Assembly (NCBI GenBank): GCA_020849535.1
Contig: JADLGB010000006.1
Location: 43,534-107,533, forward strand
DNA from: Candidatus Hydrogenedentota bacterium
GTDB lineage: Bacteria; Hydrogenedentota; Hydrogenedentia; Hydrogenedentales; SLHB01
Reading direction: 5' to 3'
Length of the DNA: 64,000 bases
The stretch's first letter is position 1. Each line of letters begins with the position of its first letter. A model generated the notes under the pieces. That model saw nothing but the letters and a program-made list of their open reading frames with translations. It had not been told where the DNA came from and made no database searches. Below are positions 1 through 64,000 of this stretch, piece by piece. Made by a program: the position numbers and the translations under genes.

Positions 1-3000
1 TCTCGGAACACCCCGTCATTCGTGTGGCGGCCCTTTCAGATTGGCCCCCTTTTGACTTCGCTGGCCCGGAGGGAGACTACACCGGTATTGACGCGGATGT
101 GGTCCGCCGTCTGGCGGAGTTAGCCGGGTTCCAGATTGAGGAAGTGCCAGGGAAATGGCCTGACCTCTACCGCATGCTACGGAATGGGGAGTTGGACCTG
201 TGTCCCGGCATGCAGGAATCGGCGGAGCGCCGGGAAGATGTCCTGTTCACGCATTCCTTCTTGAGCTTCCCACATGCCATCTATTCGCGCGGGGAACTTG
301 AGGGGGTGACTCGCGTTTCCGATCTGGCGGGAAAGCGTGTCGCGGTCGAGAGCAACTACTACGAGCACGAGTATCTCGCCAAAAACCACCCCGGGATCGA
401 GCTGGTCGTGGTGCCGAACTCGCTCGAAGCGCTCATCAAAGTCTCGAATGGCGAGGCGGAAGCCTATATCGGAAACGTGGCGGTATCGTCCTATCACATC
501 GACAAGAATGTTCTCACCAATCTCCACATGGGTTCCATGGCCGATCTGGGCCAGTTGGAGTTGACGATCGGTGTTCGCAAGGACTACCCGATACTTGTGG
601 GCATCCTGAACAAGGCCATTGCGGCGCTCACGCCCGAAGAGAAGCACGCGATCGTGCGGCGGCACGTGGTGGCGCGTCCTCAAGTCTCACTGACGGAGGA
701 GGAGCGTGCGTGGATCCGCGCGCATCCGGAGATCCGCTTGGGCATCGATCCCGAATTCGCTCCCTTCGAGTTTGCAGGGAAAGATGGTAAGTACCTGGGC
801 ATGGCATCGGATTATGTGCGCCTCTTGAACGACCGGATGGGGCTTAACATGCAGGTTGTCGAGAAGGGGTCCTGGGAGCAGGCCGTCTCGATGGCGAAGG
901 ACCGGGAACTGGATGTGCTGCCTTGTGTCGGACGCACGCGCGAGCGCGAAGCGCTCTATGTGTTCTCGCAGCCGTATCTGTCGTGGCACCGGGTCGTAAT
1001 CACCCGCCTCGACACGCCATTTACGGGAGATCTTCAGGATTTGGCGGACTACAGGGTGGCCGTTCAGAAGGGTTCATCGCACCACGGTTATATCGTGGAG
1101 AAAACTGCGCTCGATTTCATGCCATGTGAGACGTTTGAGGAAACGCTGATGGCTGTCGCACGGGGTGACGCGGACGCGGCCCTGGGCAATGCGGCCACCT
1201 CCGCATATTGGATTCGCAGCCTCGGACTCACCAATCTGAAGCTGGCCGTTCCCTTGGGCGACAGCGCCGACGACCTCCACTTCGCCGTCCGCAATGATTG
1301 GCCGGAACTGGCGGGCATCATCGACAAAGGACTGCAAAGCATCACAGAAGAAGAGGCCGTAACCATCCGCCAGAAGTGGATGGAGATCGATGTCCAGCCG
1401 GGGAACGATCTGCGGCGGATCGGCGCGGTAGTGGCGTTGACCATTGCGGCGGTCGTGCCGGTCCTTCTTCTCATCGCCGTCCATTACCGCAGGCTGCGTA
1501 GAGAAATGGAGGTGCGGCTGCGCACGCAGAGCGCGCTGGAGGCGAGCGAGGCGAACTACAGGACCTTGGTGGAAAGCGCGAACAGCGTCATCCTCCGCAT
1601 GAAGCCGGACGGCACGGTGACGTTCTTCAATACGTTCGCGGAACGCTTTCTCGAGTATTCCGCCAGCGAGATCGTTGGGAAAAGCGTGATTGGCACGATC
1701 GTGCCGGAAACCGATTCGGCGGGACGCGACCTGCGCAACTTGATGGAAGAGTTGGGCAGGGAACCCGAACGTTTTCAGGTCAACGAGAACGAAAATATGA
1801 CGAAGGCCGGGAGACGGGTGTGGATCGCCTGGACCAACCGGCCCCTTTATGACGCGCAGGGCAACCTGAGTGAAGTGCTTTGTGTTGGGAACGACGTGAC
1901 CGAGCCGCGCAAGACCGCGGACATGCTGCGGCGTTACGAGTTCATCGTGAACACCGTCGAGGAGATGATGAGTGTTGTCAGCGCGGAGGGTATCTACGAA
2001 GCCGTGAACGACGCGTGGTGCGCCATGGTGGGAGTGAGCCGGGAGGAAGCTGTTGGAAGCCCCGTGTCGGGGGTGTGGACGGAGGCGGTCTCGAACGAAT
2101 TCATCAAGCCGAGGATAGACGCGTGTCTGGCGGGGCAACGCGTTTCATACGAGACGATTCTAGACTTGCCCGCGAAGGGGAAACGGTACTGCGAGGTTCG
2201 GATGTATCCCTTCACGGGGCACACGCATGCGGTTACGTACGTGATCGTCGTGGCCAAGGACGTGACCGAACGGAAGAAGTACGAAGCCGAACTCGAGGAG
2301 GCCAAGCTGGCCGCTGAGGCGGGAAATCGGGCGAAGAGCGTGTTTCTTGCGAATATGTCGCATGAGATCCGGACCCCCATGAATGCGGTTCTCGGGTATA
2401 CGCAGCTTCTGCAGCGGATCCCGGGCTTGTCGCCGGAGCAGGAGTACGCGCTGGACGCGATCCGCCGCAGCGGCGATCATCTACTGCGGCTGATCAGCGA
2501 TATCCTCGAGCTTTCCCGGATCGAGTCGGGGCACACCCACCTCGAATTGACGACGTTTAACCTGAGCGAGATGTTGAACGACCTCGACGTCATGTTTCGT
2601 GTGAGGACGAACCACAAGCGAATTGCGTTCGAGGTGGAGGCGAGCGAGGATCTTCCCATTCATATTCGGGCCGATCGCAATCGCATCTTCCAGGTCCTCA
2701 TCAATCTGGTGGGAAACGCGCTGCGGCATACGGACCGGGGACGGGTCACCGTGCGGGCGCGCCGCAACCTTGAGGCGGCGTCCAGTCACACACACGTGCA
2801 TCTTCTGTTCGAAGTCGAGGATACCGGCCACGGGATCGAGGCCGCCGACCTGGAGGCCATATTCGGCAGCTTCGCGCAGGCGGGTTCCAAGGGTTCCCGG
2901 CAAGGAGGGGCTGGACTTGGGCTGACGATCAGCCGGAGCTTCGCGCGGATGATGGGCGGCGATGTATCGGTATCTTCGGAGCTTGGCAAAGGGACGTGTT

Positions 3001-3731
3001 TCCGGTTCACGGTTGCAGTTGAACTCGGCGATGCGCGCGACACCCGGGCGGCAGCGGCCCCGCGAAAGGTCCTGCGTCTGTGCGAGCGCCAACGAGGTAC
3101 GCGAGTCCTCATCGTGGACGATCGCGACACGAACAGGGACCTGCTGGGCCGGCTTCTAACGCATCTGGGTTTCAGCACAAGAGAGTCGGAGAATGGACTG
3201 GAGGCCCTGCAGGTCATGGAGGAATGGATGCCGCGAATCGTCCTCGTTGACCTGGTCATGCCGGTGATGGACGGGTGGGAGACGATCCGCCGCATCCGTG
3301 CGATGCCGGGTGGACGCGACACTGTGACCGTGATAGCGCTCACCGCAAGCACGATGAATGACATGAAGGACTCTGTCATCGCGGAAGGGGCAGACGCTTT
3401 TCTCTCGAAGCCTTTCCGCGAGGAGGAACTTCTCGAGGAAATGCGGTTGCACGCCGGATTGGAGTACATTTACAGCGACCGGAAGCCCACGAAGGATGAG
3501 GAACCCCATGAGGAACTCACGCTGGAGCTTGCGCGGAGCGCGCTCAGCAGGCTGCCGGAGGAATTGCGCACCCAACTGCGGTCGGTGGTCACGCGGGGCG
3601 CGATCAGCGAGTCTCGCGCGCTCGTGACGCGCGTGCGTGAATACGACACGGCGCTGGCCGAGATCCTGCACCGGCGCACGGAGAGTTATACACTGGAAGA
3701 GCTGGGTCCGCTCTGGAAAGAGGAAGTATGA
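1..3731 (+). CDS. Hybrid sensor histidine kinase. The 5' end probably lies upstream of the window (frame open back to base 3; track start 24 is a GTG). Domain order: two periplasmic solute-binding (SBP family 3-like) domains, TM, PAS/PAC repeats, HisKA, HATPase_c, C-terminal receiver.
   Basis: Translation shows two repeats of the SBP-like pattern (…DWPPFDF…GIDADVV… and …GIDPEFAPFEF…DYVRLL…) and a TM helix (AVVALTIAAVVPVLLLIAV). H-box LANMSHEIRTPMNAV is present. The G1/G2 ATP-lid reads GHGIEAADLEAIFGSF…GGAGLGLTISR. Receiver motif is RVLIVDDRDTNRDLL…LVDLVMPVMDG. Confidence 0.85.
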   Translation, partial: SEHPVIRVAALSDWPPFDFAGPEGDYTGIDADVVRRLAELAGFQIEEVPGKWPDLYRMLRNGELDLCPGMQESAERREDVLFTHSFLSFPHAIYSRGELEGVTRVSDLAGKRVAVESNYYEHEYLAKNHPGIELVVVPNSLEALIKVSNGEAEAYIGNVAVSSYHIDKNVLTNLHMGSMADLGQLELTIGVRKDYPILVGILNKAIAALTPEEKHAIVRRHVVARPQVSLTEEERAWIRAHPEIRLGIDPEFAPFEFAGKDGKYLGMASDYVRLLNDRMGLNMQVVEKGSWEQAVSMAKDRELDVLPCVGRTREREALYVFSQPYLSWHRVVITRLDTPFTGDLQDLADYRVAVQKGSSHHGYIVEKTALDFMPCETFEETLMAVARGDADAALGNAATSAYWIRSLGLTNLKLAVPLGDSADDLHFAVRNDWPELAGIIDKGLQSITEEEAVTIRQKWMEIDVQPGNDLRRIGAVVALTIAAVVPVLLLIAVHYRRLRREMEVRLRTQSALEASEANYRTLVESANSVILRMKPDGTVTFFNTFAERFLEYSASEIVGKSVIGTIVPETDSAGRDLRNLMEELGREPERFQVNENENMTKAGRRVWIAWTNRPLYDAQGNLSEVLCVGNDVTEPRKTADMLRRYEFIVNTVEEMMSVVSAEGIYEAVNDAWCAMVGVSREEAVGSPVSGVWTEAVSNEFIKPRIDACLAGQRVSYETILDLPAKGKRYCEVRMYPFTGHTHAVTYVIVVAKDVTERKKYEAELEEAKLAAEAGNRAKSVFLANMSHEIRTPMNAVLGYTQLLQRIPGLSPEQEYALDAIRRSGDHLLRLISDILELSRIESGHTHLELTTFNLSEMLNDLDVMFRVRTNHKRIAFEVEASEDLPIHIRADRNRIFQVLINLVGNALRHTDRGRVTVRARRNLEAASSHTHVHLLFEVEDTGHGIEAADLEAIFGSFAQAGSKGSRQGGAGLGLTISRSFARMMGGDVSVSSELGKGTCFRFTVAVELGDARDTRAAAAPRKVLRLCERQRGTRVLIVDDRDTNRDLLGRLLTHLGFSTRESENGLEALQVMEEWMPRIVLVDLVMPVMDGWETIRRIRAMPGGRDTVTVIALTASTMNDMKDSVIAEGADAFLSKPFREEELLEEMRLHAGLEYIYSDRKPTKDEEPHEELTLELARSALSRLPEELRTQLRSVVTRGAISESRALVTRVREYDTALAEILHRRTESYTLEELGPLWKEEV

Positions 3732-6046
3732 AGAATCAGGATACCTGGAACAGACCGGAGCTACAAGACTGCGACGTACTTATCGTGGATGACAATCCGG
3801 AGAACCTGAAAGTCTTGGGGGATTTCCTGGCGGCGCAAGGGTTCAATGTGCGAATCGCCAGGGATGGTAGCAAGGCCGTGGCCAGCGCGAAAGCCTCACC
3901 GCCGGATCTCATCCTGCTGGATATTCATATGCCCGTGATGGACGGGTATGAGGCCTGCCAGATTCTGAAAGCCACGCCCAGCCTTCAGGACATACCGGTG
4001 ATCTTCCTGAGTGCGCTGGGTGAAACGTTCAATGTGGTGAAGGGATTCGAGTGCGGCGGTGTGGACTACATCACCAAACCGTTCGAATTGGAGGAGGTGC
4101 GTATCCGAGTGAATACGCATCTTCAGATCCGGCGTCTGCTGGTGGAAAGCAGAGCGGGATTCCGCAGCAGTTTCGAGCAGTCCGTGGTGGGCATGTTTCA
4201 TCTGGATCTGGATGGACGGATTATTGCGGCAAACCGGCGCCTGTACGGGATGCTGGGGTACGGTCCTCACGAACTTCACATGAAGGCTATCGATGCCCTA
4301 GGCGCCGCGGCGTCCGATTCGTGCCTCACGGACGCCGTGAAGCGAATCGCCGCGGGCGAACGTATGGAAGCACCGGTAGAGGCGGAGTATCGCAAGAAGG
4401 ACGGCCAGGGTGTGCTGTGCAGAACCACGTTGTCCCTGGTCACTGTGGGTTCGCCGAGGGACCGTTATGTCGCAGGCATCGTGGAGGACATATCGGCCAT
4501 CAAACACGCGGAACGAAGCCTCGCGCGGCAGGCGGCGGCCTTGGAACAGGCCGCGGAATCGATCGTGATCACCGACGCCGACGGGATCGTGCAATACGTC
4601 AATCCGGCCTACGAGGCGGCCTCGGGCATGGCTCAGGAGGATTGCCTGGGCAGGCGGTTTCCAGTATTTGACTCGGCCCACGAAGACGGGGATGGGCAAC
4701 CCGGCGAGATTTGGCGGACAATTACTTCCGGCGAACCCTGGAAAGGGCGGATCGCGGGCGTGCGGAAGGAAGGGAAGGGGTATGTCGAGGAATACAGCAT
4801 AACGCCGGTGCGTGTCGCGGGAGCCGGAATTGTCAATTATGTGTCCGTGGCGAGAGATATCACCGGGCAATTGCAGCTCGAAGAGCAGTTGCGGCAGGCG
4901 CAGAAGATGGAGGCCATCGGCACGCTTGCCGCGGGGATCGCGCACGATTTCAACAATGTACTATCCGGCATTGTCGGTTTCGCGGAGCTGGCCCTGGACG
5001 AGCTGCCCGCGGACGGCAGCGCGCGCGACAGCATTGGGGAAATCCTCAGGGCCTCCGAGCGGGCGCGCGAGCTGATCGCGCAAATCCTTGCCTTCAGCCG
5101 GCACAAGGAATCGCGGGTGGCGTCAATCCATGTTCAAGACGTGGTCCGAGATACACTCAAACTGGTGCAGCGGTCCATTTCGCCGAGCATTGAGGTTGTA
5201 GCGGAGCTGGCGGATGATTGCGGCCCGGTCATGGCGGACCCGTCGGGGATTCACCAGATTGTGATGAATCTGTGCACCAATGCCTACCATTCCATGCAGG
5301 GCACGGATGGCCGCTTGAACGTGCGAATCACGCAGACAGAAATCGACAAGGAGTATCTACAAGGACATCCCAATCTGTTGCCCGGCACTTACATTCGTCT
5401 GGAGGTGAGCGATACTGGGCATGGGATGGACAAAGCGACTATGCAGCGCATCTTCGAGCCGTACTTCACGACAAAGGGCGTGGGAAAGGGAACGGGGCTC
5501 GGGTTGTCGACCGTCCACGGCATCGTGAAGAGTTTGAACGGGACAATCAATGTTTATAGTGAAGTGGGAGTGGGGTCGACGTTTGCCATACTCCTGCCCG
5601 TGGCCCAGAGGGAGGAGCCGTCGGGCCTGCCCGCGCACACCAAGGGCACGCCGGACATCAGCGGTAACGAACGGATTCTATTCGTGGACGATGAAGAGTC
5701 CATTTGCCTCTTCGTGGAAGCGGCACTGAGCCGGCTCGGGTACAAGGTAGTCACGCTGACCGATCCCGTGCACGCCCTCGAACTACTCAAGTCGAGCCCA
5801 ATCCCGTTCGATGCTGTCGTTACTGATGAGGTCATGCCGGGAATCAGGGGGACGGAACTGTGCAGCCATATCTGGCGAATCAAACCCAATCTCCCGGTGA
5901 TTCTGTGCTGCGGTTACCCGGCAGCCGTTCGAAGCACTCCCGGAGAAGAGGGCACATTTGCCGCAAGCCTGACCAAGCCCATGAATGTTTCCGATCTGGC
6001 AAGGACCATTCGCGAGGTGGTGGGAAAGAAGCCCAACGGGAAGTGA
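3728..6046 (+). CDS. Hybrid histidine kinase / response regulator (REC-PAS-PAS-HisKA-HATPase_c-REC). Its ATG overlaps the stop of the upstream kinase (ATGA).
   Basis: N-terminal receiver is DVLIVDDNPENLKVL…LILLDIHMPVMDG. H-box reads GIAHDFNNVLSGIVGF. ATPase motifs are SDTGHGMDKATMQRIFEPYFTTK…GTGLGLS. C-terminal receiver is ILFVDDEESICLF…. Confidence 0.85.
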   Translation: MKNQDTWNRPELQDCDVLIVDDNPENLKVLGDFLAAQGFNVRIARDGSKAVASAKASPPDLILLDIHMPVMDGYEACQILKATPSLQDIPVIFLSALGETFNVVKGFECGGVDYITKPFELEEVRIRVNTHLQIRRLLVESRAGFRSSFEQSVVGMFHLDLDGRIIAANRRLYGMLGYGPHELHMKAIDALGAAASDSCLTDAVKRIAAGERMEAPVEAEYRKKDGQGVLCRTTLSLVTVGSPRDRYVAGIVEDISAIKHAERSLARQAAALEQAAESIVITDADGIVQYVNPAYEAASGMAQEDCLGRRFPVFDSAHEDGDGQPGEIWRTITSGEPWKGRIAGVRKEGKGYVEEYSITPVRVAGAGIVNYVSVARDITGQLQLEEQLRQAQKMEAIGTLAAGIAHDFNNVLSGIVGFAELALDELPADGSARDSIGEILRASERARELIAQILAFSRHKESRVASIHVQDVVRDTLKLVQRSISPSIEVVAELADDCGPVMADPSGIHQIVMNLCTNAYHSMQGTDGRLNVRITQTEIDKEYLQGHPNLLPGTYIRLEVSDTGHGMDKATMQRIFEPYFTTKGVGKGTGLGLSTVHGIVKSLNGTINVYSEVGVGSTFAILLPVAQREEPSGLPAHTKGTPDISGNERILFVDDEESICLFVEAALSRLGYKVVTLTDPVHALELLKSSPIPFDAVVTDEVMPGIRGTELCSHIWRIKPNLPVILCCGYPAAVRSTPGEEGTFAASLTKPMNVSDLARTIREVVGKKPNGK

Positions 6047-6073
6047 TGGAACGGCAGGCGAGGGCACCGGTAC

Positions 6074-7471
6074 CTACAGACCATATTCCGCAGGGATAAA
6101 CTCGCCGGAGAATTGGGCCATGTACGACGCGGCAGCGTTGTCGCCCTGGGCCTCGTAGGAGTCCAGCCCCGCCATGAGCATTTCGAGCCAAGGGATTTCG
6201 ATGTCCGGCAGGCTCAAACGTTTGCTCTCGACAGCTTCTCCAATGATCAGCAGGGCTTCGCGTCCCGCACGCAGCGTGCGCTTAGCGCGATCGGGCGTTG
6301 AGATGATTGCGCGCGCGATGCGGATGCTCGACACCGGTGTCAGCACGAGCGCTTCCGCGCTGGTGGCGGCGTCTGAGTTCGCAAGCCAATTGCGCAACTG
6401 AAGCGCACCGCCCGAGCGCCGGGCTTCATTCATCAGCTTGCAGTCATACCAAAGCTGTTCCAGCATGACCTCCGGCGAGTAGCCGCCGAACATCTGCACG
6501 TAGGGCACGGACTCGTTGCTCCAGGTATCGCAGCAAGACATGGCCACATTGCCGATGGGGCTGGTGTGCGCGCAGGCCGCGGACTTGCCTTCCATGGCGA
6601 TGGGAATGCCCGCGATGGCTTTAAGGATCGGCCCTTCGTAGGCGCAATCCTTGTCGGGGCCGGTGGCGCCGCATTCGAGGGCCACGAGCGAACGGGCTGC
6701 GCCCATGGCACGCACCATCCCGGCAAACACGGTGGGCACCATACGCTTGCGGGCCAACTGCATGGACGTGTTGGCAAAACCGCATGCGGCATCGCCTCCG
6801 GCGACTTTGCCGTGTGCGGCGGCAATGGCGCACACGCGATTCCAGAGGAATTCCATATCGTTTGAGGCCAGCACGCCGAGGGCGAAGACCATGCCCCCCG
6901 CGTCGCACTGAAGGATGGCTTTGTCGGAGACTTCCTTGCCACCGGTGGATTCGATCGAGAGGATATCGGAGTACGGGGCGCAGCGCTCGAACGTCTCGAA
7001 CACGAGTTGTGTTTCGGCGCTGGTACGATTGCGCGGGGGACGGACGCGGTCGCGGATGTCGGCAACGGTGGTGCGGAGGGCGGCATGCACGCCCTTGGGT
7101 TGAAACTCGTCGATGACTTCGCGTGTCGCGCGGATGACGCGTTCCCCCCACTCCGGATTCGCGGTCATCTCGAAGACGAGTTCAATCTCGATGATGAGTT
7201 TCGCGACACCGAGGTCGGCGGCGCGCGTCATCACGCCGAGCGCCATCTTGCGGTACAGTTCGACGACCGCGTCGATAGTCGCTGCGCTCACCTCCGTGGC
7301 ATACGGAACGATGTAGTTGATCTCGGGGATGGTCTCCCCCGCTCCGACTGTTATCCCTTGTGACACGCGCACGGGGTGGGGGGCGACACCAAACTGGAGA
7401 TCATCAACAGAGTCGATCGCAAGTGAAGCGAACGTGGGCACGTCAGCTTTTCCCCGCTGAATGGAGGCCAT
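6074..7471 (-). CDS. MtaB-family (methanol:corrinoid methyltransferase B subunit-like) zinc methyltransferase. Start chosen at an internal Met (track ORF extends to 7531).
   Basis: About 465 aa. Motifs recalled from MtaB: …IPEINY…, IESTGGKEV (Glu ligand), [12 protein letters not shown] (Cys), [42 protein letters not shown] (Cys), [11 protein letters not shown]. Family assignment is from memory and no HMM was run. Confidence 0.6.
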
Positions 7472-8351
7472 CCCGGACGGCTGCCGCAATTGCGCGAATG
7501 TGGTCAGGTCCTGTGCCGCAGCAGCCGCCAATGATGTTGGCCCCCGCTTTGATGAGTTCGGGCACGCGAGACGCCATCATCTGCGGCGTTTCGGGATAAG
7601 TGATGCCGCCATCATCGGCACGGTGAGGCATGCCGGCGTTTGGATGAACGAGGATGGGGACAGCAGGCGCGGCCGCGCGAAGGTCGCGGATGACTTCGAT
7701 CATTTCCACTGGTCCGAGGCTGCAGTTGGCGCCGAGGATGTCCGCCCCCTCATTGAGCATCCCCGCGGCCATGTCCGCGATGGAGACGCCCATCATGGTG
7801 CGGTAGCCCGTGTCGGTGCGCATGTTGAAGGTGAATGAGGCCACGACTTCCAGAGCGGTGTTTTCTTTCACCGCGCGCACGGCAATGGCGGCCTCGTCGA
7901 GCGCGGCCATGGTTTCCACGCTGCACGCGTCCGCTCCGCCGCGTTCCAGAGCGATCGCCTGTTCGGCGAAGGCCTCGTAGAGCTGCTCTTCCGCTACGTC
8001 GCCCATCATGAGCAGTTTGCCAGTGGGGCCCATGGAAGCGAGGACGTGGAGGGTGTTGCCCGCGATTTCACGAGACAGGCGTGCAGCGGCTTCATTGAGT
8101 TCGGGCGCGCGGCGTGCAAGGCCGTGGGGTTCCAGCGTGATGCGGGAGCCTCCGAAACTGTTGGTCATGATGATGTCGGCGCCCGCATCAGCGTACGACT
8201 TGGCAATGTTTCTCACGACGTCCGGGTGTTCGACATTCCAGAGTTCAGGGCACTCGCCCGCCCCCAGGCCAGCGGCGACGAGGAAGGTCCCCCATCCTCC
8301 ATCGGAGACAAGAATGCCTTTCCGTGCGATGTCATCTCGGATGCTCTTCAT
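7443..8351 (-). CDS. Homocysteine S-methyltransferase domain protein (MetH N-terminal module as a stand-alone protein).
   Basis: Zinc-site motifs are …GANCSLGP… and …[14 protein letters not shown]…. Overall Pfam S-methyl_trans-like barrel sequence ([13 protein letters not shown]…[11 protein letters not shown]…). Start placed at the internal ATG preceded by GGGGGG. Confidence 0.75.
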
Positions 8352-8368
8352 TGTACCCCCTGAACCAG

Positions 8369-9082
8369 TCATCTTCTGCGAAAGCAGGTTTTCATCGTAC
8401 AGACCATGCATGCATTCGTCGCGCGCTCGCACTCGGGACCCATGCCGATGAGGCCGCTGACGGATTTCACCGGGAGCATGAGGGCGGTCTCCGTGAGCGA
8501 GATTCCGCAAAAAGCACGCGGAAACAAGGAAAACAGCGCATGTTGTTCGGAGACATCCCACTCGCAGAAACCGGGGCTGAAGCGGCTCGTGGTGAAGCAG
8601 CCCAGCCCGATCGCGTAGTCGATAACTCGCTCTTCGATCCAATCGGCGGCGCGTTCGACAAGCTCCGAGCCTATGGTGTCCGCGACATACCCCCGGACGG
8701 GGTCGCCAGCCGCGAACTGGGCGCGAATCCAGGTGTCCACTTCGGGTCCGGCCGTCGCGGCGTAGAGCGCCACCTCCCGCGCACCCGACAGCAGACCCGC
8801 GATCCGCTCACCCGGATGGAATACCGTGCCGCCCAAGTGCACGCTCATGCCGTCCAAGTGGACGTCCGCGGGATGAAACAGTCGAACTCCCGCTTTCGCG
8901 TTGGCGTGGCGTTGTGCCTCAATGAGCAGTTCCGCGATCACGCCCGGGACAGGGTCGGGCGCTTGCCCTGGTTCATAGCCCATGGCCCATTCGACATGGG
9001 TGGGATTCAGCGCAAGGGTCTCGAATTCAACTGAGTACTCCACGCCGTCGAGGAGCGGAGCATCTACTTCCAGGAAGTTCAT
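8369..9082 (-). CDS. MetH-type reactivation (AdoMet-binding 'Met_synt_B12'-like) domain protein. Start uncertain.
   Basis: About 240 aa. Position and size fit the C-terminal activation module of cobalamin-dependent methionine synthase, next to the B12-binding and Hcy-binding modules. Similarity is judged by eye only. Confidence 0.45.
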   Translation of the reverse strand: MNFLEVDAPLLDGVEYSVEFETLALNPTHVEWAMGYEPGQAPDPVPGVIAELLIEAQRHANAKAGVRLFHPADVHLDGMSVHLGGTVFHPGERIAGLLSGAREVALYAATAGPEVDTWIRAQFAAGDPVRGYVADTIGSELVERAADWIEERVIDYAIGLGCFTTSRFSPGFCEWDVSEQHALFSLFPRAFCGISLTETALMLPVKSVSGLIGMGPECERATNACMVCTMKTCFRRR

Positions 9083-9179
9083 ACTGCATAGTTCCGATAG
9101 GGCGCGGCATTGCCGGCGTATGGGCGGCGCCATGTGAGCGTTGGCGAAACCGTCCAGCGTCGCGTCCGCAAGCGATCCC

Positions 9180-9848
9180 TCAGGCGACGGCGCCCACCAG
9201 GTAATCGAGCGCGCCTTGCGGGTCGGGTGCGTAGGCGTCCGCACCGATCTTCTTGGCGTACTCAGCGGTCAGCGGAGCGCCGCCGACGATGATCTTGGTG
9301 TCGGGATGCTGCGTGCGCACGGCCGCCACAGTCTTCTCCATATTGACCATGGTCGTGGTCAGCAGCGCACTCAAGCCGACCGCGCTTCCTGGGTGAGACT
9401 TGAGTGCATCCAGAAACTTTTCGGTGCTGACATCCACGCCGAGGTCGATGACTTCCCAGCCGCCGCCTTCCATCACCATGCTGACGAGGTTCTTGCCGAT
9501 GTCATGGAGGTCGCCCTGCACGGTACCGATGATGAAGGTGCCGCGATGCTTGGCCTCTCCGGACTCGAAGAAGGGTTTCAGGTGCACCATGGCCGCCTGC
9601 ATGGCCTTGGACGCCATCAGGAGATCGGGCACGAAGACCTTGTTCTCGCTGAACTTTCTGCCGATGGAGTTCATGCCCACCACCAGCCCCTGGGCGAGCA
9701 CTTCACTCGGCGAAACACCCATTTCGAGGGCGGCCTTGGTGAGTTCGTGGGCGCCATCCTGACCCTTCAGGTCGGGTGGGTAGGGTGATGTGGCGTTGAC
9801 TTTGCCGCGTTCGATGCATGTCGCAATACGTTGAAGAATGTCGTCCAT
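9180..9848 (-). CDS. Corrinoid (cobalamin-binding) protein, MtaC/MtbC/MetH-B12-domain-like.
   Basis: Has an N-terminal helical B12-cap followed by a Rossmann B12-binding domain. The DxHxxG motif reads GTVQGDLHDIGKNLV, and …SALLTTTM… follows. Good RBS (GGGAGG) lies upstream. Confidence 0.8.
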   Translation of the reverse strand: MDDILQRIATCIERGKVNATSPYPPDLKGQDGAHELTKAALEMGVSPSEVLAQGLVVGMNSIGRKFSENKVFVPDLLMASKAMQAAMVHLKPFFESGEAKHRGTFIIGTVQGDLHDIGKNLVSMVMEGGGWEVIDLGVDVSTEKFLDALKSHPGSAVGLSALLTTTMVNMEKTVAAVRTQHPDTKIIVGGAPLTAEYAKKIGADAYAPDPQGALDYLVGAVA

Positions 9849-9881
9849 GATGCCTCCCTCTCTTCCCGTAGAATCCGGCCT

Positions 9882-10994
9882 TTAGTATCGGCCCAATTCC
9901 ATGCCCCGTTCAACAAAAAAGCGATAACTGTCGTACTCCACCTGGTCCGGGATGGAGTGGTCCGAGTGCAAGACGTAGCCAAACCGGCCTTTGACCACTG
10001 GGATCTTCTGGCGAAGTTCCGCATCGATACGCTGGCGGTCGTTCGAGTACAACACGCGCACGTCGATGCCCCCCATCAAGGATAAGCGTTCGCCATAGTC
10101 CCGGTAAAGTGCGAGCAGATCCATGCCGGCCTTCACCTCGATGACTTGAAGGCAATCAATGCCTGCTTCGAGCATGCCGGGCAGGAGCGGCTCCACGTAG
10201 CCGCAGGAGTGCATGATGACCGGCAGGCCGTGGCTGCGCGCGAAGTCGATGGTGCTGCGGTGGCCCGGCTGGATGATGGCGCGGTACATGTCCAGGGAGA
10301 AGAAGGGTCGGCCCTTGAAGCCCATGTCCTCGTAGAACCAGAGGCCATCGGGATAGCCCTCTTCGGCGAAGAGGATCTCCATGAGGCTCACCGCCAGACG
10401 GGAGTAGGTGTCGACCATGTCGCACACCCATTCGGGGTCCACGGCCATCCCCATCAGCATGTACTCGTGCCCGCAAACCGGGTGCATCATCTCAAACACG
10501 TTGGTGCCCGACCACGCGAAGAAGCGGTTGCCTTCCCGCGCCTGGCGCCGGGCGTTGCGATACCCCTCGAAATCGATGCGGGCGCGGTCCGGCGAGAGAT
10601 GGGGCTTGGCGTGCTCTTCCCAGGTGGCGCGGTCGCGCACGAGAAAATCCACGTGCTCCGGGGTCGCGTCGTGGAGCTTGTGGCGGCGCAGGACCGCGCC
10701 GTTCCCGTCGCGGGTCAGAACGGTCTCCTCATTCTCGTCGATGATCTCCGGGACGTAGTCCAGTCTGGCCGTCATGTTGAAGGGCCAGAAGAGTTGGAGG
10801 TCGAAGTTGAAATGGTCTTCCAGCGATTCGCCGGGGCGGAGGTGGCCCGCGGCGGTCCACTTCTTCTGGGTGTCGCCCCAGAAGTGCTCGTACAACCCGA
10901 TGCGGTCGACGGGCTTTCGCTTGAGAATGTTGCCGATGCGCTCGACGCCGGTCATGAGGGACTTGCTTTCAATATTTGGGATCGCCGCCGACAT
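9882..10994 (-). CDS. URO-D family methyltransferase (MtaA/CmuA-like methylcorrinoid or substrate:corrinoid methyltransferase).
   Basis: About 370 aa with a URO-D-like fold signature. GGGAGG RBS upstream. It overlaps the next URO-D paralog by 26 nt. Confidence 0.7.
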   Translation of the reverse strand: MSAAIPNIESKSLMTGVERIGNILKRKPVDRIGLYEHFWGDTQKKWTAAGHLRPGESLEDHFNFDLQLFWPFNMTARLDYVPEIIDENEETVLTRDGNGAVLRRHKLHDATPEHVDFLVRDRATWEEHAKPHLSPDRARIDFEGYRNARRQAREGNRFFAWSGTNVFEMMHPVCGHEYMLMGMAVDPEWVCDMVDTYSRLAVSLMEILFAEEGYPDGLWFYEDMGFKGRPFFSLDMYRAIIQPGHRSTIDFARSHGLPVIMHSCGYVEPLLPGMLEAGIDCLQVIEVKAGMDLLALYRDYGERLSLMGGIDVRVLYSNDRQRIDAELRQKIPVVKGRFGYVLHSDHSIPDQVEYDSYRFFVERGMELGRY

Positions 10995-12141
10995 GCAGCA
11001 CCTCCCGTTTGCGATCCAGGTAATACTTGTACAAGTCCAAGCTTACGTCGGCGGGAACCCGGTGATCCACGCCGGGGATGAAGCCGCCCTGTTCAACATA
11101 GGGTTTGAGCCGTTCGAGTTCCGCGTCAATGGCCGCGCGGGAATGCGCGAGCTTGCGCTTGCAGAAGCCTCCCCAGAGGCGAATGCGCTTGCCGTAGCGT
11201 TCGCGCAGCAGACAAGGGTCTGTGCCCGCGTGGACTTCCACGGGGAACATAGTGTTCATGCCGTTGTCGAGAAAGGTCTCGACGATGGGAAGGATGTTAC
11301 CGTCCGTGTCCGTGGTGTATACGCAACAGCCGTGGGCCACGAGCAAGTCGGCAATACGCCGGTACCAGGGTCCGACGACGGCGTGGAAGAAGTCCGGGGG
11401 AATGATGGGCCCCATGTTGAAGCAGATATCTTCCCATCCCATGCAGAAGTCGGCCTGGATGCGCGGCAAGGCGCGCTTCAATACGGCCACCGTGGCTTCA
11501 CCAAAGGTATTGATGATCTCCGTGAGCAGGATGGGATCTTCGTAAGCCATCGTGGCGATGCGTGCGAAGCCGATGAGGTTGCGGGGCACCCCCACCATGC
11601 TTCCCCCATAGACGCCGACGGGGACACCGCTGCGCAAGGCGATGGCAAGCGAGTCTTCAAATTCCTTCCAGCGTTCGGGCGCGTCGGGATCGAGTGCTTT
11701 CTTGTAGGGCTGCCACGTCGCGGCGTCCTTGACGGGATAGTCCAGAAAGTGCGGGATGGACTTGTCGCCGTGCTTATTGATGCGCGCGATCCAGCCCAAC
11801 TCGTCGCGGTAGGTCATGTGACTATCATCTTCTTCGAGGATGGCATATTCGCAGACGGGCAATGGATTCGATGTGACGTTGAGCCACAGCCAGCTCTCAA
11901 TGCCAAAGTAGTCGTACGCGGTCGCTTCACCAACGACGGTTTCGGGCAGGCCTTGCTCGTGCCAGGACTCGAGCGTGCGACCCCAGTAGCCGAACTCGAA
12001 GTTGGGGAGCGTGACGACGTCTTGGAAGAACATGGTGCGGCGGAAGCGCTCGCGCAGAGTGAGCGCCTCGCCTGCGGCATGCGGTAACACCGCAGTGCCG
12101 CGCGCACTGCTTAGAGTGCCAGCGATTTCGCTATAGTCCAT
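10969..12141 (-). CDS. URO-D family methyltransferase (MtaA-like), second paralog.
   Basis: Start re-assigned to internal ATG (MDYSEIAG…), verified as 'cat' at 12139-12141 and preceded by GGGGGGAA. The track ORF extended upstream spuriously. Confidence 0.7.
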   Translation of the reverse strand: MDYSEIAGTLSSARGTAVLPHAAGEALTLRERFRRTMFFQDVVTLPNFEFGYWGRTLESWHEQGLPETVVGEATAYDYFGIESWLWLNVTSNPLPVCEYAILEEDDSHMTYRDELGWIARINKHGDKSIPHFLDYPVKDAATWQPYKKALDPDAPERWKEFEDSLAIALRSGVPVGVYGGSMVGVPRNLIGFARIATMAYEDPILLTEIINTFGEATVAVLKRALPRIQADFCMGWEDICFNMGPIIPPDFFHAVVGPWYRRIADLLVAHGCCVYTTDTDGNILPIVETFLDNGMNTMFPVEVHAGTDPCLLRERYGKRIRLWGGFCKRKLAHSRAAIDAELERLKPYVEQGGFIPGVDHRVPADVSLDLYKYYLDRKREVLHVGGDPKY

Positions 12142-12421
12142 GATTCCCCCCGTTCGCCGATATGGTACCGCACTTCGTGCGGCAGATGCACGAAGCCACA
12201 CGGACGTGCACGGACCGACACGGACAGACACGGACGGACACGGACCGGCACCGACAAAGAGAAGACTGAGGCCCCCACCGCGCACGGGGACGAGGCAGTC
12301 CTTGCTGTCCTTGCTGTCCTTTTCGAGATTTGCTTTCCCAGACTCAGTCGATATACTGGGCACTGGCGGCCAAGTTGCGCATGCGGTGCCGCCGTGAAGT
12401 GGCATCTCAGGGGGTTTCACC

Positions 12422-13429
12422 ATGACGTCGCGAGAACGCGTGTATCGCTGTTTGAACTTTGACCATCCGGACCGGGCGCCGCGGGACTTGTGGTACCTGG
12501 CGGGGGTCTCGATGCTCCGCGCGCCGGAGCTGGAGCGGATGTTGGACCGCTTCCCCATGGACTTCGAGCAGGCGGTGGGCCGCTACGGCGAGGCGGCGCG
12601 CACGCGCGGGACGGTGGCGGAAGTGGGCACCTACACCGACGCGTGGGGTTGCGTGTGGTCGGTGGCGGAGATTGGCGTGTGCGGCGAGGTGAAGCATCCG
12701 CCGCTGGCGGACTGGGCCGCGCTCGAGGACTACTCGGCGCCGTGGGAGATGTTGAAGGGCGCGGATTTCTCCGCGACGGACGCCCAGTGCGAGGCGTCGG
12801 ACCGCTTCGTGAAGGCGGGTACTGAGGTACGGCCCTTCGAGCGGATGCAGTTCCTGCGGGGCACCGAGAACTTGCTCATGGACCTCACGCTCCAGCCCCC
12901 GGAACTCTTCGAGCTGCGAGACTTGCTGCACGAGTTCTTCATGGCGGAATTGGAGCTGTGGTGCAGCACCAAAGTGGACGCCATCAGTTTCATGGACGAT
13001 TGGGGCGCCCAGGGGAATCTGCTCATCTCGCCGGACCTGTGGCGTTCGTTTTTCAAGCCGATGTACAAGGACTACTGCGACCTCATCAAAGGCGCGGGGA
13101 AGCGGGTGTTTTTCCACTCGGACGGATGTATCCGGGCGATCATCCCCGATTTGATCGAGGTCGGGGTGGACGCGCTGAACAGTCAGCTCTTCTGCATGGA
13201 TATCGAAGAGATCGGGCGCTCGTTCCAGGGCCAAATTACGTTCTGGGGCGAGATCTGCCGGCAGAACATTCTTCCGTTCGGCACGCCGGAGGAAGTGCGA
13301 GCGGCGGTGCGCCGGGTACGCAAGGCGCTGGACCGGGGCAACGGCGGCGTTATCGCGCAGTGCGAGTGGGGCATTCGAGATCCTGTGGCGAATATCGAGG
13401 CGGTCTTCGAGACGTGGAGTGAAGAGTAG
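12422..13429 (+). CDS. URO-D family methyltransferase (MtaA-like), third paralog, divergent from the preceding genes.
   Basis: 335 aa, N-terminus MTSRERVYRCLNFDHPDRAP; clearly similar in length and pattern to the other two URO-D-like proteins. Confidence 0.7.
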   Translation: MTSRERVYRCLNFDHPDRAPRDLWYLAGVSMLRAPELERMLDRFPMDFEQAVGRYGEAARTRGTVAEVGTYTDAWGCVWSVAEIGVCGEVKHPPLADWAALEDYSAPWEMLKGADFSATDAQCEASDRFVKAGTEVRPFERMQFLRGTENLLMDLTLQPPELFELRDLLHEFFMAELELWCSTKVDAISFMDDWGAQGNLLISPDLWRSFFKPMYKDYCDLIKGAGKRVFFHSDGCIRAIIPDLIEVGVDALNSQLFCMDIEEIGRSFQGQITFWGEICRQNILPFGTPEEVRAAVRRVRKALDRGNGGVIAQCEWGIRDPVANIEAVFETWSEE

Positions 13430-13471
13430 GCGGCGCTTCGGAAAGCCTGGGCGCGTACGCCATGGAAATGA

Positions 13472-13514
13472 AAAACCCCGGCGACTCTCCCCCGAAAGGC
13501 GCCGGGGTTTTCCT
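13472..13514 (+). terminator. Rho-independent terminator downstream of the third URO-D gene.
   Basis: Sequence AAAAACCCCGGCG…CGCCGGGGTTTTCC: a GC-rich hairpin followed by a T-run. Confidence 0.6.
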
Positions 13515-13725
13515 CCCCCCAGAGGAATCGTGATTCCCCTCATGGCTAGAGCGAGCTAGCTGCTCCGGCCAAACCTGTGAGCAAATATATCCAAAACGGG
13601 GGGAACAACCGCCTCAAGACTCCCAATCATCGGTCTTAGCTGCAAGGCTGTCCTGGTGACAAAGGTGGGATGTGAAGGCTTGGGTTGGCCGGGAAGGTCT
13701 GTCAGATCAGTCAGGTAGGTGTTGT

Positions 13726-14160
13726 TCATCGCTCTGACTCGCTTCCCTCGCCTTGAGCCGGGCACTCCCCCCGTTCTTGGCAATTATTGGTGGACAACAG
13801 ACTGTGTACCAGATTGAGCAGGTTTGGGCCGTCGACGGGTTTGGCTACGTAGCGGTAGCTTTCCCCGTTCTTCGAGCCGTTGCCCGCGAAGACGATCCCC
13901 GAACCCGACATAACAATCACGGGCAGATTCGGAAACTCGTCGTGCAGGATGGACATTGTCTCAGTCCCTTCCTGCTCCGGCATCATGATGTCCGTGATGA
14001 CCAGGTCTGGACGCTCGTGGCGGCACAAGTCCACACCGTCCCGGCCATTTTCAGCGTCCCAGACTTCGTGACCGTCTTGCTCCAGGATCAATCGAAACGT
14101 GAGACGGAGGACGGGCTCGTCGTCGATGACTACTATACGCGACATGCTCCTGTTCTCCAT
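13726..14160 (-). CDS. Single-domain response regulator (CheY-like receiver).
   Basis: Receiver motifs RIVVIDDEPVLRL…DLVITDIMMP…PVIVMSGSG. Start could be 14160 or 14145. Confidence 0.75.
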   Translation of the reverse strand: MENRSMSRIVVIDDEPVLRLTFRLILEQDGHEVWDAENGRDGVDLCRHERPDLVITDIMMPEQEGTETMSILHDEFPNLPVIVMSGSGIVFAGNGSKNGESYRYVAKPVDGPNLLNLVHSLLSTNNCQERGECPAQGEGSESER

Positions 14161-14567
14161 CGTTTCGAGTGAAGCCCCCCATTGGAGAAGCCGGTTGAGT
14201 TCTCTTCCCTGCACGAGCCGGGTAGATACCGATTCCCCCTCCCGGGGACGTTTGGACTAACCGTCAGGACCATCCAGACCCTTACTGGCCATCACGTCCA
14301 CTATAATGCACGAAGCGTGCCAGCTTTGGCTGGTGCGGCCATTCAGAGTCTAATTTGTTTACTTACAGTTAGTTATCCTCAGAAGTGCGATGAAGACGCC
14401 CAACGGGACCACAAAACACAGGCGTTCATTAGTACAGCTTTGCACAGTACACAGATGTCCTTTTTGGGGGGAAATTGTCCTGAAATATCTAAAGTCAATA
14501 CACGTTCAAGCCCAATGGCCCTGTTTTCGACATAATGGCGGTCCAAAGTGGGCCGCTGGCCCTCCTC

Positions 14568-14740
14568 GTAGGGCGGGATTTGTTCCCGCCTTCTTATCAG
14601 GATGGGGATTGCCTCTGGCATGTTCAAGAGCCGGCAGGGATGCCGGCGCTCCCAGTAGGGCGGGATTTGTTCCCGCCTTCTTGTCAGGATGGGGAATGCC
14701 GCTGGCGTTCTCAAGAGCCGGCAGGGATGCCGGCGCTCCT
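14568..14740. repeat. Two tandem copies of an ~84-bp REP-like unit. Each unit contains two hairpins (GGCGGGATTTGTTCCCGCC and GCCGGCAGGGATGCCGGC).
   Basis: Direct sequence comparison: unit 1 ~14568-14651, unit 2 ~14655-14739 (>90% identical). Related copies are at 28075-28160 (+ inverted fragment 28218-28245) and 37155-37180. Confidence 0.8.
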
Positions 14741-14849
14741 GATTGCGCGCCTGCTAAGCACGGTTAGATTGCTCTGAAATCTCCCCTCTTGACATACCTG
14801 GAGGTTCATGGTACTTTATACCTTGAACTCCAAAGTAGAGGGCGTAATC

Positions 14850-15185
14850 ATGAAACTGGACAAAGAACTCGTTGGCGCAAGCACGAGCCTGCTTGTGCTT
14901 TCCACCCTGGCGCGGGAAGCCACCTACGGCTACCGGCTTATCAAAGCCATCAACAAGGAAGCGGACGGCCTCTTCGAGTGGCAGGAGGGCACGGTCTACC
15001 CCATTCTGCACAAGCTGGAGAAGGAGGGGCTCGTCCGCGCGCAGTGGCAGACGGCGGACACCGGGCGGCGGCGGAAGTACTACTACATCACCGCAGGCGG
15101 GCGCGAAGCCCTGGGCCAAGGCGTCGAGCAGTGGGAACGCTGGCACGGCATGGTCATGAAGCTGGGGGAAGCACGCAATGGATAA
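14850..15185 (+). CDS. PadR family transcriptional regulator.
   Basis: Winged HTH pattern …LLVLSTLAREATYGYRLIKAINKEADGLFEWQEGTVYPILHKLEKEGLV…YYYITAGGREAL. A 23-bp palindrome TTCATGGTACTTTATACCTTGAA lies just upstream with a TTGACA -35. Confidence 0.85.
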   Translation: MKLDKELVGASTSLLVLSTLAREATYGYRLIKAINKEADGLFEWQEGTVYPILHKLEKEGLVRAQWQTADTGRRRKYYYITAGGREALGQGVEQWERWHGMVMKLGEARNG

Positions 15186-16197
15186 GCAACTGAGCCCGGA
15201 GACGGAGGCGGCGTTGCGCGACGCGGTGCGCGAGATCGGGACGGCCCGAGGACTGGACGAAGAGGCTCAAGAGGAGTTGTACGCGCATCTCGAGGACAAG
15301 GCGCTGGGCTATCTATCGGGCGACGAGAGCCTGTCTGAAGCGGACGCAGTAGTGCTTGCGCGCAAGCATTTTGGGATGGTGGGTATGGCGCGGAGAAGTA
15401 CGGTGCGCTCCCCCATTCCGGTTTGGTCGCCGGCTTTTGCACGGATTGTGGTGATCCTGGCAATCCTGGACGCCGCGCTGGGCGTGGTATTCTCCGGGTT
15501 GCGCGGCAGTGGCTATGTTCTCAGGGGGATCGGGTTGGGCTCGCTGTACAGTGACGCATTGGCCCTAAGCGTACTCCTAATCGCATTCGGTCTATGCCTC
15601 GTATTCGCGAATCGCACGGATTGGACTCGCAGCGGTTCGACCGGAACATGGCACCTACGAGTGAAGATGCGTTGGCTGGTACTTGCGCTGGGCCTGCTGA
15701 TGATTCTCCGCTGGGTAGTTCCTGGCAGACTTGACCTTTTCGGCTTGCCGGGGATTTCGCGTCAGGAACTTCCAGAGAAGTTGGAATGGTTGGGTCTGGC
15801 GATAGCGGTTCTGTGGGCGGGTACTTGGGTCCGCTGCATTCGCCAGGCCAACAGGAGCGCAGCGCCGCTTGCCGCGTGCGCTGCGATGTGGGTCGTGCTG
15901 CGCCTGTCATTCGATGGGGCCAGAAGCTTCTTCGGTTGGCTCTCGCCGTACCACGATGTCGGCGGCGGCATGGCATGGATGCTCGTTCCGGGCAGGCTCT
16001 TCAGGGAGCCAAACGACTTCTTCGCGATATCGAAGAGCTTGCTTCGCATACTCTGGAACAGCGGCGCGGCGCCGCTCGCGTTCATTGTTCTGATCATCGT
16101 TTTGTATGTCGTGCAGTTCCACTTGGTCCAGGCAATCCGAATGTACGTGCGGAACTGCCGCAACACTCAGCGGGGGATGCCATGGGTGCTCGATTGA
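15178..16197 (+). CDS. PadR-associated membrane protein, paralog 1 (N-terminal soluble helical domain plus polytopic TM domain).
   Basis: Overlaps the PadR stop. N-terminus MDKQLSPETEAALRDAVREIG…LEDKALGYLSG… is shared with the two downstream paralogs. Multiple hydrophobic helices follow. Confidence 0.6.
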   Translation: MDKQLSPETEAALRDAVREIGTARGLDEEAQEELYAHLEDKALGYLSGDESLSEADAVVLARKHFGMVGMARRSTVRSPIPVWSPAFARIVVILAILDAALGVVFSGLRGSGYVLRGIGLGSLYSDALALSVLLIAFGLCLVFANRTDWTRSGSTGTWHLRVKMRWLVLALGLLMILRWVVPGRLDLFGLPGISRQELPEKLEWLGLAIAVLWAGTWVRCIRQANRSAAPLAACAAMWVVLRLSFDGARSFFGWLSPYHDVGGGMAWMLVPGRLFREPNDFFAISKSLLRILWNSGAAPLAFIVLIIVLYVVQFHLVQAIRMYVRNCRNTQRGMPWVLD

Positions 16198-17255
16198 GTC
16201 CGGAAACCGAAGCCGCGCTGAGGAAGCTCGCGCGGGAGATTGGCAATTCGCGTGGGCTCGACGATGACGCGCAGGAAGAGTTGTACGGGCATCTGGAAGA
16301 CAAGACGCTCGGGTATCTGTCGGGAGAGGATGGCATCACCGAAGCGGACGCGGTGTTGTTGACGCGGGAGCATTTTGGGGACCCGGGGGCGTTTCCGGAG
16401 GCTCTCGCGCAGATGCCAACGCCGTTCAGGAGTTCGGTGAGTCTGCCGAGGCGGCTGGCGGCGGTGGCGGTGCTGACGCTGGCGGTGGGGGTTGCCTTTA
16501 GTGTGGTGCGGCTGCTCATCGCGCTGTGCTTGGACAGGGAGTCCGCGGTTGTGTTCTTTGGACCTGCTGGAAGACCGTGGATGTTTGTGCTTGAAGCAAT
16601 CAGTCTCGGCGTGATCTTCTTGCGACTGCAGAGATGGAGGACTCTGGAGCGCCGCGGTTCACGGGTCTGGTACCAGAATTGCCCGGGGTCCATCTTCGCG
16701 TTTTGTGTTGTCGCGTTGATCTTCCTCGATTGGTGCGTACCCGGTGTGCGTTTGGATCAGGTGGCAGCCGCAGCGGGCCTTGAGCAGTTTCTGTATTCCT
16801 TGCGTCGGCCGCCGCATCCGATCATCTACAGTTACTATTTCCTTATCGCGGTCGACTGGGCGCCCAACCTGATTGCGCCGATGCTCTGGATTTGGTGGGG
16901 CGAACAGCGGCAGTACCGGACGAAAGCGACCATGCTGTCGGCAGTTGCCTGGGCGGGCTTCAACACCACCATGATGGTCCCGATGGCAGTGTTTGGAAAT
17001 CCGGTGTATCTGCTAGGACCCACGGATTCAAGGTATACGATGTATGTCGCCATGGGACGTTTCGCCATCCAGAGTACATGGGGGCTCGCGCCGGAAAGGC
17101 CGCTCGTCACGGTGGTGGCATGGGGCTATATGGCTTTCGTTCTGGCTTTGTTCGCGGGGACGGCCGCCGTGATGTACCTGTTGCCAAGCTGGACTATGAG
17201 CGTGCTCGGGCGGATCCGCAGAACTGAGATTCGTTTGCGGCCGGTTGCGCGCTGA
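16182..17255 (+). CDS. PadR-associated membrane protein, paralog 2.
   Basis: Start re-assigned to ATG (MGARLSPETEAALRKLAREIGNSRGLDDDAQEELYGHLEDKTLGYLSG…). N-terminal ~70 aa is nearly identical to paralog 3. Confidence 0.6.
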   Translation: MGARLSPETEAALRKLAREIGNSRGLDDDAQEELYGHLEDKTLGYLSGEDGITEADAVLLTREHFGDPGAFPEALAQMPTPFRSSVSLPRRLAAVAVLTLAVGVAFSVVRLLIALCLDRESAVVFFGPAGRPWMFVLEAISLGVIFLRLQRWRTLERRGSRVWYQNCPGSIFAFCVVALIFLDWCVPGVRLDQVAAAAGLEQFLYSLRRPPHPIIYSYYFLIAVDWAPNLIAPMLWIWWGEQRQYRTKATMLSAVAWAGFNTTMMVPMAVFGNPVYLLGPTDSRYTMYVAMGRFAIQSTWGLAPERPLVTVVAWGYMAFVLALFAGTAAVMYLLPSWTMSVLGRIRRTEIRLRPVAR

Positions 17256-17360
17256 GGGTGCCGCGCACGTGGCGCGGCGAAAGGCATTCGAGTAAGAACC
17301 GTGAAGAGATGTTCACAGATTCAGCAGGGCATATTTGCGCGGCCTCACAGGAGTCACACG

Positions 17361-18422
17361 ATGGACAAGAAGCTCAGTTCAGAAACCGAAGCCGCTCTCC
17401 GTAAGCTCGCGCGGGAGATTGGCAATTCGCGTGGCCTCGACGATGACGCGCAGGAAGAGTTGTACGGGCACTTAGAAGACAAGACGCTCGGCTATCTGTC
17501 GGGGGAGGATGGCATCACCGAAGCGGACGCAGTGCTGCTGACGCGGGAGCATTTTGGGGATCCGGGAGCGTTTCCGGAGGCGGACGCACAGGTGCAAGCG
17601 CCGTTCAGGAGTTCGGTGAGTCTGCCGAGGCGGTTGGCGGCGGTGGCGGTGTTGACGCTGGCGGTGGGCGCGGCGGCATCCATAGCCAGGTTGATCGCCG
17701 CGCTGAGTATGGACACTGAGTCGGCGATCAATTACTTGGGCCCGAGAGGCTGGTCTTTGATTTGGATAGTTATGGCACTCCAGGCGGCCTGTATTCTCTT
17801 TATGTTGAACAGATGGAAAGCGCGTGAACGCCGAAGCCAGCAGTTGTGGTACGCGAATCGTGCACCAAGTTTCCTGGCAATGGTGCTTTTCGGAATGACG
17901 ATTATCGTCTGGTGCATACCGGAAGTGCGACTGGAACACAGCATATTCGCAGCTCAGCATGAAGCACTCATCTTTTCCATGGTTCGAATGCCCAACCCAA
18001 TCCTCCGAACGTTCGTTGTTATTGCGCCGGTTGTCAGTGTGCTTTTTCCAGTCCTATGGATATGGTGGGGAGATTGCGAAAGCGTTCGAGTACGGTCTAT
18101 CGTCGCCGCAGCTGTGGCGTGGGTGGGAACAAGTATCACCGTGTCGATTCCATCCATGCTGTATGGAAGTCCAGTATTCGTGGTCGGCGATTCGACAAGC
18201 CGAATCGAGATCCTGCCCGCCATGGACGCCGGTGCAGTTCACCAAGCGTTTGGGTTGACACCGGAAGATGTAGCGGGCACCGCGCTGGCGATGATAGTGC
18301 TGAGAACGGTGTATGCGGTGGCTCTCGCGGTTACAGGGGCTGTCGTCTATTCTCTGATTAGCCTTGCCAGTCGCACGGTGCGGCACTACGGCAGGATCCG
18401 CTGGCGGCCGGTTGCGCGCTGA
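17361..18422 (+). CDS. PadR-associated membrane protein, paralog 3.
   Basis: N-terminus MDKKLSSETEAALRKLAREIGNSRGLDDDAQEELYGHLEDKTLGYLSGEDGITEADAVLLTREHFGDPGAFPEA… is identical over ~70 aa to paralog 2. The C-terminal …RIRWRPVAR is shared. Confidence 0.6.
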   Translation: MDKKLSSETEAALRKLAREIGNSRGLDDDAQEELYGHLEDKTLGYLSGEDGITEADAVLLTREHFGDPGAFPEADAQVQAPFRSSVSLPRRLAAVAVLTLAVGAAASIARLIAALSMDTESAINYLGPRGWSLIWIVMALQAACILFMLNRWKARERRSQQLWYANRAPSFLAMVLFGMTIIVWCIPEVRLEHSIFAAQHEALIFSMVRMPNPILRTFVVIAPVVSVLFPVLWIWWGDCESVRVRSIVAAAVAWVGTSITVSIPSMLYGSPVFVVGDSTSRIEILPAMDAGAVHQAFGLTPEDVAGTALAMIVLRTVYAVALAVTGAVVYSLISLASRTVRHYGRIRWRPVAR

Positions 18423-18461
18423 GGATGCCGCGCGCGAGGCGCGGCGGGAAGGCAAAGATAA

Positions 18462-18612
18462 TCGGACGGATTGGACGGATCAGACCGATCGGACGGGGGC
18501 GAAGTTGCGGGCGGGCGCAGTGTGGCAGGCGCGCGGCAGCGAACCGGGCCGCTTGGCCGCGGTACCGCTGACCCATGACCGATCTGTCCGATCGGTCGGA
18601 TCCGTCCGATTG
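18462..18612. repeat. Intergenic element bounded by inverted copies of a 10-bp-periodic GGACGGATYGG repeat (member of a dispersed family).
   Basis: Left arm AATCGGACGGATTGGACGGATCAGACCGATCGGACGGGGG. Right arm is the inverted copy TGACCGATCTGTCCGATCGGTCGGATCCGTCCGATTG. It sits between convergent gene ends. Confidence 0.7.
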
Positions 18613-18642
18613 CGTGCGCGGCTGCTCGGCGGCCGCGGGCAC

Positions 18643-19734
18643 TCACACAAACAAGACCGCCTCGGCCATCAGGCCGGGGCCGAAGCCGAGGGCGACGCAG
18701 GGCCGTGGCGCTTTGCTGTCTCGCAGGCGCTTGAGGATGAACAGGATCGTCGGGGATGACATGTTGCCGTGATCGCGGAGGACTTCGCGGGAGACGGCGA
18801 GGGCTTCTCTGTCGAGTCCTAGGGCTTTGCTGGTTGAACTCAGGATGCGTGGCCCGCCCGGGTGAACAGCCCATGACCTTATGTCGTCTATTCCATACTC
18901 AAAGTCTGCTAACCATCCCTCTATCCACGGTTTCAGGTGGGTGCCGATGAGTTCGGGCACGCGGCTGGACAAGGACATGATGAACCCGTTGTTGCCGATG
19001 CGCCAGGTCATGGCGTCTTCGGAGTCGGGGATCAAACAAGAGCCGGTGGCGGCGACCTGCCAAGGGCCTTCGCCGACGACATCCGCGGCGGCACCGACGA
19101 TGGCGGCGGAACCATCGGCGAAGAGGGCGTTCGCGACGAGCTGGTCGGGATGCCAGCCGTAGTGATAATGCAGGCTGCACAACTCGACAGCGCACAGCAG
19201 CACGCGCGCACTGGGATCGCTCTCCGCGAATCCGCGCGCGGCGCGAAGTCCATTAAGCGCGCCGTGACACCCCATGAACCCGACGTGGACGCGCTGGGTC
19301 GTCGCGGGGAGACCCAGTTGCTTGATGAGTCCAATGTCTACACCGGGCGCGGCGAACCCGCTGCACGACACGGTGACCAGATGCGTGATTTCGCCGGGCT
19401 GAATCTGTGATGCGTCCAGCGCTTCCTGGGACGCCTGGACCGCCAATGGTAACGCTTCGCTTTCGTACTTGGCCATGCGCTCGCGGATGGATGGACCCAG
19501 TTGGCAGGCACCGTTGGGAGACGGAAAGAACGATACGCGGTTGGGCGTGCCTTCGGGTCCGTCGAGGACGACGGTGTGGCGTTTCTCCACGCCGGTCATT
19601 CTGTAAAGGAGTTTTAGTTGGCGCTTCTGCTCTTCCGTCTCGCAGAAGGCTTCTCGTGCGTACTCGACGGACTCCTCGAAGTTGATGGAGTGAGGGGGTA
19701 GCGCGGTGCCTTGTCCGAGAATCGAGAACTTCAT
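18643..19734 (-). CDS. Type III polyketide synthase (chalcone/stilbene synthase family).
   Basis: Start re-assigned to MKFSILGQ… (ATG at 19734). Catalytic Cys context reads VTVSCSGFAAPGVDIGL. It also has …GFMGCHGALNGL… and the C-terminal GFGPGL motif of type III PKS. The track ORF N-extension is spurious. Confidence 0.85.
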   Translation of the reverse strand: MKFSILGQGTALPPHSINFEESVEYAREAFCETEEQKRQLKLLYRMTGVEKRHTVVLDGPEGTPNRVSFFPSPNGACQLGPSIRERMAKYESEALPLAVQASQEALDASQIQPGEITHLVTVSCSGFAAPGVDIGLIKQLGLPATTQRVHVGFMGCHGALNGLRAARGFAESDPSARVLLCAVELCSLHYHYGWHPDQLVANALFADGSAAIVGAAADVVGEGPWQVAATGSCLIPDSEDAMTWRIGNNGFIMSLSSRVPELIGTHLKPWIEGWLADFEYGIDDIRSWAVHPGGPRILSSTSKALGLDREALAVSREVLRDHGNMSSPTILFILKRLRDSKAPRPCVALGFGPGLMAEAVLFV

Positions 19735-20918
19735 TGCGGTTGTACTCCCTGCGGTGGTCTGGGCAGTTGGTTCACATGACGAATGGCTGGTGCGGCCAGC
19801 CTGGGTGCGAATGAAACGAGGGCAACGAGCCCTTGAACGAGGGCCGGCCGGCGCAACGCGGCGGCCATGGCGCGACAGATAAACTGGCGCCGGGTCACGG
19901 TGCGTCTGTAGAGCTGTTCCCAGGCGTGGCCTGTGGAAGCGTCGAATTGGTCGATAGCCTGGTCCGCTAGCGGAGCGACGGCGAGGGCCGAGGTAAGGGC
20001 CCAGGCCATGCCTTCGCCGGTGAAGGGTTCGACGTAGCCCGCGGCGTCGCCGACGACAAGGGCGCGATGGGCGTGGAGCTGCGAGGCGGTCCGCGTGAGG
20101 GCGGGGGTACCGCGCCACGGCAGGTCTTCAATCGAGGGTAGTGGCGGGAATCCTGCCTCAAGCAGCACACGCTCTGCCGCACGGGCGAGACTTCCGGAGT
20201 CCTTGACAAACGCGGTGTCGAACGCCGCGGCGACATCGAGGCGTCCGTCTTCGACACGCGTGAGCCCGACGTAGCCGCCGGTGCCGCAGGCCATAAAGAT
20301 GGTACCCGGCGCGTAGGCGTCGGGCGCGTCTACGGCCATCGCACCCGCACCGATGCGGGAGTCCTCTGTGGACGGTGAGTCAAAGGCGTCCGTGCCGCGC
20401 AAGAGGCGGCCTCCGAGGCCGTCCGCGGCCAGCACCAGGCGCGCCGTGACGCGGTATTCTTTGCCGGCACAGCGGAGAAGGACAATCCGGTGGCTATCCG
20501 TCACGTCCGCGAGCGTGGCCTGAGCGCGCGGCAGGAAGTGCGCACCTGCCTGGACGGCGGCGTTCACGATTCCCGCGTCCAGCGTTTCGCGAGAGAGCGC
20601 GGAGTAACCGGGCAAAGGCAAGCTGGCGAAACGGCCGCGTGCCGCGACCCGGAGTGTGTCGAGCCGGACGGCCTCGTGCGCGGCGAGAAGCGCCCCGAGG
20701 CCAGCGAGTTGCAGGGCGCCTTGGGCGCGCGCGTTGATGCAGCAGCCGCAGACTTTCCAGCGCGGGAAGGCGGCCTTGTCCACAAGGAGCACGGAGCGTC
20801 CCCGACGCGCGAGTTGATGCGCGGCGAGCGCGCCAGCGCAACCAGCACCCACCACGACGGCGTCCCACAGGATGCAACTCGCGGCGTCGGGTTCGAGAGT
20901 GGGTGCGACAGGAGTCAT
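19731..20918 (-). CDS. FAD-dependent oxidoreductase (flavin monooxygenase / geranylgeranyl-reductase-like), overlapping the PKS start by 4 nt.
   Basis: N-terminal dinucleotide-binding motif DAVVVGAGCAGALAAHQLARRGRSVLLVDK. A GD-type motif (ALVVGDAAGYVEPFTGEGM) follows later. Confidence 0.75.
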   Translation of the reverse strand: MTPVAPTLEPDAASCILWDAVVVGAGCAGALAAHQLARRGRSVLLVDKAAFPRWKVCGCCINARAQGALQLAGLGALLAAHEAVRLDTLRVAARGRFASLPLPGYSALSRETLDAGIVNAAVQAGAHFLPRAQATLADVTDSHRIVLLRCAGKEYRVTARLVLAADGLGGRLLRGTDAFDSPSTEDSRIGAGAMAVDAPDAYAPGTIFMACGTGGYVGLTRVEDGRLDVAAAFDTAFVKDSGSLARAAERVLLEAGFPPLPSIEDLPWRGTPALTRTASQLHAHRALVVGDAAGYVEPFTGEGMAWALTSALAVAPLADQAIDQFDASTGHAWEQLYRRTVTRRQFICRAMAAALRRPALVQGLVALVSFAPRLAAPAIRHVNQLPRPPQGVQPQ

Positions 20919-21637
20919 GGGCGACTCCAGGTGAACAAGAAGCGATATGGCCATTGCCAGGAAATGTGGTGGCCGTGCAAGCCCGCTTCCGTGGCGAGAC
21001 GCCGGAATTCGTCGATCGTGAACGCGGCGGACACGGAGCTGGGGCCGTCATTGAGGACCACGTCGGAGCGAGTGAGGGTGCGGCAGGCGAGGTGGGCAAG
21101 CGCGAGACCCGCGCGACTTCGGATGAGGTCGCTGATAATGATCAGCTTGCAGGTTTGCGCCGCGCGCCGAAGGAAGACTCGAGCTTCCTCGTCGGTGAGA
21201 TGGTGCATGAAGAGTGCGCAGGTGATGGCGTCGTAACCTTCGGGAAGACCGTCCTGGATGACGTCGTGCGTGTAGAAATTCGCGTCGACGCGGTTGCGCC
21301 GGGCCGCATTCGAGGCATAGGCGACCGCGGTGTGGTTCCTATCGCAGCCGTCCACGGTGATAGGAAGATTCATGCGCGTGGCACGCTGGCGGAGGCCGAT
21401 GGCGATCTCGCCGCCACCCGATGCGACATCCAGCACGCGAAGCGGAACGCTTGGATGTTGAAGGGTCCATTGCTTCAATGGAGTCCAGAGTGCGGAGCAG
21501 GTGCGGCTAAGAAGGTTGATGCGTGAAAGTCCGCGCAGGGCTACGGCATGACGCGTGGAATCGAGACCGGGCTGGTCCATGATTTCGGGTTCGAGTTGTC
21601 TGACACGGACATTCGCGAAACTGGACATACCACCCAT
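20915..21637 (-). CDS. Class I SAM-dependent methyltransferase (O-methyltransferase-like), first gene of the PKS operon.
   Basis: Rossmann MT motif I reads VLDVASGGGEIAIGL, with an acidic post-II region. It overlaps the FAD oxidoreductase start (ATGA). Confidence 0.75.
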   Translation of the reverse strand: MGGMSSFANVRVRQLEPEIMDQPGLDSTRHAVALRGLSRINLLSRTCSALWTPLKQWTLQHPSVPLRVLDVASGGGEIAIGLRQRATRMNLPITVDGCDRNHTAVAYASNAARRNRVDANFYTHDVIQDGLPEGYDAITCALFMHHLTDEEARVFLRRAAQTCKLIIISDLIRSRAGLALAHLACRTLTRSDVVLNDGPSSVSAAFTIDEFRRLATEAGLHGHHISWQWPYRFLFTWSRP

Positions 21638-21781
21638 TCTCGGGCCTGTCGCATGGGGCTCGCAACAGGCGAAATACCTCAGTTACCCGAGTCTAGCCTG
21701 GATTCCTCACCAGTGAGCCTACGCGCCACTGCCAGAGCATATCTCACCGCCCACTACGTGGGGGGCTGTGAGATATGCGAT

Positions 21782-22117
21782 CTAATACCGGGGGATCGAA
21801 GGGTCCACGTGCACCGAGTAGGCGTTGATGCCGCCCGACATATTGAGTACGCGACTGAACCCTTGGCGTAAGAGGAAGCCCTGGGCATGGGCTGAACGTC
21901 CGCCATGATGACACATGACCACGATTTCCTTGTCACGCCACGCTTCGAGTTCATCCACCCGGCCTTGCAGCTTGTCGAGCGGAATATTCATACAATCGGA
22001 AAGCGAAGCCGTTTGAAGCTCCCCCGGTGTACGTACGTCCAACAGAAGAAAATCGGCGCCGGCTCTGCGTTTCTCGTGCAGTTCATGGGCTGTACATACA
22101 AGGTTTTGTTGCGTCAT
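21782..22117 (-). CDS. Single-domain rhodanese-like sulfurtransferase.
   Basis: Active-site loop VMCHHGGRSAHAQGFL (Cys-X-X-Gly-X-Arg), ~110 aa. Directly downstream of thiC. Confidence 0.7.
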   Translation of the reverse strand: MTQQNLVCTAHELHEKRRAGADFLLLDVRTPGELQTASLSDCMNIPLDKLQGRVDELEAWRDKEIVVMCHHGGRSAHAQGFLLRQGFSRVLNMSGGINAYSVHVDPSIPRY

Positions 22118-22193
22118 CGTTCTACCGCTTATAAATGCAAACAGCAGCCGCAGCCATGTCATCATTACACGAGAATTCCAGTGTGTGGTTCCT

Positions 22194-24254
<2,061 letters not shown>

Positions 24255-24348
24255 TTACAAGGCTACCACTGGAGGGGGGGGAAATCAAAGGTAATTGCGG
24301 GGAGGGTAGCAATAGGATACTATGGAGGCTATGGGCAAGATAGAGAAG

Positions 24349-24665
24349 AATCGGACGGATGGGACGGATCGGACCGATTGGACGGGGGAAGAGCACCGGC
24401 GCGTGCGCGCCAGTGGGGGCGGGTGATGGCGCTGCGGACGGCCCGCAAGGGGCCGAAGGCGGGGAGGCAATTCTGGGGGTGCTCGGGTTAACCTGAGTGT
24501 AAGGGGACGCGGGAGCTGGATGGGGGATGAGAAACGGCCCATGGGGCGCTCGGGACCAAAGGGACCAAAGGGACCAAAGGGACCAAAGGGTACGGGCGTG
24601 CCGCCCGTATAATGAGCTGGCTTCGCGGTCCGATTGGTCCGATCCGCCGGATCCGTCCGGTTCTT
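24349..24665. repeat. MITE-like intergenic element: GGACGGATYGG periodic repeat arms in inverted orientation flanking ~240 bp that contains (GGGACCAAA)x4.
   Basis: Left arm ~24349-24387 (AATCGGACGGATGGGACGGATCGGACCGATTGGACGGGGG), right inverted arm ~24627-24665, internal tandem 9-mer array ~24552-24590. Confidence 0.7.
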
Positions 24666-24763
24666 TGAACCATTCGCAGGGGAGGGCCGTCCTATAGTAG
24701 AGTGGCCGGGCAACGATCAGCCGTTGACGCGCCGATGGGCGCACGACATGAGGGGAAGATACC

Positions 24764-25687
24764 ATGAAGACCATGTTGGGTGTTCTGGGTTGGGTTGTGG
24801 CTATTGCAGCAGTTGTTGCCGCGGCGACGCTCTTCGCGAAGAATCGGGACCTTGAGGCCGAGCTGGGCACGTATCGCGATGAGGTCGCCCAATTGAGGGC
24901 GACAAGCGACCAGCAGGGTGCCGCGCATAATGAAGCACTGGCCGAGGCAGAGCGGCTACGGCAAGAGGTCGCCAAGGCCGAATCAGTTAGCCCATCGCCT
25001 TCGACGACGGATGAAGCGGCGGCAACGGCAGCGCCAGTAGATGAGACCGCGGCAGCCGAACCCGCCACCGAATCCCAGCCCAATCAAGGCAATTCCATCC
25101 AACGCGCGCAACGCGCTCAGATGGGGGTGCTGGTCGGCATGCAGTACAAGGGATTCCTGGACAACCTCGCGCTGCCCGAGGATACGATGACGAGCGTGAA
25201 CGATCTGCTGATTGACTCAACCATTGACGCGCAGCAGGCGATGGTCGAGGCGATGATGTCGGGCACGTCAAAAGCCAAGGACGCGAAAGCAAAGCAGGAC
25301 GCGATCGAAGCGCAATTGCGGGAGCAACTGGGAACAGTGCTCAATCAAGAGGAGATGGCGCAGTGGGATGCGTATCAGGAAGTCGCCGATGTGGCGCTGT
25401 ATGAGGCTTTGCTGGATGGTCAGTTGACGATGCTGGCGCCGGGCTTGTCGGAGGAAACGCGTGCCGCGGCGCGGACCATCCTCGCGGAAGACTTGGCCAC
25501 GGAACTGGACACCTTCTTTGAGTCCGACACCATCTACACGATGGACAGCTTCAATCAGGCGCAGCTTGCGGGATTGAATAATGGAATGGCGAGGATGCCC
25601 GAGACGATCAACGAAGAGCAGTACGGCCATCTCACCGGTTTCATCGACACGATCGCGGCGACCTTTCAGCAGATGAAGCAGAAGTAG
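24764..25687 (+). CDS. Hypothetical membrane-anchored coiled-coil protein.
   Basis: N-terminal TM helix (LGVLGWVVAIAAVVAAATLFA) followed by long Ala/Glu/Gln-rich helical sequence. No recognisable catalytic motif. Confidence 0.5.
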   Translation: MKTMLGVLGWVVAIAAVVAAATLFAKNRDLEAELGTYRDEVAQLRATSDQQGAAHNEALAEAERLRQEVAKAESVSPSPSTTDEAAATAAPVDETAAAEPATESQPNQGNSIQRAQRAQMGVLVGMQYKGFLDNLALPEDTMTSVNDLLIDSTIDAQQAMVEAMMSGTSKAKDAKAKQDAIEAQLREQLGTVLNQEEMAQWDAYQEVADVALYEALLDGQLTMLAPGLSEETRAAARTILAEDLATELDTFFESDTIYTMDSFNQAQLAGLNNGMARMPETINEEQYGHLTGFIDTIAATFQQMKQK

Positions 25688-25694
25688 ATCCTGA

Positions 25695-26909
25695 TTAGTT
25701 CTCGATGATCGCGGCGGAAGCATTCATGAGCGGCGCGTCGCCGTTCATTCCGTTCCCTTCGATTGTGAGCTTCGCGACACCGGGGCTGACGTAGAAGACC
25801 GCCGTTTGTTCCGGGGTCGTGTAGAACATGTTTCCCTGGATCAGGATGTCGCACGTGGACACCTCATATTCGGTGGTTTCGTCGATGCGGATCTCGCAAT
25901 CCTTATCGGCGTCGTTCTTGCGCCCGTTTGTTCTGAAAATGTTGCCAGTGACGATGATGCCTTCCACGTCGGGCGCCCACAGGCCCTCCCGGCCGCTGTT
26001 CGCGACGATGTTGTTGGCGAGCGTACAGCGGCGGCTATTGCGCTCGATGGTGCACCCGCGCGAGCCGTTCTCCAGGATGTGGTTGCCGGACGCGACGACA
26101 TCTTCGCAGCCTTCCAGGAAGTAACCGCCCATTTTGCTGCCCCGGACGACCGAGTTCACGAAACGGCCTCGGTGTGAGTGGAAGAAGTGGGTGCCGTCCG
26201 ACTGCGAGCCTTCAAACCAACAGGCATCGACGAGCCAGTCGTTCACGTAGTACATCGCGACGGCGCCCTGGTCTTCGCGTTTGCTGCCTTCGGCGGGGCC
26301 TCGGGGCGTGGCCAGGTAGTCGCCGTAGTAGTTGCAGCAGTTGTAGCCCCGGACCTCTTTCAGGGTTACGTTGCTCATCGGCTTGCTTTCCTCGCCGAAG
26401 AAACCAACGGCGTTGCTCGTGAGGTCGCGGCAGGTGAGATAGGCGATGCGGATGTCGTGGCAATCGCCGAGGACCCGCACACCAGCGATGTTCGTGCCGG
26501 GGGACCACTTGTCGCGACGTCCAATGATTTCGCCGCCGGAGAGAACTACGTTGGAGACGTTTTCCAAAAGGAAGGTCTGGCCGTCTTCCTTCACCTCGGC
26601 CTCCCACACTATCCGGACACCTTCCATGACGACCGTGCAGTTGCCAGGGATGCGAACGCCCTTGGGATCAGCGAATCGATATTCGCCGGGTGTGATGCGG
26701 AACTCGTGGTAGCCGGGCCCAGCCGCATCGAAGGCTTCCTGGAGCAGCCGTTGGTGAGCAGCGGCTTTCTTGGGCGAGAAGGGTCCGATCTCGCGAATTT
26801 CGCTGCTGACCGCAGCGGTCAATTGCGGCAAACACGCCATGACTGCAACCACGAACCACAAGGCTTTCCCCCTCGTATGCACGTCTGTACTCCTCTCCCC
26901 CGTTGTCAC
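25695..26909 (-). CDS. Secreted right-handed parallel beta-helix repeat protein (pectate-lyase/NosD-like fold).
   Basis: Signal peptide (LWFVVAVMACLPQLTAAVS). Repeated …GN.I.N… beta-helix turns (NIVANSG…, GIIVTGNIFR…, ILIQGNMFY…). Confidence 0.6.
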   Translation of the reverse strand: MTTGERSTDVHTRGKALWFVVAVMACLPQLTAAVSSEIREIGPFSPKKAAAHQRLLQEAFDAAGPGYHEFRITPGEYRFADPKGVRIPGNCTVVMEGVRIVWEAEVKEDGQTFLLENVSNVVLSGGEIIGRRDKWSPGTNIAGVRVLGDCHDIRIAYLTCRDLTSNAVGFFGEESKPMSNVTLKEVRGYNCCNYYGDYLATPRGPAEGSKREDQGAVAMYYVNDWLVDACWFEGSQSDGTHFFHSHRGRFVNSVVRGSKMGGYFLEGCEDVVASGNHILENGSRGCTIERNSRRCTLANNIVANSGREGLWAPDVEGIIVTGNIFRTNGRKNDADKDCEIRIDETTEYEVSTCDILIQGNMFYTTPEQTAVFYVSPGVAKLTIEGNGMNGDAPLMNASAAIIEN

Positions 26910-28006
26910 TCGATGGGCACCGGCGCTCCTTCGCGCAGACTCCAGCGCGAAAGCCCACGTCCGTATGCTTCAATCGGGGCGGCGCCCCATCGTTGAATGT
27001 AGTCCGCGTCGATCCACACGCCGAAGGTGGTGACGTGGCGGATGCCGCGCGAGGCGTAGAGGTCCAGGTCGTCGCGGAACACGGCATCGTTCCAAGGAAT
27101 ATCGGTAATCCGGTCGCGCTTCCATGAGGAAAAGCGGGACACATCGAGCCAGTATTCGAGCGCCTGCGCGTTGTCCTTACCGAAGTACTCGAGGTTGGCA
27201 TCGAGCGCGTCGAGCAAGCGGCCGTGGGTGATGGTGGCGGGGGTGCCGGTCGCATCGCGCTGGCGAAACGGCACATCGTAGCGACGTTCGATGGGCGCGA
27301 ATTCCAGGAAGATGCCGGGGTCGGGTTTCACCTGAGTGGGCGGGTCGAGGGTGTTGACGTAAGCAAGGTGCGCCAGGGTTGCGCTTGCGTGGATCTGACG
27401 TATTGCGCCAAGCACACGGTTCTCGAAAATCAGAGCTTGGTCGCAGTCCGAGTACGCACGGCATTCGGGACAGCGGCACATGGGCATGGCATCGTCTATC
27501 CAGAAGAAGTAGCGGCCGGAGGTCGAGGGTAAGGCTTTGGCGTAGGACACGGCATTCTCCGCGACGACGTCGAGGGCGGCCTTCGAATGGACGCAGAGGT
27601 TGTACTCGCGCACGCGCTCGCCCTGTTCGTTCATCCGGAACATAGACGGGTCCTTGTCAAAGAAATCGCGCGGGAGTAGGTCGCCCAGGGCGTGCAGTTC
27701 GTGCTCGACGGCGATGCCGTGGGTCTTGCAGCCATCGAGGAAGCGCTGGCCCGCCTCGGTCTTCACGAAGGCCGCGATTTCGCTGGGGGTGATGTGGGTC
27801 GCCAGCGTCGTGAGGCCCGCGGCCTTCGCCAGGGCGGGCCAGTCGTAGGTCTCCATGTCGCGGACGCCCAGAATCACACCCTGGGTGAGGAACCAGGGTG
27901 TGGCGGTCTGCGGCGCCGCGTGCGCGGCGAAAGGACATAGGGCGGCCACGCTGGCTGCCTTCAAGAAACTGCGGCGAGTGCGTGCACTTCGGTTGGGATC
28001 GTTCAT
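26906..28006 (-). CDS. Hypothetical Tat-secreted protein (Cys-rich CRCPEC motif), overlapping the beta-helix gene start (ATGA).
   Basis: Start re-assigned to MNDPNRSARTRRSFLKAASVAALCPFAAHA (twin-arginine motif). Upstream ORF extension covers REP-like repeats and is rejected. Confidence 0.55.
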   Translation of the reverse strand: MNDPNRSARTRRSFLKAASVAALCPFAAHAAPQTATPWFLTQGVILGVRDMETYDWPALAKAAGLTTLATHITPSEIAAFVKTEAGQRFLDGCKTHGIAVEHELHALGDLLPRDFFDKDPSMFRMNEQGERVREYNLCVHSKAALDVVAENAVSYAKALPSTSGRYFFWIDDAMPMCRCPECRAYSDCDQALIFENRVLGAIRQIHASATLAHLAYVNTLDPPTQVKPDPGIFLEFAPIERRYDVPFRQRDATGTPATITHGRLLDALDANLEYFGKDNAQALEYWLDVSRFSSWKRDRITDIPWNDAVFRDDLDLYASRGIRHVTTFGVWIDADYIQRWGAAPIEAYGRGLSRWSLREGAPVPIE

Positions 28007-28074
28007 GCCGGGAGTGTAGCAGGAATAGACAGACACGCGAAACGGAACGAGGAGCCATACATGATGCGCTCTTC

Positions 28075-28260
28075 GTAGGGCGGGATTGGGTCCCGCCTTC
28101 TTCAGGGTGGTAAGAGCAACTGGTTTGCTCAAGAGCCGGCAGGGATGCCGGCGCTCCTGGCAGGCGATCTTGGAGCTCCGGGATTCGGCGCCGTCAAATT
28201 GTGAGGAGAAATGGAAGAAGGCGGGAACCAATCCCGCCCTACGTAGAGCACTTCATATGG
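28075..28260. repeat. REP-like hairpin element (same family as 14568-14740) plus an inverted partial copy.
   Basis: GTAGGGCGGGATTGGGTCCCGCCTTCTTCAGG…GCTCAAGAGCCGGCAGGGATGCCGGCGCTCCTGG, and inverted GAAGGCGGGAACCAATCCCGCCCTACG at ~28218-28245. Confidence 0.75.
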
Positions 28261-28285
28261 TTATGGTGCAATTGCTTCGACGGAC

Positions 28286-29398
28286 CTACATCTTGGCGGC
28301 GAGTTTGGCTTCGCCGGGCTGGACGGATTCGACCTGGTTCTTGTGGATGCGGCGGTTCACGCCGTTGACTTCGATGTAGTAGAAGTCGCCTTCCTGGACG
28401 ACGCGGTCCGCGATTTGCACGTGGCCGCTCTTGAAGGTGACATTCTGCTTTGCGTCCGGCACGGGGGCCTTGGGCGCGGGTTTCGACGAGTTCTTCGCCA
28501 CTTTTTTCGGGAGCGTGGGGATTACCGGAGGCGTGCCCCCGACCGTGGCGTATGCGTAGCTGCCGCCACCGTTGTAAGCCCGCCATCTATCGAGTACGAG
28601 GCGCACGTAGTTCTGGGTCTCCGTGAAGGGCGGGATGCCGCCGTACTGCTTGACGTTTTCGGGACCGGCATTATATCCAGCCAGTGCGAAGGCCACGTTG
28701 CCTCCGAAGATGCCCATGAGTTTGGACATATATTGCGTGCCACCGGCGATGTTCTGCGCGGGGTCGAAGATGTTCTCGACGCCCATGTCCGCGGCGGTGC
28801 CGGGCATGAGCTGCATGAGGCCGCTGGCGCCCTTGTTCGAGACGGCCTTGGCATTTCCCCCACTCTCCACATTGATCATCGCGTGGACGAGGTTCTCATC
28901 CAGTCCATACTGCTTGGAGTACATGGTGACCAGCTCGTTGATCTGGGAGTCGCTGTAGATGGCCGGTGGGATGCGATAACGGTTCGGCACCACGATGGGA
29001 TCGAAGTCGATCTTGATTTCCTGGTAGCCATTGAGCTTCCGGTATTTGTACGTGCGGTTGGTCAACATGGGGACGCCGCCGTCCTTGGGCTGAAAGGCCC
29101 CCATGCCGGTGAGGCGTCCGGAGAGCTTGCGCTTCTCGAGGAGTTCGTTCTTCAGTTGTTCCTGGCGGCGGGCGCGGTTCAACTGATCGTTGCGCTCTTT
29201 ATGAGAGGACGGCACGGCTCCTGGAGCCCGGATCACGGCAGTACGATTCTGCACGGTGGACTGAGCTTGGGAAAGGGCGGGAAGGAAGAGAGAAATGGTA
29301 AGAACCAGCGCCAGGCAAGTGCCGCAACGGTAAAGCCACCCCGGGGCCGGTGCGTGCGATGAAGTTTCGCTCCCCATCATGTCAAGAGTATACCCCAT
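28286..29398 (-). CDS. Lytic transglycosylase (SLT domain) with signal peptide.
   Basis: SLT catalytic block …AMINVESGGNAKAVSNKGASGLMQLMPGTAADMGV… (ES-GLMQ motif) and AYNAGP. Confidence 0.8.
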   Translation of the reverse strand: MGYTLDMMGSETSSHAPAPGWLYRCGTCLALVLTISLFLPALSQAQSTVQNRTAVIRAPGAVPSSHKERNDQLNRARRQEQLKNELLEKRKLSGRLTGMGAFQPKDGGVPMLTNRTYKYRKLNGYQEIKIDFDPIVVPNRYRIPPAIYSDSQINELVTMYSKQYGLDENLVHAMINVESGGNAKAVSNKGASGLMQLMPGTAADMGVENIFDPAQNIAGGTQYMSKLMGIFGGNVAFALAGYNAGPENVKQYGGIPPFTETQNYVRLVLDRWRAYNGGGSYAYATVGGTPPVIPTLPKKVAKNSSKPAPKAPVPDAKQNVTFKSGHVQIADRVVQEGDFYYIEVNGVNRRIHKNQVESVQPGEAKLAAKM

Positions 29399-29478
29399 TG
29401 CCGTTTGCGTGACAAGAGAATCGTCGCAGAAACTACAGCCCCTTTACCGGTGAATAGCGTACCCGGTTTTGGGGGGAC

Positions 29479-29517
29479 TTGACAAGGGGCAAAAATTGTA
29501 TTAAAGTATTGATACAA
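29479..29517 (+). promoter_or_regulatory. Sigma70-type promoter (TTGACA-N17-TAAAGT) with an overlapping palindromic operator TTGTAT-N10-ATACAA, upstream of the GntR/ABC operon.
   Basis: Sequence CTTGACAAGGGGCAAAAATTGTATTAAAGTATTGATACAATCT. GAGGAG RBS precedes the ATG at 29543. Confidence 0.6.
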
Positions 29518-29542
29518 TCTAGGGACGAGGAGATCATACATC

Positions 29543-29959
29543 ATGCAGCTACACCTCTCTCCCAAAAACGGGGTCCCGCTCTACTTACAGATCGTGAGCC
29601 AGATCAAGTACCTCGTGGCGTCCGGGCGGCTGGCCGCGGGCGACGAAGTTCCCCCCATTCGCGTCCTGGCGGAGCAACTGCTCATCAACCCCAACACCGT
29701 GGCGCGCGCGTATCGCGAGTTGGAGATCGCGGGGCTGCTCACCAAACGGCAGGGCGCGGGGACCTACGTGTCGGACACGGGGTCGCCGCTGGCCTGGACG
29801 GAGCGGAAGCGGATTATCGAGGAGCGGACAACGGGCCTGGTGACGGAGGCCAGGCAATTGGATATTCCGGTGGAGGTCGTGGTGGAGATGGTCCACGAGA
29901 AGTTCTGGGCGCTTTCGGCAAGCCAAGGCGCGGACAAGGAGGGGTCGTCCAATGAGTGA
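29543..29959 (+). CDS. GntR family transcriptional regulator, short YtrA-like subtype.
   Basis: wHTH motif …GDEVPPIRVLAEQLLINPNTVARAYRELEIAGLLTKRQGAGTYV…; ~138 aa with a short C-terminal helical extension. Confidence 0.85.
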   Translation: MQLHLSPKNGVPLYLQIVSQIKYLVASGRLAAGDEVPPIRVLAEQLLINPNTVARAYRELEIAGLLTKRQGAGTYVSDTGSPLAWTERKRIIEERTTGLVTEARQLDIPVEVVVEMVHEKFWALSASQGADKEGSSNE

Positions 29960-30863
29960 TATGAAGCAAGCGGCCGGCGAAACCATCGCTGAGGTTACCC
30001 GCCTATCGAAGCGGTTTGGGAAGGTCATCGCGCTGGACGACGTGTCGCTGCAGGTGCCGCGCGGAGGCGTGTTCGGGCTAGTGGGCGAGAATGGCGCGGG
30101 AAAGACGACGCTGATTAAGCACTTCCTCGGACTCTTGAAACCCCAAACGGGGGTAGTGAGTGTATTTGGAATGGACCCGATCCGGTATCCGGAGGAGGTG
30201 CTAGGGCAGATAGGCTATCTGTCTGAAGACCACGACCTGCCGCACTGGATGCGCATCCACGAGCTGCTGCGGTACACCAAATCGTTCTACCCGAAATGGG
30301 ATGACGCTTACGCCGAGGAACTCAGGCAGACCTTCGGGCTGGAGCTGGACGCGAAGGTGAAGAACCTGTCGCGGGGCCAGCGCGCGCAAGCGGGCCTGCT
30401 GACCGCATTGGCGCACCGCCCGGCGCTGTTGCTGCTGGACGAGCCCTCGTCGGGACTGGACGCGGTGGTCCGGCGGGATATCCTCGGCGCGATCATCCGC
30501 ACGGTCGCGGAGGAAGGGCGCACGGTTTTGTTCTCGTCGCACTTGCTCGACGAAGTCGAGCGTGTGGCGGACCGGGTGGCGATGATCAGCCGGAGCCGGG
30601 TGGTGCTGTGCGATTCGATGGAGAACATCAAGGCGACGCACCATTCGATCACGCTGCACTTCGATGAGCCGCCCGCGCAAGCGCCGATATTGGAAGGTGC
30701 GCTCGCCATCGAGGGCCGGGGCAAGGAATGGACGGCCGTCTGCAATGGGCAGCTCGATGACCTGAAGGCGTCGGCGGCCCGGCTCAATGCGAGCGTGGTT
30801 GCGCAGTCTACTCCGAGCCTCGAGGACATCTTCGTGGCGCGGGCGGGACGGAGGGCCGTGTGA
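29952..30863 (+). CDS. ABC transporter ATP-binding protein.
   Basis: Walker A GENGAGKTTL, signature LSRGQRAQAG, Walker B LLLLDEPSSGLD. It overlaps the GntR stop. Confidence 0.85.
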   Translation: MSDMKQAAGETIAEVTRLSKRFGKVIALDDVSLQVPRGGVFGLVGENGAGKTTLIKHFLGLLKPQTGVVSVFGMDPIRYPEEVLGQIGYLSEDHDLPHWMRIHELLRYTKSFYPKWDDAYAEELRQTFGLELDAKVKNLSRGQRAQAGLLTALAHRPALLLLDEPSSGLDAVVRRDILGAIIRTVAEEGRTVLFSSHLLDEVERVADRVAMISRSRVVLCDSMENIKATHHSITLHFDEPPAQAPILEGALAIEGRGKEWTAVCNGQLDDLKASAARLNASVVAQSTPSLEDIFVARAGRRAV

Positions 30864-32503
30864 TGAACGGTTTACTGCCACGCAAAGAGGCTATCCGCGC
30901 GCTGCTGTGGGAAGACTGGCGGCGTTGCCGCTGGGCGTTTCTTGGAATCCTCGCGCTGGGAGCCGCGCTATCCCTGACGGGTTTTGCCGTGACCACGTAT
31001 TGGTGGCTGAAGGGTCACCATGATGTCGAGTTGGACGAAGAAGTCTACGCGTTGGCCGTGTGGCCGGTGTTCTTCTTCGCACTGTGGCTCGTGTTCTCCT
31101 TGTCGGATCCCAAGGATGTCACGCCGCGCATTCCCGCGCGGCACTATGCGCTGCCTGTGTCTCCGCGCAAGGTGGCGCTGGTGCACCTGCTCTTCCGACT
31201 GGCGTTGATTGGCGTGTTGATGGCGTTGCTGTCGGCGCTGGTCCAAATGGCGATGCTGACATTCGTGCCGGTGCAAATACTCGGGACGGCGGCCGGAGCG
31301 ATGGCCGGTTTTCTGGTCCTTCAATGCTTGGCGTGGACTTTCGGGAACTTTGGAGGAATACCTTTCTTTGTGTCGCTGGTCATGCTGCCCATAGTGCTTT
31401 CCGTCAGCAACGCGGAAGAGAAGCTCGGTTCAGTAATTCAGGCCACGGATGCGCTTGGAGTGCCGAGACTCTTCCTCCTGCTGATCGCGCTGCTCGGGAT
31501 TGGGTGGCTTGCGATCGAAGGCGCGCGTATGGGCCGCCATGTGGATCCATCGTTGCCGCTTCTTTGGCGCATCGGTTTCCTGAGATTGGGGTGGCGTCCT
31601 CGTGACGGAAAGGTCAGTCCCCTCAAGGCGCAGGTCAATTATGAATGGAAACGCAAGGGAAGGCTGCTGCCGGTCTTGACGCTGAGCTTCGTCGCGGTTG
31701 CAGTGTTCTTCTTTGTCACGTATGCCGATACCAGTGTCCCTCGGAATAGGCTCGGCGCCCTCGGGCTCTCGATGATGTTGTTTCCTGTCTATGCGGCACC
31801 AATTGCGGCAATTCTCGCCGGGGTACTCGGGCCGCTCGACGATTACCGGCAGCGCATCTCCGGTGTTGGGCTCTTTCTGTTCACGCGCGCGGCAGACAAC
31901 GGACTCCATTCGCGAGCCCGGCTCATCATGAGTCTAAAGTCGGTCAGCGTGACGATGGGTTCCTGTCTCCTCATCATGTGCGGTGGCGTCGTCCTGACGA
32001 CAATCGCACGGCCAGAGACTCTTCTTCATTACTACGCCAACCTCTCGTGGACCTGGTTGCCGGGAGCGGTCATGATCGCGGCGAGCTATGTCTTGATGGT
32101 GTGGACGCTTTACTGGATGGCCATTCCTGGAGCGATTCTCTGGTTCTGGTTGGTGTTGGTGACGATCAGTAATGAGCTGATTGACGGCGGTACCCACCCG
32201 TTCTTCGCGTTCATGCTAGTCTGGCCACCGAGTCTCGCAATGATCGCAGCCACGATCTATGTGGTGAGGCGAAACGCGCAAGCCGAGACGCCATTCCCGT
32301 GGGCATCCAGACTCGCGATTTACACGTCGGTCGCGGCGCTGTGCGTGATCGCGTGGGTCGGCGACTTCAATTCCATATGGGATTCGACGGTGGCGCAGTT
32401 CGGCATGCTCACGGTGCTTCCCGCCATTTTGGCGCTGGCGCTGTGCCCGGCCTTTCCCATACTCGCGCAACCGATGCTCGTCGAGCGTTTGCGCCGCGGC
32501 TGA
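30860..32503 (+). CDS. Large polytopic membrane protein (putative ABC-associated permease), paralog A.
   Basis: 547 aa with ≥10 hydrophobic helices. Shares N-terminal (ALLWEDWRR…), middle (DPKDVTPRIPARHYALPV…) and C-terminal (…ILAQPMLVERLRRG) blocks with the downstream gene. Confidence 0.6.
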   Translation: MMNGLLPRKEAIRALLWEDWRRCRWAFLGILALGAALSLTGFAVTTYWWLKGHHDVELDEEVYALAVWPVFFFALWLVFSLSDPKDVTPRIPARHYALPVSPRKVALVHLLFRLALIGVLMALLSALVQMAMLTFVPVQILGTAAGAMAGFLVLQCLAWTFGNFGGIPFFVSLVMLPIVLSVSNAEEKLGSVIQATDALGVPRLFLLLIALLGIGWLAIEGARMGRHVDPSLPLLWRIGFLRLGWRPRDGKVSPLKAQVNYEWKRKGRLLPVLTLSFVAVAVFFFVTYADTSVPRNRLGALGLSMMLFPVYAAPIAAILAGVLGPLDDYRQRISGVGLFLFTRAADNGLHSRARLIMSLKSVSVTMGSCLLIMCGGVVLTTIARPETLLHYYANLSWTWLPGAVMIAASYVLMVWTLYWMAIPGAILWFWLVLVTISNELIDGGTHPFFAFMLVWPPSLAMIAATIYVVRRNAQAETPFPWASRLAIYTSVAALCVIAWVGDFNSIWDSTVAQFGMLTVLPAILALALCPAFPILAQPMLVERLRRG

Positions 32504-32521
32504 GACCGAAAAGGAGGAACC

Positions 32522-34366
32522 ATGCGTTCGTACAAGACACACTCCCTAGGTCCCATCGGCGCGCTTCTGTGGGAGAACTGGCGGCTGACGTACCTCGCGT
32601 TCGCTGTGGCATTCGTACTGGGCGCTGGCGTGACGCACTCCCTCGCCGAAGTGCACAGGCTACAGCCCAATACCATGTGGGAAGACCCTGTCTTGCCCAG
32701 TTACGCGATGTGCAGCTTTGCGCTCTTTATGTATGGAGCCATTCTTCTCTTCTCGCTCGCAGACCCGAAGAGCTTGACCATGCGGATTCCGGCACGGCAC
32801 TACACGCTTCCCGTGAAGACGAGTTGGATGGTCGCCGCGCATCTGGCCTACCGCGTGCTGAGTTTCACGTTGCTGGCGCTGGCATTATCCACGTTGTTGC
32901 GGGTGGAGTTTGGCGAGTTAATCGAACACAGCCTTGCGGTAGACATGGCGGTTGCGGTGCTCCTCTTCAGCTACGTGCTGGCAGTGGCGTGGTCGTGGGG
33001 TACGATGCGGCCTCTGGCCACCGCGATAATTGCAGCGGCGCTGCCCGCCATAGCCATCGGAGCCCTGATCGTCCTAGACGAGAGCAGACAACCCCCGGCC
33101 ATGCCCATGTCCGGGGTGTATTCGCAGAGACTGGGTCTAGCCGGTTCTGAGGGGACTCGTGGGGGGCGTCGCCGAGATGCTGCTTCTCTCTTTGCGCAGT
33201 CGGAATTGGCGGCGCAGAATCTGGCGCGCGAGCGCGCTTCAGAGCAGCGCGGACGCGGCGAACTTGGCGCCCGGCGCCGGATAGGCGCGGATGCTACGGC
33301 GATTCGTCAGGCGGAGATGGAATCAGCGGCCGCGCCGCGCCCAACGGAGCCTTCGACCATTCTGTTTGGCATGTTTGGTGTCGCCGCGGCACACCTCTTA
33401 ATTGCGTTCGCCTGCGGACTGCGCGGGCGAACCGGCGCCGATGGGAGTGCGAGTTGGGGTCGTGTGGCCGCCAGGGTACTTGGAAGTGGCCCGAGAATTA
33501 CGTCCACGGCGCAGCAGGCCCAGATGTGGTACGAGTGGCGCCGGAAGGGTTATGTGTTTCCCGGGATGACGCTCTGCTTTGTCATCGTCTCGGGAATCGT
33601 TGCACTCTGCTTCGATGGCGAGATTGACGACCTTCCCGGGTTTCTGGTTGTTGCTCCTGCGTATGCCTCGGTTTTCAGCGCCTTCTTCACGGGATTGTAC
33701 ATGCTTTCCGTGGACTACCGGCACGCGTCATCCGGTTTGTCGACGTTCCTGTACACGCGGCCTTTGTCGACCGATGCATATACGCGGGCCAGGCTTCGTA
33801 TGAGCGTGCAGAGCGTGCTCTTGAATCTGTGTCTGTGTATTGCCTGTGCGCTGGTTGGCTTTTCCTTGTCGGGAGGACGGGAAATCGCAGGGGAACTGGA
33901 GGAGGTGTCCTTCTTTGTCTTCGCCTTCCTCGCCTACGGGTTGCTGCTCTGGTCGCTGCTGTGGATGAGCATCCCGGTGCTCGTCTATCTCTTCTGGTTT
34001 GGATGCTACTTCTACTATCAATCCATGGTGAATTCGGATTTCTCGCGGGTCAGCGAGTACACCCACATGTTCTGGCTGGTGTGGATTCCCGCGGTGGCGG
34101 TTGCGGTGATAACCGCCGCAGTGTGGCGCCACCCCACTACGTGGCAGACATTATCCGATGCCACGTTGTCGCGCGCGCGCAGGATGATGGTGGCGGCCTT
34201 GTTCATTATGGGGATGGGCCTGTGGCTGTCAGGCGAACTCGTCACGTCGGATGCACTCGTTTTCGAGGGATTCACCGTCATACTGGCAGTGGTGGGGCTG
34301 AGCATGGTGCCCGCGCTGGCCATCATCTCGCAGCCATTGCTGCTGGAGAAGTTGCGGCGGAGGTAA
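32522..34366 (+). CDS. Large polytopic membrane protein, paralog B, with an Arg/Ala/Glu-rich cytoplasmic insert.
   Basis: 614 aa. Shared blocks are [11 protein letters not shown]…, [18 protein letters not shown]… and …[14 protein letters not shown]. The insert reads …[41 protein letters not shown]…. Confidence 0.6.
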
Positions 34367-34466
34367 AGGGGCGGGGTCGAAGATGACCGGCGAGGCCGCC
34401 GGTCCCACACATGATTGTCCCTCACGTGATTGTCCCTCATGCAAGTATACACGGGGGAGGTGCAGC

Positions 34467-35357
<891 letters not shown>

Positions 35358-35857
35358 GAGGTTCGCCGAAAGAGCGGTCGCGGAGCCTCACCACGAAAGC
35401 CAGGAAACATGCAGCGCGGCATGGGCGCAGCCAAGGAAGAGGGACTGTCCGCAGATGACGCGGATGAGCGCAGACGAACGCGGAGGAACGCGAATGAACG
35501 CGAATGAACGCCAATAGAGAAGGGCGATTTACCGAAACTGCGTGTGGTCTCTTGAGGTCTGAAGGACCGGCCCCATACTAGCCCAGGGCAGAGCGAAGCG
35601 CCGCCCTGGGTCCACACCGCCTTCCCCCTAGTCTTGAGCGCTGAAGGCGCGGCACGAGGCCCAAGAGACGCGGTTACAAACCGCGTCTACGATGACGCTT
35701 CTCCCCCCTGACTCTTTACTAAAGCGCCGCGTGCGAAGGGCTGCTCCCCACGTGTGGCCTGAACGGCCAGAATGCTCAAAGTCTAATGCGGCATGACCTC
35801 GGCCAGACGAAGATAGTTGTCCACCGATCGCACCGATACTGAAGGTGGATGAAGAAG

Positions 35858-36553
35858 TCACCTCTCGCAAACATACGCCATCAAGAATCCTGAGCAGTCC
35901 TTCCGCAGGAGTCTGAGTCCTGCGCGGTTCAGCATACCTTCGAGGATCCAATCGAGCGTGGAGAATTCGGACTTGATGTGCCGAATCGTCTTCTCCGCGA
36001 AGTCATCGCCCCCTTGTTTGCGTATACCGGCAATGAGCGCCTCGAAATAGGCGTCGAAGTCCGGCGTCTGCGAGGGAAACACGACGTCCCGGAGGTAGAA
36101 GCGTCCGCCTTTTCGCAGCTTCTGGGCGATGTTGTCGAGTGCCCGGGCCTTCCAGAAATCGGGAAGGTGGTGCAGCGCCAGTTGTGAAACGATGGCATCC
36201 ACTTGAGTTTCGGGCTGAAATCCAGAGAGGAAGCCGCCCAATGCGAACTCGACGTTTTCAACGCCTCGCTCTTCCGCCTTGCGGCGTGCATACGCCAGCA
36301 TGACGGGCGAGACGTCGGACGCGATGACCTTCTTGCACGTGCGGGACAAGTGGAGCGCGCACTCCCCTGTTCCGGTGCCGATTTCCCAAACCGTGAAGCC
36401 TGGTTCGATCGCGATCGCTTCCGCAATACCGGCGGCTTCCTTCGCCACGTCGCGAAGGCACTGCATGCGCTCATCGTACTCGCGGACTTCATTCTCATCG
36501 CGGTAGTCCGTGCCAATCTGGACCGATTCATCGTATTGCCATGGGTGCGTCAT
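35858..36553 (-). CDS. Class I SAM-dependent methyltransferase.
   Basis: Start re-assigned to MTHPWQYDE… (ATG at 36553, AAGGA RBS). Motif I VWEIGTGTGECALHLS, motif II …KVIASDVSPVML…. Confidence 0.75.
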   Translation of the reverse strand: MTHPWQYDESVQIGTDYRDENEVREYDERMQCLRDVAKEAAGIAEAIAIEPGFTVWEIGTGTGECALHLSRTCKKVIASDVSPVMLAYARRKAEERGVENVEFALGGFLSGFQPETQVDAIVSQLALHHLPDFWKARALDNIAQKLRKGGRFYLRDVVFPSQTPDFDAYFEALIAGIRKQGGDDFAEKTIRHIKSEFSTLDWILEGMLNRAGLRLLRKDCSGFLMAYVCER

Positions 36554-36769
36554 AGGTATCCTTACAAAATCAATGCATACGTGGGCCGTGACAGACGGCC
36601 CACGCACGCGAGCTTACCTAACGTGCAGGATGTCAGAAAAGTAACGCACATGCTACATGGCTTTCGCACTACTGGAGAGTACCGAATTATCGGATAATGC
36701 TTCCCGTGTATTTTCGGACATGTTCCGAGTTCTTGCGGATTTCTCGCAAAGTCTGGGCCCGGTGAAAAA

Positions 36770-37028
36770 GTCCCGATAGGGACGACAGATAATAGCCCAG
36801 CGATTCATCGCTGGGTCCGCGGGACCCCATACTTCCCAAGCCCCGGCAGGGGCGAAAGAGTCCATACCAGCTCCAGTACCACGTATTTCACGTCATGCTT
36901 CTCATGCAAAACATCCCATCTATTCTTGAACATGGTCTTCCGATGATACCTCGCCTGCTCTATCGTCCCTGACGGGACTCGTATTCTGGTTTCCAGGCTA
37001 CCCAGCGATGAATCGCTGGGCTATTATC
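36770..37028. repeat. Composite intergenic element: two pairs of perfect hairpins (GTCCCGATAGGGAC / CCCAGCGATTCATCGCTGGG types) flanking ~135 bp (MITE/REP-like).
   Basis: Left module ~36770-36822 (GTCCCGATAGGGACGACAGATAATAGCCCAGCGATTCATCGCTGGGT). Right module ~36959-37028 (CTATCGTCCCTGACGGGACTCG…ACCCAGCGATGAATCGCTGGGCTATTAT). Flanking track ORFs both translate the same 'NRWAII' stretch. Confidence 0.7.
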
Positions 37029-37383
37029 TTTCGCCCATACGGGCTGAAATCACCCAAGACGGAGGCTCGGATGGAGACACGCGTTTCCTGGTCATTTCGC
37101 GTCGGCACCAAGGGAAAGCGCAGGGAGCTGGCATACTCTGCGGCAAGTGAAGAAGCCGGCAGGGATGCCGGCGCTCCTGACCACGTGCAGGCATGCGCCG
37201 CGTTTGGGCGGAAGCATGGCTTGGTCTGGTATACTACGTGAGGGGATGGAGTGCCGTCTCGCCGCCATACCGTGGCGCGGCATTAATTTGTCTTCCGGCC
37301 TTCCTCCGCCTATACTTAGGAGTCGCCGCGTTGCGGTGCGAGCACTCATTGCTCGGAAACGTCTGTAGACAGAGGGAATCACG

Positions 37384-38001
37384 ATGAAACGATTCGCCGT
37401 GTTGGCCGTGTTGTGTCTCGCCGCCTTGGTTGCGTGCAAGAAGCCTCCGCCTGAACCACCCACTCCGCCACCCCCACCGCCTCCTACCGCTGAGGCGTTG
37501 GAGCAGCGCGTCATGGAGAAAGTGGGACCGCTCGTCAGCCCTGACCCACAAAGCGGCAAGGCGATGGTGGAGACCCTTTCCAAAGAGGTGGCAAGCTTGA
37601 AGACGGAATTGAACGGCGAAAGCGCGCGCAAACGCCTTCAAAATCAGTTCGTCGAGAAGCTGAAGGAAGCCCACCAATCCGAACAGTGGGACTTTGTCGT
37701 GAACTTGTGCGACGCGGTGGACGTGCTGGACCCGGGGAATACCCGGACGTCGCGGTATCGTCAGCGCGCCATGGACGAGAAGAGCCGTCCGGTGGTCACG
37801 ATGAAGGGGGTCTTTGAGCAAGATGGGGTGACCACGGTCTTTCTGGAGATCTTGCTGCCCACTACTGGGGAAGTCGTCGACAAGCAGGTCCGTGAGGGCG
37901 AAGAGTTCTATGGGCTCATCCTCGAGAAGATCATTGGCAACAACCAGGGTGTGCGGCTGAAATACCTCAAGACGGACACGTCGTTCGACGTGAAGAAGTA
38001 G
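37384..38001 (+). CDS. Hypothetical lipoprotein (Pro-rich linker), paralog 1.
   Basis: Signal peptide plus lipobox (LAALVAC), PPEPPTPPPPPPPT linker. Its C-terminal …ILLPTTGEVVDKQVREGEEFYGLILEKIIG… is shared with the next gene. Confidence 0.55.
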   Translation: MKRFAVLAVLCLAALVACKKPPPEPPTPPPPPPPTAEALEQRVMEKVGPLVSPDPQSGKAMVETLSKEVASLKTELNGESARKRLQNQFVEKLKEAHQSEQWDFVVNLCDAVDVLDPGNTRTSRYRQRAMDEKSRPVVTMKGVFEQDGVTTVFLEILLPTTGEVVDKQVREGEEFYGLILEKIIGNNQGVRLKYLKTDTSFDVKK

Positions 38002-38029
38002 GTTCGAGAACGCGGAGGATCCCGGCGCC

Positions 38030-38722
38030 TTGAGCGTAAGGTTCAGACTGCGTATCGCCGCGCGATTGGCGCCGCTGGTTATACTGGGGTTCGGCGGCTG
38101 CGACGTAGACCAACTACCGCAGCCGCCTGCCGTCCCCGGGCAGACGCCTGAGACGAAAGAGGCGATCCAGGCGGAGATCGAGGCGGGCCTGCAACCGATA
38201 TACGATTTTGTGGGGACCCTCACGCGTCAAACGCCGCTACCTCCCGGATATGCGGAACAGTCGCTGGCATACGTGCAGGGGGTCGTATCGAAGTACTCCG
38301 GGACTCCCGCGGGCCAAGAGGCGTTGCACGGCGTGGAACGTCACCTCGAGGACGCGCTCAAGACAGCCCGCGAAGCCCAGAACGGCCTCGCCGTCCTGAT
38401 GATTTGCAGCTTGATCCGGACCATCGACCCCGATAATCCGCGTCTGGCGCGACACGAGGAATGGGCAACCATCGAAAAGAACCGGCCCGTGGTCATGCTG
38501 CGCGGGTGGTATGAGGACCGCGAGTCGAATCCGCCCACCGTGAATGCGTTCCTTGAGGTGTATCTGCCGGAGACCGGCGAGGTCCAGCATCTCCGGGTGC
38601 GCGAAGGCGAGGAGTTTCTGGGCCTGAAGTTCCACAAGATCATCGGGAAGCGCCGAGGCATGCGGATGGAGTATCTCAGAACAGGGGACCTCTTCGAGGT
38701 GTACATGCGCTCATGGCAATGA
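38030..38722 (+). CDS. Hypothetical lipoprotein, paralog 2.
   Basis: C-terminal …VYLPETGEVQHLRVREGEEFLGLKFHKIIG… is homologous to the preceding gene; GGC lipobox (ILGFGGC). Confidence 0.55.
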   Translation: MSVRFRLRIAARLAPLVILGFGGCDVDQLPQPPAVPGQTPETKEAIQAEIEAGLQPIYDFVGTLTRQTPLPPGYAEQSLAYVQGVVSKYSGTPAGQEALHGVERHLEDALKTAREAQNGLAVLMICSLIRTIDPDNPRLARHEEWATIEKNRPVVMLRGWYEDRESNPPTVNAFLEVYLPETGEVQHLRVREGEEFLGLKFHKIIGKRRGMRMEYLRTGDLFEVYMRSWQ

Positions 38723-40443
38723 TCGGCGAAAGCGGGTTTCGGTTCCTGGTCTGTCTTGCGGTGGTGTCGGCCGCGTTCGTGGCCTACGTCAACACCTTTC
38801 CCGGCGACTTCGTGTGGGACGACGTGTCCTCGGTGTTGCTCCACGAAGATGTGACCAACGGCCGCCTCACGGAGCTGTTCACGAAGGACCAGCACGCCTA
38901 CGGCCGTGGCCAGGGGAACTTCTATCGCCCGCTGGTCTCAACGTCGTTTCTCGTCGATTTCGCCCTGTCCAAGGCCGGTGATCCCACCCCTGCCCCCAGC
39001 CCGGAGGAGGTGCCTCGCGTCAGTCCGTTCTTCTTCCACATCACCAACGTGTTGTGGCATGCGGCCGCCGCGCTGGCCTTCTTTCTGGTGCTCGCGCGCC
39101 TGGGCGCGCCGCGCTTCGTCCAGGCTGCGGTGCCGCTCCTGTATGTCGTCCACCCGCTCCACACCGAGGCCGTAGCGTACATCAGCGGCCGCGCCGACCC
39201 CATGGCGGCGGCCTTTGGATTCGCCGGGCTGTTTTTCGCCCTTGGGAGTGGCAGGCGCTGGATGGGCGCGGTGCTCTGTTGGGTGTGCTTCGCACTCGCA
39301 CTGCTCTGCAAGGAGTCGGCGACGATCTTTCCGTTCGTGTTGCTCGCGCTTGTCATCGGTATGTGGGTGAAGCGCAAGGCGGGCGAAACAGAGGCGGCTC
39401 CAGCCAGCACCCCGCCGTATGCCGCATTGATTGGTTCATTCGCCTTGGTGGTGGTCTATGGCATCCTCCGAATGACCGTGCTTCGCTTCTCCGATGAAAC
39501 CAGCGCGAACACTTCAGGCCTGCTGACCCGCACCGTGGAATCCATGCAGTCGCTCGCGGTGTATGTGAAGCTGATTGTCGCGCCCACGAACCTGCATATG
39601 GAACGCACGTTGGCCGAGGTGCCCGGCTGGGCGGCTCTGGCGGGGCTGCTCGTTGTGGCCGTGATTCTCGCGGTGGCCGTTTGGGCCTTGAAGACCGGAA
39701 GGACGCGCCTCTGGTTCGGCGCGGCGCTCTTTCTGATCACCTGGATTCCCATTTCCGGGATCTTCCCGCTGAACGCGCCCCTGGCCGAGCACTGGATGTA
39801 CGTGCCCTTGGCGGGCTTTCTCACGGTCGTGTTTGAACTCTTCGCGCCAGTCGGCCGTAACGCCGCGCTGCGGACCGCGCTCGCATTCGCGATCTTTCTC
39901 GCGGGGACCTTCTTCCTGTTGCAGACGGTCACGCGCAACCGGGACTGGCGCAGCAATGAATCGATCTACCTCGCGACCCTGGAGGACAATCCCAACTCGA
40001 TTCGCGTGAACTACAATCTCGCGGTCACCTATGAAGACCTGTCGGGCAATATCGCCGGCGCGAGGCGCTACTACAATCGGGTGGTCGCGCTGTACGCGGA
40101 CAAGAAGGCCAAAGACGCCACCCTGGCCGACACCTATTGGGAGGACGAGCTGGAGTCTCACGTGTCGCTCGGGCGGATCTACTTCGAGCAACAGCGTTAC
40201 CAGCCGGCCGCCGAGCATTTCGGGACTGTGCTTCGCGTCGAGCCCAATGAGCAGACGCGTCAGGCGGTGGGCACGGCGTTTCTCGGCATGGCCGAGACGC
40301 TCGCGGCGGTGCGGCAGTTCGACAACCTGCGTACCATGCTCGAGAGCGGTAGAGCCAAGTTCCCGGAGCTACAACAGCAGATCGACACGATGCTTCAAGC
40401 CCTGCCGCCAGCGACCTCGGGTGCCGCGCCCGGGCAGTCCTGA
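38713..40443 (+). CDS. Polytopic membrane protein with C-terminal TPR repeats (PMT/glycosyltransferase-39-like or O-antigen-ligase-like architecture).
   Basis: About 10 N-terminal TM helices, then TPR-like helical repeats (…YNLAVTYEDLSGNIAGARRYYNRVVALY…LGRIYFEQQRYQPAAEHFGTVLRV…). It overlaps the upstream gene stop. Confidence 0.55.
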   Translation: MAMIGESGFRFLVCLAVVSAAFVAYVNTFPGDFVWDDVSSVLLHEDVTNGRLTELFTKDQHAYGRGQGNFYRPLVSTSFLVDFALSKAGDPTPAPSPEEVPRVSPFFFHITNVLWHAAAALAFFLVLARLGAPRFVQAAVPLLYVVHPLHTEAVAYISGRADPMAAAFGFAGLFFALGSGRRWMGAVLCWVCFALALLCKESATIFPFVLLALVIGMWVKRKAGETEAAPASTPPYAALIGSFALVVVYGILRMTVLRFSDETSANTSGLLTRTVESMQSLAVYVKLIVAPTNLHMERTLAEVPGWAALAGLLVVAVILAVAVWALKTGRTRLWFGAALFLITWIPISGIFPLNAPLAEHWMYVPLAGFLTVVFELFAPVGRNAALRTALAFAIFLAGTFFLLQTVTRNRDWRSNESIYLATLEDNPNSIRVNYNLAVTYEDLSGNIAGARRYYNRVVALYADKKAKDATLADTYWEDELESHVSLGRIYFEQQRYQPAAEHFGTVLRVEPNEQTRQAVGTAFLGMAETLAAVRQFDNLRTMLESGRAKFPELQQQIDTMLQALPPATSGAAPGQS

Positions 40444-40507
40444 CGAGGGGCCAGGCGGATAGAACTGGGTCAGAGGGCGCTGGGGCGCCCGAGCGGTAAG
40501 GAGCACC

Positions 40508-40930
40508 ATGCTAAAGCAACGGCTGATTCACCCCGAAATCCTCGAAGCGCTGGCCGCGGCCGGCCACGGATCGCGCATTCTAATTACGGACGGTAACTAT
40601 CCCGGTAGTACGCGATTGGGCGAGAATGCGTCATTGATCTACCTGAACCTCGCTCCCGGACTTGTCAAAGTCACGGATGTGCTTTCGGCCATTCTTACGG
40701 CCATTCCCGTCGAGGATGCCGCGGTGATGGAACCGGAAGAGGGGCCGCAACCCGCCATCTTCGCGGAGTTCCAGCGCATGATGCCGTCGATCGAGCTGAC
40801 GCGCTACGGGCGTTATGAGTTCTATGAGGAGGCGTCCGGTCCGGACACCTGTCTTCAGGTTGTGACGGGGGAACAGCGCATTTACGCGAATTTGTTACTA
40901 ACGATAGGCGTGGTAATGCCCCAGGAATAG
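40508..40930 (+). CDS. RbsD/FucU family sugar mutarotase (D-ribose pyranase / L-fucose mutarotase-like).
   Basis: Conserved …AAGHGSRILITDGNYP… active-site region, ~140 aa. Confidence 0.7.
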   Translation: MLKQRLIHPEILEALAAAGHGSRILITDGNYPGSTRLGENASLIYLNLAPGLVKVTDVLSAILTAIPVEDAAVMEPEEGPQPAIFAEFQRMMPSIELTRYGRYEFYEEASGPDTCLQVVTGEQRIYANLLLTIGVVMPQE

Positions 40931-41090
40931 TGGACCGAAAACGCACGCCGACGGGCATGGATTTCGTGGTTTTCGTAAGATTGTGCAATGAGTCTGGACC
41001 GGGAAGACGCTTGTTCCATGCGCTGAAAAACACAGAACTTGCGTCGTTTTTGGGGAGCGCGTTCGCACTGAAAAGGAAGGCAGGGTTTTC

Positions 41091-41119
41091 TTGACACCTT
41101 GGGTACCCCATGCTAGAAT
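41091..41119 (+). promoter_or_regulatory. Near-consensus sigma70 promoter TTGACA-N17-TAGAAT.
   Basis: Sequence TTGACACCTTGGGTACCCCATGCTAGAAT, ~45 nt upstream of the ATG at 41162/41177. Confidence 0.6.
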
Positions 41120-41161
41120 GGCCGTGCTCAACTGGGTGGATAAGTCCTTCTTTTACAATCC

Positions 41162-42949
41162 ATGGAGGTGGATTCGATGGCTGATGAAAAAGGCCGTAAC
41201 CAACAGGGCGATTCCGAAGATAAGGATGACGCCTTCGGTACTGCTGATTCGGGGGACAGCGATTTCGGAGCCTTGACTGGCGGCGGCGGACTGGGGAACC
41301 TTCCTCCGCTGAGCGACTTCGAGTCTTCCTCCGGGGGAGGATTCGATAGTGGATTGCCGCCACTGAGTTCAATCGATTCGGACTCCGGCTCGGGCCGGGG
41401 CTCGATTGGCGGGCTCCCCCCCATTAGCGACATACCCATTGAAACACCGCTGCCGACGGGCGGGGCCATCAAGCCGCCACCCGCAAGCTACGGCAGCACG
41501 CCGGTGTTTGGTACTCCTTCTTCCGACAGCGGGCTCGACACACCGTCGGGCACCGGGTTCCAAGATCTTTCCGCCGATAGCGACTTCACTCCGGAGACGC
41601 CCGAAGTAGCGCCTCCGGGCCCTGAGTCCGACATTGACACCCCCCTATTCGACAGTGCGTTTGGAGGAACAGGCGGATTCAGTGCCGCCGCGGACACATC
41701 GGCGCCCACGCAGGCGATGGAGACACCCATGTTCGGAGCGGATCGCGGAGCAGGTTTTGATGCGGATGCGTTTGGAAGCGGCATGGGTAGCGGCGGCGGT
41801 TTCGCCCAAGGCACGCCCGTACCGGATTTCGGCCCTGATACGGCGGCCCCGACGGCGATGACCCCGCCCCCGGCCCCAATGGCAGCGCGTGGCGCGGCCA
41901 AAGGCGGCGGCGGTGGCGGCAAGGGCGCTCTTGTGGGGTTGGTCGCCGTCATCGTTGGTCTGGTTGGCGGTTTGTTCGCCGCACCCTATGTGCCGGGCAT
42001 TCCGAATCCTGCCAAAGATGAAGTCGCCACGTTAACCACCGAATTGAACCAAGTGAAGAAGCAGAGGGACGAACTCCTCAATGCGAACCCTACGGGCGAG
42101 CCAATGTCGGCCGTAGATATCCAGACTCTGGTCGACCAGAAGACGCAACTCACCGCCGAGATCACCGACCTGACCGGAAAGCGGGATGCGGCCAACAGCG
42201 AGTACACAACGGTTTCGACGGAACTTGAAGCGGCGAAGGCGGACCTGGAGGAGACCAACGCGGCGTTCGTGCAGGCAAATGACGAGTTCGACCGCCTGAA
42301 GAACGATCACGCCATCACGCAGGCGCGCCAGGAAGGGCTCCTTCAAGAGACGGCGCGCCTCGAAACGCTCAATGGAAAACTTGAGGACGCCAATCTCCGC
42401 CGGATGCAGACGAAGGAAACGCTGGCGAGCAACATTGAGCGCTTGGCGATTCTCGTCAACGAGAGCAGCCCCTTGGTTCCCGAGAAGTATTCCAAGGACA
42501 GCCGCATCGCGGCCGTGGAATCCCTCAAGGAACGCGCCGCGGGGATGAACTGGGTGGACCCGGTGCTCCTGGATGAGTACACGACGCTGTACCTTCAGGA
42601 ACTCGAGATTGCGCGCGCGCGCGAGTACTTCTTCGCGAAGCTTCCCGTGACGGATCGCTTCGGCACGACGACGATGGGCTGGGCGGAATGCGTGATGAAC
42701 GGCAACTGGGGCGTGCTGTACCGCACGTTGGATGGCAAGCACATCGGCATCTACCAGAATGTGGAAGCCAGCGGCACGCCGAAGTACGCGCTCATCGACA
42801 TTAAGGATGAGAACGCGGCGAGCAACATCGAAGCCCAGATCTTCGCATCCCGCACGCCGGGCTTCGAGGAGAAACTGGAGCAGCTCGCTCAGAAGCAGCT
42901 TGTGACCGACGAGCGGACTCCGCTGCAGCGGAATTTCGAGTCGCTGTAG
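41162..42949 (+). CDS. Hypothetical single-pass membrane protein: acidic Gly/Ser/Asp/Pro-rich repetitive N-terminal region, TM helix, coiled-coil, C-terminal globular domain.
   Basis: Repeats (GGLGNLPPLSDFE / GFDSGLPPLSSIDSD / SIGGLPPISDIP). TM helix ALVGLVAVIVGLVGGLFAAP. Heptad-rich segment …LTTELNQVKKQRDELLN…. A palindromic terminator-like hairpin lies at ~42990-43020. Confidence 0.55.
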   Translation: MEVDSMADEKGRNQQGDSEDKDDAFGTADSGDSDFGALTGGGGLGNLPPLSDFESSSGGGFDSGLPPLSSIDSDSGSGRGSIGGLPPISDIPIETPLPTGGAIKPPPASYGSTPVFGTPSSDSGLDTPSGTGFQDLSADSDFTPETPEVAPPGPESDIDTPLFDSAFGGTGGFSAAADTSAPTQAMETPMFGADRGAGFDADAFGSGMGSGGGFAQGTPVPDFGPDTAAPTAMTPPPAPMAARGAAKGGGGGGKGALVGLVAVIVGLVGGLFAAPYVPGIPNPAKDEVATLTTELNQVKKQRDELLNANPTGEPMSAVDIQTLVDQKTQLTAEITDLTGKRDAANSEYTTVSTELEAAKADLEETNAAFVQANDEFDRLKNDHAITQARQEGLLQETARLETLNGKLEDANLRRMQTKETLASNIERLAILVNESSPLVPEKYSKDSRIAAVESLKERAAGMNWVDPVLLDEYTTLYLQELEIARAREYFFAKLPVTDRFGTTTMGWAECVMNGNWGVLYRTLDGKHIGIYQNVEASGTPKYALIDIKDENAASNIEAQIFASRTPGFEEKLEQLAQKQLVTDERTPLQRNFESL

Positions 42950-43104
42950 GCGGCTGAGAGCAAGTATTCGGGCCGCCACCTCGTGTGAGGTGGCGGCCTT
43001 TTTCATTGCTTGCGCGCTGCGCAAGAAGCATCGGATGGATGGGACGGATCGGTCGGATCGGACCGGTTCTTTCCTTGCAGGTGGTTGGCGCCTGGCCGGC
43101 GGGG

Positions 43105-44397
43105 TCACATCATATTTGAGACGACATGCACGGCGTGGCGGGGATTGCGGATGGCCCGCTTGATCATTTCGGGCCAGGTGTAGTTGCGGAACGCCTGGCG
43201 CGCGCTCAGCTTGAGGAAAAGCCGCTTCTGCAATTCCGGAGGCATGCTCTTGTTGCAGTTGAAGGTATCCGGATCGCCGGCCGTGAATTTGTCCCACGTG
43301 ATGCCGGACTCCAGGATTTCTTCGCGGAACTCATCAAACAGTGCGGTGCCCGGATAGGGCGTGAGGTAATGCAGGGACGCGAAGTCGATCTTCGCGTCGC
43401 GGATGAACCTACGGGTCAGCTCGACGTCTTCCACGGTTTCGCCGGGCGTGCCGATGATGAAACAGCCGCGCACGCGCAGGCCCGCCTCGTGGATGTTGCG
43501 GGCCGCCTCCATGTTCGCGTCGACGGTGGAGTGCTTGACCATGCGGTCCAGCATGCGCTGACTGCCGCTCTCAAAACCTATGGTGACCTGGACGCAGCCC
43601 GCCCGCTTCATCAGTTGGAGAACATCCGGGCGGATTCGGCGTGCGTGAATCTGGCACTCCCACTTGAGGTGGTGCAGGCCGCTCGCAATCATCGCTTCGC
43701 AGATTGCGCGAAAGCGATCGATGTCGGTGGCCATCAACTCGTCGAAGAAGGCGATGCTCTCGATGTGGTGGCGGTCGACGAGATAGCGAATCTCTTCCAC
43801 GACCCGCTCCGGGCTGTGAAAGCGGAGCTTTGTTTCGCGCTTGGAGTTGATGCAGTAATTGCACACGAAGGGACAACCGCGGCTGGTGATGATGCCGAGC
43901 GTCCGGTAGGAGTATCCCGCGATTTCCTCCCCCGCTTCCGCGTAAAGATCCAGGTTCAACTGGTCGCGGCGGGGCTCAGGAATGGCGTCCAACTCCGGGG
44001 GCACGCTCGGCTCGATGATACCTTCGAGCTTGCCTGAGCTGATCGCCTGTGGAAAAGACCATTCAGCCTCACCGCGTATTACGCAGTCCGCGTGCGCCAG
44101 GGCTTCCTCGGGCATGGCGGTCGGATGGGCGCCGCCCATGACCACGGTCAGGCCGCGCTCCTTCTTGATACGATCCGTGATCTCATACGCGCGCAGCGCA
44201 TACATAGTCATGAAGGAGATGCCCACGATGTCCGGGCGGAATTCGTCCAGGCCGGTCTCGACGTCCTGCCCCGCGATCTCGTCGATGATGCGCGTCTGGT
44301 GCCCGTCGCGTTGGAGGCACGCGGACAGATACGCAAGGCCGAGGTTTTCCTTCTTGAGCGATTTGGGCACGCTGGGGTTGATGAGGGCGATGCGCAT
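43105..44397 (-). CDS. B12-binding-domain radical SAM protein (class B radical SAM).
   Basis: Start re-assigned to MRIALINPS… (ATG 44397, TAATG overlap with upstream stop). N-terminal B12-binding region and CxxxCxxC cluster RGCPFVCNYC. Confidence 0.8.
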   Translation of the reverse strand: MRIALINPSVPKSLKKENLGLAYLSACLQRDGHQTRIIDEIAGQDVETGLDEFRPDIVGISFMTMYALRAYEITDRIKKERGLTVVMGGAHPTAMPEEALAHADCVIRGEAEWSFPQAISSGKLEGIIEPSVPPELDAIPEPRRDQLNLDLYAEAGEEIAGYSYRTLGIITSRGCPFVCNYCINSKRETKLRFHSPERVVEEIRYLVDRHHIESIAFFDELMATDIDRFRAICEAMIASGLHHLKWECQIHARRIRPDVLQLMKRAGCVQVTIGFESGSQRMLDRMVKHSTVDANMEAARNIHEAGLRVRGCFIIGTPGETVEDVELTRRFIRDAKIDFASLHYLTPYPGTALFDEFREEILESGITWDKFTAGDPDTFNCNKSMPPELQKRLFLKLSARQAFRNYTWPEMIKRAIRNPRHAVHVVSNMM

Positions 44398-45803
44398 TAG
44401 TGTGCCCCCACCACTTTGAAGAAGCGCTTGGCGCTGTACTTGCCGAGACGAACCATGCCGCCGATGCCTTCGCGCCGGAATGCGTTGCCGAAGTGATGCA
44501 TCAGGGTTGCGGGGCGGTGTGTGAGCATATGCCACTGCCAGCGGCTCCAGGCCAGGTCGTACATCTCCGCGATGTCCTGCGCGGTGTAGTCGGGATACGA
44601 GACAACGGCTTCGCCCGCAGGGTCGAACTGCATCCAGCTTTCTTTTGTGAGCCAGCCGTTTTGCTTCGCGCGCTCGTAGAATTGCGTGCCGGGATACGGC
44701 GTGGCGATCGCGAACTGCAGCGTGTGTGTGTTCAAGCCGATGGCGAAATCGATGGTTCGCAATGCGCTCTCGCGCGTTTCACCGGGCAGACCCACCAGGA
44801 AGTTGGCGTGAGTCTGGATGCCGAACTCGCGGCAATCGCGCACGGTGCGCACGACATCTTCCGGCTTCTGGTCCTTCGGAATCTGGCGAAGCACCTCGGG
44901 GTCTCCGCTCTCCACGCCGAACTTGATCGCCCTGCATCCCGCCTCGGCCATGGCCGCCACGAGATCAGTTTCAATCACCGCATTGCCCATGCAACTGAAC
45001 GGAATGCCGAAGCCGCGCGACTTGATCTCGTCGCACAACGCGAGAAGGTGCTTGCGGTTGATAGTGATGGTGTCGTCGTCGAAGTAGAACTCGTCGGGAT
45101 GATAGCGGCGGATCAACGCTTCGATCTCGTCGCACACGTGTTTCGGATCGCGGCGGCGGTAGTTCCGCTTCCCCGCGAATGGCGCGATGGTGCAGAATCC
45201 GCACTCGAGCGGACAACCGCGAGAGGTCAACACGGTCACGGATCGCCCCTTGCAGAAGGGGTCGTTGTACTTCTCCATCGCCATCAATTCCCACGCGGGA
45301 TGCGGAATTGCGTCCAGGTCCCGCACGAGGGGAACGAACTCGGTGGCCGGGGTGTGTTGAGTCGCAAGCCAGGGCTTGGGTTCCAGCGTGACAGCCTCGC
45401 TGATAACTTGATCGTATTCGCCGTGAATGACGCCTGCGAAACCAGCATCGATATGCTCTTGCGGTGTGGCCGTGGCGTGGGCGCCGCCCGCGATCGTGGG
45501 CTTGCCGAGCGCGCGCATGGTGGCGAGGTCGTCGGCCCAGCTCGGCGCGCTGGTCTCCATGAAGACCACGTCCGGCTGAAAGTCGGAGGCAATGTCCTTC
45601 AACTCGTCGAGTGATACTCCGGAGGCAATGCAATCCACGAAGCGGACATCATGCCCATCGGCAAACAGGCGCGCCGCGGCATACCCCAGTTGGAATGGGA
45701 AAGGATGGTAATCAATGCCGACGGCCTTGGGCTTGCGCTTATGCGGCCAGCGTGAGCCTGCGCGGCAAAACGCTCCCGGCGGATTGAGGAGCAGGATCTT
45801 CAT
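44397..45803 (-). CDS. B12-binding-domain radical SAM protein (paralog).
   Basis: N-terminus MKILLLNPPG…; CxxxCxxC reads RGCPLECGFC. Confidence 0.8.
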   Translation of the reverse strand: MKILLLNPPGAFCRAGSRWPHKRKPKAVGIDYHPFPFQLGYAAARLFADGHDVRFVDCIASGVSLDELKDIASDFQPDVVFMETSAPSWADDLATMRALGKPTIAGGAHATATPQEHIDAGFAGVIHGEYDQVISEAVTLEPKPWLATQHTPATEFVPLVRDLDAIPHPAWELMAMEKYNDPFCKGRSVTVLTSRGCPLECGFCTIAPFAGKRNYRRRDPKHVCDEIEALIRRYHPDEFYFDDDTITINRKHLLALCDEIKSRGFGIPFSCMGNAVIETDLVAAMAEAGCRAIKFGVESGDPEVLRQIPKDQKPEDVVRTVRDCREFGIQTHANFLVGLPGETRESALRTIDFAIGLNTHTLQFAIATPYPGTQFYERAKQNGWLTKESWMQFDPAGEAVVSYPDYTAQDIAEMYDLAWSRWQWHMLTHRPATLMHHFGNAFRREGIGGMVRLGKYSAKRFFKVVGAH

Positions 45804-45900
45804 GCGCTCCCCTCCTCTCCAAGTCTTCTTTTGCTGTCCCGCACCTTGGGGCCGCCAACAAAACCCACAGATACATCAAAATAGCTATAGGGTCGCAAGG

Positions 45901-46030
45901 TCCCCCTTTGAAGGGGGATCAAGGGGAATGTTCTTCTCTTTTCAATCCCAAAGCCTGAGTGCGCACCTGGAGTCACGGCGCACTCACATCCCCCTCGACG
46001 CTTCGCGTCTGCCCCCTTCAAAGGGGGAAG
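45901..46030. repeat. Hairpin-bounded ~130-bp element (CCCCCTTTGAAGGGGGATCAAGGGGAATGTTCTT … GCCCCCTTCAAAGGGGGAAG), family shared with 54409-54565.
   Basis: Direct comparison with 54409-54565, which carries the same terminal motifs in opposite orientation. Internal hairpin GAGTGCGCACC…GGCGCACTC. Confidence 0.7.
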
Positions 46031-46061
46031 CATTGCGCTTCGCGCTGAATGGGCAGATGGC

Positions 46062-47243
46062 CTAGATGAATTCAAACTGGGCATCGTGATCCACCATGGC
46101 TTCGTTCATGATCTGGTTGTATTTCACGAAGCGGCAGTCCAGGTTGTTGCACTCGTGCGGCTGGATGCCCTCGATCGCCTTCCAATGATCCTCGCTGTAC
46201 CAGAGGTCGCGCAGCGGCGTTTCAAAGCAGTTGCCGATCGTGTGCCGATCCTTGCGATGCCGGTAATAGCAGCAAAGATACACCTCGCCCATTGGATCGA
46301 CCGTAAGCTGCAATGGCGTCAACCAACAGTGCGTGGTCATGTTGATCTTCTCGGTGCCGCCCACGATGGCCATGCCCGGATAACGTTGGCGGAGTCCCGT
46401 CAACTCGCGGTTGACTGCATCGCCCTGCTCCGGGGAGAGTTCGGATGCGACAAGGCGGGCCGCCTTGAACTGGATCGAGTCCGCGCCCAGGCGGAGCGCG
46501 AGTTCCACGCAACCTTCCAGATCGTGCACGTTGTTGGCGTCCAGCACGACCTTGATGCTGATGCGCACGCGCGTCTTGCGCTCATTGCGCAGGGCAATCA
46601 TCGCAGCAATGTTCTCGCACACGGCCTCGAATCGCGCCTCCGGCGTGCGAGGGCGTTTGACCGCGTTGGCGGTCTCCGGTGTGGCGCCATCGAACCCCAC
46701 GCGGACGTAGCTGGCGCAATCTACGAGGGCCGACGCGAGTTCCCCTTTGAGCTTGGTGCCGTTTGTCAGGAGGCCGACGCTGGTGCCTTTCGCATTCATA
46801 TCGCGAATCAACTCGGCCAGGTCGGGATGCAGCGTCGGCTCGCCGCCGCCGCAGAATTCGACACCGCGCACGCCGAGGTCGCGCAAATCATCGATGAGCT
46901 TGAACAGCCGCTCGCGGGACATGACCCGCGTCAGGTTCTTGTTCGTGTTCTCCGCGTTGTATTCGCACCACAGGCAATCCTGATTGCACACGTAGGTTGG
47001 ATAAACGATGGCGGTGCGTGGCGCGGGCATTTTGCGATCGAGGATCTGTCGCGCTTCGTGCCAGTGCGTGAGGATGCGGGTCTGAAGCGTGTCGAACACT
47101 TCGAGCGATTCGCCCGCGTGCCCAGAGTCGGTCTGTGCGGCGTGACGCCCATTGCCCTTGGGACCAGCACTCTCGCCCACCGCATGCGCCGCCGCACCAC
47201 CCATCTTGCCTTTCCTATCCGTCATACGCGCTCTTAGCTCCAT
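46062..47243 (-). CDS. Radical SAM protein with C-terminal SPASM-like Cys-rich domain. Start uncertain (could be 30-210 nt downstream of track start).
   Basis: CxxxCxxC reads YVCNQDCLWC. C-terminal Cys cluster …CWLTPL…VYLCCYY…IGNCF…PHECNNLDCRF. Confidence 0.75.
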   Translation of the reverse strand: MELRARMTDRKGKMGGAAAHAVGESAGPKGNGRHAAQTDSGHAGESLEVFDTLQTRILTHWHEARQILDRKMPAPRTAIVYPTYVCNQDCLWCEYNAENTNKNLTRVMSRERLFKLIDDLRDLGVRGVEFCGGGEPTLHPDLAELIRDMNAKGTSVGLLTNGTKLKGELASALVDCASYVRVGFDGATPETANAVKRPRTPEARFEAVCENIAAMIALRNERKTRVRISIKVVLDANNVHDLEGCVELALRLGADSIQFKAARLVASELSPEQGDAVNRELTGLRQRYPGMAIVGGTEKINMTTHCWLTPLQLTVDPMGEVYLCCYYRHRKDRHTIGNCFETPLRDLWYSEDHWKAIEGIQPHECNNLDCRFVKYNQIMNEAMVDHDAQFEFI

Positions 47244-47832
47244 TGGGTGGCGGACCGGCGGGCATCACTTGAAGTTGTGCCACGGCGTCCGATTCGCCTG
47301 TCGGCCGCATCGTTCCGGATGACTCCATCGTGAGACGCATCCACATGTGCCGGTTGAAGTTCTTGGTTTGGGGTTTCCGGTAATTCTTGATCACGAACTT
47401 GAGGATGCGGATCTTCGACTCGCGCGTCAGGCGCACCCGGCCGTTGTCGGTGACGTATAACTCGATGAACTTGTCGTCATCGGTGACGCGGAACTTGCGC
47501 CGTATCTGCGCCTTGCCGCGCTGCGACATGGCGCTCAACACATGCGTTCCCTTGGGAAGGGTAAGCTGGTACTGCCCATCGTCACTGTCCTTACCCAAGT
47601 AGAATGACCGGCTGATCACGGGCTTGTCGTCCACAGCCACCTGGATATCCACGGGCGCTTCCGACTTTGCCTGGTCATCCACAAAAACCTTGAGGAATAC
47701 GTCTCCCTTTTTCGCGCCGGCTTTTCCCGAGGCGCCAACAATGGGCAATTCGCTTCGGGACTCGGTCGTTTCGCAGCCCGTCAGCAGAATCGCGAGCGCG
47801 AGCGAAGCCGCTATCAGCGGTGCGTAACGCAC
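47215..47832 (-). CDS. Lipoprotein with PEGA-like beta-sandwich domain, paralog 1.
   Basis: Lipobox LLTGC. Block …IQVAVDDKPVISRSFYLGKDSDDGQYQLTLPKGTHVLSAMSQRGKAQIRRKF… is homologous to the next gene. Confidence 0.6.
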   Translation of the reverse strand: MRYAPLIAASLALAILLTGCETTESRSELPIVGASGKAGAKKGDVFLKVFVDDQAKSEAPVDIQVAVDDKPVISRSFYLGKDSDDGQYQLTLPKGTHVLSAMSQRGKAQIRRKFRVTDDDKFIELYVTDNGRVRLTRESKIRILKFVIKNYRKPQTKNFNRHMWMRLTMESSGTMRPTGESDAVAQLQVMPAGPPPNGAKSAYDG

Positions 47833-48279
47833 TTACTGAATTCCTCCCCCGGGAGCCGCGTAGATGGGCTCATCCGACACCTTAAACGTCCAGCCGCCTT
47901 CGCCCGCTTTTGAGGACGGCGTGAAATACAGCGCGCCGAAGGTGCGCTCTTTCATCTCGAAACTGCGCTCGATCTCGGCGCTGCCCTTGTGCGTGACGGC
48001 CTTGAGCGTGTGCGTGCCGGGCGCAAGAGTGAACCGGAACTGATCGTCGTAATGCCCCTTCGAGCTGCTGAAGTTGCGGTCCACGGCGGGCCGCCCATCG
48101 ATCCACACCTTGACGTCCATGGGCACCACCGCGTAGCGGTAGCTATCCATGTACACGTGGAGATGGAAATTGCCATTGGGATCTTCGAGCGCGTCCGCGC
48201 CCTTGGAGGTCGCACAACCGAGCGTGGCGAGAAGCAGGAGGGAGCCGAGGGCAAGCCGAGCGATGTGTTTCCGGTACAT
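47833..48279 (-). CDS. Lipoprotein with PEGA-like domain, paralog 2.
   Basis: Start MYRKHIARLALGSLLLLATLGC (ATG 48279, TGATG overlap with upstream stop). Block …VKVWIDGRPAVDRNFSSSKGHYDDQFRFTLAPGTHTLKAVTHKGSAEIERSF…. Confidence 0.6.
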   Translation of the reverse strand: MYRKHIARLALGSLLLLATLGCATSKGADALEDPNGNFHLHVYMDSYRYAVVPMDVKVWIDGRPAVDRNFSSSKGHYDDQFRFTLAPGTHTLKAVTHKGSAEIERSFEMKERTFGALYFTPSSKAGEGGWTFKVSDEPIYAAPGGGIQ

Positions 48280-49739
48280 CAGTTGTTCCCCACGAAGCCT
48301 GTAAAGGCCCTTTCCTTGTTCCGAAAATAGCTGACGAAACTCTTCACCCCGTGAAGTTTTGCACGAAGGTCGGGCACATTCTGGATATTTCGGAGCATGC
48401 GCCACATCTGGCTTGGACGCAAGTAGAAGTCGCGCAGGCCGCGGTCGATGAACGCGTTGATCTGTTCCACGGTGAGTCCCGGCAACTCCTGCGTGGAGCG
48501 CTGCTCGAAGTTCTCATCCACCCAGTCGCGCCACGCCGTCTGCTTGAGGTACCCATTCTGCTTGGCCCAATTATAGTAGGCCGTGCCGGGATACGCGACC
48601 ACCGCCGTAAACTGGGCGGTATCGATGGGCAACCGCTTGGAAAGGTCGAGCGTCTTTTGCGCGGTTTCTTCCGTTTCGCCCGGACCGCCAAACATGAAGC
48701 ACCCGTGCACGCGGATACCGGCCTTCGCGGCGTTTTGCGCGAAGCGGTGCATCTGCGCGATGGTGGCGCCCTTCTTGACGTTGTTGAGGACCTGCTGGTC
48801 GCCGAACTCGAAACCGACGCACAACCAGCGGCACCCGGAGCGCTTCATCAACTTGAGGACCTCGAGGTCGTTGACGTCCACGCGCGCGTTCGCGCTCCAG
48901 GAAATGCCCACCTTGCGCCGGATCATCGCTTCGCACAACTCCACTAGGCGATCCTGCGAGCTGCGCATGGTCAAGGTGTCGTCTTCGAACATAATCTCTT
49001 TCAGATTCGGAAAGAGCTTGATGTCATATTCAATTTCATCGACGACGTTCTCGACGCTGCGGACGCGGTACTGGTGGCCGTTCATCACTTGGGGCAACTG
49101 GCAGAAGGTGCACTTCGCGCGGCAGCCGCGCCCACTGATCAGCGTCAGGAAGGGGAACAACTTCCCGAAATCGTGGTAGTCATAGATGTCGATGTGCTTC
49201 CACGCGGGAAACGCCAACTCGTCGAGGTTCTCGATGTAGGGCCGGTCCGCATTGCGCACAAAGGCGCCGCCATCCATCCACGCAATGCCTTGGCAGTCGC
49301 GTAGCGGAACGCCGTTGGCGAGATCGCGCAATGTGTAGTCATATTCAGCGATCGCCACGGCGTCCACAGCCCCGTCCGCGCGATTCAGCGTGTCCTCGGG
49401 CTCGGCGGTGACGTGCGGCCCGATCATGACATGGAGACCGCCAAGGCCCTCCTTGCACAGACGCGCCGATTCAATATCCGCGTCGATGGACGGTGTGGAC
49501 GCCTGATAGACGACCATGTCCGGCTTGAAGGTTTTGAGTTTCTCCAACGCGGCCGGCGTGGGCATGTTCTTGGCCTGCGCGTCGAGGAAGAAGATCTCGT
49601 GTCCGGCCGCTTCCACGACGCCCGCGGCGATGCAGAAGTAGTCGGGATGCCGCTGGACCCGCCCGCGCGACCGCGCGAACCAACGCGCCGACTTCGTGAA
49701 GTCCGTTCCGAACATGGGATTCAGAAAGGCTACGCGCAC
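48279..49739 (-). CDS. B12-binding-domain radical SAM protein (third paralog).
   Basis: N-terminus MRVAFLNPMFG…; CxxxCxxC reads RGCRAKCTFC. Confidence 0.8.
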   Translation of the reverse strand: MRVAFLNPMFGTDFTKSARWFARSRGRVQRHPDYFCIAAGVVEAAGHEIFFLDAQAKNMPTPAALEKLKTFKPDMVVYQASTPSIDADIESARLCKEGLGGLHVMIGPHVTAEPEDTLNRADGAVDAVAIAEYDYTLRDLANGVPLRDCQGIAWMDGGAFVRNADRPYIENLDELAFPAWKHIDIYDYHDFGKLFPFLTLISGRGCRAKCTFCQLPQVMNGHQYRVRSVENVVDEIEYDIKLFPNLKEIMFEDDTLTMRSSQDRLVELCEAMIRRKVGISWSANARVDVNDLEVLKLMKRSGCRWLCVGFEFGDQQVLNNVKKGATIAQMHRFAQNAAKAGIRVHGCFMFGGPGETEETAQKTLDLSKRLPIDTAQFTAVVAYPGTAYYNWAKQNGYLKQTAWRDWVDENFEQRSTQELPGLTVEQINAFIDRGLRDFYLRPSQMWRMLRNIQNVPDLRAKLHGVKSFVSYFRNKERAFTGFVGNN

Positions 49740-49790
49740 CGTGTTTCTCCTGTGCCGTTGTACAGCGCTCCGGATGCGAGACTCATCGGT

Positions 49791-50231
49791 CTACTGCTCC
49801 TTCCACAGGTTTCCGAGATACGCGGCACGGCCGGGAAAGCCCGCCTGGATCGCGGGCAACAGGGCCGGGCGCGTGTCGGGATAGAAGTGAAGGGATGGCA
49901 CTTCCCTCAAGGGTACAAAGCGGACTTCCTCAAGACGGTGATCGTTCCCACAGCGAAGCTCACCCGATAGGACCTCCGCGGTGAAGTAGAGGTTGATCAC
50001 GTGGCGTGAGCCATTGGGGTCGATGGTGTCGTTCGCCATGACCAGATCCTTGACCCGAATCTCCAGGTTTGCCTCTTCCATCAGTTCGCGGCGCAAGGCC
50101 GCTTCCATGGACTCGCCGAACTCGAGTCCGCCGCCCGGTAACAGCCAGTATGAGCGGTCCGCCTTGGAATGCCGCACCAACAAGAGCCGGTCATCCTCGA
50201 CGATGATCGCCGCCATCCGTACCCGCGGCAT
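49791..50231 (-). CDS. NUDIX hydrolase.
   Basis: Nudix box GGGLEFGESMEAALRRELMEEANLEI. Confidence 0.7.
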   Translation of the reverse strand: MPRVRMAAIIVEDDRLLLVRHSKADRSYWLLPGGGLEFGESMEAALRRELMEEANLEIRVKDLVMANDTIDPNGSRHVINLYFTAEVLSGELRCGNDHRLEEVRFVPLREVPSLHFYPDTRPALLPAIQAGFPGRAAYLGNLWKEQ

Positions 50232-50298
50232 CGCGGCGGCCACCTTTTCGGGTATACCCGCGGGCGCCGTGGCCAGAACATCGATTTCACCGTTCGGC

Positions 50299-51633
50299 CT
50301 ATGCATGCTGCACACACGCCGCGTCGAGCGATGGCGCTACGGGTTCGCTGCGCTCCACATACGCTTCCATCTGGCCAGCGAGGGCCGCGTCGATCTCCGC
50401 GTCCAACAAAATGCTGTTATCCTCGTAACACCGGTCGAGGACCCGCCCTTCCTGGTAGACGCGGCCCGCAATACCCGCCTCGCACTGCGGGATGCGCAAA
50501 CGGACTCGAACCCGCTGCACAGACACTACGTCTTCGATTCGCTTGAGGAGTTTTTCGATGCCTTCCCCGGTCTTCGCGGAAACCGCGATGGGGTCCCCCG
50601 GCCCGTGCAACTGGGTCCGCACGAAGGCGGGATCCGCCACATCGATTTTGTTGAAGACGCGGATGATGGGCTTGTTCTCGACCTTGATCTCGTCGAGCAC
50701 GGCATTCACCGCGGCGATGTGCTCCGCGACCATTTCATGCGAGACATCCGCCACGAGCAGGATGAGGTCCGCTTCGTTGACCTCTTCCAGGGTAGCGCGG
50801 AACGCGGCCACCAGTGAGTGCGGCAGCTTGCGGATGAAACCCACGGTGTCCGTGATGATGACTTGTCCGCCGTTGGGCAGCGGACAGCGCCGGCTGCACG
50901 GGTCCAGGGTGGCGAAGAGCTTGTCTTCCACGTGGGTGTGGGACTCGGTCAGGGCATTCAAGAGCGAGGATTTTCCCGCATTGGTGTATCCCACCAGGGC
51001 GACCGTCCCCACGCTGCCTTCGGTGCGGCACTTGCGCTGCAAGCGCCGGTGCTTCCGGATCTCGTCGAGGTCTGCCTTCAGACGATTGATGCGCTTGCGA
51101 ATGACGCGGCGATCCACTTCGAGCTTCTGTTCGCCGGGACCGCGCGTTCCGATGCCCGCGCCCAGTCGCATCATCTCGGCGCCGCGCCCGGTCAGGCGGG
51201 GCAGCGCGTACTGCAACTGCGCCAACTCGACCTGGTGCTTACCTTCATTGGTCTGCGCGCGCTGCGCGAAGATGTCGAGAATGAGTTGCGTGCGGTCGAG
51301 GACCTTCACGCCCAGCGCTTCCTGCAACTTGGACCCTTGCGTGGGTGTGAGGTCGGAATCCACCAGCACGACGTCCGCTTCGAGTTCTTCGCAGGTGGCT
51401 CGTAGTTCCTTCACCTTCCCCGAGCCGATCAGGGTGGCAGGACATACGTCCGGGCGGTACTGCACGACAGTGCACAGCACCTCCGCGCCGGCCGTCCACG
51501 CGAGACGCCGCATCTCCTCCAGAGACTCTTCGATCTCGTCATCCGAATCGCTGGGAAGGGCCAGTCTCACCAGGATGGCAGACTCCACCACGGGAGGTCG
51601 CTCCAAATTTATCACTTTGTCAGGCTTGCGCAT
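50299..51633 (-). CDS. hflX: GTPase HflX.
   Basis: HflX N-domain plus G-domain: G1 GYTNAGKSSLLNALT, G3 DTVGFI, G4 NKID. Confidence 0.85.
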   Translation of the reverse strand: MRKPDKVINLERPPVVESAILVRLALPSDSDDEIEESLEEMRRLAWTAGAEVLCTVVQYRPDVCPATLIGSGKVKELRATCEELEADVVLVDSDLTPTQGSKLQEALGVKVLDRTQLILDIFAQRAQTNEGKHQVELAQLQYALPRLTGRGAEMMRLGAGIGTRGPGEQKLEVDRRVIRKRINRLKADLDEIRKHRRLQRKCRTEGSVGTVALVGYTNAGKSSLLNALTESHTHVEDKLFATLDPCSRRCPLPNGGQVIITDTVGFIRKLPHSLVAAFRATLEEVNEADLILLVADVSHEMVAEHIAAVNAVLDEIKVENKPIIRVFNKIDVADPAFVRTQLHGPGDPIAVSAKTGEGIEKLLKRIEDVVSVQRVRVRLRIPQCEAGIAGRVYQEGRVLDRCYEDNSILLDAEIDAALAGQMEAYVERSEPVAPSLDAACVQHA

Positions 51634-51899
51634 TCAAGGCTCCGGCACTCGGGCCGATGTGCTTCGGGGCGGGACCTAACCCCATGCAGTGCGATGGCGA
51701 GTTCGGATTATACCGTATATTGTGTTCCAGGTCCACAGAATCAGGACACATCCCTGCACTTACGTGCACCGTTCAGGGCACGCCATATTCCCAAATGACT
51801 ATACCATGGATAACACGCACTGACAAGCCATCGGGAAACGTAAATGGTTGCGATAGAACTGTTTTATGCGTACCATGCCCTTCAAGAAGGAGACCCATC

Positions 51900-52973
51900 A
51901 TGTTGTATCTGTCGCGTACCGCCGCAGCAGCGGCAATCGTTGGAAGCATCCTAATGTTCTCTCAATCACAGGCACAACAGCCCTCGGACTTTACGGCCCA
52001 AGTCACCGCCCAGCAGGGCCGGGTGGACTTCGTGTTCGAGGATGAGCGGCCCTTCGCGCAGTGCCATGCCTCGACGATCGTCGAAAGCGAGGATGGCACC
52101 CTGCTCTGCGCCTGGTTTGCCGGTACCGAAGAAGGCGAGCTGGATGTCGGCATCTGGCTATCGGCATTTCGTGACGGCACCTGGAGCGTGCCCCAACGAG
52201 TCGCCAAGGTGAACGAGACCCCGCACTGGAATCCCGTGCTGTTCCGCGATCCGGCGCGCGGCACCTACCTCTTCTTCAAGGTGGGCCGCGAGATCCCGTT
52301 CTGGGAAACGAATTGGATGGAAACCAAGGACAATGGCCGCACCTGGAGCACTCCAGTAGAGCTGGTCGCCCACGACCAGGGTGGACGCGGCCCCGTCAAG
52401 AACAAGCCGGTCGTCCTGTCGGACGGTACGTGGCTGGCGGGTGCCTCAACGGAGTACAAGCAGTGGGATGCGTTTGCCGACCTGTCAAAGGACGGCGGCG
52501 TGACGTGGGAACGCACCCCTGACTTCGCGATGGACCGGGCGGTCTTCGTGGGGCGCGGGGCGATTCAACCGACGGTCTGGGAATCCGCGCCGGGGAAGGT
52601 GCACGCCCTGCTCCGAACCACCGCCGGCAAGATTGGGCGCACGGATTCGGAAGACGGCGGGCACACGTGGTCGCCCATGTACCTGACCGACCTGCCGAAC
52701 AACAACAGCGGCATCGACCTCGTGAAGTTGGAGGACGGGCGCCTGCTGCTCGTCTACAATCCCGTCGGTCTCAAACAGGGGCGTTCGCCGCTTGACTTGG
52801 CACTATCCGCTGATAACGGGAAGACTTGGAGTACCGTTGCTCACCTCGAGGACGAGCCGCAGATGGAATTCTCCTATCCCGCAATCGTGGGTACGAGCAA
52901 GGGGATCGCGATTTCTTACACGTGGAAGAGGCAGCGGATTCGCTGCTGGCAGGTGCCGCTGGCGGCGCTGTAG
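51900..52973 (+). CDS. Secreted BNR/Asp-box repeat glycosidase (sialidase/exo-alpha-sialidase-like beta-propeller).
   Basis: Start re-assigned (AAGGAG RBS; signal peptide MLYLSRTAAAAAIVGSILMFSQSQA). Four Asp-boxes: TKDNGRTWS, SKDGGVTWE, SEDGGHTWS, SADNGKTWS. Confidence 0.7.
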   Translation: MLYLSRTAAAAAIVGSILMFSQSQAQQPSDFTAQVTAQQGRVDFVFEDERPFAQCHASTIVESEDGTLLCAWFAGTEEGELDVGIWLSAFRDGTWSVPQRVAKVNETPHWNPVLFRDPARGTYLFFKVGREIPFWETNWMETKDNGRTWSTPVELVAHDQGGRGPVKNKPVVLSDGTWLAGASTEYKQWDAFADLSKDGGVTWERTPDFAMDRAVFVGRGAIQPTVWESAPGKVHALLRTTAGKIGRTDSEDGGHTWSPMYLTDLPNNNSGIDLVKLEDGRLLLVYNPVGLKQGRSPLDLALSADNGKTWSTVAHLEDEPQMEFSYPAIVGTSKGIAISYTWKRQRIRCWQVPLAAL

Positions 52974-52992
52974 CGAGAAAGCCAAACAAGAC

Positions 52993-53035
52993 AATCGGAC
53001 GGATCGGACTGATTGGACTGATCTGTCCGATTCCC
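52993..53035. repeat. Solo copy of the GGACGGATYGG periodic repeat family.
   Basis: AATCGGACGGATCGGACTGATTGGACTGATCTGTCCGATT. It shares the 'A-AATCGGACGGAT' left boundary with copies at 18462 and 24349. Confidence 0.65.
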
Positions 53036-53161
53036 TATTGTCACAAAGGTTCGGTGATTTCCTCTTGACGCGACTGTCGGAAGTCCTGCTACACTGCGTT
53101 GGGGTTGGCGTGGATTTCTTTCGCTCAAGTGTGTCCTCCATGAGGCAGGGGAGCATCCCGG

Positions 53162-54334
53162 TTGACCAGCAAGGAATCGCCCAAGGGAAAGTCGAGGCCG
53201 GTGCGTTTTGGCATTGGCCTGATGTCGGGTTCCTCTTGCGACGGGATCGATGCGGCCTTGGTGCGAATCAAGGGTGGCGCTCCGGATATTCGCATCAAGC
53301 TGGTTGAGTTCCGGACCCTCCCCTATTCCGATTCCATGAAACGCCGGCTGCTCAACTCGCGCTTGGAGTCGCGTGAGCTGGCATGCCTGCACCATGAGTT
53401 GGGCCAGCTCTTCGCGGATGCGGCGTTATCCTTGAACGCGCTCGCGACCCAGCAGGGGCACACGGTGGATTTTGTGGCCTCTCACGGGCACACGGTAGCC
53501 CACATCCCGCCGGGCGCTTCACACCTGGGTTTCGGTACGCTTCAAATTGGCGAAGCGGCGATTATTGCGCATCGCCTGGGGCTTCCGGTCATCTCGGATT
53601 TTCGTCCGCGCGACATGGCGGCGGGCGGTCAGGGGGCGCCGCTGGTCCCGTATGCGGACTGGCTGCTTTTCCACCGGGACGACGAGTCGGTGGGGTGCCT
53701 TAATATCGGAGGGATCGCCAACTTCACGATAGTGCCACCGGATTTGAAGGATGTCTTCGCCTTCGACACCGGACCGGGGAACATGCCCATCGACGGGGCG
53801 GTGCGTTTGTTGACCAAGGGACGCCACCACTACGACGCCAAGGGCGCGGGCGCCGCCAAGGGAAAAGTGGACGACGCGATTCTGGAGCAGTTGCTGTCCC
53901 ACCCCTACTTTGAGAAGGCGCCGCCCAAGAGTACGGGGCGCGAAGATTTCGATGCGGAGGTGTACCTTCCGAAAGACATCGTCAGCTCTGAGCGCCACAA
54001 GCCGGAAGATGTCATGGCGACGGTGACTAAGGCCGTTGCGTTGAGCATCGCGCGCGCCTACGAGCGTTTTGTGAAGCCGAAACACAGCTTGGCGAGACTG
54101 ATTGTGAGTGGCGGCGGCACGCATAACCGCACGCTCATGCGCTTCCTGCGGGAAGAGCTGGAGGGGCTCGACATCCTGACGAGCGATCAGGTGGGCTTGC
54201 CCAGCGACGCACGCGAGGCAATCGCGTTTGCCATACTCGGCAATGAAGCGCTTGGCCTCCGGCCGGGCAACGTGCCGAGCGCCACCGGCGCGAGCCAGGC
54301 CGTCGTGCTGGGCAAGTTCGATCTGCCGGGGTAG
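53162..54334 (+). CDS. anmK: Anhydro-N-acetylmuramic acid kinase AnmK.
   Basis: N-terminal …RFGIGLMSGSSCDGIDAALV… and ASKHA-fold ATP motifs (…DFRPRDMAAGGQGAPLVP…, …GTHNRTLMRFL…). Confidence 0.8.
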   Translation: MTSKESPKGKSRPVRFGIGLMSGSSCDGIDAALVRIKGGAPDIRIKLVEFRTLPYSDSMKRRLLNSRLESRELACLHHELGQLFADAALSLNALATQQGHTVDFVASHGHTVAHIPPGASHLGFGTLQIGEAAIIAHRLGLPVISDFRPRDMAAGGQGAPLVPYADWLLFHRDDESVGCLNIGGIANFTIVPPDLKDVFAFDTGPGNMPIDGAVRLLTKGRHHYDAKGAGAAKGKVDDAILEQLLSHPYFEKAPPKSTGREDFDAEVYLPKDIVSSERHKPEDVMATVTKAVALSIARAYERFVKPKHSLARLIVSGGGTHNRTLMRFLREELEGLDILTSDQVGLPSDAREAIAFAILGNEALGLRPGNVPSATGASQAVVLGKFDLPG

Positions 54335-54408
54335 TCGCGACGCAAGGTACAGCGCGAGGGGGACGGGGAGGCAAGCGGTGGCCCTTACATCCCCCGGCCC
54401 TGCGGGCC

Positions 54409-54565
54409 ACCCCCTTCAAAGGGGGAATTCAGAGGCCCTTCGGGCTGTGTATTGTCTGCACGAGAGGCCTTCATGGTACCCTCAAGACATTTCATAACTC
54501 ATACACATAGTGTTGTATAATTCCCCCTTTGAAGGGGGATTAAGGGGGATGTTCTTAAAACCAGG
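54409..54565. repeat. Second copy (inverted orientation) of the CCCCCTTTGAAGGGGG hairpin-bounded element.
   Basis: CCCCCTTCAAAGGGGGAATTC … TTCCCCCTTTGAAGGGGGATTAAGGGGGATGTTCTT; between convergent anmK and the DUF1559 gene. Confidence 0.7.
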
Positions 54566-54616
54566 CACCTGGCGCCAGGTGTTTCTCCACTTGCGTGGAC
54601 CTGCACCAAGTCTCAT

Positions 54617-55369
54617 TCATCCCCAGTCGTCGTAACAAGAGGCGGGCATGCTGGGTGCCACGCTTCCAAAGGTCTCGGCGCTCACGCGCGTGGCGGGGAC
54701 GAAGTTCGAGTTGTTGTAGTGGGAGTACGGCACGAATTTCACATGGCCGTCCATGTGGAGCACATTAATACCCAGCGGCCGCGCGTGGGCGAATTCGTCT
54801 TCGCGCAAGGGAACGCGGTCCCACAGCACAGGGATCCCTGCCTGTCCAAAACCTCTGGTTCGATCGCTGCCGGGGAGTTGCGGCACATCAAGTTCGAGCA
54901 CGGGCATACCCTGTCCGGGCCAGGACTCTCCCGCGGAATCGAACAAAGCGAGTGCTTCCTCGTCCGAACAAACCATATAGCCGGTGTAAATGTAGAAAAG
55001 GGACGACACGCATTGGGGCTGCGGCGCCGCGCCTGAACCTCCACTACCGGCGAAGGCGGCTTCGCGTTGGAACGGACTGTTTGGGCAGACGAGCACCTGC
55101 AGGTCGCTGAGGTACTCTGGGTAGAGCGCGGCCATGTCCGCCATCCAGTTCTCGCGATAGGGACTCAACGGCGGCCAATATTCGCGGTGCTCATTGGCAT
55201 ACATCTTGAACACGAGGCCCATCTGTTTCAGGTTGTTCATGCAGGAGGCACGCTGGGTCCCTTCGCGCGCCCCGTTGAGGAACGGAAGAGCAATCAGGAG
55301 CAGAACGAGGACGAGTCCTCCCGCAACGGCCAGTTCGATGCCCAAGCGCCGAGGGCTTCGGGGTTTCAT
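54617..55369 (-). CDS. DUF1559 'H-X9-DG' family protein with a divergent (non-canonical) N-terminal prepilin-like segment.
   Basis: C-terminal …NVLHMDGHVKFVPYSHYNNSNF… and central …ASCMNNLKQMGLVFKMYANEHREYWPP… resemble the 34467 paralog. N-terminal hydrophobic helix is present. Confidence 0.65.
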   Translation of the reverse strand: MKPRSPRRLGIELAVAGGLVLVLLLIALPFLNGAREGTQRASCMNNLKQMGLVFKMYANEHREYWPPLSPYRENWMADMAALYPEYLSDLQVLVCPNSPFQREAAFAGSGGSGAAPQPQCVSSLFYIYTGYMVCSDEEALALFDSAGESWPGQGMPVLELDVPQLPGSDRTRGFGQAGIPVLWDRVPLREDEFAHARPLGINVLHMDGHVKFVPYSHYNNSNFVPATRVSAETFGSVAPSMPASCYDDWG

Positions 55370-57678
55370 GATTCCTGCTCCACGGTGTCAATCTTGGATG
55401 ACATGCGAGTCGCGCGAAGATCAGCAAAGTGGCGGCCAAGCAATGGCACAAGGTAAAGCACTGACATCACCACGAAACCCCATACCGCCAGCGTCATCGA
55501 GAACCCGAGGAACTGTTTCGAGGCCACAAGTGCGGCGACACACAGGACCAGCAGCGCGAGCGCCCGCTTGCCGCCGGCCTGGCCACCCGCCAAGCCCGCG
55601 ACGGCTCGCGCGAGGGAGAGGGAAACCAACATACCCATCGCGAACACCACGAGAGACGAGACCACGCTGAACGTGCGGGCTGTCCAGCGGGGATAGGTGG
55701 TCATACTCAGCATGAGGGTCTTGCCTTGGGGTGTCAGCACCGTGTGGAAGCGGTAAGCGTCGCCGATGTTGGGCAGATCGATGCGCACCGGCAAGACACC
55801 TGCTACCGCCGATACGGCGGGAGTGGAACCGGCTTGTTCGGGACTGAGCGGCTGCCCTTTGTAGCGGGCGTCGCCCGACCCCGTTGATGCGGCGGGATTG
55901 TTGATATCAGTGATGAGAAAACGTTCGATGCCCTCCCGCAGGGGACGAATCGTCTCGCGGCTAGTTGTTGTCACGTTGCGGCGGCGCGGGGAGAGGAGTT
56001 CGTCGCGCAATTCGCCAATACGCTCCAAATCGCCCTCGCTCTGATAGAGCACACGGCCATCCGGGAAAGTCACCGCCCACGAGACTTCACCCATCAGGAT
56101 GTCCGTTGCGGGCGAGGTCAAGGCGAGGTCGTATCGAAAGCCGCCCGGAGGCATCACGTGCTGCATGTAGACAAGTTCCACAGGGAACGAGCCGAGACGG
56201 CGGTCCACTTCCACGGACTTGTACAAGGGTACCAGCACGGCGCCGGATTCGCCATCGCGCGCGGGCTTCACCACTTGATCGCCGACGCGTGCCGACCAGA
56301 CCTCGGCCTTCGGGTCCAGTTCGACGCGCAGGAACTGGCGTACGCTGTTGCGCACATCGAAGATGGAACGTGTAACCGCCATGCCTTCCTTGGTGATAAC
56401 GGTTTCGAAGGTCGCGAGGTCGATGGTGGAGTCCGGCATGGGGACGTCTTCCAGGCGGCGGACATCCAACGCGAGCAGCCGCGCGCCTTCCGAATAGCGG
56501 AACGCGAGCAACATGGGCTTCGGTGAGAGCGCGCGCAGTTCCGCGGGAAGTTCAGCGGCATCGACCCTCACCAGACCTTCGACGGTGCTACCCGGGGTGA
56601 CTTCGACGTTGCCGCGCGCCGCCACGCCGATGTAGCCGCTTTCCCGCACCACCGAGAGCGTTCGCAAGTCCGGTATGGACACAACCGCCCCCGTGTAGGG
56701 CATCTCGTAGGTCACAACGAGATCGAAGGTATCCGCCACGCTGTGATTGAGCTTCACGTCGACGGCAAGACCATCCTCACCGGGATTCTGCGTCCATGCG
56801 GTCCCCTGGCCTTCGACGTTGAGCAGATTCGCGTCCTTGGGCAGGCGCAACTCGAAGCGGTCCACCTCGCCGCGCAGGATGGTATAACGCAACAACGTCT
56901 TGCACGCCACGTAGTTCTCGGTAAGTTCGGACAAAGTCCAGGCCGTGGACGCAATCCGCGATTCTATGACGACCGGCGCGACAGGCAGTTCCGCGGGCAG
57001 AGTGTATTGCACGGCAATGCTATTGCTGGGTTTGAACGCCAGCTCCGCCTCAAGGCCTGCCTCGCCAGGAGTAACCGAAATGTTCGAAGCCATGGGCGAC
57101 TGCACGTTCGCATCCTTGACGGGCACGCGCAGTGTCATCTGGGTGACCGGTGTTTCCGCGCAGGGAAATTCGAAAGAGACAACCCCCTCGGCCTCCGTGG
57201 AATTGACGAAGAACACGAGGTCGAGTTCGTGGGGACCGGGCTTGTCCGCCAGGAGGGTCAGCCATCCCGTACCGTCGCCGGTCAGAAATGCGGGCGTACC
57301 ATCGAGCATCACACTCGCGAGGCCGACCGTGTTGCCCAGCACGGGGATGCGCGTCCAGCCTTCTTCCTCGTAAACGTGGACTTTCATCTTGGCCTCCACG
57401 CGCACGGAAGAAGCCTGCGGGGCTTCGGCCGTGTAGTGGGCTTCCGCGATGGTCCAAGGGACAGGCGGTTTGGGCCTTACCTTCTTTTCGACTTGTTGTT
57501 GCGTAACGCGTTGGAGTTCTTCGAGGATTGCCTTGAAGTCGCTCCAGGGCACCGACATCGTGGCCTGGGGCAGGCTGGGCAAGTTGGGAGCGGCTTGGAT
57601 CATCACCTCTGGCGGGGTCGAACCTTCTGCCGCGCCCAATCCCGCAGCTAGAGTAAAGAGCATCGCGAACACAGCCAT
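55366..57678 (-). CDS. Large secreted/membrane-anchored hypothetical protein (signal peptide, C-terminal TM helices), ATGA-coupled to the DUF1559 gene.
   Basis: N-terminal signal MAVFAMLFTLAAGLGAAEG. ~560-aa extracytoplasmic region, then 3-4 C-terminal TM helices (…FSVVSSLVVFAMGMLVSL…, …LALLVLCVAALVASKQFLGFSMTLAVWGFVVMSVLYLVPLL…). Confidence 0.55.
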   Translation of the reverse strand: MAVFAMLFTLAAGLGAAEGSTPPEVMIQAAPNLPSLPQATMSVPWSDFKAILEELQRVTQQQVEKKVRPKPPVPWTIAEAHYTAEAPQASSVRVEAKMKVHVYEEEGWTRIPVLGNTVGLASVMLDGTPAFLTGDGTGWLTLLADKPGPHELDLVFFVNSTEAEGVVSFEFPCAETPVTQMTLRVPVKDANVQSPMASNISVTPGEAGLEAELAFKPSNSIAVQYTLPAELPVAPVVIESRIASTAWTLSELTENYVACKTLLRYTILRGEVDRFELRLPKDANLLNVEGQGTAWTQNPGEDGLAVDVKLNHSVADTFDLVVTYEMPYTGAVVSIPDLRTLSVVRESGYIGVAARGNVEVTPGSTVEGLVRVDAAELPAELRALSPKPMLLAFRYSEGARLLALDVRRLEDVPMPDSTIDLATFETVITKEGMAVTRSIFDVRNSVRQFLRVELDPKAEVWSARVGDQVVKPARDGESGAVLVPLYKSVEVDRRLGSFPVELVYMQHVMPPGGFRYDLALTSPATDILMGEVSWAVTFPDGRVLYQSEGDLERIGELRDELLSPRRRNVTTTSRETIRPLREGIERFLITDINNPAASTGSGDARYKGQPLSPEQAGSTPAVSAVAGVLPVRIDLPNIGDAYRFHTVLTPQGKTLMLSMTTYPRWTARTFSVVSSLVVFAMGMLVSLSLARAVAGLAGGQAGGKRALALLVLCVAALVASKQFLGFSMTLAVWGFVVMSVLYLVPLLGRHFADLRATRMSSKIDTVEQES

Positions 57679-57959
57679 GACCTATTCCTCCCCGTTTGGG
57701 TCCCGCGCATCAGTTGCACTGAGTCATACGCTGCGGGTGCCGCGGAGGTTCATTCGGATTTCGAAGGAAGCAAGAGAGGATTCACCGCGAAGGCACGAAG
57801 GACACGAAGGGAAGAGAGAACAACAAGAGGGAGATTCTCTCGCCAAGCCGCCAAGGCGCGGGGGGGAAGGCAGATGTAGTACTCCGCGGATACTGCTATT
57901 TTCATCTTTGCGTCTCTGCGCCTTTGCGAGAGTTTCTGCCATTCCACGGCGAGAGGGAT

Positions 57960-58065
57960 CTTAACGCAGAGGCGCGGAGTGCGCAGAGGAACGCAGAGGA
58001 AATTCAGTTCATCCATATTTGAATCTCTCTGCGAATCTCTGCACCCTCTGCACCTCTGCGTTGTA
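57960..58065. repeat. Imperfect ~100-bp palindrome built from CGCAGAGG/CCTCTGCG repeats, followed by an AT-rich island (~58081-58130).
   Basis: AACGCAGAGGCGCGGAGTGCGCAGAGGAACGCAGAGG … CCTCTGCGAATCTCTGCACCCTCTGCACCTCTGCGTT, then ATAACCATATATAATTATATATCGACTACATAAGTTTATCG. Confidence 0.6.
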
Positions 58066-58257
58066 GTCACTGCAAACAATCATAACCATATATAATTATA
58101 TATCGACTACATAAGTTTATCGAATCATCTCCCTCGTTGGCCATCCGCCAGGGGTTGCGCGTGGGGGGCGGCAATGCCTATCGTGGTGGCGTGTGGGTTG
58201 CCGCTCTTGTCCGGGCGAGCGGCGCTTCGGCAAACGTGGAAGATTGGGGAATCAACG

Positions 58258-59733
58258 ATGCGAACTTATCTTGGACTATTCCTGTTTGTGTGTGCCGCCG
58301 TGTCTGACGTCCATGCGCAGGGTCCAGCGATTCCGGTGGGAACGGTGCTGCAGCCGCTCATTGACAACTATCTCATCCAGGGATTCAAGGGCAAGGCGCA
58401 GTTCGAACTGCATTCGCCGGTGCCGCGCGAGATCGTGCTGGTTACCAACGAACCCTGGGAAGGGAGCATGAGCGGTTACTTCACGGTGTTTCAGGATAGC
58501 GCCTTGTACAGGATGTACTACAAGGCCGAAAACTTCGCATACAAGGGCGACCCTCCCGCTCACCGTCTGCTCACCTGCTATGCCGAAAGCACGGATGGCG
58601 TTCATTGGGAAAAGCCTAAACTCGGATTGTTCGACTTTGACGGCTCCACTGCCAACAACATCGTGTGGGATGGTCCAGGGGCGCACGACTTCTCTCCGTT
58701 TATCGACACCAATCCGGATTGCCCACCAGACGCCAAGTACAAGTGCGTGAGCCTTGGAGATGGCGATCTCCTGGCGTTCCAGTCCGCGGACGCAATTCAC
58801 TGGAGTCGTTTGCAGGAGTCGCCCGTTATCACGGAGGGTGCTTTTGACAGCGACAATGTCGCGTTCTGGGATCCGAATACGAAAGAGTACCGCGCATACT
58901 TCCGCGATTTCCGGGATGGTTTGCGGGACATCAAGGTAGCGACGTCCAAAGACTTCCTAACATGGTCCGAACCGGCCTGGCTGGAGTTCCCCGGCGCGCC
59001 AAAGGAAGAGTTATATACAAACGGGATCATTCCTTACTTCCGCGCGCCTCACGTCTACCTTGGATTCCCCACGCGTTATGTCGAGCGGGGCTGGTCAGAA
59101 TCGATGCGCGCCTTGCCTGAACCTGAACACCGCGTGAAACGGGCCGACACGTCCGAGCGGTATGGCACGGCGCTCACCGATGGTCTCTTCATGACGAGCC
59201 GCGACGGCCGGACCTTCCACCGCTGGACCGAGACCTTCATCAAGCCCGGCCTGCGCACAGCGGGCAACTGGGTCTATGGCGACAACTATCAGTGCTGGGG
59301 CGTCGTGACGACCAAGGCGGTGATGGAGGAAGCGCCGGACGAGTTGTCGGTGTATGCCACCGAGAGCTACTGGACCGGTGACGACAGCCGCTTGCGGCGC
59401 TTCACGCTTCGCATGGATGGGTTCGTGTCGGTGCACGCGCCGATGACGGGTGGCGAGATCATGACGCGTCCCATCGTGTTTGAAGGCAAGAACCTCGCGC
59501 TGAACTTCTCGACCTCCGCGGCGGGCACCGTCCGCATAGAAATCCTGGACGAAGCGGCCACGCCCATCGAAGGCTTCACGCTGGAAGATGCGCCGGAGAT
59601 CTTCGGCGACAGCCTGAGCCAGGTCGTGCCGTGGAAGGACGGAAAGGACCTTTCCTCGCTCGCGGGCAAACCAATTCGCCTGCGTTTTGTGTTGAATGAT
59701 GCGGATGTGTATGCATTTCAGTTTCAGCCGTGA
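58258..59733 (+). CDS. Secreted glycoside-hydrolase-like protein (five-bladed beta-propeller GH43/GH32-superfamily-like; family not resolved).
   Basis: Start re-assigned to MRTYLGLFLFVCAAVSDVHAQ (signal peptide). Motifs …FWDPNTKEYRAYF… and …WEKPKLGLFDF… are typical of beta-propeller hydrolases. Confidence 0.5.
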   Translation: MRTYLGLFLFVCAAVSDVHAQGPAIPVGTVLQPLIDNYLIQGFKGKAQFELHSPVPREIVLVTNEPWEGSMSGYFTVFQDSALYRMYYKAENFAYKGDPPAHRLLTCYAESTDGVHWEKPKLGLFDFDGSTANNIVWDGPGAHDFSPFIDTNPDCPPDAKYKCVSLGDGDLLAFQSADAIHWSRLQESPVITEGAFDSDNVAFWDPNTKEYRAYFRDFRDGLRDIKVATSKDFLTWSEPAWLEFPGAPKEELYTNGIIPYFRAPHVYLGFPTRYVERGWSESMRALPEPEHRVKRADTSERYGTALTDGLFMTSRDGRTFHRWTETFIKPGLRTAGNWVYGDNYQCWGVVTTKAVMEEAPDELSVYATESYWTGDDSRLRRFTLRMDGFVSVHAPMTGGEIMTRPIVFEGKNLALNFSTSAAGTVRIEILDEAATPIEGFTLEDAPEIFGDSLSQVVPWKDGKDLSSLAGKPIRLRFVLNDADVYAFQFQP

Positions 59734-59783
59734 GCCGTCTGGCTTGCGCGTGCTTTGACATGGATAAAGAAGGAGCGTGTTCG

Positions 59784-60908
59784 ATGCGAAGAGTGGCTTT
59801 AGTGTGTTTGTTAGCCGTGGCAATTGCTTGTACGACCGCGATCGCGCAGGAACCGGAGAAACTCGATCCCGCCAAGGCCGCCAAGGGGGCCGAAGGCATC
59901 CTGTGGTACAGCGTGCTGGACCTGGGTCTCGAAGGCAAGGGCTGGACGGATACGAAGCATCCCTATGATCGCTTGCCCGCGAAGGCGGAAGGCGTGGTCA
60001 CGGATAACGTGTGGAAGCTCTCGCACCACTCCGCGGGGATGTGCGCGCGATTCGTGACGGACGCGCGCGTGATTCATGCGCGCTGGACGGTCCGCAACGA
60101 CAATCTCGATATGCCGCATATGCCCGCGACCGGTGTGAGCGGGCTGGACCTGTACGTGCGCGGCCCGGAAGGTTGGGGCTGGGTGGCACAGGGACGCCCG
60201 AAGGAGAAGACGAACGAGGTGAAGCTGCTTGAGGGGATGCCCGAAGGTCCGCACGAGTACCTGCTTTATCTTCCGCTGTACAACGGCGTGGAATCCGTGG
60301 AACTGGGCATACCCGATGCCGCCTACATGGCGAAGGCAACGCCACGGCCCGCGGATAAGGCGAAACCGATCCTGGTCTATGGCACCTCGATCACCCACGG
60401 CGGCTGCGCGGCGCGTCCCGGCATGGCCTACCCGGCACTGCTGAACCGCTGGCTGGATCGCCCGTTTATCAACCTCGGCTTCTCGGGGAGCGGACGCATG
60501 GAACTGCCCATGGCGGACCTTCTGGGCGAGTTGGATTGCGCGGTGTACGTGCTCGACTGCCTGCCAAACCTGACCCCGGCCGAGGTCAGCGAACGCGTAG
60601 TGCCTTTCGTGAAGCGCTTGCGCGAACTGCGCCCCGATACGCCTATCCTTTTCGTGGAGAATATCCAATATCAGGCGGGGTGGTTCCTTGAAGGATCCAA
60701 GAAATCGTACGAGGAGAAGAACGCCGCGCTGACCGAAGCCTTTGACGCCTTACAGAAGGATGGAATCCAGGGACTTCACTACCTCTCCTGTTCCGAACTG
60801 CTGGGTCACGACCACGAGGCAACCGTGGACGGCACCCATCCCACGGACTTGGGTTTCTATCGCATGGCAGAGGCCATTCGCCCCGCGCTGGAAGCGATTC
60901 TGAAATAG
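59784..60908 (+). CDS. Secreted SGNH/GDSL-family hydrolase (carbohydrate/sialate O-acetylesterase-like) with N-terminal beta-sandwich.
   Basis: Start MRRVALVCLLAVAIACTTAIAQ with AAGGAG RBS. Block I ILVYGTSITHGG; C-terminal …DGTHPTDLGFYRMAEAI (catalytic DxxH). Confidence 0.65.
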   Translation: MRRVALVCLLAVAIACTTAIAQEPEKLDPAKAAKGAEGILWYSVLDLGLEGKGWTDTKHPYDRLPAKAEGVVTDNVWKLSHHSAGMCARFVTDARVIHARWTVRNDNLDMPHMPATGVSGLDLYVRGPEGWGWVAQGRPKEKTNEVKLLEGMPEGPHEYLLYLPLYNGVESVELGIPDAAYMAKATPRPADKAKPILVYGTSITHGGCAARPGMAYPALLNRWLDRPFINLGFSGSGRMELPMADLLGELDCAVYVLDCLPNLTPAEVSERVVPFVKRLRELRPDTPILFVENIQYQAGWFLEGSKKSYEEKNAALTEAFDALQKDGIQGLHYLSCSELLGHDHEATVDGTHPTDLGFYRMAEAIRPALEAILK

Positions 60909-61053
60909 ACCACTTGCTTCTCGGTAGACGGGAAATGGCTGGCTAGAAAAGCCGCCATCCAACGAATCTGCACCCGTAAACCTTTACGGCCCATTGTGTT
61001 GACGCGCAGTGGGCCGTGCTGTCTTTCGGAATCAACTATTCGGGAACAACTAC

Positions 61054-61087
61054 CTTGCAATACTGTATAGCTTATGATAAACTATAC
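61054..61087 (+). promoter_or_regulatory. Putative autoregulatory promoter/operator of the second PadR: TTGCAA -35 and an inverted repeat GTATAG-N11-CTATAC.
   Basis: ACCTTGCAATACTGTATAGCTTATGATAAACTATACATTAAACG. Confidence 0.5.
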
Positions 61088-61475
61088 ATTAAACGAGGCA
61101 AAGGGAGTCCGGCGCATGGAGCAGTTCAACGTCGATAACTGGGCGGCTCAGCTCCGCAGGGGCCTCCTGGAGTTGTGCGTCCTCAACATGGTGGCGCAAG
61201 GGGAAGTCTACGGCTACGATCTCGTCCGCCGCATTACCAACCTGCGCGGACTCGGCATCGCCGAGGGTTCGATCTATCCCCTCCTCTCGCGCATGCGCAA
61301 CGCGGGCCTGCTCCGCGCCCGCCTGGAAGAATCCCCCGCGGGCCCCGCGCGCAAGTACTACGCACTGACACCGTCCGGCATGAAATGCTGGGAGATGATG
61401 AATGCCCACTGGGATGAACTGGCGCAAGGTATCGGCAGTCTCCGCAATGGGCAAGGAGAGTCTGATGGAAACTGA
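61074..61475 (+). CDS. PadR family transcriptional regulator (true start may be the internal Met at 61116).
   Basis: …LLELCVLNMVAQGEVYGYDLVRRITNLRGLGIAEGSIYPLLSRMRNAGLL…KYYALTPSG…. Confidence 0.8.
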   Translation: MINYTLNEAKGVRRMEQFNVDNWAAQLRRGLLELCVLNMVAQGEVYGYDLVRRITNLRGLGIAEGSIYPLLSRMRNAGLLRARLEESPAGPARKYYALTPSGMKCWEMMNAHWDELAQGIGSLRNGQGESDGN

Positions 61476-62874
61476 GCTGAAATCGTGGACCGACGAGGCC
61501 CAGAAGTACCTCGAAGGCTACCTGCAGCAAATCGAAGCGCTGATCACGGCCAAGGATGTCGATGCGGAAGAAGTGGTGAATGACCTGCGCACGCACATTT
61601 TGAATCTCGCGGCCGCACAGACCGGAGCGCTGGTCACGGTGCCGGAGCTGAAACGAATTCTGGCCACTGTTGGGACACCGGAAGATGTCGCCGACGCCAG
61701 GGCCGAGCTGGGTGCCGAACCTGAGGCAGAAGCCACGTGGGAAGCTCCGTACCTCAACCAACCCACGCCCGCACCGTGGAAACTGCCCGTATGGGCGTGG
61801 CCCGTCGGAGCGGTGGTGGTGCTGCTGTTCCCATTCGCCATCTACTTGATGATGGGAAAAGGAGCGGCGCCGGAGCAACCCGTGAGCGGCGAAGTCCCCG
61901 GGCGCCTGCTCCAGGGCTGGTTACAGGCCGGCACCAACCACACGGACTACAGCACAGGTTATGCGCTCACCGTGGACGGGATTTCGGGAGGGGCGATGTT
62001 TATTCGATCCACAGCCCCCGCACCCGAGGGGTTTTCGACAGTGATGCGTGAAGTGCCCGCGGACCCATTTCGCGGGCGGCGGGTCACCTTGTCCGGCTCG
62101 ATCCGTTCGGAGGATGTGGCAGGATGGGCGGGCATGTGGCTTCGCATCGATGGTCCCGGCGGTGAGGCACTGGGCTTCGACAACATGCAGGACCGCCCCA
62201 TCAAGGGGACCAACCCGGCACAACCATTCACCATTTCGCTGGATGTGCCCGCCGAGGCGGCACAGGTCGCCTACGGCGTGTTGCTGACGGGCGCCGGCGT
62301 GGTGTGGTTCAACGAGCCGAAACTCGCCGCGGATGGTCAGGCCATGGCGGTGCCACCGCCAAAGGCGCAGACTGAGGCCGAGGCAAAGCCCGCCGCCGCA
62401 TCGTCGCTGGATAGCTATCCAGATGCATTCATCAAGGCGAATTCCCACGACTACTTCTTCGCGCGAATGGCCAACCCGGAGGCCGGACGACATCAATTCG
62501 CGGGCCTTTGGGCGGTGACACGCAAGGCCGCGCTGGCGGATGCGGCGGGCAGGGAGGTCATCATCGGGCGGGCCCTTGAAATCGCGCAGGACCCAAGGAA
62601 CCCCTTCAACCAACGCTTCCAGTGCTGCTACGTCGCCAGTGCCTTTGAGGACGTCCGCACCATTCCTTATCTTGAAGCGATCCTCGTCAATGACGCAAAC
62701 GCCAAGCTGCGAGGCGTGGCGGCATGCGCGCTGGGACACTTCGAGTCACCGCTTGCGGACGATGCGCTGCGGCGCGCCCTCGCGAACGAGCCGGACGCGG
62801 AAACACAGAACTGGATTCGTAGGGCGCTGGCGGGTGAATTCCCGCGGCCAGCCTTGCCGGAGGGAGATTCGTAA
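61465..62874 (+). CDS. PadR-associated single-pass membrane protein with C-terminal HEAT/PBS-lyase-like repeats.
   Basis: Start METELKSWTDEAQKYLEGYLQQIEAL… (AAGGAGAG RBS, overlaps PadR stop). TM helix WAWPVGAVVVLLFPFAIYLMMG. C-terminal …LVNDANAKLRGVAACALGHFESPLADDALRRALANEPDAETQNWIRRALAG. Confidence 0.55.
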   Translation: METELKSWTDEAQKYLEGYLQQIEALITAKDVDAEEVVNDLRTHILNLAAAQTGALVTVPELKRILATVGTPEDVADARAELGAEPEAEATWEAPYLNQPTPAPWKLPVWAWPVGAVVVLLFPFAIYLMMGKGAAPEQPVSGEVPGRLLQGWLQAGTNHTDYSTGYALTVDGISGGAMFIRSTAPAPEGFSTVMREVPADPFRGRRVTLSGSIRSEDVAGWAGMWLRIDGPGGEALGFDNMQDRPIKGTNPAQPFTISLDVPAEAAQVAYGVLLTGAGVVWFNEPKLAADGQAMAVPPPKAQTEAEAKPAAASSLDSYPDAFIKANSHDYFFARMANPEAGRHQFAGLWAVTRKAALADAAGREVIIGRALEIAQDPRNPFNQRFQCCYVASAFEDVRTIPYLEAILVNDANAKLRGVAACALGHFESPLADDALRRALANEPDAETQNWIRRALAGEFPRPALPEGDS

Positions 62875-62969
62875 CTGCACGCTTGGGGCATCGGCAGAGT
62901 GCTCTCACCAATGCGAACACCTGAGCGTGAGACGATGGGAAACCCCAAGTGCGTGCGTTCAGCAGCCAG

Positions 62970-64000
62970 ATGCGTCTGCGTCGATTGGCAGAAACTGCAT
63001 TTCCAGCCATTGTGGCTATTGCTATGGCGCTCAATGCTCACGGTGGGGATGTCCACGCCGTCAATCCACACTGGAACGTTGGAGATTCATGGACGGTCGA
63101 TATCGAACTCTACTCGAGGGACTGGGCAGCGGACTTTTCTGATCCTAAAGTAGAAGCAAAGAAAAATATCCCCCACATTCTCGCGCGCTACTCGATGCGC
63201 ATTGAGGTCTCCGGAACAGAATCTGTTGACGGGACTGAGTGTTGGCAGTTGGACTTTGCGCCTATTCGCAACTCGGTGAGTGACGATTTAGAAGTTCTTA
63301 AGGACCGGCGTTACCGCGCTCTCGTGTCGAAGCGCTCAGGTTCCATACAAAAGGTTCAAATACTGGCGGGCGAGGACCCGGCTATGCCCGAAATCGTGCA
63401 CTTAGACGACACCGCGGTTCTGCTTTATCCGCCCTATGGTTTTCCCATCGAAATGATCCCATGGGGCGAAGAAAGCAAGGGAGCACGCGCGTTGGAAAGG
63501 ACCAGACGATTGGCCCTATCCCGCCAGCCCGTTGTAGTCGATGGAAAGCAAAAACGCTATTGCCAGCGCGTCCTAGACGGTGACAGGGAAGTACTTCGCG
63601 TCGAACAAACATGGAATGACGGGGCAAAGTGGTGGAAAGAGTTCACGAGCTATCGCGACGGACACATTGACCTCCATGCAACGCTGCGGCCGGTAGGTTC
63701 GCAGGAGGCAGCGTCGCTTGAAGAACAAGTCGGCGCACTATTTCAGGTGGGAGACAGCAAGAAACTCAGCGTCTCAGTCCCGAAGGAGGGATTTGTGGGC
63801 GCACCTCCTTCACCGGCCGCAATGCCATCCGGATACTGTGGATTACCGACGAAGAAAGAGGACTTTCGGACGAGGCGCTTACGCGTTGAAATCATCGACA
63901 AATACCCCACTGTGCACGGCATTCGCGTGGTACTACGTCTCGATGAAATTGATCCGCCCCCAAGTCTCGCGTCGGCTGGACCCGTGTATTACGCTTGCGT
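62970..64000 (+). CDS. Hypothetical secreted protein, 3'-partial (runs off window end); not present in the supplied ORF track.
   Basis: My own translation from ATG ~62970 gives MRLRRLAETAFPAIVAIAMALNAHGGDVHAVNPHWNVGDSWTVDIELY… with no stop for ~343 codons to the window end. Signal-peptide-like N-terminus. Local GC is noticeably lower than the surrounding genome. Confidence 0.45.
   Translation, partial: MRLRRLAETAFPAIVAIAMALNAHGGDVHAVNPHWNVGDSWTVDIELYSRDWAADFSDPKVEAKKNIPHILARYSMRIEVSGTESVDGTECWQLDFAPIRNSVSDDLEVLKDRRYRALVSKRSGSIQKVQILAGEDPAMPEIVHLDDTAVLLYPPYGFPIEMIPWGEESKGARALERTRRLALSRQPVVVDGKQKRYCQRVLDGDREVLRVEQTWNDGAKWWKEFTSYRDGHIDLHATLRPVGSQEAASLEEQVGALFQVGDSKKLSVSVPKEGFVGAPPSPAAMPSGYCGLPTKKEDFRTRRLRVEIIDKYPTVHGIRVVLRLDEIDPPPSLASAGPVYYAC

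Follow-up and report, generated by a model that had tools for sequence, protein, structure and literature searches.

A seven-gene locus at positions 6074-13429 of the 64-kb Candidatus Hydrogenedentota stretch analysed here (the window) appears to encode a multi-component cobalamin-dependent methyl-transfer system centred on one small corrinoid protein (CP), a reading to which we give about an even chance. With the same evenly balanced confidence we propose that methanol, and probably other donors as well, would charge this corrinoid hub with methyl groups that then pass to homocysteine, the whole acting as a modular methionine synthase that has no folate module. Judged from a gene content in which an MtaB-like protein and three URO-D relatives are linked to CP and a homocysteine-binding barrel (HMT), methionine would probably be made from methanol or other methyl donors in a folate-free manner. 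The locus is a variant of known methyl-transfer systems, and a literature search found no published description of this gene combination.

Gene content and layout

Every ORF was recovered at or very near the coordinates previously assigned to it (Table 1), and third-position GC is high in the reading frame for six of the seven. In a Pfam scan all seven genes matched the corrinoid methyl-transfer families named in an earlier note on this DNA, whose domain calls were all correct, and the translations contain every motif quoted there. The six minus-strand genes overlap or are separated by gaps of at most 97 nt, and the Shine-Dalgarno sites of most are good. The gaps measure 17 nt (Act-HMT), 33 nt (CP-UE) and 97 nt (Act-CP), UF and UE overlap by 26 nt, and HMT and the MtaB-like gene overlap by 29 nt if the latter starts at ATG 7471 or lie 1 nt apart if it starts at GTG 7441; with a range of 1 to 97 nt, plus overlaps, the spacing is not the uniform 17-29 nt first described. 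GTG 7441 is the probable true start, being preferred because of its better Shine-Dalgarno site and a product of 455 aa, the length of the orthologues.

Table 1. Features of the locus and its conserved neighbours (window coordinates)
Feature	Coordinates	Strand	Family match or feature
MtaB-family zinc methyltransferase, predicted methanol:corrinoid methyltransferase (MT1)	6074..7471	-	PF12176, E 5e-145, 484 bits
HMT, stand-alone MetH-type homocysteine-binding barrel	7443..8351	-	S-methyl_trans PF02574, E 1.5e-70, 239 bits
Act, stand-alone MetH activation-domain-like, TM0269-like	8369..9082	-	Met_synt_B12 PF02965, E 1e-8, 35 bits
CP, corrinoid (B12-binding) carrier	9180..9848	-	B12-binding_2 PF02607 and B12-binding PF02310; DxHxxG = GDLHDIG
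UE, URO-D-fold paralogue	9882..10994	-	PF01208, 51 bits
UF, URO-D-fold paralogue	10969..12141	-	PF01208, 31 bits
UF-UG intergenic region, presumed promoter/operator	12142..12421	.	short tandem repeats
UG, URO-D-fold paralogue, divergent	12422..13429	+	PF01208, 53 bits
Single-domain response regulator, conserved neighbour	13726..14214	-	PF00072
PadR-family transcriptional regulator, conserved neighbour, candidate locus regulator	14808..15185	+	PF03551

Components of the predicted system

The MtaB-like protein matched M. barkeri MtaB (2I2X) with 290 bits and scored 417 with the NCBIfam model MtaB_Meth, below its cut-off of 720. At 41% identity to Acetobacterium MtaB and 37% to that of M. barkeri, it is as near to these two proteins as they are to each other (34%). 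All 37 aligned MtaB-family sequences have identical residues at 2I2X chain positions 164, 220 and 269; we take these to be the zinc ligands Glu164, Cys220 and Cys269, an assignment that reportedly goes back to Hagemeier in 2006. Both the family and the conservation of three Glu/Cys/Cys ligand positions thus stand as originally proposed, but the third ligand does not lie where it had been placed: the stretch SAACAH...CCDTWSNES is conserved, and the residue aligned to position 269, the presumed third ligand, falls in DKDCAYEG.

Among solved structures HMT is closest to the Hcy domain of MetH (T. maritima 1Q7M, 151 bits, vs 68 bits for BHMT and 54 bits for SMM-type HMT). MetH Hcy domains use methylcobalamin, whereas BHMT and SMM-type enzymes take the methyl group directly from small donors; the far closer relationship to the former supports unloading of the corrinoid onto homocysteine, and HMT is predicted to be a methyl-corrinoid:homocysteine methyltransferase (MT2). 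Its description as a stand-alone homocysteine-S-methyltransferase barrel with a GGCCG motif is borne out by the Pfam match and the conserved zinc motifs NCSLGP and GGCCGTGP. Act was likewise correctly described as a stand-alone MetH-type reactivation domain, its match covering profile positions 123-252 of 273 only; its best PDB match is T. maritima 1J6R (E 2e-6), and TM0269 is, according to the title of Huang 2007, required for reactivation. Act carries an extra conserved four-Cys signature; an R-F-S-P-G-F-C-x-W motif and a C-terminal C-x2-C-x4-C tail are kept in 10 of 11 aligned homologues, the one from locus L014 differing in both.

CP is the stand-alone B12-binding protein with a DxHxxG motif that the earlier note had recognised. 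On its NCBIfam scores (MtgC_2 193, TIGR02370 163 and MetH 128 bits) we class it as methylotroph (MtgC/MtbC-like) in type and not MetH-derived, so that the label of disassembled MetH modules fits the Hcy barrel and Act only. MtaC models match CP from about model residue 55 onward only, and CP has no counterpart of the N-terminal extension of MtaC. An N-terminal domain specific to MtaC has been described (PMC9842639), and in 2I2X this domain docks on MtaB; a carrier that is not of MtaC type and has no such docking domain counts against the methanol-fed reading.

UE, UF and UG do have the URO-D fold, as their designation as MtaA/URO-D paralogues implied, and none is hemE, but none is a curated MtaA either. 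No hemE NCBIfam model matched any of the three and their PF01208 scores are just 31-53 bits; with TIGR01463 (mtaA_cmuA, cut-off 235) UG scored 47.5 bits, UE 25.6 bits and UF found no match, and the His-Cys-Cys ligand set is absent. UE has an H-x-C motif (MHSCG) aligned to LHICG of MtaA 4AY7, with S-D-H replacing the third Cys, and scores 24-28 bits with MtaA-family NCBIfam models, far under their cut-offs; we consider it a candidate thiol-side methyltransferase or S-methyl demethylase. UF, related to UE at a probability of 99.9% and 24% identity (hhalign), belongs to a large D-x-D...D-H family with 7649 50%-identity clusters matching at E<=1e-3, and the D-x-D/D-H motif is shared by 132 of the 135 family representatives that, among the best 150, reach 340 aa or more. 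The AlphaFold2 model of UF (pLDDT 92.4) matches MtaA 4AY7 best, followed by UroDs, and UF is a predicted donor-side (MT1) methyltransferase. The same donor-side role is predicted for UG, which has an H-x-D motif (FHSDG) and a downstream Q-C-E motif.

In the scheme we favour, the MtaB-like zinc enzyme would polarise methanol and methylate Co(I)-CP, as its homology and conserved ligand positions suggest. UF and UG, with carboxylate/His-type putative metal ligands, would probably load the same carrier from further donors, of which O-methyl compounds may be an example, and UE might act through its H-x-C motif on a sulfur substrate, on either the donor or the acceptor side. HMT would activate homocysteine on a Cys3 zinc site and methylate it from CH3-Co(III)-CP, so that methionine and Co(I)-CP are formed. 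Upon oxidation of CP to Co(II), Act would restore CH3-Co(III) with SAM and an electron donor, by the T. maritima precedent, and its four conserved Cys may participate. Elements of such a scheme are documented: Phaeobacter has a three-part split MetH with a stand-alone Hcy protein and a cobalamin-binding protein (PMC12366255), MesA/B/C methionine synthases are predicted to draw methyl groups from corrinoid proteins (PMC7857596), and MT1, CP and MT2 proteins drawn from separate systems can be combined in vitro (PMC13618148).

Distribution of the cluster and the search for a folate module

The orthologous seven-gene cluster occurs in other Hydrogenedentota MAGs (L001/L007 and L006), so that the arrangement is conserved and no chance juxtaposition, and UG orthologues are divergently placed in the same way in L001, L003, L006, L013, L064 and L069. 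HMT lies directly upstream of MtaB in 9 of the 15 distinct Hydrogenedentota MtaB loci with enough flank, and is also grouped with MtaB, in a different gene order, in the Bacteroidota loci L044, L051 and L030 (50-53% identity), the order of L044 and L051 being HMT-CP-MtaB-Act, with a divergent URO-D gene just upstream in L044. The second methyltransferase beside MtaB-CP is HMT in the window, a pterin-binding one whose gene directly follows MtaB-CP in the Firmicutes loci (L028, L048, L052-L054) and an H-x-C URO-D protein in termite-gut Bacteroidales (L027, L031, L047). The pairing of HMT with MtaB across Hydrogenedentota and Bacteroidota, vs the pterin-binding protein of Firmicutes, supports a split methionine synthase fed by methanol. 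That proposal of the earlier note gains from the recurrence of HMT-CP-MtaB(-Act) in varied gene orders, but MtaB proved optional: L064 has UG divergent from UF-CP-Act-HMT and has neither MtaB nor UE, and MtaB is also missing from the UF-UE-CP-HMT clusters of L068 and L069, so methanol is only one possible donor. Conversely, the other six Hydrogenedentota loci (L003, L010, L011, L013, L019, L022) have MtaB without HMT, four of them keeping UE, and homocysteine therefore cannot be the sole acceptor in the clade.

In agreement with the earlier note, the window yielded no pterin-binding module, either in Pfam scans of ORFs with coding-like codon bias or when all 64 kb were searched by tblastn with a Pterin_bind protein of Hydrogenedentota type. 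None was found in the other Hydrogenedentota and Bacteroidota loci fetched, except in L069, where Pterin_bind, MTHFR and FTHFS genes lie 3 kb from the cluster. A folate link may lie elsewhere in the genome under study.

The host had been taken for an aerobic or facultative organism of PVC type; Candidatus Hydrogenedentota belongs to the FCB group, and the Rnf and PFOR genes abutting the clusters of relatives L001 and L064, together with four radical-SAM genes in the window (three of them B12-binding), point to an anaerobic lifestyle.

Alternative readings and regulation

Catabolic demethylation or anaerobic methylotrophy, in which MtaB and the URO-D paralogues would remove the methyl groups of methanol and of methylated or methoxylated substrates, is in our judgement rather unlikely. 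HMT would then be a mere biosynthetic side-branch, and the main sink would be THF, reached via a pterin-binding methyltransferase whose gene lies elsewhere and which feeds MTHFR/FTHFS or the Wood-Ljungdahl pathway, or a thiol such as sulfide, via UE. This would suit the folate genes near the L069 cluster, the Rnf/PFOR neighbours, the HMT-less loci that keep UE and the H-x-C proteins of termite-gut Bacteroidales, and the presence of four candidate donor enzymes points to catabolic-scale harvesting of substrates; methionine needs a small methyl flux, for which seven genes are a large investment, and this counts against a modular methionine synthase. A report on the Hydrogenedentes 'Ca. Abyssubacteria' weighs the same way and favours the catabolic reading: it describes genomes in which the Wood-Ljungdahl pathway is complete and several corrinoid methyltransferases occur, and interprets this as methylotrophy (PMC6121073). 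However, the failure to find a pterin-binding homologue in the window or, L069 aside, in the other Hydrogenedentota and Bacteroidota loci fetched speaks against a folate sink, UE does not have all of the His-Cys-Cys ligands typical of thiol methyltransferases, and HMT is the operon's only acceptor-type enzyme of recognised specificity. Moreover, the MetH-style, SAM-dependent Act accompanies HMT in many loci, whereas HMT-less L003 has a RACo-type activase, typical of catabolic systems.

A conventional split MetH seems to us quite improbable: CP, HMT and Act would form a housekeeping methionine synthase on methyl-THF, supplied by a pterin-binding protein outside the window or by a URO-D paralogue acting as methyl-THF:corrinoid methyltransferase, and MtaB would be a minor lineage-specific add-on. 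Stand-alone HMTs of 60-96% identity do fill the best 120 matches listed, with taxon labels that are all Hydrogenedentes/Hydrogenedentota or unclassified bacterium, the CP-HMT core does occur without MtaB (L064, L068, L069), Pterin_bind and MTHFR genes do lie near one such core (L069), and Phaeobacter and T. maritima offer precedents. Against these stand the methylotroph-type CP, the failure to find a pterin-binding gene in 64 kb, and flanking genes (PadR and response regulator here, LacI and a sugar transporter around the Bacteroidales clusters) that look substrate-inducible and not housekeeping. We know of no URO-D-fold enzyme acting on methyl-THF, the nearest case being MtoA, which acts on H4MPT. 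Very unlikely, finally, is an Mlp-like system in which the URO-D proteins would take the methyl group off methylthio or methylseleno compounds for recycling into methionine. The three URO-D-fold genes with a corrinoid protein resemble type 1 mlp clusters, for which such recycling was proposed (PMC10418091), and the H-x-C motif of UE and an HMT beside two H-x-C URO-D genes in L062 would agree with it. Yet the His-Cys-Cys set, near-invariant in Mlps, is absent from all three proteins (UF having D-x-D/D-H and UG H-x-D), MtaA-family scores are far under cut-off, the window has no Ram/RACE activase, type 1 mlp clusters are mostly from Firmicutes, and the presence of MtaB would go unexplained.

An Rfam search found no riboswitch in the UF-UG intergenic region and no SAM or B12 riboswitch preceding the operon, which counts against a modular methionine synthase and equally against a conventional split MetH. 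The region holds the tandem repeats ACACGGACGG (4.8 copies, 12198-12245) and GTCCTTGCT (2.7 copies, 12298-12321). PadR and the single-domain response regulator probably control expression of the locus: the clusters of L001 and L064 are adjoined by orthologues of both (93-96% and 83-85% identity, respectively), the HMT-URO-D-URO-D cluster of L062 by a PadR homologue (63%).

Gene content and surroundings of the locus

All seven ORFs at 6074-13429, which the earlier note had proposed to form a modular corrinoid methyl-transfer locus, have a significant Pfam match and are real genes. Six of them lie in frames with a third-position GC content of 0.73-0.86 in a window of about 61% GC; the frame of HMT, the stand-alone MetH-type homocysteine barrel, fell below the third-position GC filter, and this gene was confirmed through Pfam. 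Gene starts were refined against an orthologous cluster and by inspection of Shine-Dalgarno sequences. Spacing within the locus ranges from a 26-nt overlap to a 97-nt gap, and the divergently oriented UF and UG, two of the three URO-D-fold paralogues (UE, UF and UG), are separated by 280 bp (12142-12421).

Genes of the corrinoid methyltransferase locus, with their Pfam matches
Gene	Position	Strand	Match and remarks
MtaB-like	6074-7471	-	MtaB (PF12176), 484 bits; probable start GTG at 7441
HMT (homocysteine barrel)	7443-8351	-	S-methyl_trans (PF02574), 239 bits
Act (putative reactivation protein)	8369-9082	-	Met_synt_B12 (PF02965), 35 bits, about half of model
CP (corrinoid carrier)	9180-9848	-	B12-binding_2 (PF02607) and B12-binding (PF02310)
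UE	9882-10994	-	URO-D (PF01208), 51 bits
UF	10969-12141	-	URO-D (PF01208), 31 bits
UG	12422-13429	+	URO-D (PF01208), 53 bits

An Rfam scan in and around the operon revealed no SAM riboswitch, cobalamin riboswitch or other element, and a scan for promoters and terminators returned sites no more numerous than in shuffled sequence. The UF/UG divergent region contains tandem repeats of ACACGGACGG (4.8 copies at 12198-12245) and of GTCCTTGCT (2.7 copies at 12298-12321), possible operators for the PadR protein or the response regulator encoded nearby. At the opposite end, two hybrid sensor histidine kinases at 24-6046(+) converge on the MtaB side of the operon, the first of them combining two periplasmic SBP_bac_3 solute-binding domains with PAS, HK and REC domains. 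As these kinases are not kept beside the cluster in comparison loci L001 and L064, they are probably unrelated to the locus and were not counted as part of it.

Predicted functions of the encoded proteins

The MtaB-like protein matches PF12176 over its full length (positions 3-460 of 460; cut-off 25) and aligns to Methanosarcina barkeri MtaB (2I2X) with 290 bits; against the methanogen equivalog NF040651 it scored 417 bits, under the cut-off of 720. Opposite positions 164, 220 and 269 of the 2I2X chain it carries the E of SIESTGG, the C of AACGFANT and the C of DKDCAYEG, residues that all 37 family members aligned, from bacteria and archaea, have in common. The zinc ligands of M. barkeri MtaB are reportedly Glu164, Cys220 and Cys269 (Hagemeier 2006). 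All motifs quoted in the earlier note were found in the translations, but the third of its proposed zinc motifs, while conserved, does not hold a ligand, that position being occupied by the cysteine of DKDCAYEG. The window protein is 41% identical to an Acetobacterium-type MtaB, a MAG protein assumed to be orthologous to the characterised acetogen MtaB, and 37% identical to M. barkeri MtaB, while these two share 34% identity with each other. Given this similarity and the conservation of positions 164, 220 and 269, methanol is a reasonable predicted substrate. The database search returned 4277 proteins at E<=1e-10, and the taxon-labelled homologues fetched belong chiefly to Hydrogenedentota and Bacteroidota, with others from Firmicutes, Lentisphaerae, Calditrichota, Anaerolineales, Actinomycetota and several archaeal lineages. 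In four loci (L005, L019, L032 and L059) the MtaB-family gene is an orphan, no corrinoid protein being encoded less than 10 kb away; the orphan of L005 sits between a catalase gene and genes for glycoside hydrolases.

The MetH modules of the locus are encoded by separate genes and not as one fused polypeptide, HMT and CP scoring 186 and 128 bits, respectively, against the MetH model TIGR02082 (cut-off 1011). HMT contains the Hcy-binding barrel of MetH, and its closest solved relatives are the homocysteine domains of MetH (T. maritima 1Q7M, 151 bits), compared with 68 bits for BHMT and 54 bits for the SMM-type homocysteine methyltransferase; its NCSLGP and GGCCGTGP motifs align to the zinc cysteines of T. 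maritima MetH, so that the Cys3 site is conserved. Act has as its best PDB match T. maritima TM0269 (1J6R, E 2e-6), and the RxxxGY motif of MetH reads R-F-S-P-G-F in this protein. TM0269 is reportedly a separate protein required for reactivation of T. maritima MetH (Huang 2007). Ten stand-alone Act proteins (window, L001, L011, L027, L030, L031, L041, L044, L051 and L064) share four cysteines that are not present in TM0269, the first within R-[FY]-S-P-G-[FY]-C-x-W and the other three in a C-terminal tail of the form C-x2-C-x4-C-[FLY]-[RKY]-[RD]; the window protein ends in ...NACMVCTMKTCFRRR. This signature may represent an Fe-S or zinc site through which electrons enter during reactivation.

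CP is a protein of 222 aa with its DxHxxG motif in the form GDLHDIG. Its best models are MtgC_2 (193 bits) and TIGR02370 (pyl_corrinoid, 163 bits), with MetH scoring lower, which places it nearer to the corrinoid proteins of methylotrophs than to MetH. Against MtaC models it reached 97-105 bits (cut-offs 420-450) and aligned only from about model position 55, downstream of the N-terminal extension; the N-terminal docking domain of an MtaC-type partner is missing from CP. This extension is the element that docks MtaC onto MtaB (PMC9842639).

The three URO-D-fold paralogues are distant from the characterised families. Their PF01208 matches are partial in two of the three cases, none of them matched the hemE NCBIfam models at E<=0.01, and against TIGR01463 (MtaA/CmuA, cut-off 235.4) UE and UG scored 25.6 and 47.5 bits while UF gave no match. 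On their low scores and their embedding in an operon with a corrinoid protein they were rejected as uroporphyrinogen decarboxylases, an identity that the earlier note had named as refuting its reading, and the scores and ligand sets do not fit bona fide MtaA either. PDB sequence searches with the three proteins gave marginal matches only, and narrow family profiles of UE and UG found nothing significant among PDB sequences. A confident AlphaFold2 model of UF (pLDDT 92.4) has the URO-D/MtaA TIM-barrel fold, its top Foldseek match being M. mazei MtaA (4AY7, E 2e-10, TM 0.58/0.66), followed by UroDs; among the searches, it was the fold search that placed UF next to these. By hhalign, UE and UF are paralogues over their full length (probability 99.9%, 24% identity), and UG is more distant.

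At the position of the MtaA H-x-C motif, UE has H-S-C with S-D-H downstream, UF has D-T-D followed by D-H, and UG has H-S-D followed by Q-C-E, so that the His-Cys-Cys zinc site, in which a distal Cys joins the H-x-C motif, is present in none of the three. The distal-ligand position is a presumptive assignment from an alignment to UroD and from MtaA. In the URO-D superfamily, thiol and selenol methyltransferases have His-Cys-Cys, and O-demethylases have carboxylates in place of Cys ligands (PMC10418091). By this rule UF and UG resemble donor enzymes of the O-type, and UE would be sulfur-related yet atypical. UF belongs to a branch of the URO-D superfamily that is very large and uncharacterised, with 7649 clusters at 50% identity matching at E<=1e-3, 662 of them at E<=1e-30. 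Its D-x-D/D-H signature is near-universal: of the best 150 representatives, 135 are 340 aa or longer, and 132 of these have it. Almost every member is a single-domain protein with a length of about 360-390 aa.

Conservation and rearrangement in related genomes

To place the locus in context, the window proteins were mapped onto 69 fetched loci. The full seven-gene cluster is found again in L001/L007 (MtaB 74% identical), where PadR and the response regulator adjoin it as well; L006 has the seven genes only (MtaB 93% identical), on a short contig that ends ahead of the regulators. HMT lies directly upstream of MtaB in nine of the 15 distinct Hydrogenedentota MtaB loci with enough flanking sequence (L001, L006, L008, L009, L012, L014, L015, L018 and L057) and is missing from the other six, among them L003, where a fourth URO-D gene and one for a RACo activase are found. 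The HMT-MtaB linkage is also found in Bacteroidota, with HMT 50-53% identical and a different gene order: HMT-CP-MtaB-Act in L044 and L051, a compact four-gene version of the system, and HMT, Act, CP and MtaB with RACo in L030. Next to this block in L044 are a URO-D gene in divergent orientation and genes for a LacI regulator and a sugar transporter (MFS_2).

The second methyltransferase found beside MtaB differs between lineages. It is HMT in the window; a pterin-binding methyltransferase immediately 3' of MtaB-CP in the Firmicutes/acetogen loci L028, L048, L052, L053 and L054; and, in termite-gut Bacteroidales, a URO-D protein with an H-x-C motif (KHCCG), encoded between MtaB and CP (L027, L031) or right behind MtaB (L047). 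Of all the evidence, this lineage-wise swap argues most strongly for HMT as the enzyme that unloads the carrier.

MtaB followed directly by URO-D constitutes another cluster type, seen in six MAGs of termite-gut and other Bacteroidales (L027, L029, L031, L035, L041 and L047); L027, L031, L035 and L041 also have genes for a corrinoid protein and Act further on, and the KHCCG motif occurs in L027, L031 and L047. Such clusters would be a methanol system, with some thiol as its acceptor, in bacteria belonging to neither the acetogens nor the methanogens.

MtaB itself is optional to the cluster. L064 has UG and UF-CP-Act-HMT (HMT 78% identical) with neither MtaB nor UE, in the same PKS-PadR-response regulator synteny as the window, and the cluster of L068 and L069, UF-UE-CP-HMT, lacks MtaB as well. 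L067 is one example of the UF-UE-CP core with no HMT, and diverged versions of the core are found in Verrucomicrobia (L065). L062 (7245-12041 of a contig of 2 Mb) encodes, in this order, a corrinoid adenosyltransferase of CobA type, an HMT homologue (62% identical), two URO-D proteins with H-x-C and PadR, with no corrinoid protein nearby; HMT therefore pairs with URO-D enzymes beyond the MtaB context too.

The host had been taken in the earlier note for an aerobic or facultative bacterium of PVC type, a description that our results correct as to phylum and make less likely as to lifestyle. The top matches of all three database searches were labelled Candidatus Hydrogenedentes/Hydrogenedentota, UF being 100% identical to a Hydrogenedentes protein, and NCBI places this phylum within the FCB group. 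Rnf and PFOR genes adjoin the cluster in relatives, and the window encodes three B12-binding radical-SAM proteins and one SPASM radical-SAM protein at 43105-49790(-); this block and the methyltransferase locus point to heavy cobalamin use and an anaerobic lifestyle, which is more likely than an aerobic one.

Candidate pathway and its alternatives

All parts of the locus come from known families, and the three-component logic of a donor-side methyltransferase (MT1), a corrinoid protein and a methyltransferase that unloads it (MT2) is classical. With the MtaABC systems (methanol:CoM in Methanosarcina, methanol:THF in acetogens) the locus shares a zinc MT1 of the MtaB family with conserved Glu/Cys/Cys positions, a small DxHxxG carrier and a second methyltransferase that would unload it, all encoded by clustered genes. 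It differs in its acceptor enzyme, a MetH-type homocysteine barrel in place of MtaA (URO-D, CoM) or a pterin-binding protein (THF), in a carrier without the N-terminal domain of MtaC, in a putative reactivation protein of MetH type instead of RamA/RACo, and in an MtaB below the methanogen equivalog cut-off. The O-demethylases Odm, Vdm and Mtv of acetogens and Desulfitobacterium have a dedicated MT2 that passes the methyl group on to THF, and their activator is of RACE type. By description (in part PMC10418091) rather than by sequence, they resemble the locus in a URO-D-superfamily MT1 with a carboxylate replacing a Cys ligand, a corrinoid protein and a modular MT1/CP/MT2/activator organisation. 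The core (folate-independent) methionine synthases MesA, MesB and MesC of anaerobes (Price et al. 2021, PMC7857596) share the logic of methylating homocysteine from a methyl-corrinoid protein and not from methyl-folate; they are, however, MetE-family barrels predicted to use MtrA or CoFeSP, whereas the barrel of the window is of the MetH family, and its operon supplies both a carrier dedicated to it and donor enzymes.

Our data fit a hub model in which one corrinoid protein is served by interchangeable donor and acceptor modules. CP would be loaded by MtaB with methanol and by the URO-D-fold enzymes with other donors, and it would be unloaded by HMT onto homocysteine and perhaps by UE onto another sulfur acceptor; in other lineages a pterin-binding protein would provide THF as the acceptor. 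Since HMT is the sole acceptor of recognisable specificity in the window and a MetH-style reactivation protein lies alongside it, we favour, at about even chances, a modular methionine synthase that lacks the folate module and could use methanol. Each proposed step is plausible in view of the three-part split MetH of Phaeobacter (PMC12366255), of methionine synthases predicted to draw on corrinoid proteins (PMC7857596) and of the finding that MT1, CP and MT2 of different systems can be combined in vitro (PMC13618148).

A catabolic demethylation system with THF or a thiol as its main sink is a rather unlikely alternative. It is favoured by the Rnf/PFOR neighbourhood in relatives, by the Hydrogenedentota MtaB loci without HMT, by the co-occurrence of corrinoid methyltransferases and the Wood-Ljungdahl pathway in 'Ca. 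Abyssubacteria' (PMC6121073), and by the folate-gene neighbours of L069, where Pterin_bind, MTHFR and FTHFS lie 3 kb away from the cluster. L069 is the sole locus among those fetched that ties the system to folate C1 enzymes; at 9990-15182, UF-UE-CP-HMT is followed by a fourth URO-D gene, FTHFS, a 287-aa stand-alone Pterin_bind protein and MTHFR. Methyl-THF:corrinoid transfer is reversible, and therefore one hub could supply both methionine synthesis and the C1 pool. Distinctly improbable, in our estimate, is a conventional split MetH whose folate module is encoded elsewhere. The split enzymes of T. maritima (TM0268/TM0269) and Phaeobacter inhibens (three-part) do have a stand-alone homocysteine barrel, B12 carrier and reactivation protein, to which HMT, CP and, putatively, Act correspond in the window, but here the donor side consists of MtaB and URO-D-fold enzymes, the carrier is of methylotroph type and Act bears the four-Cys signature that TM0269 lacks. 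Moreover, the pterin-binding (methyl-THF) module reported missing by the earlier note was indeed found neither in the operon nor in the rest of the window, whether 50 ORFs were scanned for PF00809 with Pfam or all 64 kb were searched by tblastn with the Pterin_bind protein of L069.

Least probable, and by our reckoning very much so, is a salvage system for S/Se-methyl groups akin to the type 1 mlp clusters of non-methanogens (Kountz and Balskus 2023, PMC10418091), which likewise combine several URO-D-fold paralogues with one corrinoid protein and for which methyl recycling into methionine has been proposed. Those clusters are recognised by Mlp2 and Mlp3 orthologues (>25% identity to CoM methyltransferase; His-Cys-Cys), a corrinoid protein and an activase of the Ram/RACE type (PMC10418091). 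The ligand sets of UE, UF and UG do not fit, their scores are far under the MtaA-family cut-offs, MtaB, HMT and Act are present, the phylum is another one, and the window has no Ram/RACE activase, tblastn finding no RACo homologue; membership was rejected on scores and ligand sets, the separation from ClMlp being by description. The modular methionine synthase and its rivals are not mutually exclusive.

In its wider form our preferred reading is tentative, if somewhat short of an even bet: Hydrogenedentota and some Bacteroidales would possess an undescribed B12-dependent, folate-independent methionine synthase, in which a MetH-type barrel is fed via a dedicated corrinoid protein with methyl groups from methanol (MtaB) and from other environmental donors through the D-x-D/D-H URO-D branch. 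The combination is well supported by synteny in two phyla, and is inferred in its entirety. No MtaB-HMT or URO-D-HMT corrinoid system was described in the literature searched, nor was the combination found in work on MtaB with Hydrogenedentes, Bacteroidetes or homocysteine methyltransferase; most subscription journals lay outside this search, whose silence is weak evidence. If correct, methanol, and probably O-methyl compounds too, would join the methyl donors known for methionine synthesis through a new module combination (MtaB or URO-D, corrinoid protein, MetH-type homocysteine barrel), taking methanol and methoxy carbon straight into the methionine/SAM pool of non-methylotrophic anaerobes. 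This would widen the idea of folate-independent methionine synthases from MetE-type to MetH-type enzymes and give MtaB homologues a role beyond methanogens and acetogens, with relevance to how methanol and methoxy groups are turned over in anoxic sediments, digesters and guts.

Two further features of the window were recorded. The region at 18643-21682(-) encodes, one after another, a type III polyketide synthase (PKS), an FAD-dependent monooxygenase and a methyltransferase that uses SAM, an arrangement that resembles Srs-type phenolic-lipid (alkylresorcinol) clusters; a type III PKS also adjoins the methyltransferase locus in L064 (1-127). Two copies of the Acido-Lenti-1 RNA motif (RF01687), both over the gathering score, lie on opposite strands about 190 nt apart, at 36769-36815(-) (51 bits) and 37001-37045(+) (43.7 bits).

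What the first reader, a model, noticed from the sequence alone, without database searches (positions are those of the whole stretch)
43105..49739. Translationally coupled cluster of three B12-binding radical SAM enzymes, one SPASM radical SAM enzyme and two PEGA-like lipoproteins
Six co-directional genes carry start/stop overlaps (TGATG at 48279, adjacent 47833/47832, 29-nt overlap at 47215-47243, TAATG at 44397). They encode three paralogous class-B (cobalamin-dependent) radical SAM enzymes (CxxxCxxC: GCRAKCTFC, GCPLECGFC, GCPFVCNYC), one radical SAM enzyme with a Cys-rich SPASM-type C-terminus (VCNQDCLWC … CC…C…C..C), and two paralogous ~150-200-aa lipoproteins with PEGA-like beta-sandwich domains. 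Class-B radical SAM enzymes catalyse unactivated-carbon methylations and ring formations on lipids, cofactors and peptides. SPASM enzymes usually act on peptide or protein substrates. The co-encoded lipoproteins could be the protein substrates (post-translational C-methylation or crosslinking of envelope lipoproteins), or the cluster could modify membrane lipids. A hairpin-bounded repeat element (45901-46030) splits the cluster, and hflX plus a NUDIX gene lie immediately upstream in the same orientation. I know of no characterised system with this composition.
Basis: partly seen in the sequence, partly recalled or inferred. Interest (0 to 1): 0.8.

Follow-up and report, generated by a model that had tools for sequence, protein, structure and literature searches.

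The report
Four-enzyme radical SAM glycan-tailoring operon
This is a real, co-transcribed set of four uncharacterised radical-SAM enzymes from an uncultured Hydrogenedentota bacterium. Related genomes point to remodelling of a cell-envelope sugar or glycolipid, and the two lipoprotein genes in the middle are a recent lineage-specific insertion, not conserved substrates.

Summary
On the minus strand, hflX, NUDIX, a B12 radical-SAM gene (rSAM1), two paralogous lipoprotein genes, a SPASM radical-SAM gene and two more B12 radical-SAM genes (rSAM2, rSAM3) lie tightly packed.

Comparison of about 160 related loci shows that the cluster is modular:
- NUDIX-rSAM1 is one module. rSAM1 is HpnJ-like but scores below the HpnJ cutoff.
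- SPASM-rSAM2-rSAM3 is a second module. It also occurs in Fibrobacterota, without rSAM1, NUDIX or lipoproteins.
- The lipoproteins occur only in the subclade closest to the window. Other Hydrogenedentota have the same four enzymes with gaps of 24-134 nt at that junction.

Outside this phylum both modules sit inside glycosyltransferase-rich clusters (GT2, GT4, PssD/PssE, PMT_2 GT-C, Wzx or flippase-like proteins, a sugar aminotransferase, an epimerase). The SPASM enzyme is closest, by sequence and by fold, to the nucleoside-sugar decarboxylase BlsE. It is not close to the tetraether synthase Tes.

Best reading (about 0.5): a radical-SAM cassette that tailors a sugar of an envelope glycoconjugate. 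No member of these families has been characterised. Interest is moderate.

The parts
50299..51633 (-). hflX GTPase. Probable first gene of the transcription unit. It is a syntenic neighbour within the phylum and probably not functionally part of the cassette.
   Evidence: TIGR03156 462.8 bits. The only sigma-70-like sites in 42.8-52 kb on this strand lie just upstream, at 51826-51707. hflX is next to NUDIX-rSAM1 in only some Hydrogenedentota loci and never outside the phylum.
49791..50315 (-). NUDIX hydrolase, the upstream partner of rSAM1 (module 1). Substrate unknown.
   Evidence: PF00293 73.1 bits. It lies directly upstream of rSAM1 in 34 of 52 Hydrogenedentota-type loci that have upstream sequence, including loci where hflX is absent. 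PDB and NCBIfam hits are generic MutT/ADP-ribose types.
48279..49739 (-). rSAM1: class-B (B12-binding) radical SAM enzyme, HpnJ-like, the core of module 1.
   Evidence: Pfam. Full-length match to the HpnJ model at 361.5 bits, below the 577.6 cutoff. It is 65-86% identical across Hydrogenedentota and 47-58% in Omnitrophota, Gemmatimonadota, Acidobacteriota and others. Best solved relatives are AprD4 (6e-19), the MCR glutamine methylase (9ccb; named MgmA) and OxsB.
47833..48279 (-). lipo1: 148-aa lipoprotein with a beta-sandwich domain. Lineage-specific insertion.
   Evidence: The ATG at 48279 overlaps the rSAM1 stop. Lipobox LATLGC. No Pfam or NCBIfam hit. Present only in the closest clade, and 37-80% identical where the enzymes are 66-90% identical.
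47215..47832 (-). lipo2: 205-aa lipoprotein, a paralogue of lipo1. Lineage-specific insertion.
   Evidence: Identical to NCBI hypothetical protein P0001. Only 7 cluster representatives at E<=1e-30 among 1.84 billion. AF2 model with pLDDT 70, all-beta over residues 42-151. Weak transthyretin/TssJ-like fold matches.
46062..47243 (-). SPASM-type radical SAM enzyme (start codon ambiguous: 47243, 47225 or 47204). First gene of module 2.
45901..46028 (.). Intergenic element bounded by two mutually complementary GC-rich hairpins (REP/MITE-like). An insertion, not a precursor-peptide gene.
   Evidence: The same motif lies in the same gap in L001 and L009. The gap is only 5-37 nt in L010-L013. No Rfam match.
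44397..45803 (-). rSAM2: class-B radical SAM enzyme, HpnJ-like at a lower score. Part of module 2.
   Evidence: Pfam. HpnJ model 237.9 bits. Orthologues at 44-45% identity in Fibrobacterota/Chitinivibrionales loci, next to a flippase-like LPG_synthase_TM gene.
43105..44397 (-). rSAM3: class-B radical SAM enzyme, 430 aa from the ATG that overlaps the rSAM2 stop. Part of module 2.
   Evidence: Pfam. TAATG junction. Orthologues at 41-43% identity in Fibrobacterota loci. Always follows rSAM2 in Hydrogenedentota.
51657..52973 (+). BNR_2 (sialidase-like beta-propeller) gene, divergent from the operon. A recurrent neighbour within the phylum.
   Evidence: PF13088 255 bits. Found next to NUDIX-rSAM1 in many Hydrogenedentota loci, including those that lack module 2.

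Best explanation
The region is a two-module operon of four cytoplasmic radical-SAM enzymes. They most likely remodel a sugar of a cell-envelope glycoconjugate. The sugar could be a glycolipid head group, or it could be carried on a nucleotide or on polyprenyl phosphate.

- Module 1 is NUDIX plus rSAM1. rSAM1 belongs to a sister family of HpnJ, the enzyme thought to contract the glucosamine ring of a hopanoid glycolipid.
- Module 2 is the SPASM enzyme plus rSAM2 and rSAM3.

Inferred mechanism: each enzyme cleaves SAM to a 5'-deoxyadenosyl radical, which abstracts a hydrogen from an unactivated sugar carbon. The B12 enzymes would then rearrange or C-methylate the sugar. The SPASM enzyme, which is BlsE/DesII-like, would oxidise, decarboxylate or deaminate it. 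The product would be flipped and attached outside the cytoplasm by glycosyltransferases encoded elsewhere in this genome.

The two lipoprotein genes and the hairpin element are later insertions into the operon in one Hydrogenedentota subclade.

Shown here: gene content, modularity, distribution and genomic contexts. Inferred: the substrate class and the chemistry.
For: **Modularity**
- The SPASM-rSAM2-rSAM3 trio occurs without rSAM1 in L099, L101-L103, L108, L123 and L150, and in Fibrobacterota loci L089-L092.
- NUDIX-rSAM1 occurs without the trio in 20 of 38 loci that have enough downstream sequence.

**rSAM1 homologues outside the phylum lie in glycan clusters**
- An MftF/EpsD-like GT2 is present in 12 of 31 loci, often adjacent, with a PpgS/AglJ-like polyprenyl-P-sugar synthase in 7.
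- L065 also has an NAD-dependent epimerase/dehydratase, a GT4 and DUF2304. L072 has two GT4s and a nucleotide pyrophosphatase. L078 has PssD/PssE and a DUF362-type Fe-S protein.

**SPASM-family homologues lie in the same kinds of cluster**
- L089 and L091: PssD/PssE, two GT2s, three methyltransferases, DUF362+ferredoxin of the same Npun_F2552 family as in L078, and a flippase-like membrane protein.
- L120: GT4, DegT sugar aminotransferase, GT2 and a Wzx flippase directly upstream of B12-rSAM/SPASM/B12-rSAM.
- L128, L119 and L093: PMT_2/TMEM260 GT-C enzymes. L114: a 234-aa GT2 between a B12-rSAM and the SPASM gene.
- In Hydrogenedentota-like loci L093, L094 and L099, a GT2 lies divergently upstream of the SPASM gene. 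It is 50% identical to the Fibrobacterota GT2.

**Closest solved relatives act on sugars**
- rSAM1: AprD4 and OxsB.
- The best family model for rSAM1 and rSAM2 is HpnJ.
Against: - No glycosyltransferase, flippase or sugar-nucleotide gene lies in this window or next to most Hydrogenedentota copies of the operon. The sugar assignment therefore rests on contexts in other phyla, at 38-58% protein identity.
- HpnJ itself has never been studied biochemically (review PMC13459092), so analogy to it is weak.
- Glycolipid head-group genes can sit beside tail-modifying genes, so the context does not strictly separate sugar from acyl-chain chemistry.
- My idea that the neighbouring TPR membrane protein (38713-40443) is a GT-C transferase found no support.
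Confidence: 0.5

Rival explanations
1. The cassette tailors lipid chains. It would be a bacterial counterpart of the archaeal gms-grs-gmm cluster, in which a SPASM/Twitch enzyme bridges alkyl chains and B12 radical-SAM enzymes cyclise or methylate them. Here it would act on membrane-spanning or branched lipids.
For: - The composition (one SPASM plus two or three B12 radical-SAM enzymes) parallels Gms+Grs+Gmm, which cluster together in Thermococcus (PMC11214058; review).
- rSAM3's second-best NCBIfam hit is the ladderane-type 'lipid biosynthesis B12-binding/radical SAM protein' (124 bits).
- Flippase-like LPG_synthase_TM genes accompany the trio in Fibrobacterota.
Against: - No tes, mss or ether-lipid gene is nearby in the loci whose neighbours were annotated.
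- The partners are Wzx, a DegT aminotransferase, an epimerase/dehydratase and GT4/GT2/PssDE, which is typical glycan machinery.
- Neither paper searched on GDGT-type genes in bacteria (Gms homologues, PMC11214058; Tes homologues, PMC11868695) mentions Hydrogenedentota.
Confidence: 0.12
2. The cassette makes a soluble small molecule or cofactor from a nucleotide or nucleotide sugar, as in blasticidin, oxetanocin or aminoglycoside chemistry. NUDIX would process the nucleotide.
For: - NUDIX is tightly linked to rSAM1 (34 of 52 loci).
- The best solved relatives, BlsE, AprD4, OxsB and DesII, all come from nucleoside or aminoglycoside natural-product pathways.
- The archaeal-labelled locus L072 has a nucleotide pyrophosphatase and a thymidylate-kinase-like gene downstream of the rSAM1 homologue.
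Against: - rSAM1 is 65-86% identical across a whole phylum and its synteny is stable. This looks like housekeeping envelope biology, not patchy secondary metabolism.
- No transporter, resistance, NRPS or PKS genes are nearby in the loci whose neighbours were annotated.
- The recurrent partners elsewhere are membrane-associated polyprenyl-P GT2, GT-C and flippase genes.
Confidence: 0.15
3. One reading: the radical-SAM enzymes post-translationally modify the two co-encoded lipoproteins, or an unseen peptide, by C-methylation or crosslinking.
For: - Within the closest clade, one or two lipoprotein genes always lie between rSAM1 and the SPASM gene, with overlapping or abutting stop and start codons.
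- SPASM enzymes often act on peptides. SkfB and SuiB are the second and third fold hits.
Against: - The lipoproteins are absent from most loci that carry the four enzymes, and from all loci outside the subclade.
- They evolve much faster than the enzymes. In L015 lipo1 is 37% identical while the enzymes are 66-81%.
- In L020 an unrelated MNT-type nucleotidyltransferase ORF occupies the same junction, so this junction accepts insertions.
- The SPASM enzyme has only about 60 residues before the cluster motif, 45 of them modelled as disordered. That leaves no room for an RRE domain.
- There is no conserved small ORF. The SPASM/rSAM2 gap is 5-37 nt in L010-L013.
- Sec-exported lipoproteins would have to be modified before export, which would be unusual (inference).
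Confidence: 0.05
4. The region is not one functional unit. Independent genes (hflX, NUDIX, rSAM1, lipoproteins, the trio) are adjacent by phylum-specific synteny and have unrelated functions.
For: - Each module occurs alone in many genomes.
- hflX, BNR_2, RbsD/FucU and the coiled-coil gene are syntenic only within the phylum.
Against: - rSAM1 and the SPASM gene are adjacent in lineages that differ in everything else. L006/L023 pairs rSAM1 with a SPASM gene only 42% identical, and L030 has rSAM1 plus SPASM only.
- Both modules independently associate with the same accessory families elsewhere: MftF-like GT2, PssD/E and DUF362/Npun_F2552.
- The gene junctions overlap.
Confidence: 0.1

Closest known systems
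HpnI-HpnJ-HpnK(-HpnL) branch of hopanoid biosynthesis (bacteriohopanetetrol cyclitol ether formation)
   Same: - rSAM1 and rSAM2 give full-length matches to the HpnJ model with the same B12-binding plus radical-SAM architecture.
- In other phyla the rSAM1 and SPASM families sit beside GT2 enzymes, some with a weak GT21/HpnI-type signal, and beside flippase-like LPG_synthase_TM proteins of the HpnL type.
- The theme is shared: a glycosylated lipid whose sugar is then rearranged by a radical enzyme.
   Different: - The scores (361.5 and 237.9 bits) are far below the HpnJ cutoff of 577.6.
- No shc, hpnH, hpnI or hpnK was found in the window ORFs that were scanned.
- There are four radical-SAM enzymes, including a SPASM enzyme, instead of one.
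- NUDIX is the partner, not a deacetylase.
Archaeal GDGT-tailoring cluster gms-grs-gmm (SPASM/Twitch Gms plus B12 radical-SAM GrsA/B and Gmm)
   Same: One SPASM-type enzyme plus several class-B radical-SAM enzymes encoded together (PMC11214058; PMC13459092).
   Different: - The SPASM enzyme here resembles BlsE, SkfB, SuiB and DesII more than Tes.
- The contexts are glycan clusters, not tes or mss clusters.
- Orthology of rSAM2 and rSAM3 to Grs and Gmm could not be tested, because no reference sequences were available in these tools.
Sugar-modifying radical SAM enzymes of nucleoside and aminoglycoside pathways (BlsE, DesII, AprD4, OxsB)
   Same: These are the best solved-structure relatives of the SPASM enzyme (BlsE, DesII) and of rSAM1 (AprD4, OxsB). 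All abstract hydrogen from a sugar carbon.
   Different: - Identities are low, 17-21% in the structural alignments.
- Those enzymes are single tailoring steps in actinomycete antibiotic clusters. This cassette is conserved across an uncultured phylum and, elsewhere, is embedded in envelope-glycan clusters.
Three-component polyprenyl-phosphate-sugar modification systems (ArnC/ArnEF/ArnT; PpgS/Rv3789/Rv3779; GtrB/GtrA/GtrX)
   Same: Related loci combine a small GT2 polyprenyl-P-sugar synthase (PpgS/AglJ-like), a flippase-like protein or DUF2304, and a PMT_2 GT-C transferase with the radical-SAM genes. This suggests the sugar is modified while on the lipid carrier, as ArnD does.
   Different: - None of these three components is identifiable in the window itself.
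- No known system of this kind uses radical-SAM enzymes for the on-carrier modification step (my knowledge; nothing found).

Membership tests
Class-B (cobalamin-dependent) radical SAM enzymes | N-terminal B12-binding Rossmann-type domain (PF02310) followed by a radical-SAM core with CxxxCxxC | tested here: met
   All three enzymes pass both Pfam gathering scores, and the motifs are present in the sequence.
Class-B (cobalamin-dependent) radical SAM enzymes | The enzyme actually binds and uses cobalamin | not testable with these tools
   This needs purified protein. No cobalamin riboswitch was found in 40-55 kb.
HpnJ (TIGR03471, hopanoid cyclitol-ether radical SAM) | Score at or above the curated equivalog cutoff of 577.6 bits | tested here: not met
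   rSAM1 361.5 bits, rSAM2 237.9 bits, rSAM3 115.3 bits.
HpnJ (TIGR03471, hopanoid cyclitol-ether radical SAM) | Occurs with shc/hpnH and next to hpnI/hpnK | tested here: not met
   The Pfam/NCBIfam scans covered 39 window ORFs, about two thirds of the roughly 58 candidate ORFs listed. None is one of these genes. The rest of the genome could not be searched.
SPASM/Twitch radical SAM enzymes | C-terminal Cys-rich auxiliary-cluster domain (PF13186) | tested here: met
   35 bits against a cutoff of 21.5. The fold matches BlsE, SkfB, SuiB and anSME.
SPASM/Twitch radical SAM enzymes | Full seven-Cys set for two auxiliary [4Fe-4S] clusters | tested here: inconclusive
   Only five C-terminal Cys are invariant across 24 homologues: C293, C311, C312, C352 and C357. 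One auxiliary cluster (Twitch-like) or two cannot be told apart from sequence.
RiPP maturation systems (radical SAM plus precursor peptide) | RRE/PqqD-like peptide-recognition domain, or a conserved adjacent precursor ORF | tested here: not met
   N-terminal residues 1-45 are modelled as disordered, with only two short helices before the core. There is no conserved small ORF, and the intergenic gaps are 5-134 nt in relatives.
Tes/Gms tetraether-type SPASM lipid synthases | Specific similarity to Tes (PDB 7TOL/7TOM) beyond the generic radical-SAM core | tested here: not met
PEGA domain (PF08308) proteins | Match to the PEGA profile | tested here: not met
   Neither lipoprotein has any Pfam hit at E<=0.01. 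A distant 1226-aa relative of the shared domain carries CarboxypepD_reg repeats and a sub-threshold PEGA signal.
Bacterial lipoproteins | Signal peptide ending in a lipobox with an invariant Cys | tested here: met
   The sequences are ...LLLLATLGC|ATS and ...LAILLTGC|ETT. G19 and C20 are invariant in 16 homologues. Lipidation itself was not tested.
Polyprenyl-P-sugar three-component glycosylation systems | GT2 synthase, flippase and GT-C transferase encoded with the modifying enzymes | tested here: not met
   Absent from the window. The TPR membrane protein at 38713-40443 shows no PMT_2 or TMEM260 similarity. The three components are present only in related loci of other lineages.

The most novel reading that the evidence does not exclude
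The SPASM-rSAM2-rSAM3 trio, with rSAM1, is the bacterial equivalent of the archaeal Gms/Grs/Gmm set. It would bridge, cyclise and C-methylate the alkyl chains of membrane-spanning (brGDGT-type) glycolipids in uncultured anaerobic phyla. That would supply the missing enzymes for brGDGT ring formation and methylation, and it would identify Hydrogenedentota and Fibrobacterota as source organisms. The glycosyltransferase-rich contexts would then reflect head-group synthesis of the same lipids.
Probability: 0.08. Interest if true: 0.85.

Novelty: new variant of a known kind. Interest (0 to 1): 0.45.

Why it matters
Radical-SAM chemistry on sugars is known from a handful of antibiotic pathways and from two poorly understood lipid head-group enzymes, HpnJ and calditol synthase. 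A cassette of three or four such enzymes is conserved across Hydrogenedentota. Its modules recur inside polysaccharide or glycolipid clusters of Fibrobacterota, Omnitrophota, Acidobacteriota and others. This implies a multi-step radical remodelling of an envelope sugar, for example a carbocyclic, branched or C-methylated sugar, that has not been described chemically.

It would give enzymologists several new class-B and SPASM activities with a defined genomic handle. It would also give microbial ecologists a possible envelope biomarker for phyla that have no cultured members.

If the less likely lipid-chain reading were true instead, it would bear on the unresolved biosynthesis of branched tetraether lipids that are used as palaeothermometers.

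Tried and rejected
- **Exact look-up of rSAM2 in the assembly index:** not on record.
- **Lipoproteins as conserved partners:** rejected by the distribution.
- **Intergenic 258-nt region as a precursor peptide or riboswitch:** rejected. It is a hairpin-bounded repeat with a second copy at 54.4 kb. It is present only in the three closest genomes and has no Rfam hit.
- **Neighbouring TPR membrane protein (38713-40443) as a TMTC/PMT-like GT-C transferase:** Pfam finds only TPR repeats. BLASTP against PMT_2/TMEM260 proteins from related loci and a PDB search give nothing. I dropped it as evidence.
- **True HpnJ or hopanoid pathway:** rejected on score and on the absence of hpn or shc genes among the ORFs scanned.
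- **Tes/Gms identity of the SPASM enzyme:** rejected on sequence and fold rank.
- **NUDIX substrate from PDB or NCBIfam relatives:** uninformative. Only generic MutT/ADP-ribose-type hits.
- **Literature searches:** searches for Hydrogenedentes plus radical SAM, for Npun_F2552, for DUF362 plus B12 radical SAM plus glycosyltransferase, and for polyprenyl phosphate plus radical SAM all returned nothing. A search for exopolysaccharide plus B12-binding radical SAM returned only irrelevant papers.
- **Lipoprotein fold search:** only generic beta-sandwich matches.

Full report
**Source and anatomy**

The window comes from a Candidatus Hydrogenedentes/Hydrogenedentota MAG. The 205-aa lipoprotein is 100% identical to an NCBI hypothetical protein on a 168-kb contig of such a MAG. 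GC content is about 61% throughout.

On the minus strand the order is as follows:

| Gene | Coordinates |
|---|---|
| hflX | 50299-51633 |
| NUDIX | 49791-50315 |
| rSAM1 | 48279-49739 |
| lipo1 | 47833-48279 |
| lipo2 | 47215-47832 |
| SPASM radical-SAM gene | 46062 to about 47243 |
| 258-nt gap | |
| rSAM2 | 44397-45803 |
| rSAM3 | 43105-44397 |

A BNR_2 gene diverges upstream (51657-52973). A convergent coiled-coil gene ends at 42949, followed by a strong hairpin at 42970-42999.

- The stop/start overlaps are as described. The exception is the lipo2/SPASM junction, whose start codon is ambiguous.
- The only promoter-like sites on this strand lie upstream of hflX (weak evidence).

**The cluster is modular**

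I collected three sets of related loci:
- 8 loci by exact-protein look-ups;
- 80 loci from one representative genome per species, using an rSAM1 alignment;
- 77 metagenome loci using a SPASM alignment, plus 3 Fibrobacterota loci.

tblastn with the window proteins shows four arrangements.

- **(A) The window's closest clade** (rSAM1 >=80% identical: L001-L003, L009-L015, L106, L115, L124). The order is (hflX)-NUDIX-rSAM1, then one or two lipoproteins, then SPASM-rSAM2-rSAM3.
- **(B) Other Hydrogenedentota** (rSAM1 64-72% identical; 80-84% in the lipoprotein-bearing clade A). The order is NUDIX-rSAM1-SPASM-rSAM2-rSAM3 with no lipoprotein gene and only 24-134 nt between rSAM1 and SPASM (L022, L024, L032, L041, L047, L051, L053, L097, L100, L105, L110, L111). 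L020 instead has an unrelated MNT-type nucleotidyltransferase ORF at that junction.
- **(C) NUDIX-rSAM1 alone**, often with the divergent BNR_2 gene (L005, L008, L034, L037 and others).
- **(D) The SPASM-rSAM2-rSAM3 trio alone** (L099, L101-L103, L108, L123, L150).

Counts:
- NUDIX lies upstream in 34 of 52 loci.
- The SPASM gene lies downstream in 21 of 43 loci.
- All four enzymes are present in 14 of 38 loci.
- Lipoproteins are present in 10 of 43 loci, all in clade A.

In Fibrobacterota/Chitinivibrionales the trio is conserved without rSAM1, NUDIX or lipoproteins. There the SPASM enzyme is 46-50% identical, rSAM3 41-43% and rSAM2 44-45%.

**The lipoproteins**

- They are genuine lipobox proteins and paralogues.
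- The family proper is tiny: 7 representatives at E<=1e-30 among 1.84 billion.
- They evolve much faster than the enzymes.
- They have no Pfam hit.
- The model is a generic transthyretin/TssJ-like beta-sandwich.
- A long tail of small proteins shares only the ~80-residue sandwich domain.
- They are therefore a lineage-specific insertion into a pre-existing enzyme operon.
- Because they stay inside the operon throughout clade A, a local functional link cannot be excluded. One possibility is that they are acceptors of the product.

**The hairpin element**

- Two 17-nt mutually complementary GC-rich palindromes lie 94 nt apart.
- A second pair lies at 54410-54538 with unrelated internal sequence.
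- The motif occupies the same SPASM/rSAM2 gap in L001 and L009. In L010-L013 the gap is 5-37 nt.
- It has no Rfam match.
- It is a REP/MITE-like insertion, not a precursor gene.

**What the enzymes resemble**

- rSAM1 gives a full-length match to the HpnJ model at 361.5 bits, against a cutoff of 577.6. rSAM2 scores 237.9 bits. rSAM3 is non-specific, with BchE, ladderane-type and PhpK models all at about 120-140 bits.
- The solved relatives of rSAM1 are AprD4, the MCR glutamine methylase and OxsB.
- Five C-terminal Cys are invariant.
- The N-terminus before the core is short and disordered, so there is no RRE domain.

**Context outside the phylum**

rSAM1 homologues at 47-58% identity, in bins labelled Omnitrophota, Gemmatimonadota, Acidobacteriota, Eisenbacteria, Chloroflexota, Desulfococcus and archaeal, are flanked by the following:
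- an MftF/EpsD-like GT2 in 12 of 31 loci;
- a PpgS/AglJ-like polyprenyl-P-sugar synthase in 7 of 31 loci;
- further B12 radical-SAM paralogues;
- PssD/PssE, GT4s, an epimerase/dehydratase, DUF2304, a nucleotide pyrophosphatase and a DUF362-type Fe-S protein.

SPASM-family homologues at 38-50% identity are flanked by the same kinds of gene:
- PssD/PssE, GT2s, class-I methyltransferases, and DUF362+ferredoxin of the same Npun_F2552 family;
- a flippase-like LPG_synthase_TM protein and a hexapeptide acyltransferase;
- a Wzx flippase, a DegT aminotransferase and GT4s (L120);
- PMT_2/TMEM260 GT-C transferases (L093, L119, L128) and a small GT2 (L114).

Within Hydrogenedentota-like loci L093, L094 and L099, a GT2 lies divergently beside the SPASM gene.

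The two modules thus independently keep the same company: machinery for glycans or glycolipids assembled on lipid carriers.

**Interpretation**

The best-supported reading, with confidence about 0.5, is a radical-SAM cassette that remodels a sugar of an envelope glycoconjugate. HpnJ-type rearrangement or B12-dependent C-methylation by the class-B enzymes, and BlsE/DesII-type oxidation, decarboxylation or deamination by the SPASM enzyme, are inferences from homology. None is shown.

Main weaknesses:
- No glycosyltransferase lies in this window.
- My lead that the adjacent TPR membrane protein is a GT-C enzyme failed.
- HpnJ itself is biochemically uncharacterised.

Rivals:
- A Gms/Grs/Gmm-like lipid-chain cassette (0.12). 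The composition is attractive, but the SPASM enzyme is not Tes-like and the contexts are glycan clusters.
- A nucleotide-derived soluble product (0.15).
- Lipoprotein or peptide modification (0.05).
- Mere synteny of unrelated genes (0.10).

**Novelty and interest**

No member of these four families has been characterised, and the full-text searches found no description of this gene set. The enzyme superfamilies and the general idea of radical tailoring of glycolipid or glycan sugars are known. I therefore rate this a new variant of a known kind, with moderate interest (0.45).

Noticed in passing
window 54410-54538: Second copy of the paired-hairpin element (CCCCCTTTGAAGGGGG and its complement, about 97 nt apart), in the gap after the anmK-like gene. 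Only the terminal palindromes are shared with the copy at 45901-46028. The interiors do not align.
   Followed up: partly
L020 1655-2002: In a relative that lacks the lipoproteins, a 115-aa MNT-type nucleotidyltransferase ORF (probable antitoxin-like gene) sits at exactly the rSAM1/SPASM junction where the window has its lipoprotein genes. This junction seems to tolerate insertions.
   Followed up: partly
window 41162-42949 (+) and 38713-40443 (+), 40508-40930 (+): Three genes stay syntenic downstream of rSAM3 across many Hydrogenedentota loci: a 595-aa protein with a low-complexity Gly/Ser/Asp N-terminus, a membrane span and a long coiled coil; a 576-aa multi-span membrane protein with C-terminal TPRs (motif FVWDD near the N-terminus); and an RbsD/FucU sugar mutarotase. 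Their relation to the cassette is unknown.
   Followed up: partly
L093 3242-7276 and L094 7123-10563: Directly downstream of a SPASM homologue lies a 1146-1344-aa fusion of a PMT_2 (GT-C glycosyltransferase) membrane domain with a sulfatase/phosphodiesterase-type domain. This architecture is reminiscent of enzymes that decorate envelope glycans or lipids.
   Followed up: no
L121 8970-11178; L120 14070-14885: Some distant clusters carry two SPASM-type radical-SAM genes, in tandem in L121, besides two B12 radical-SAM genes. Cassette size therefore varies between lineages.
   Followed up: no
L016, L019-L021, L025, L028, L036, L054 (record titles): Several contigs are labelled Nitrospiraceae, Nitrospirales or Bathyarchaeia. 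They carry rSAM1 at 68-76% identity, and four of them (L019, L028, L036, L054) also carry Hydrogenedentota-type hflX-NUDIX-rSAM1 synteny. These are probably mis-binned or mislabelled MAG contigs.
   Followed up: no
window 34383-35357 and 54617-55369: Two genes carry DUF1559 (SBP_bac_10), and the first also has a prepilin-type N-terminal methylation motif. (From my own knowledge, not tested here: this family is much expanded in Planctomycetota-like genomes.) They are unrelated to the finding.
   Followed up: no
L006/L023 11518-12561 and 16183-17697: In one Hydrogenedentota lineage rSAM1 (71% identical) is followed by a much more divergent SPASM gene (42% identical) and a 422-aa protein with no Pfam hit. 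A B12 radical-SAM gene with a DUF4080 domain lies 4 kb downstream. This is a different version of the cassette.
   Followed up: no
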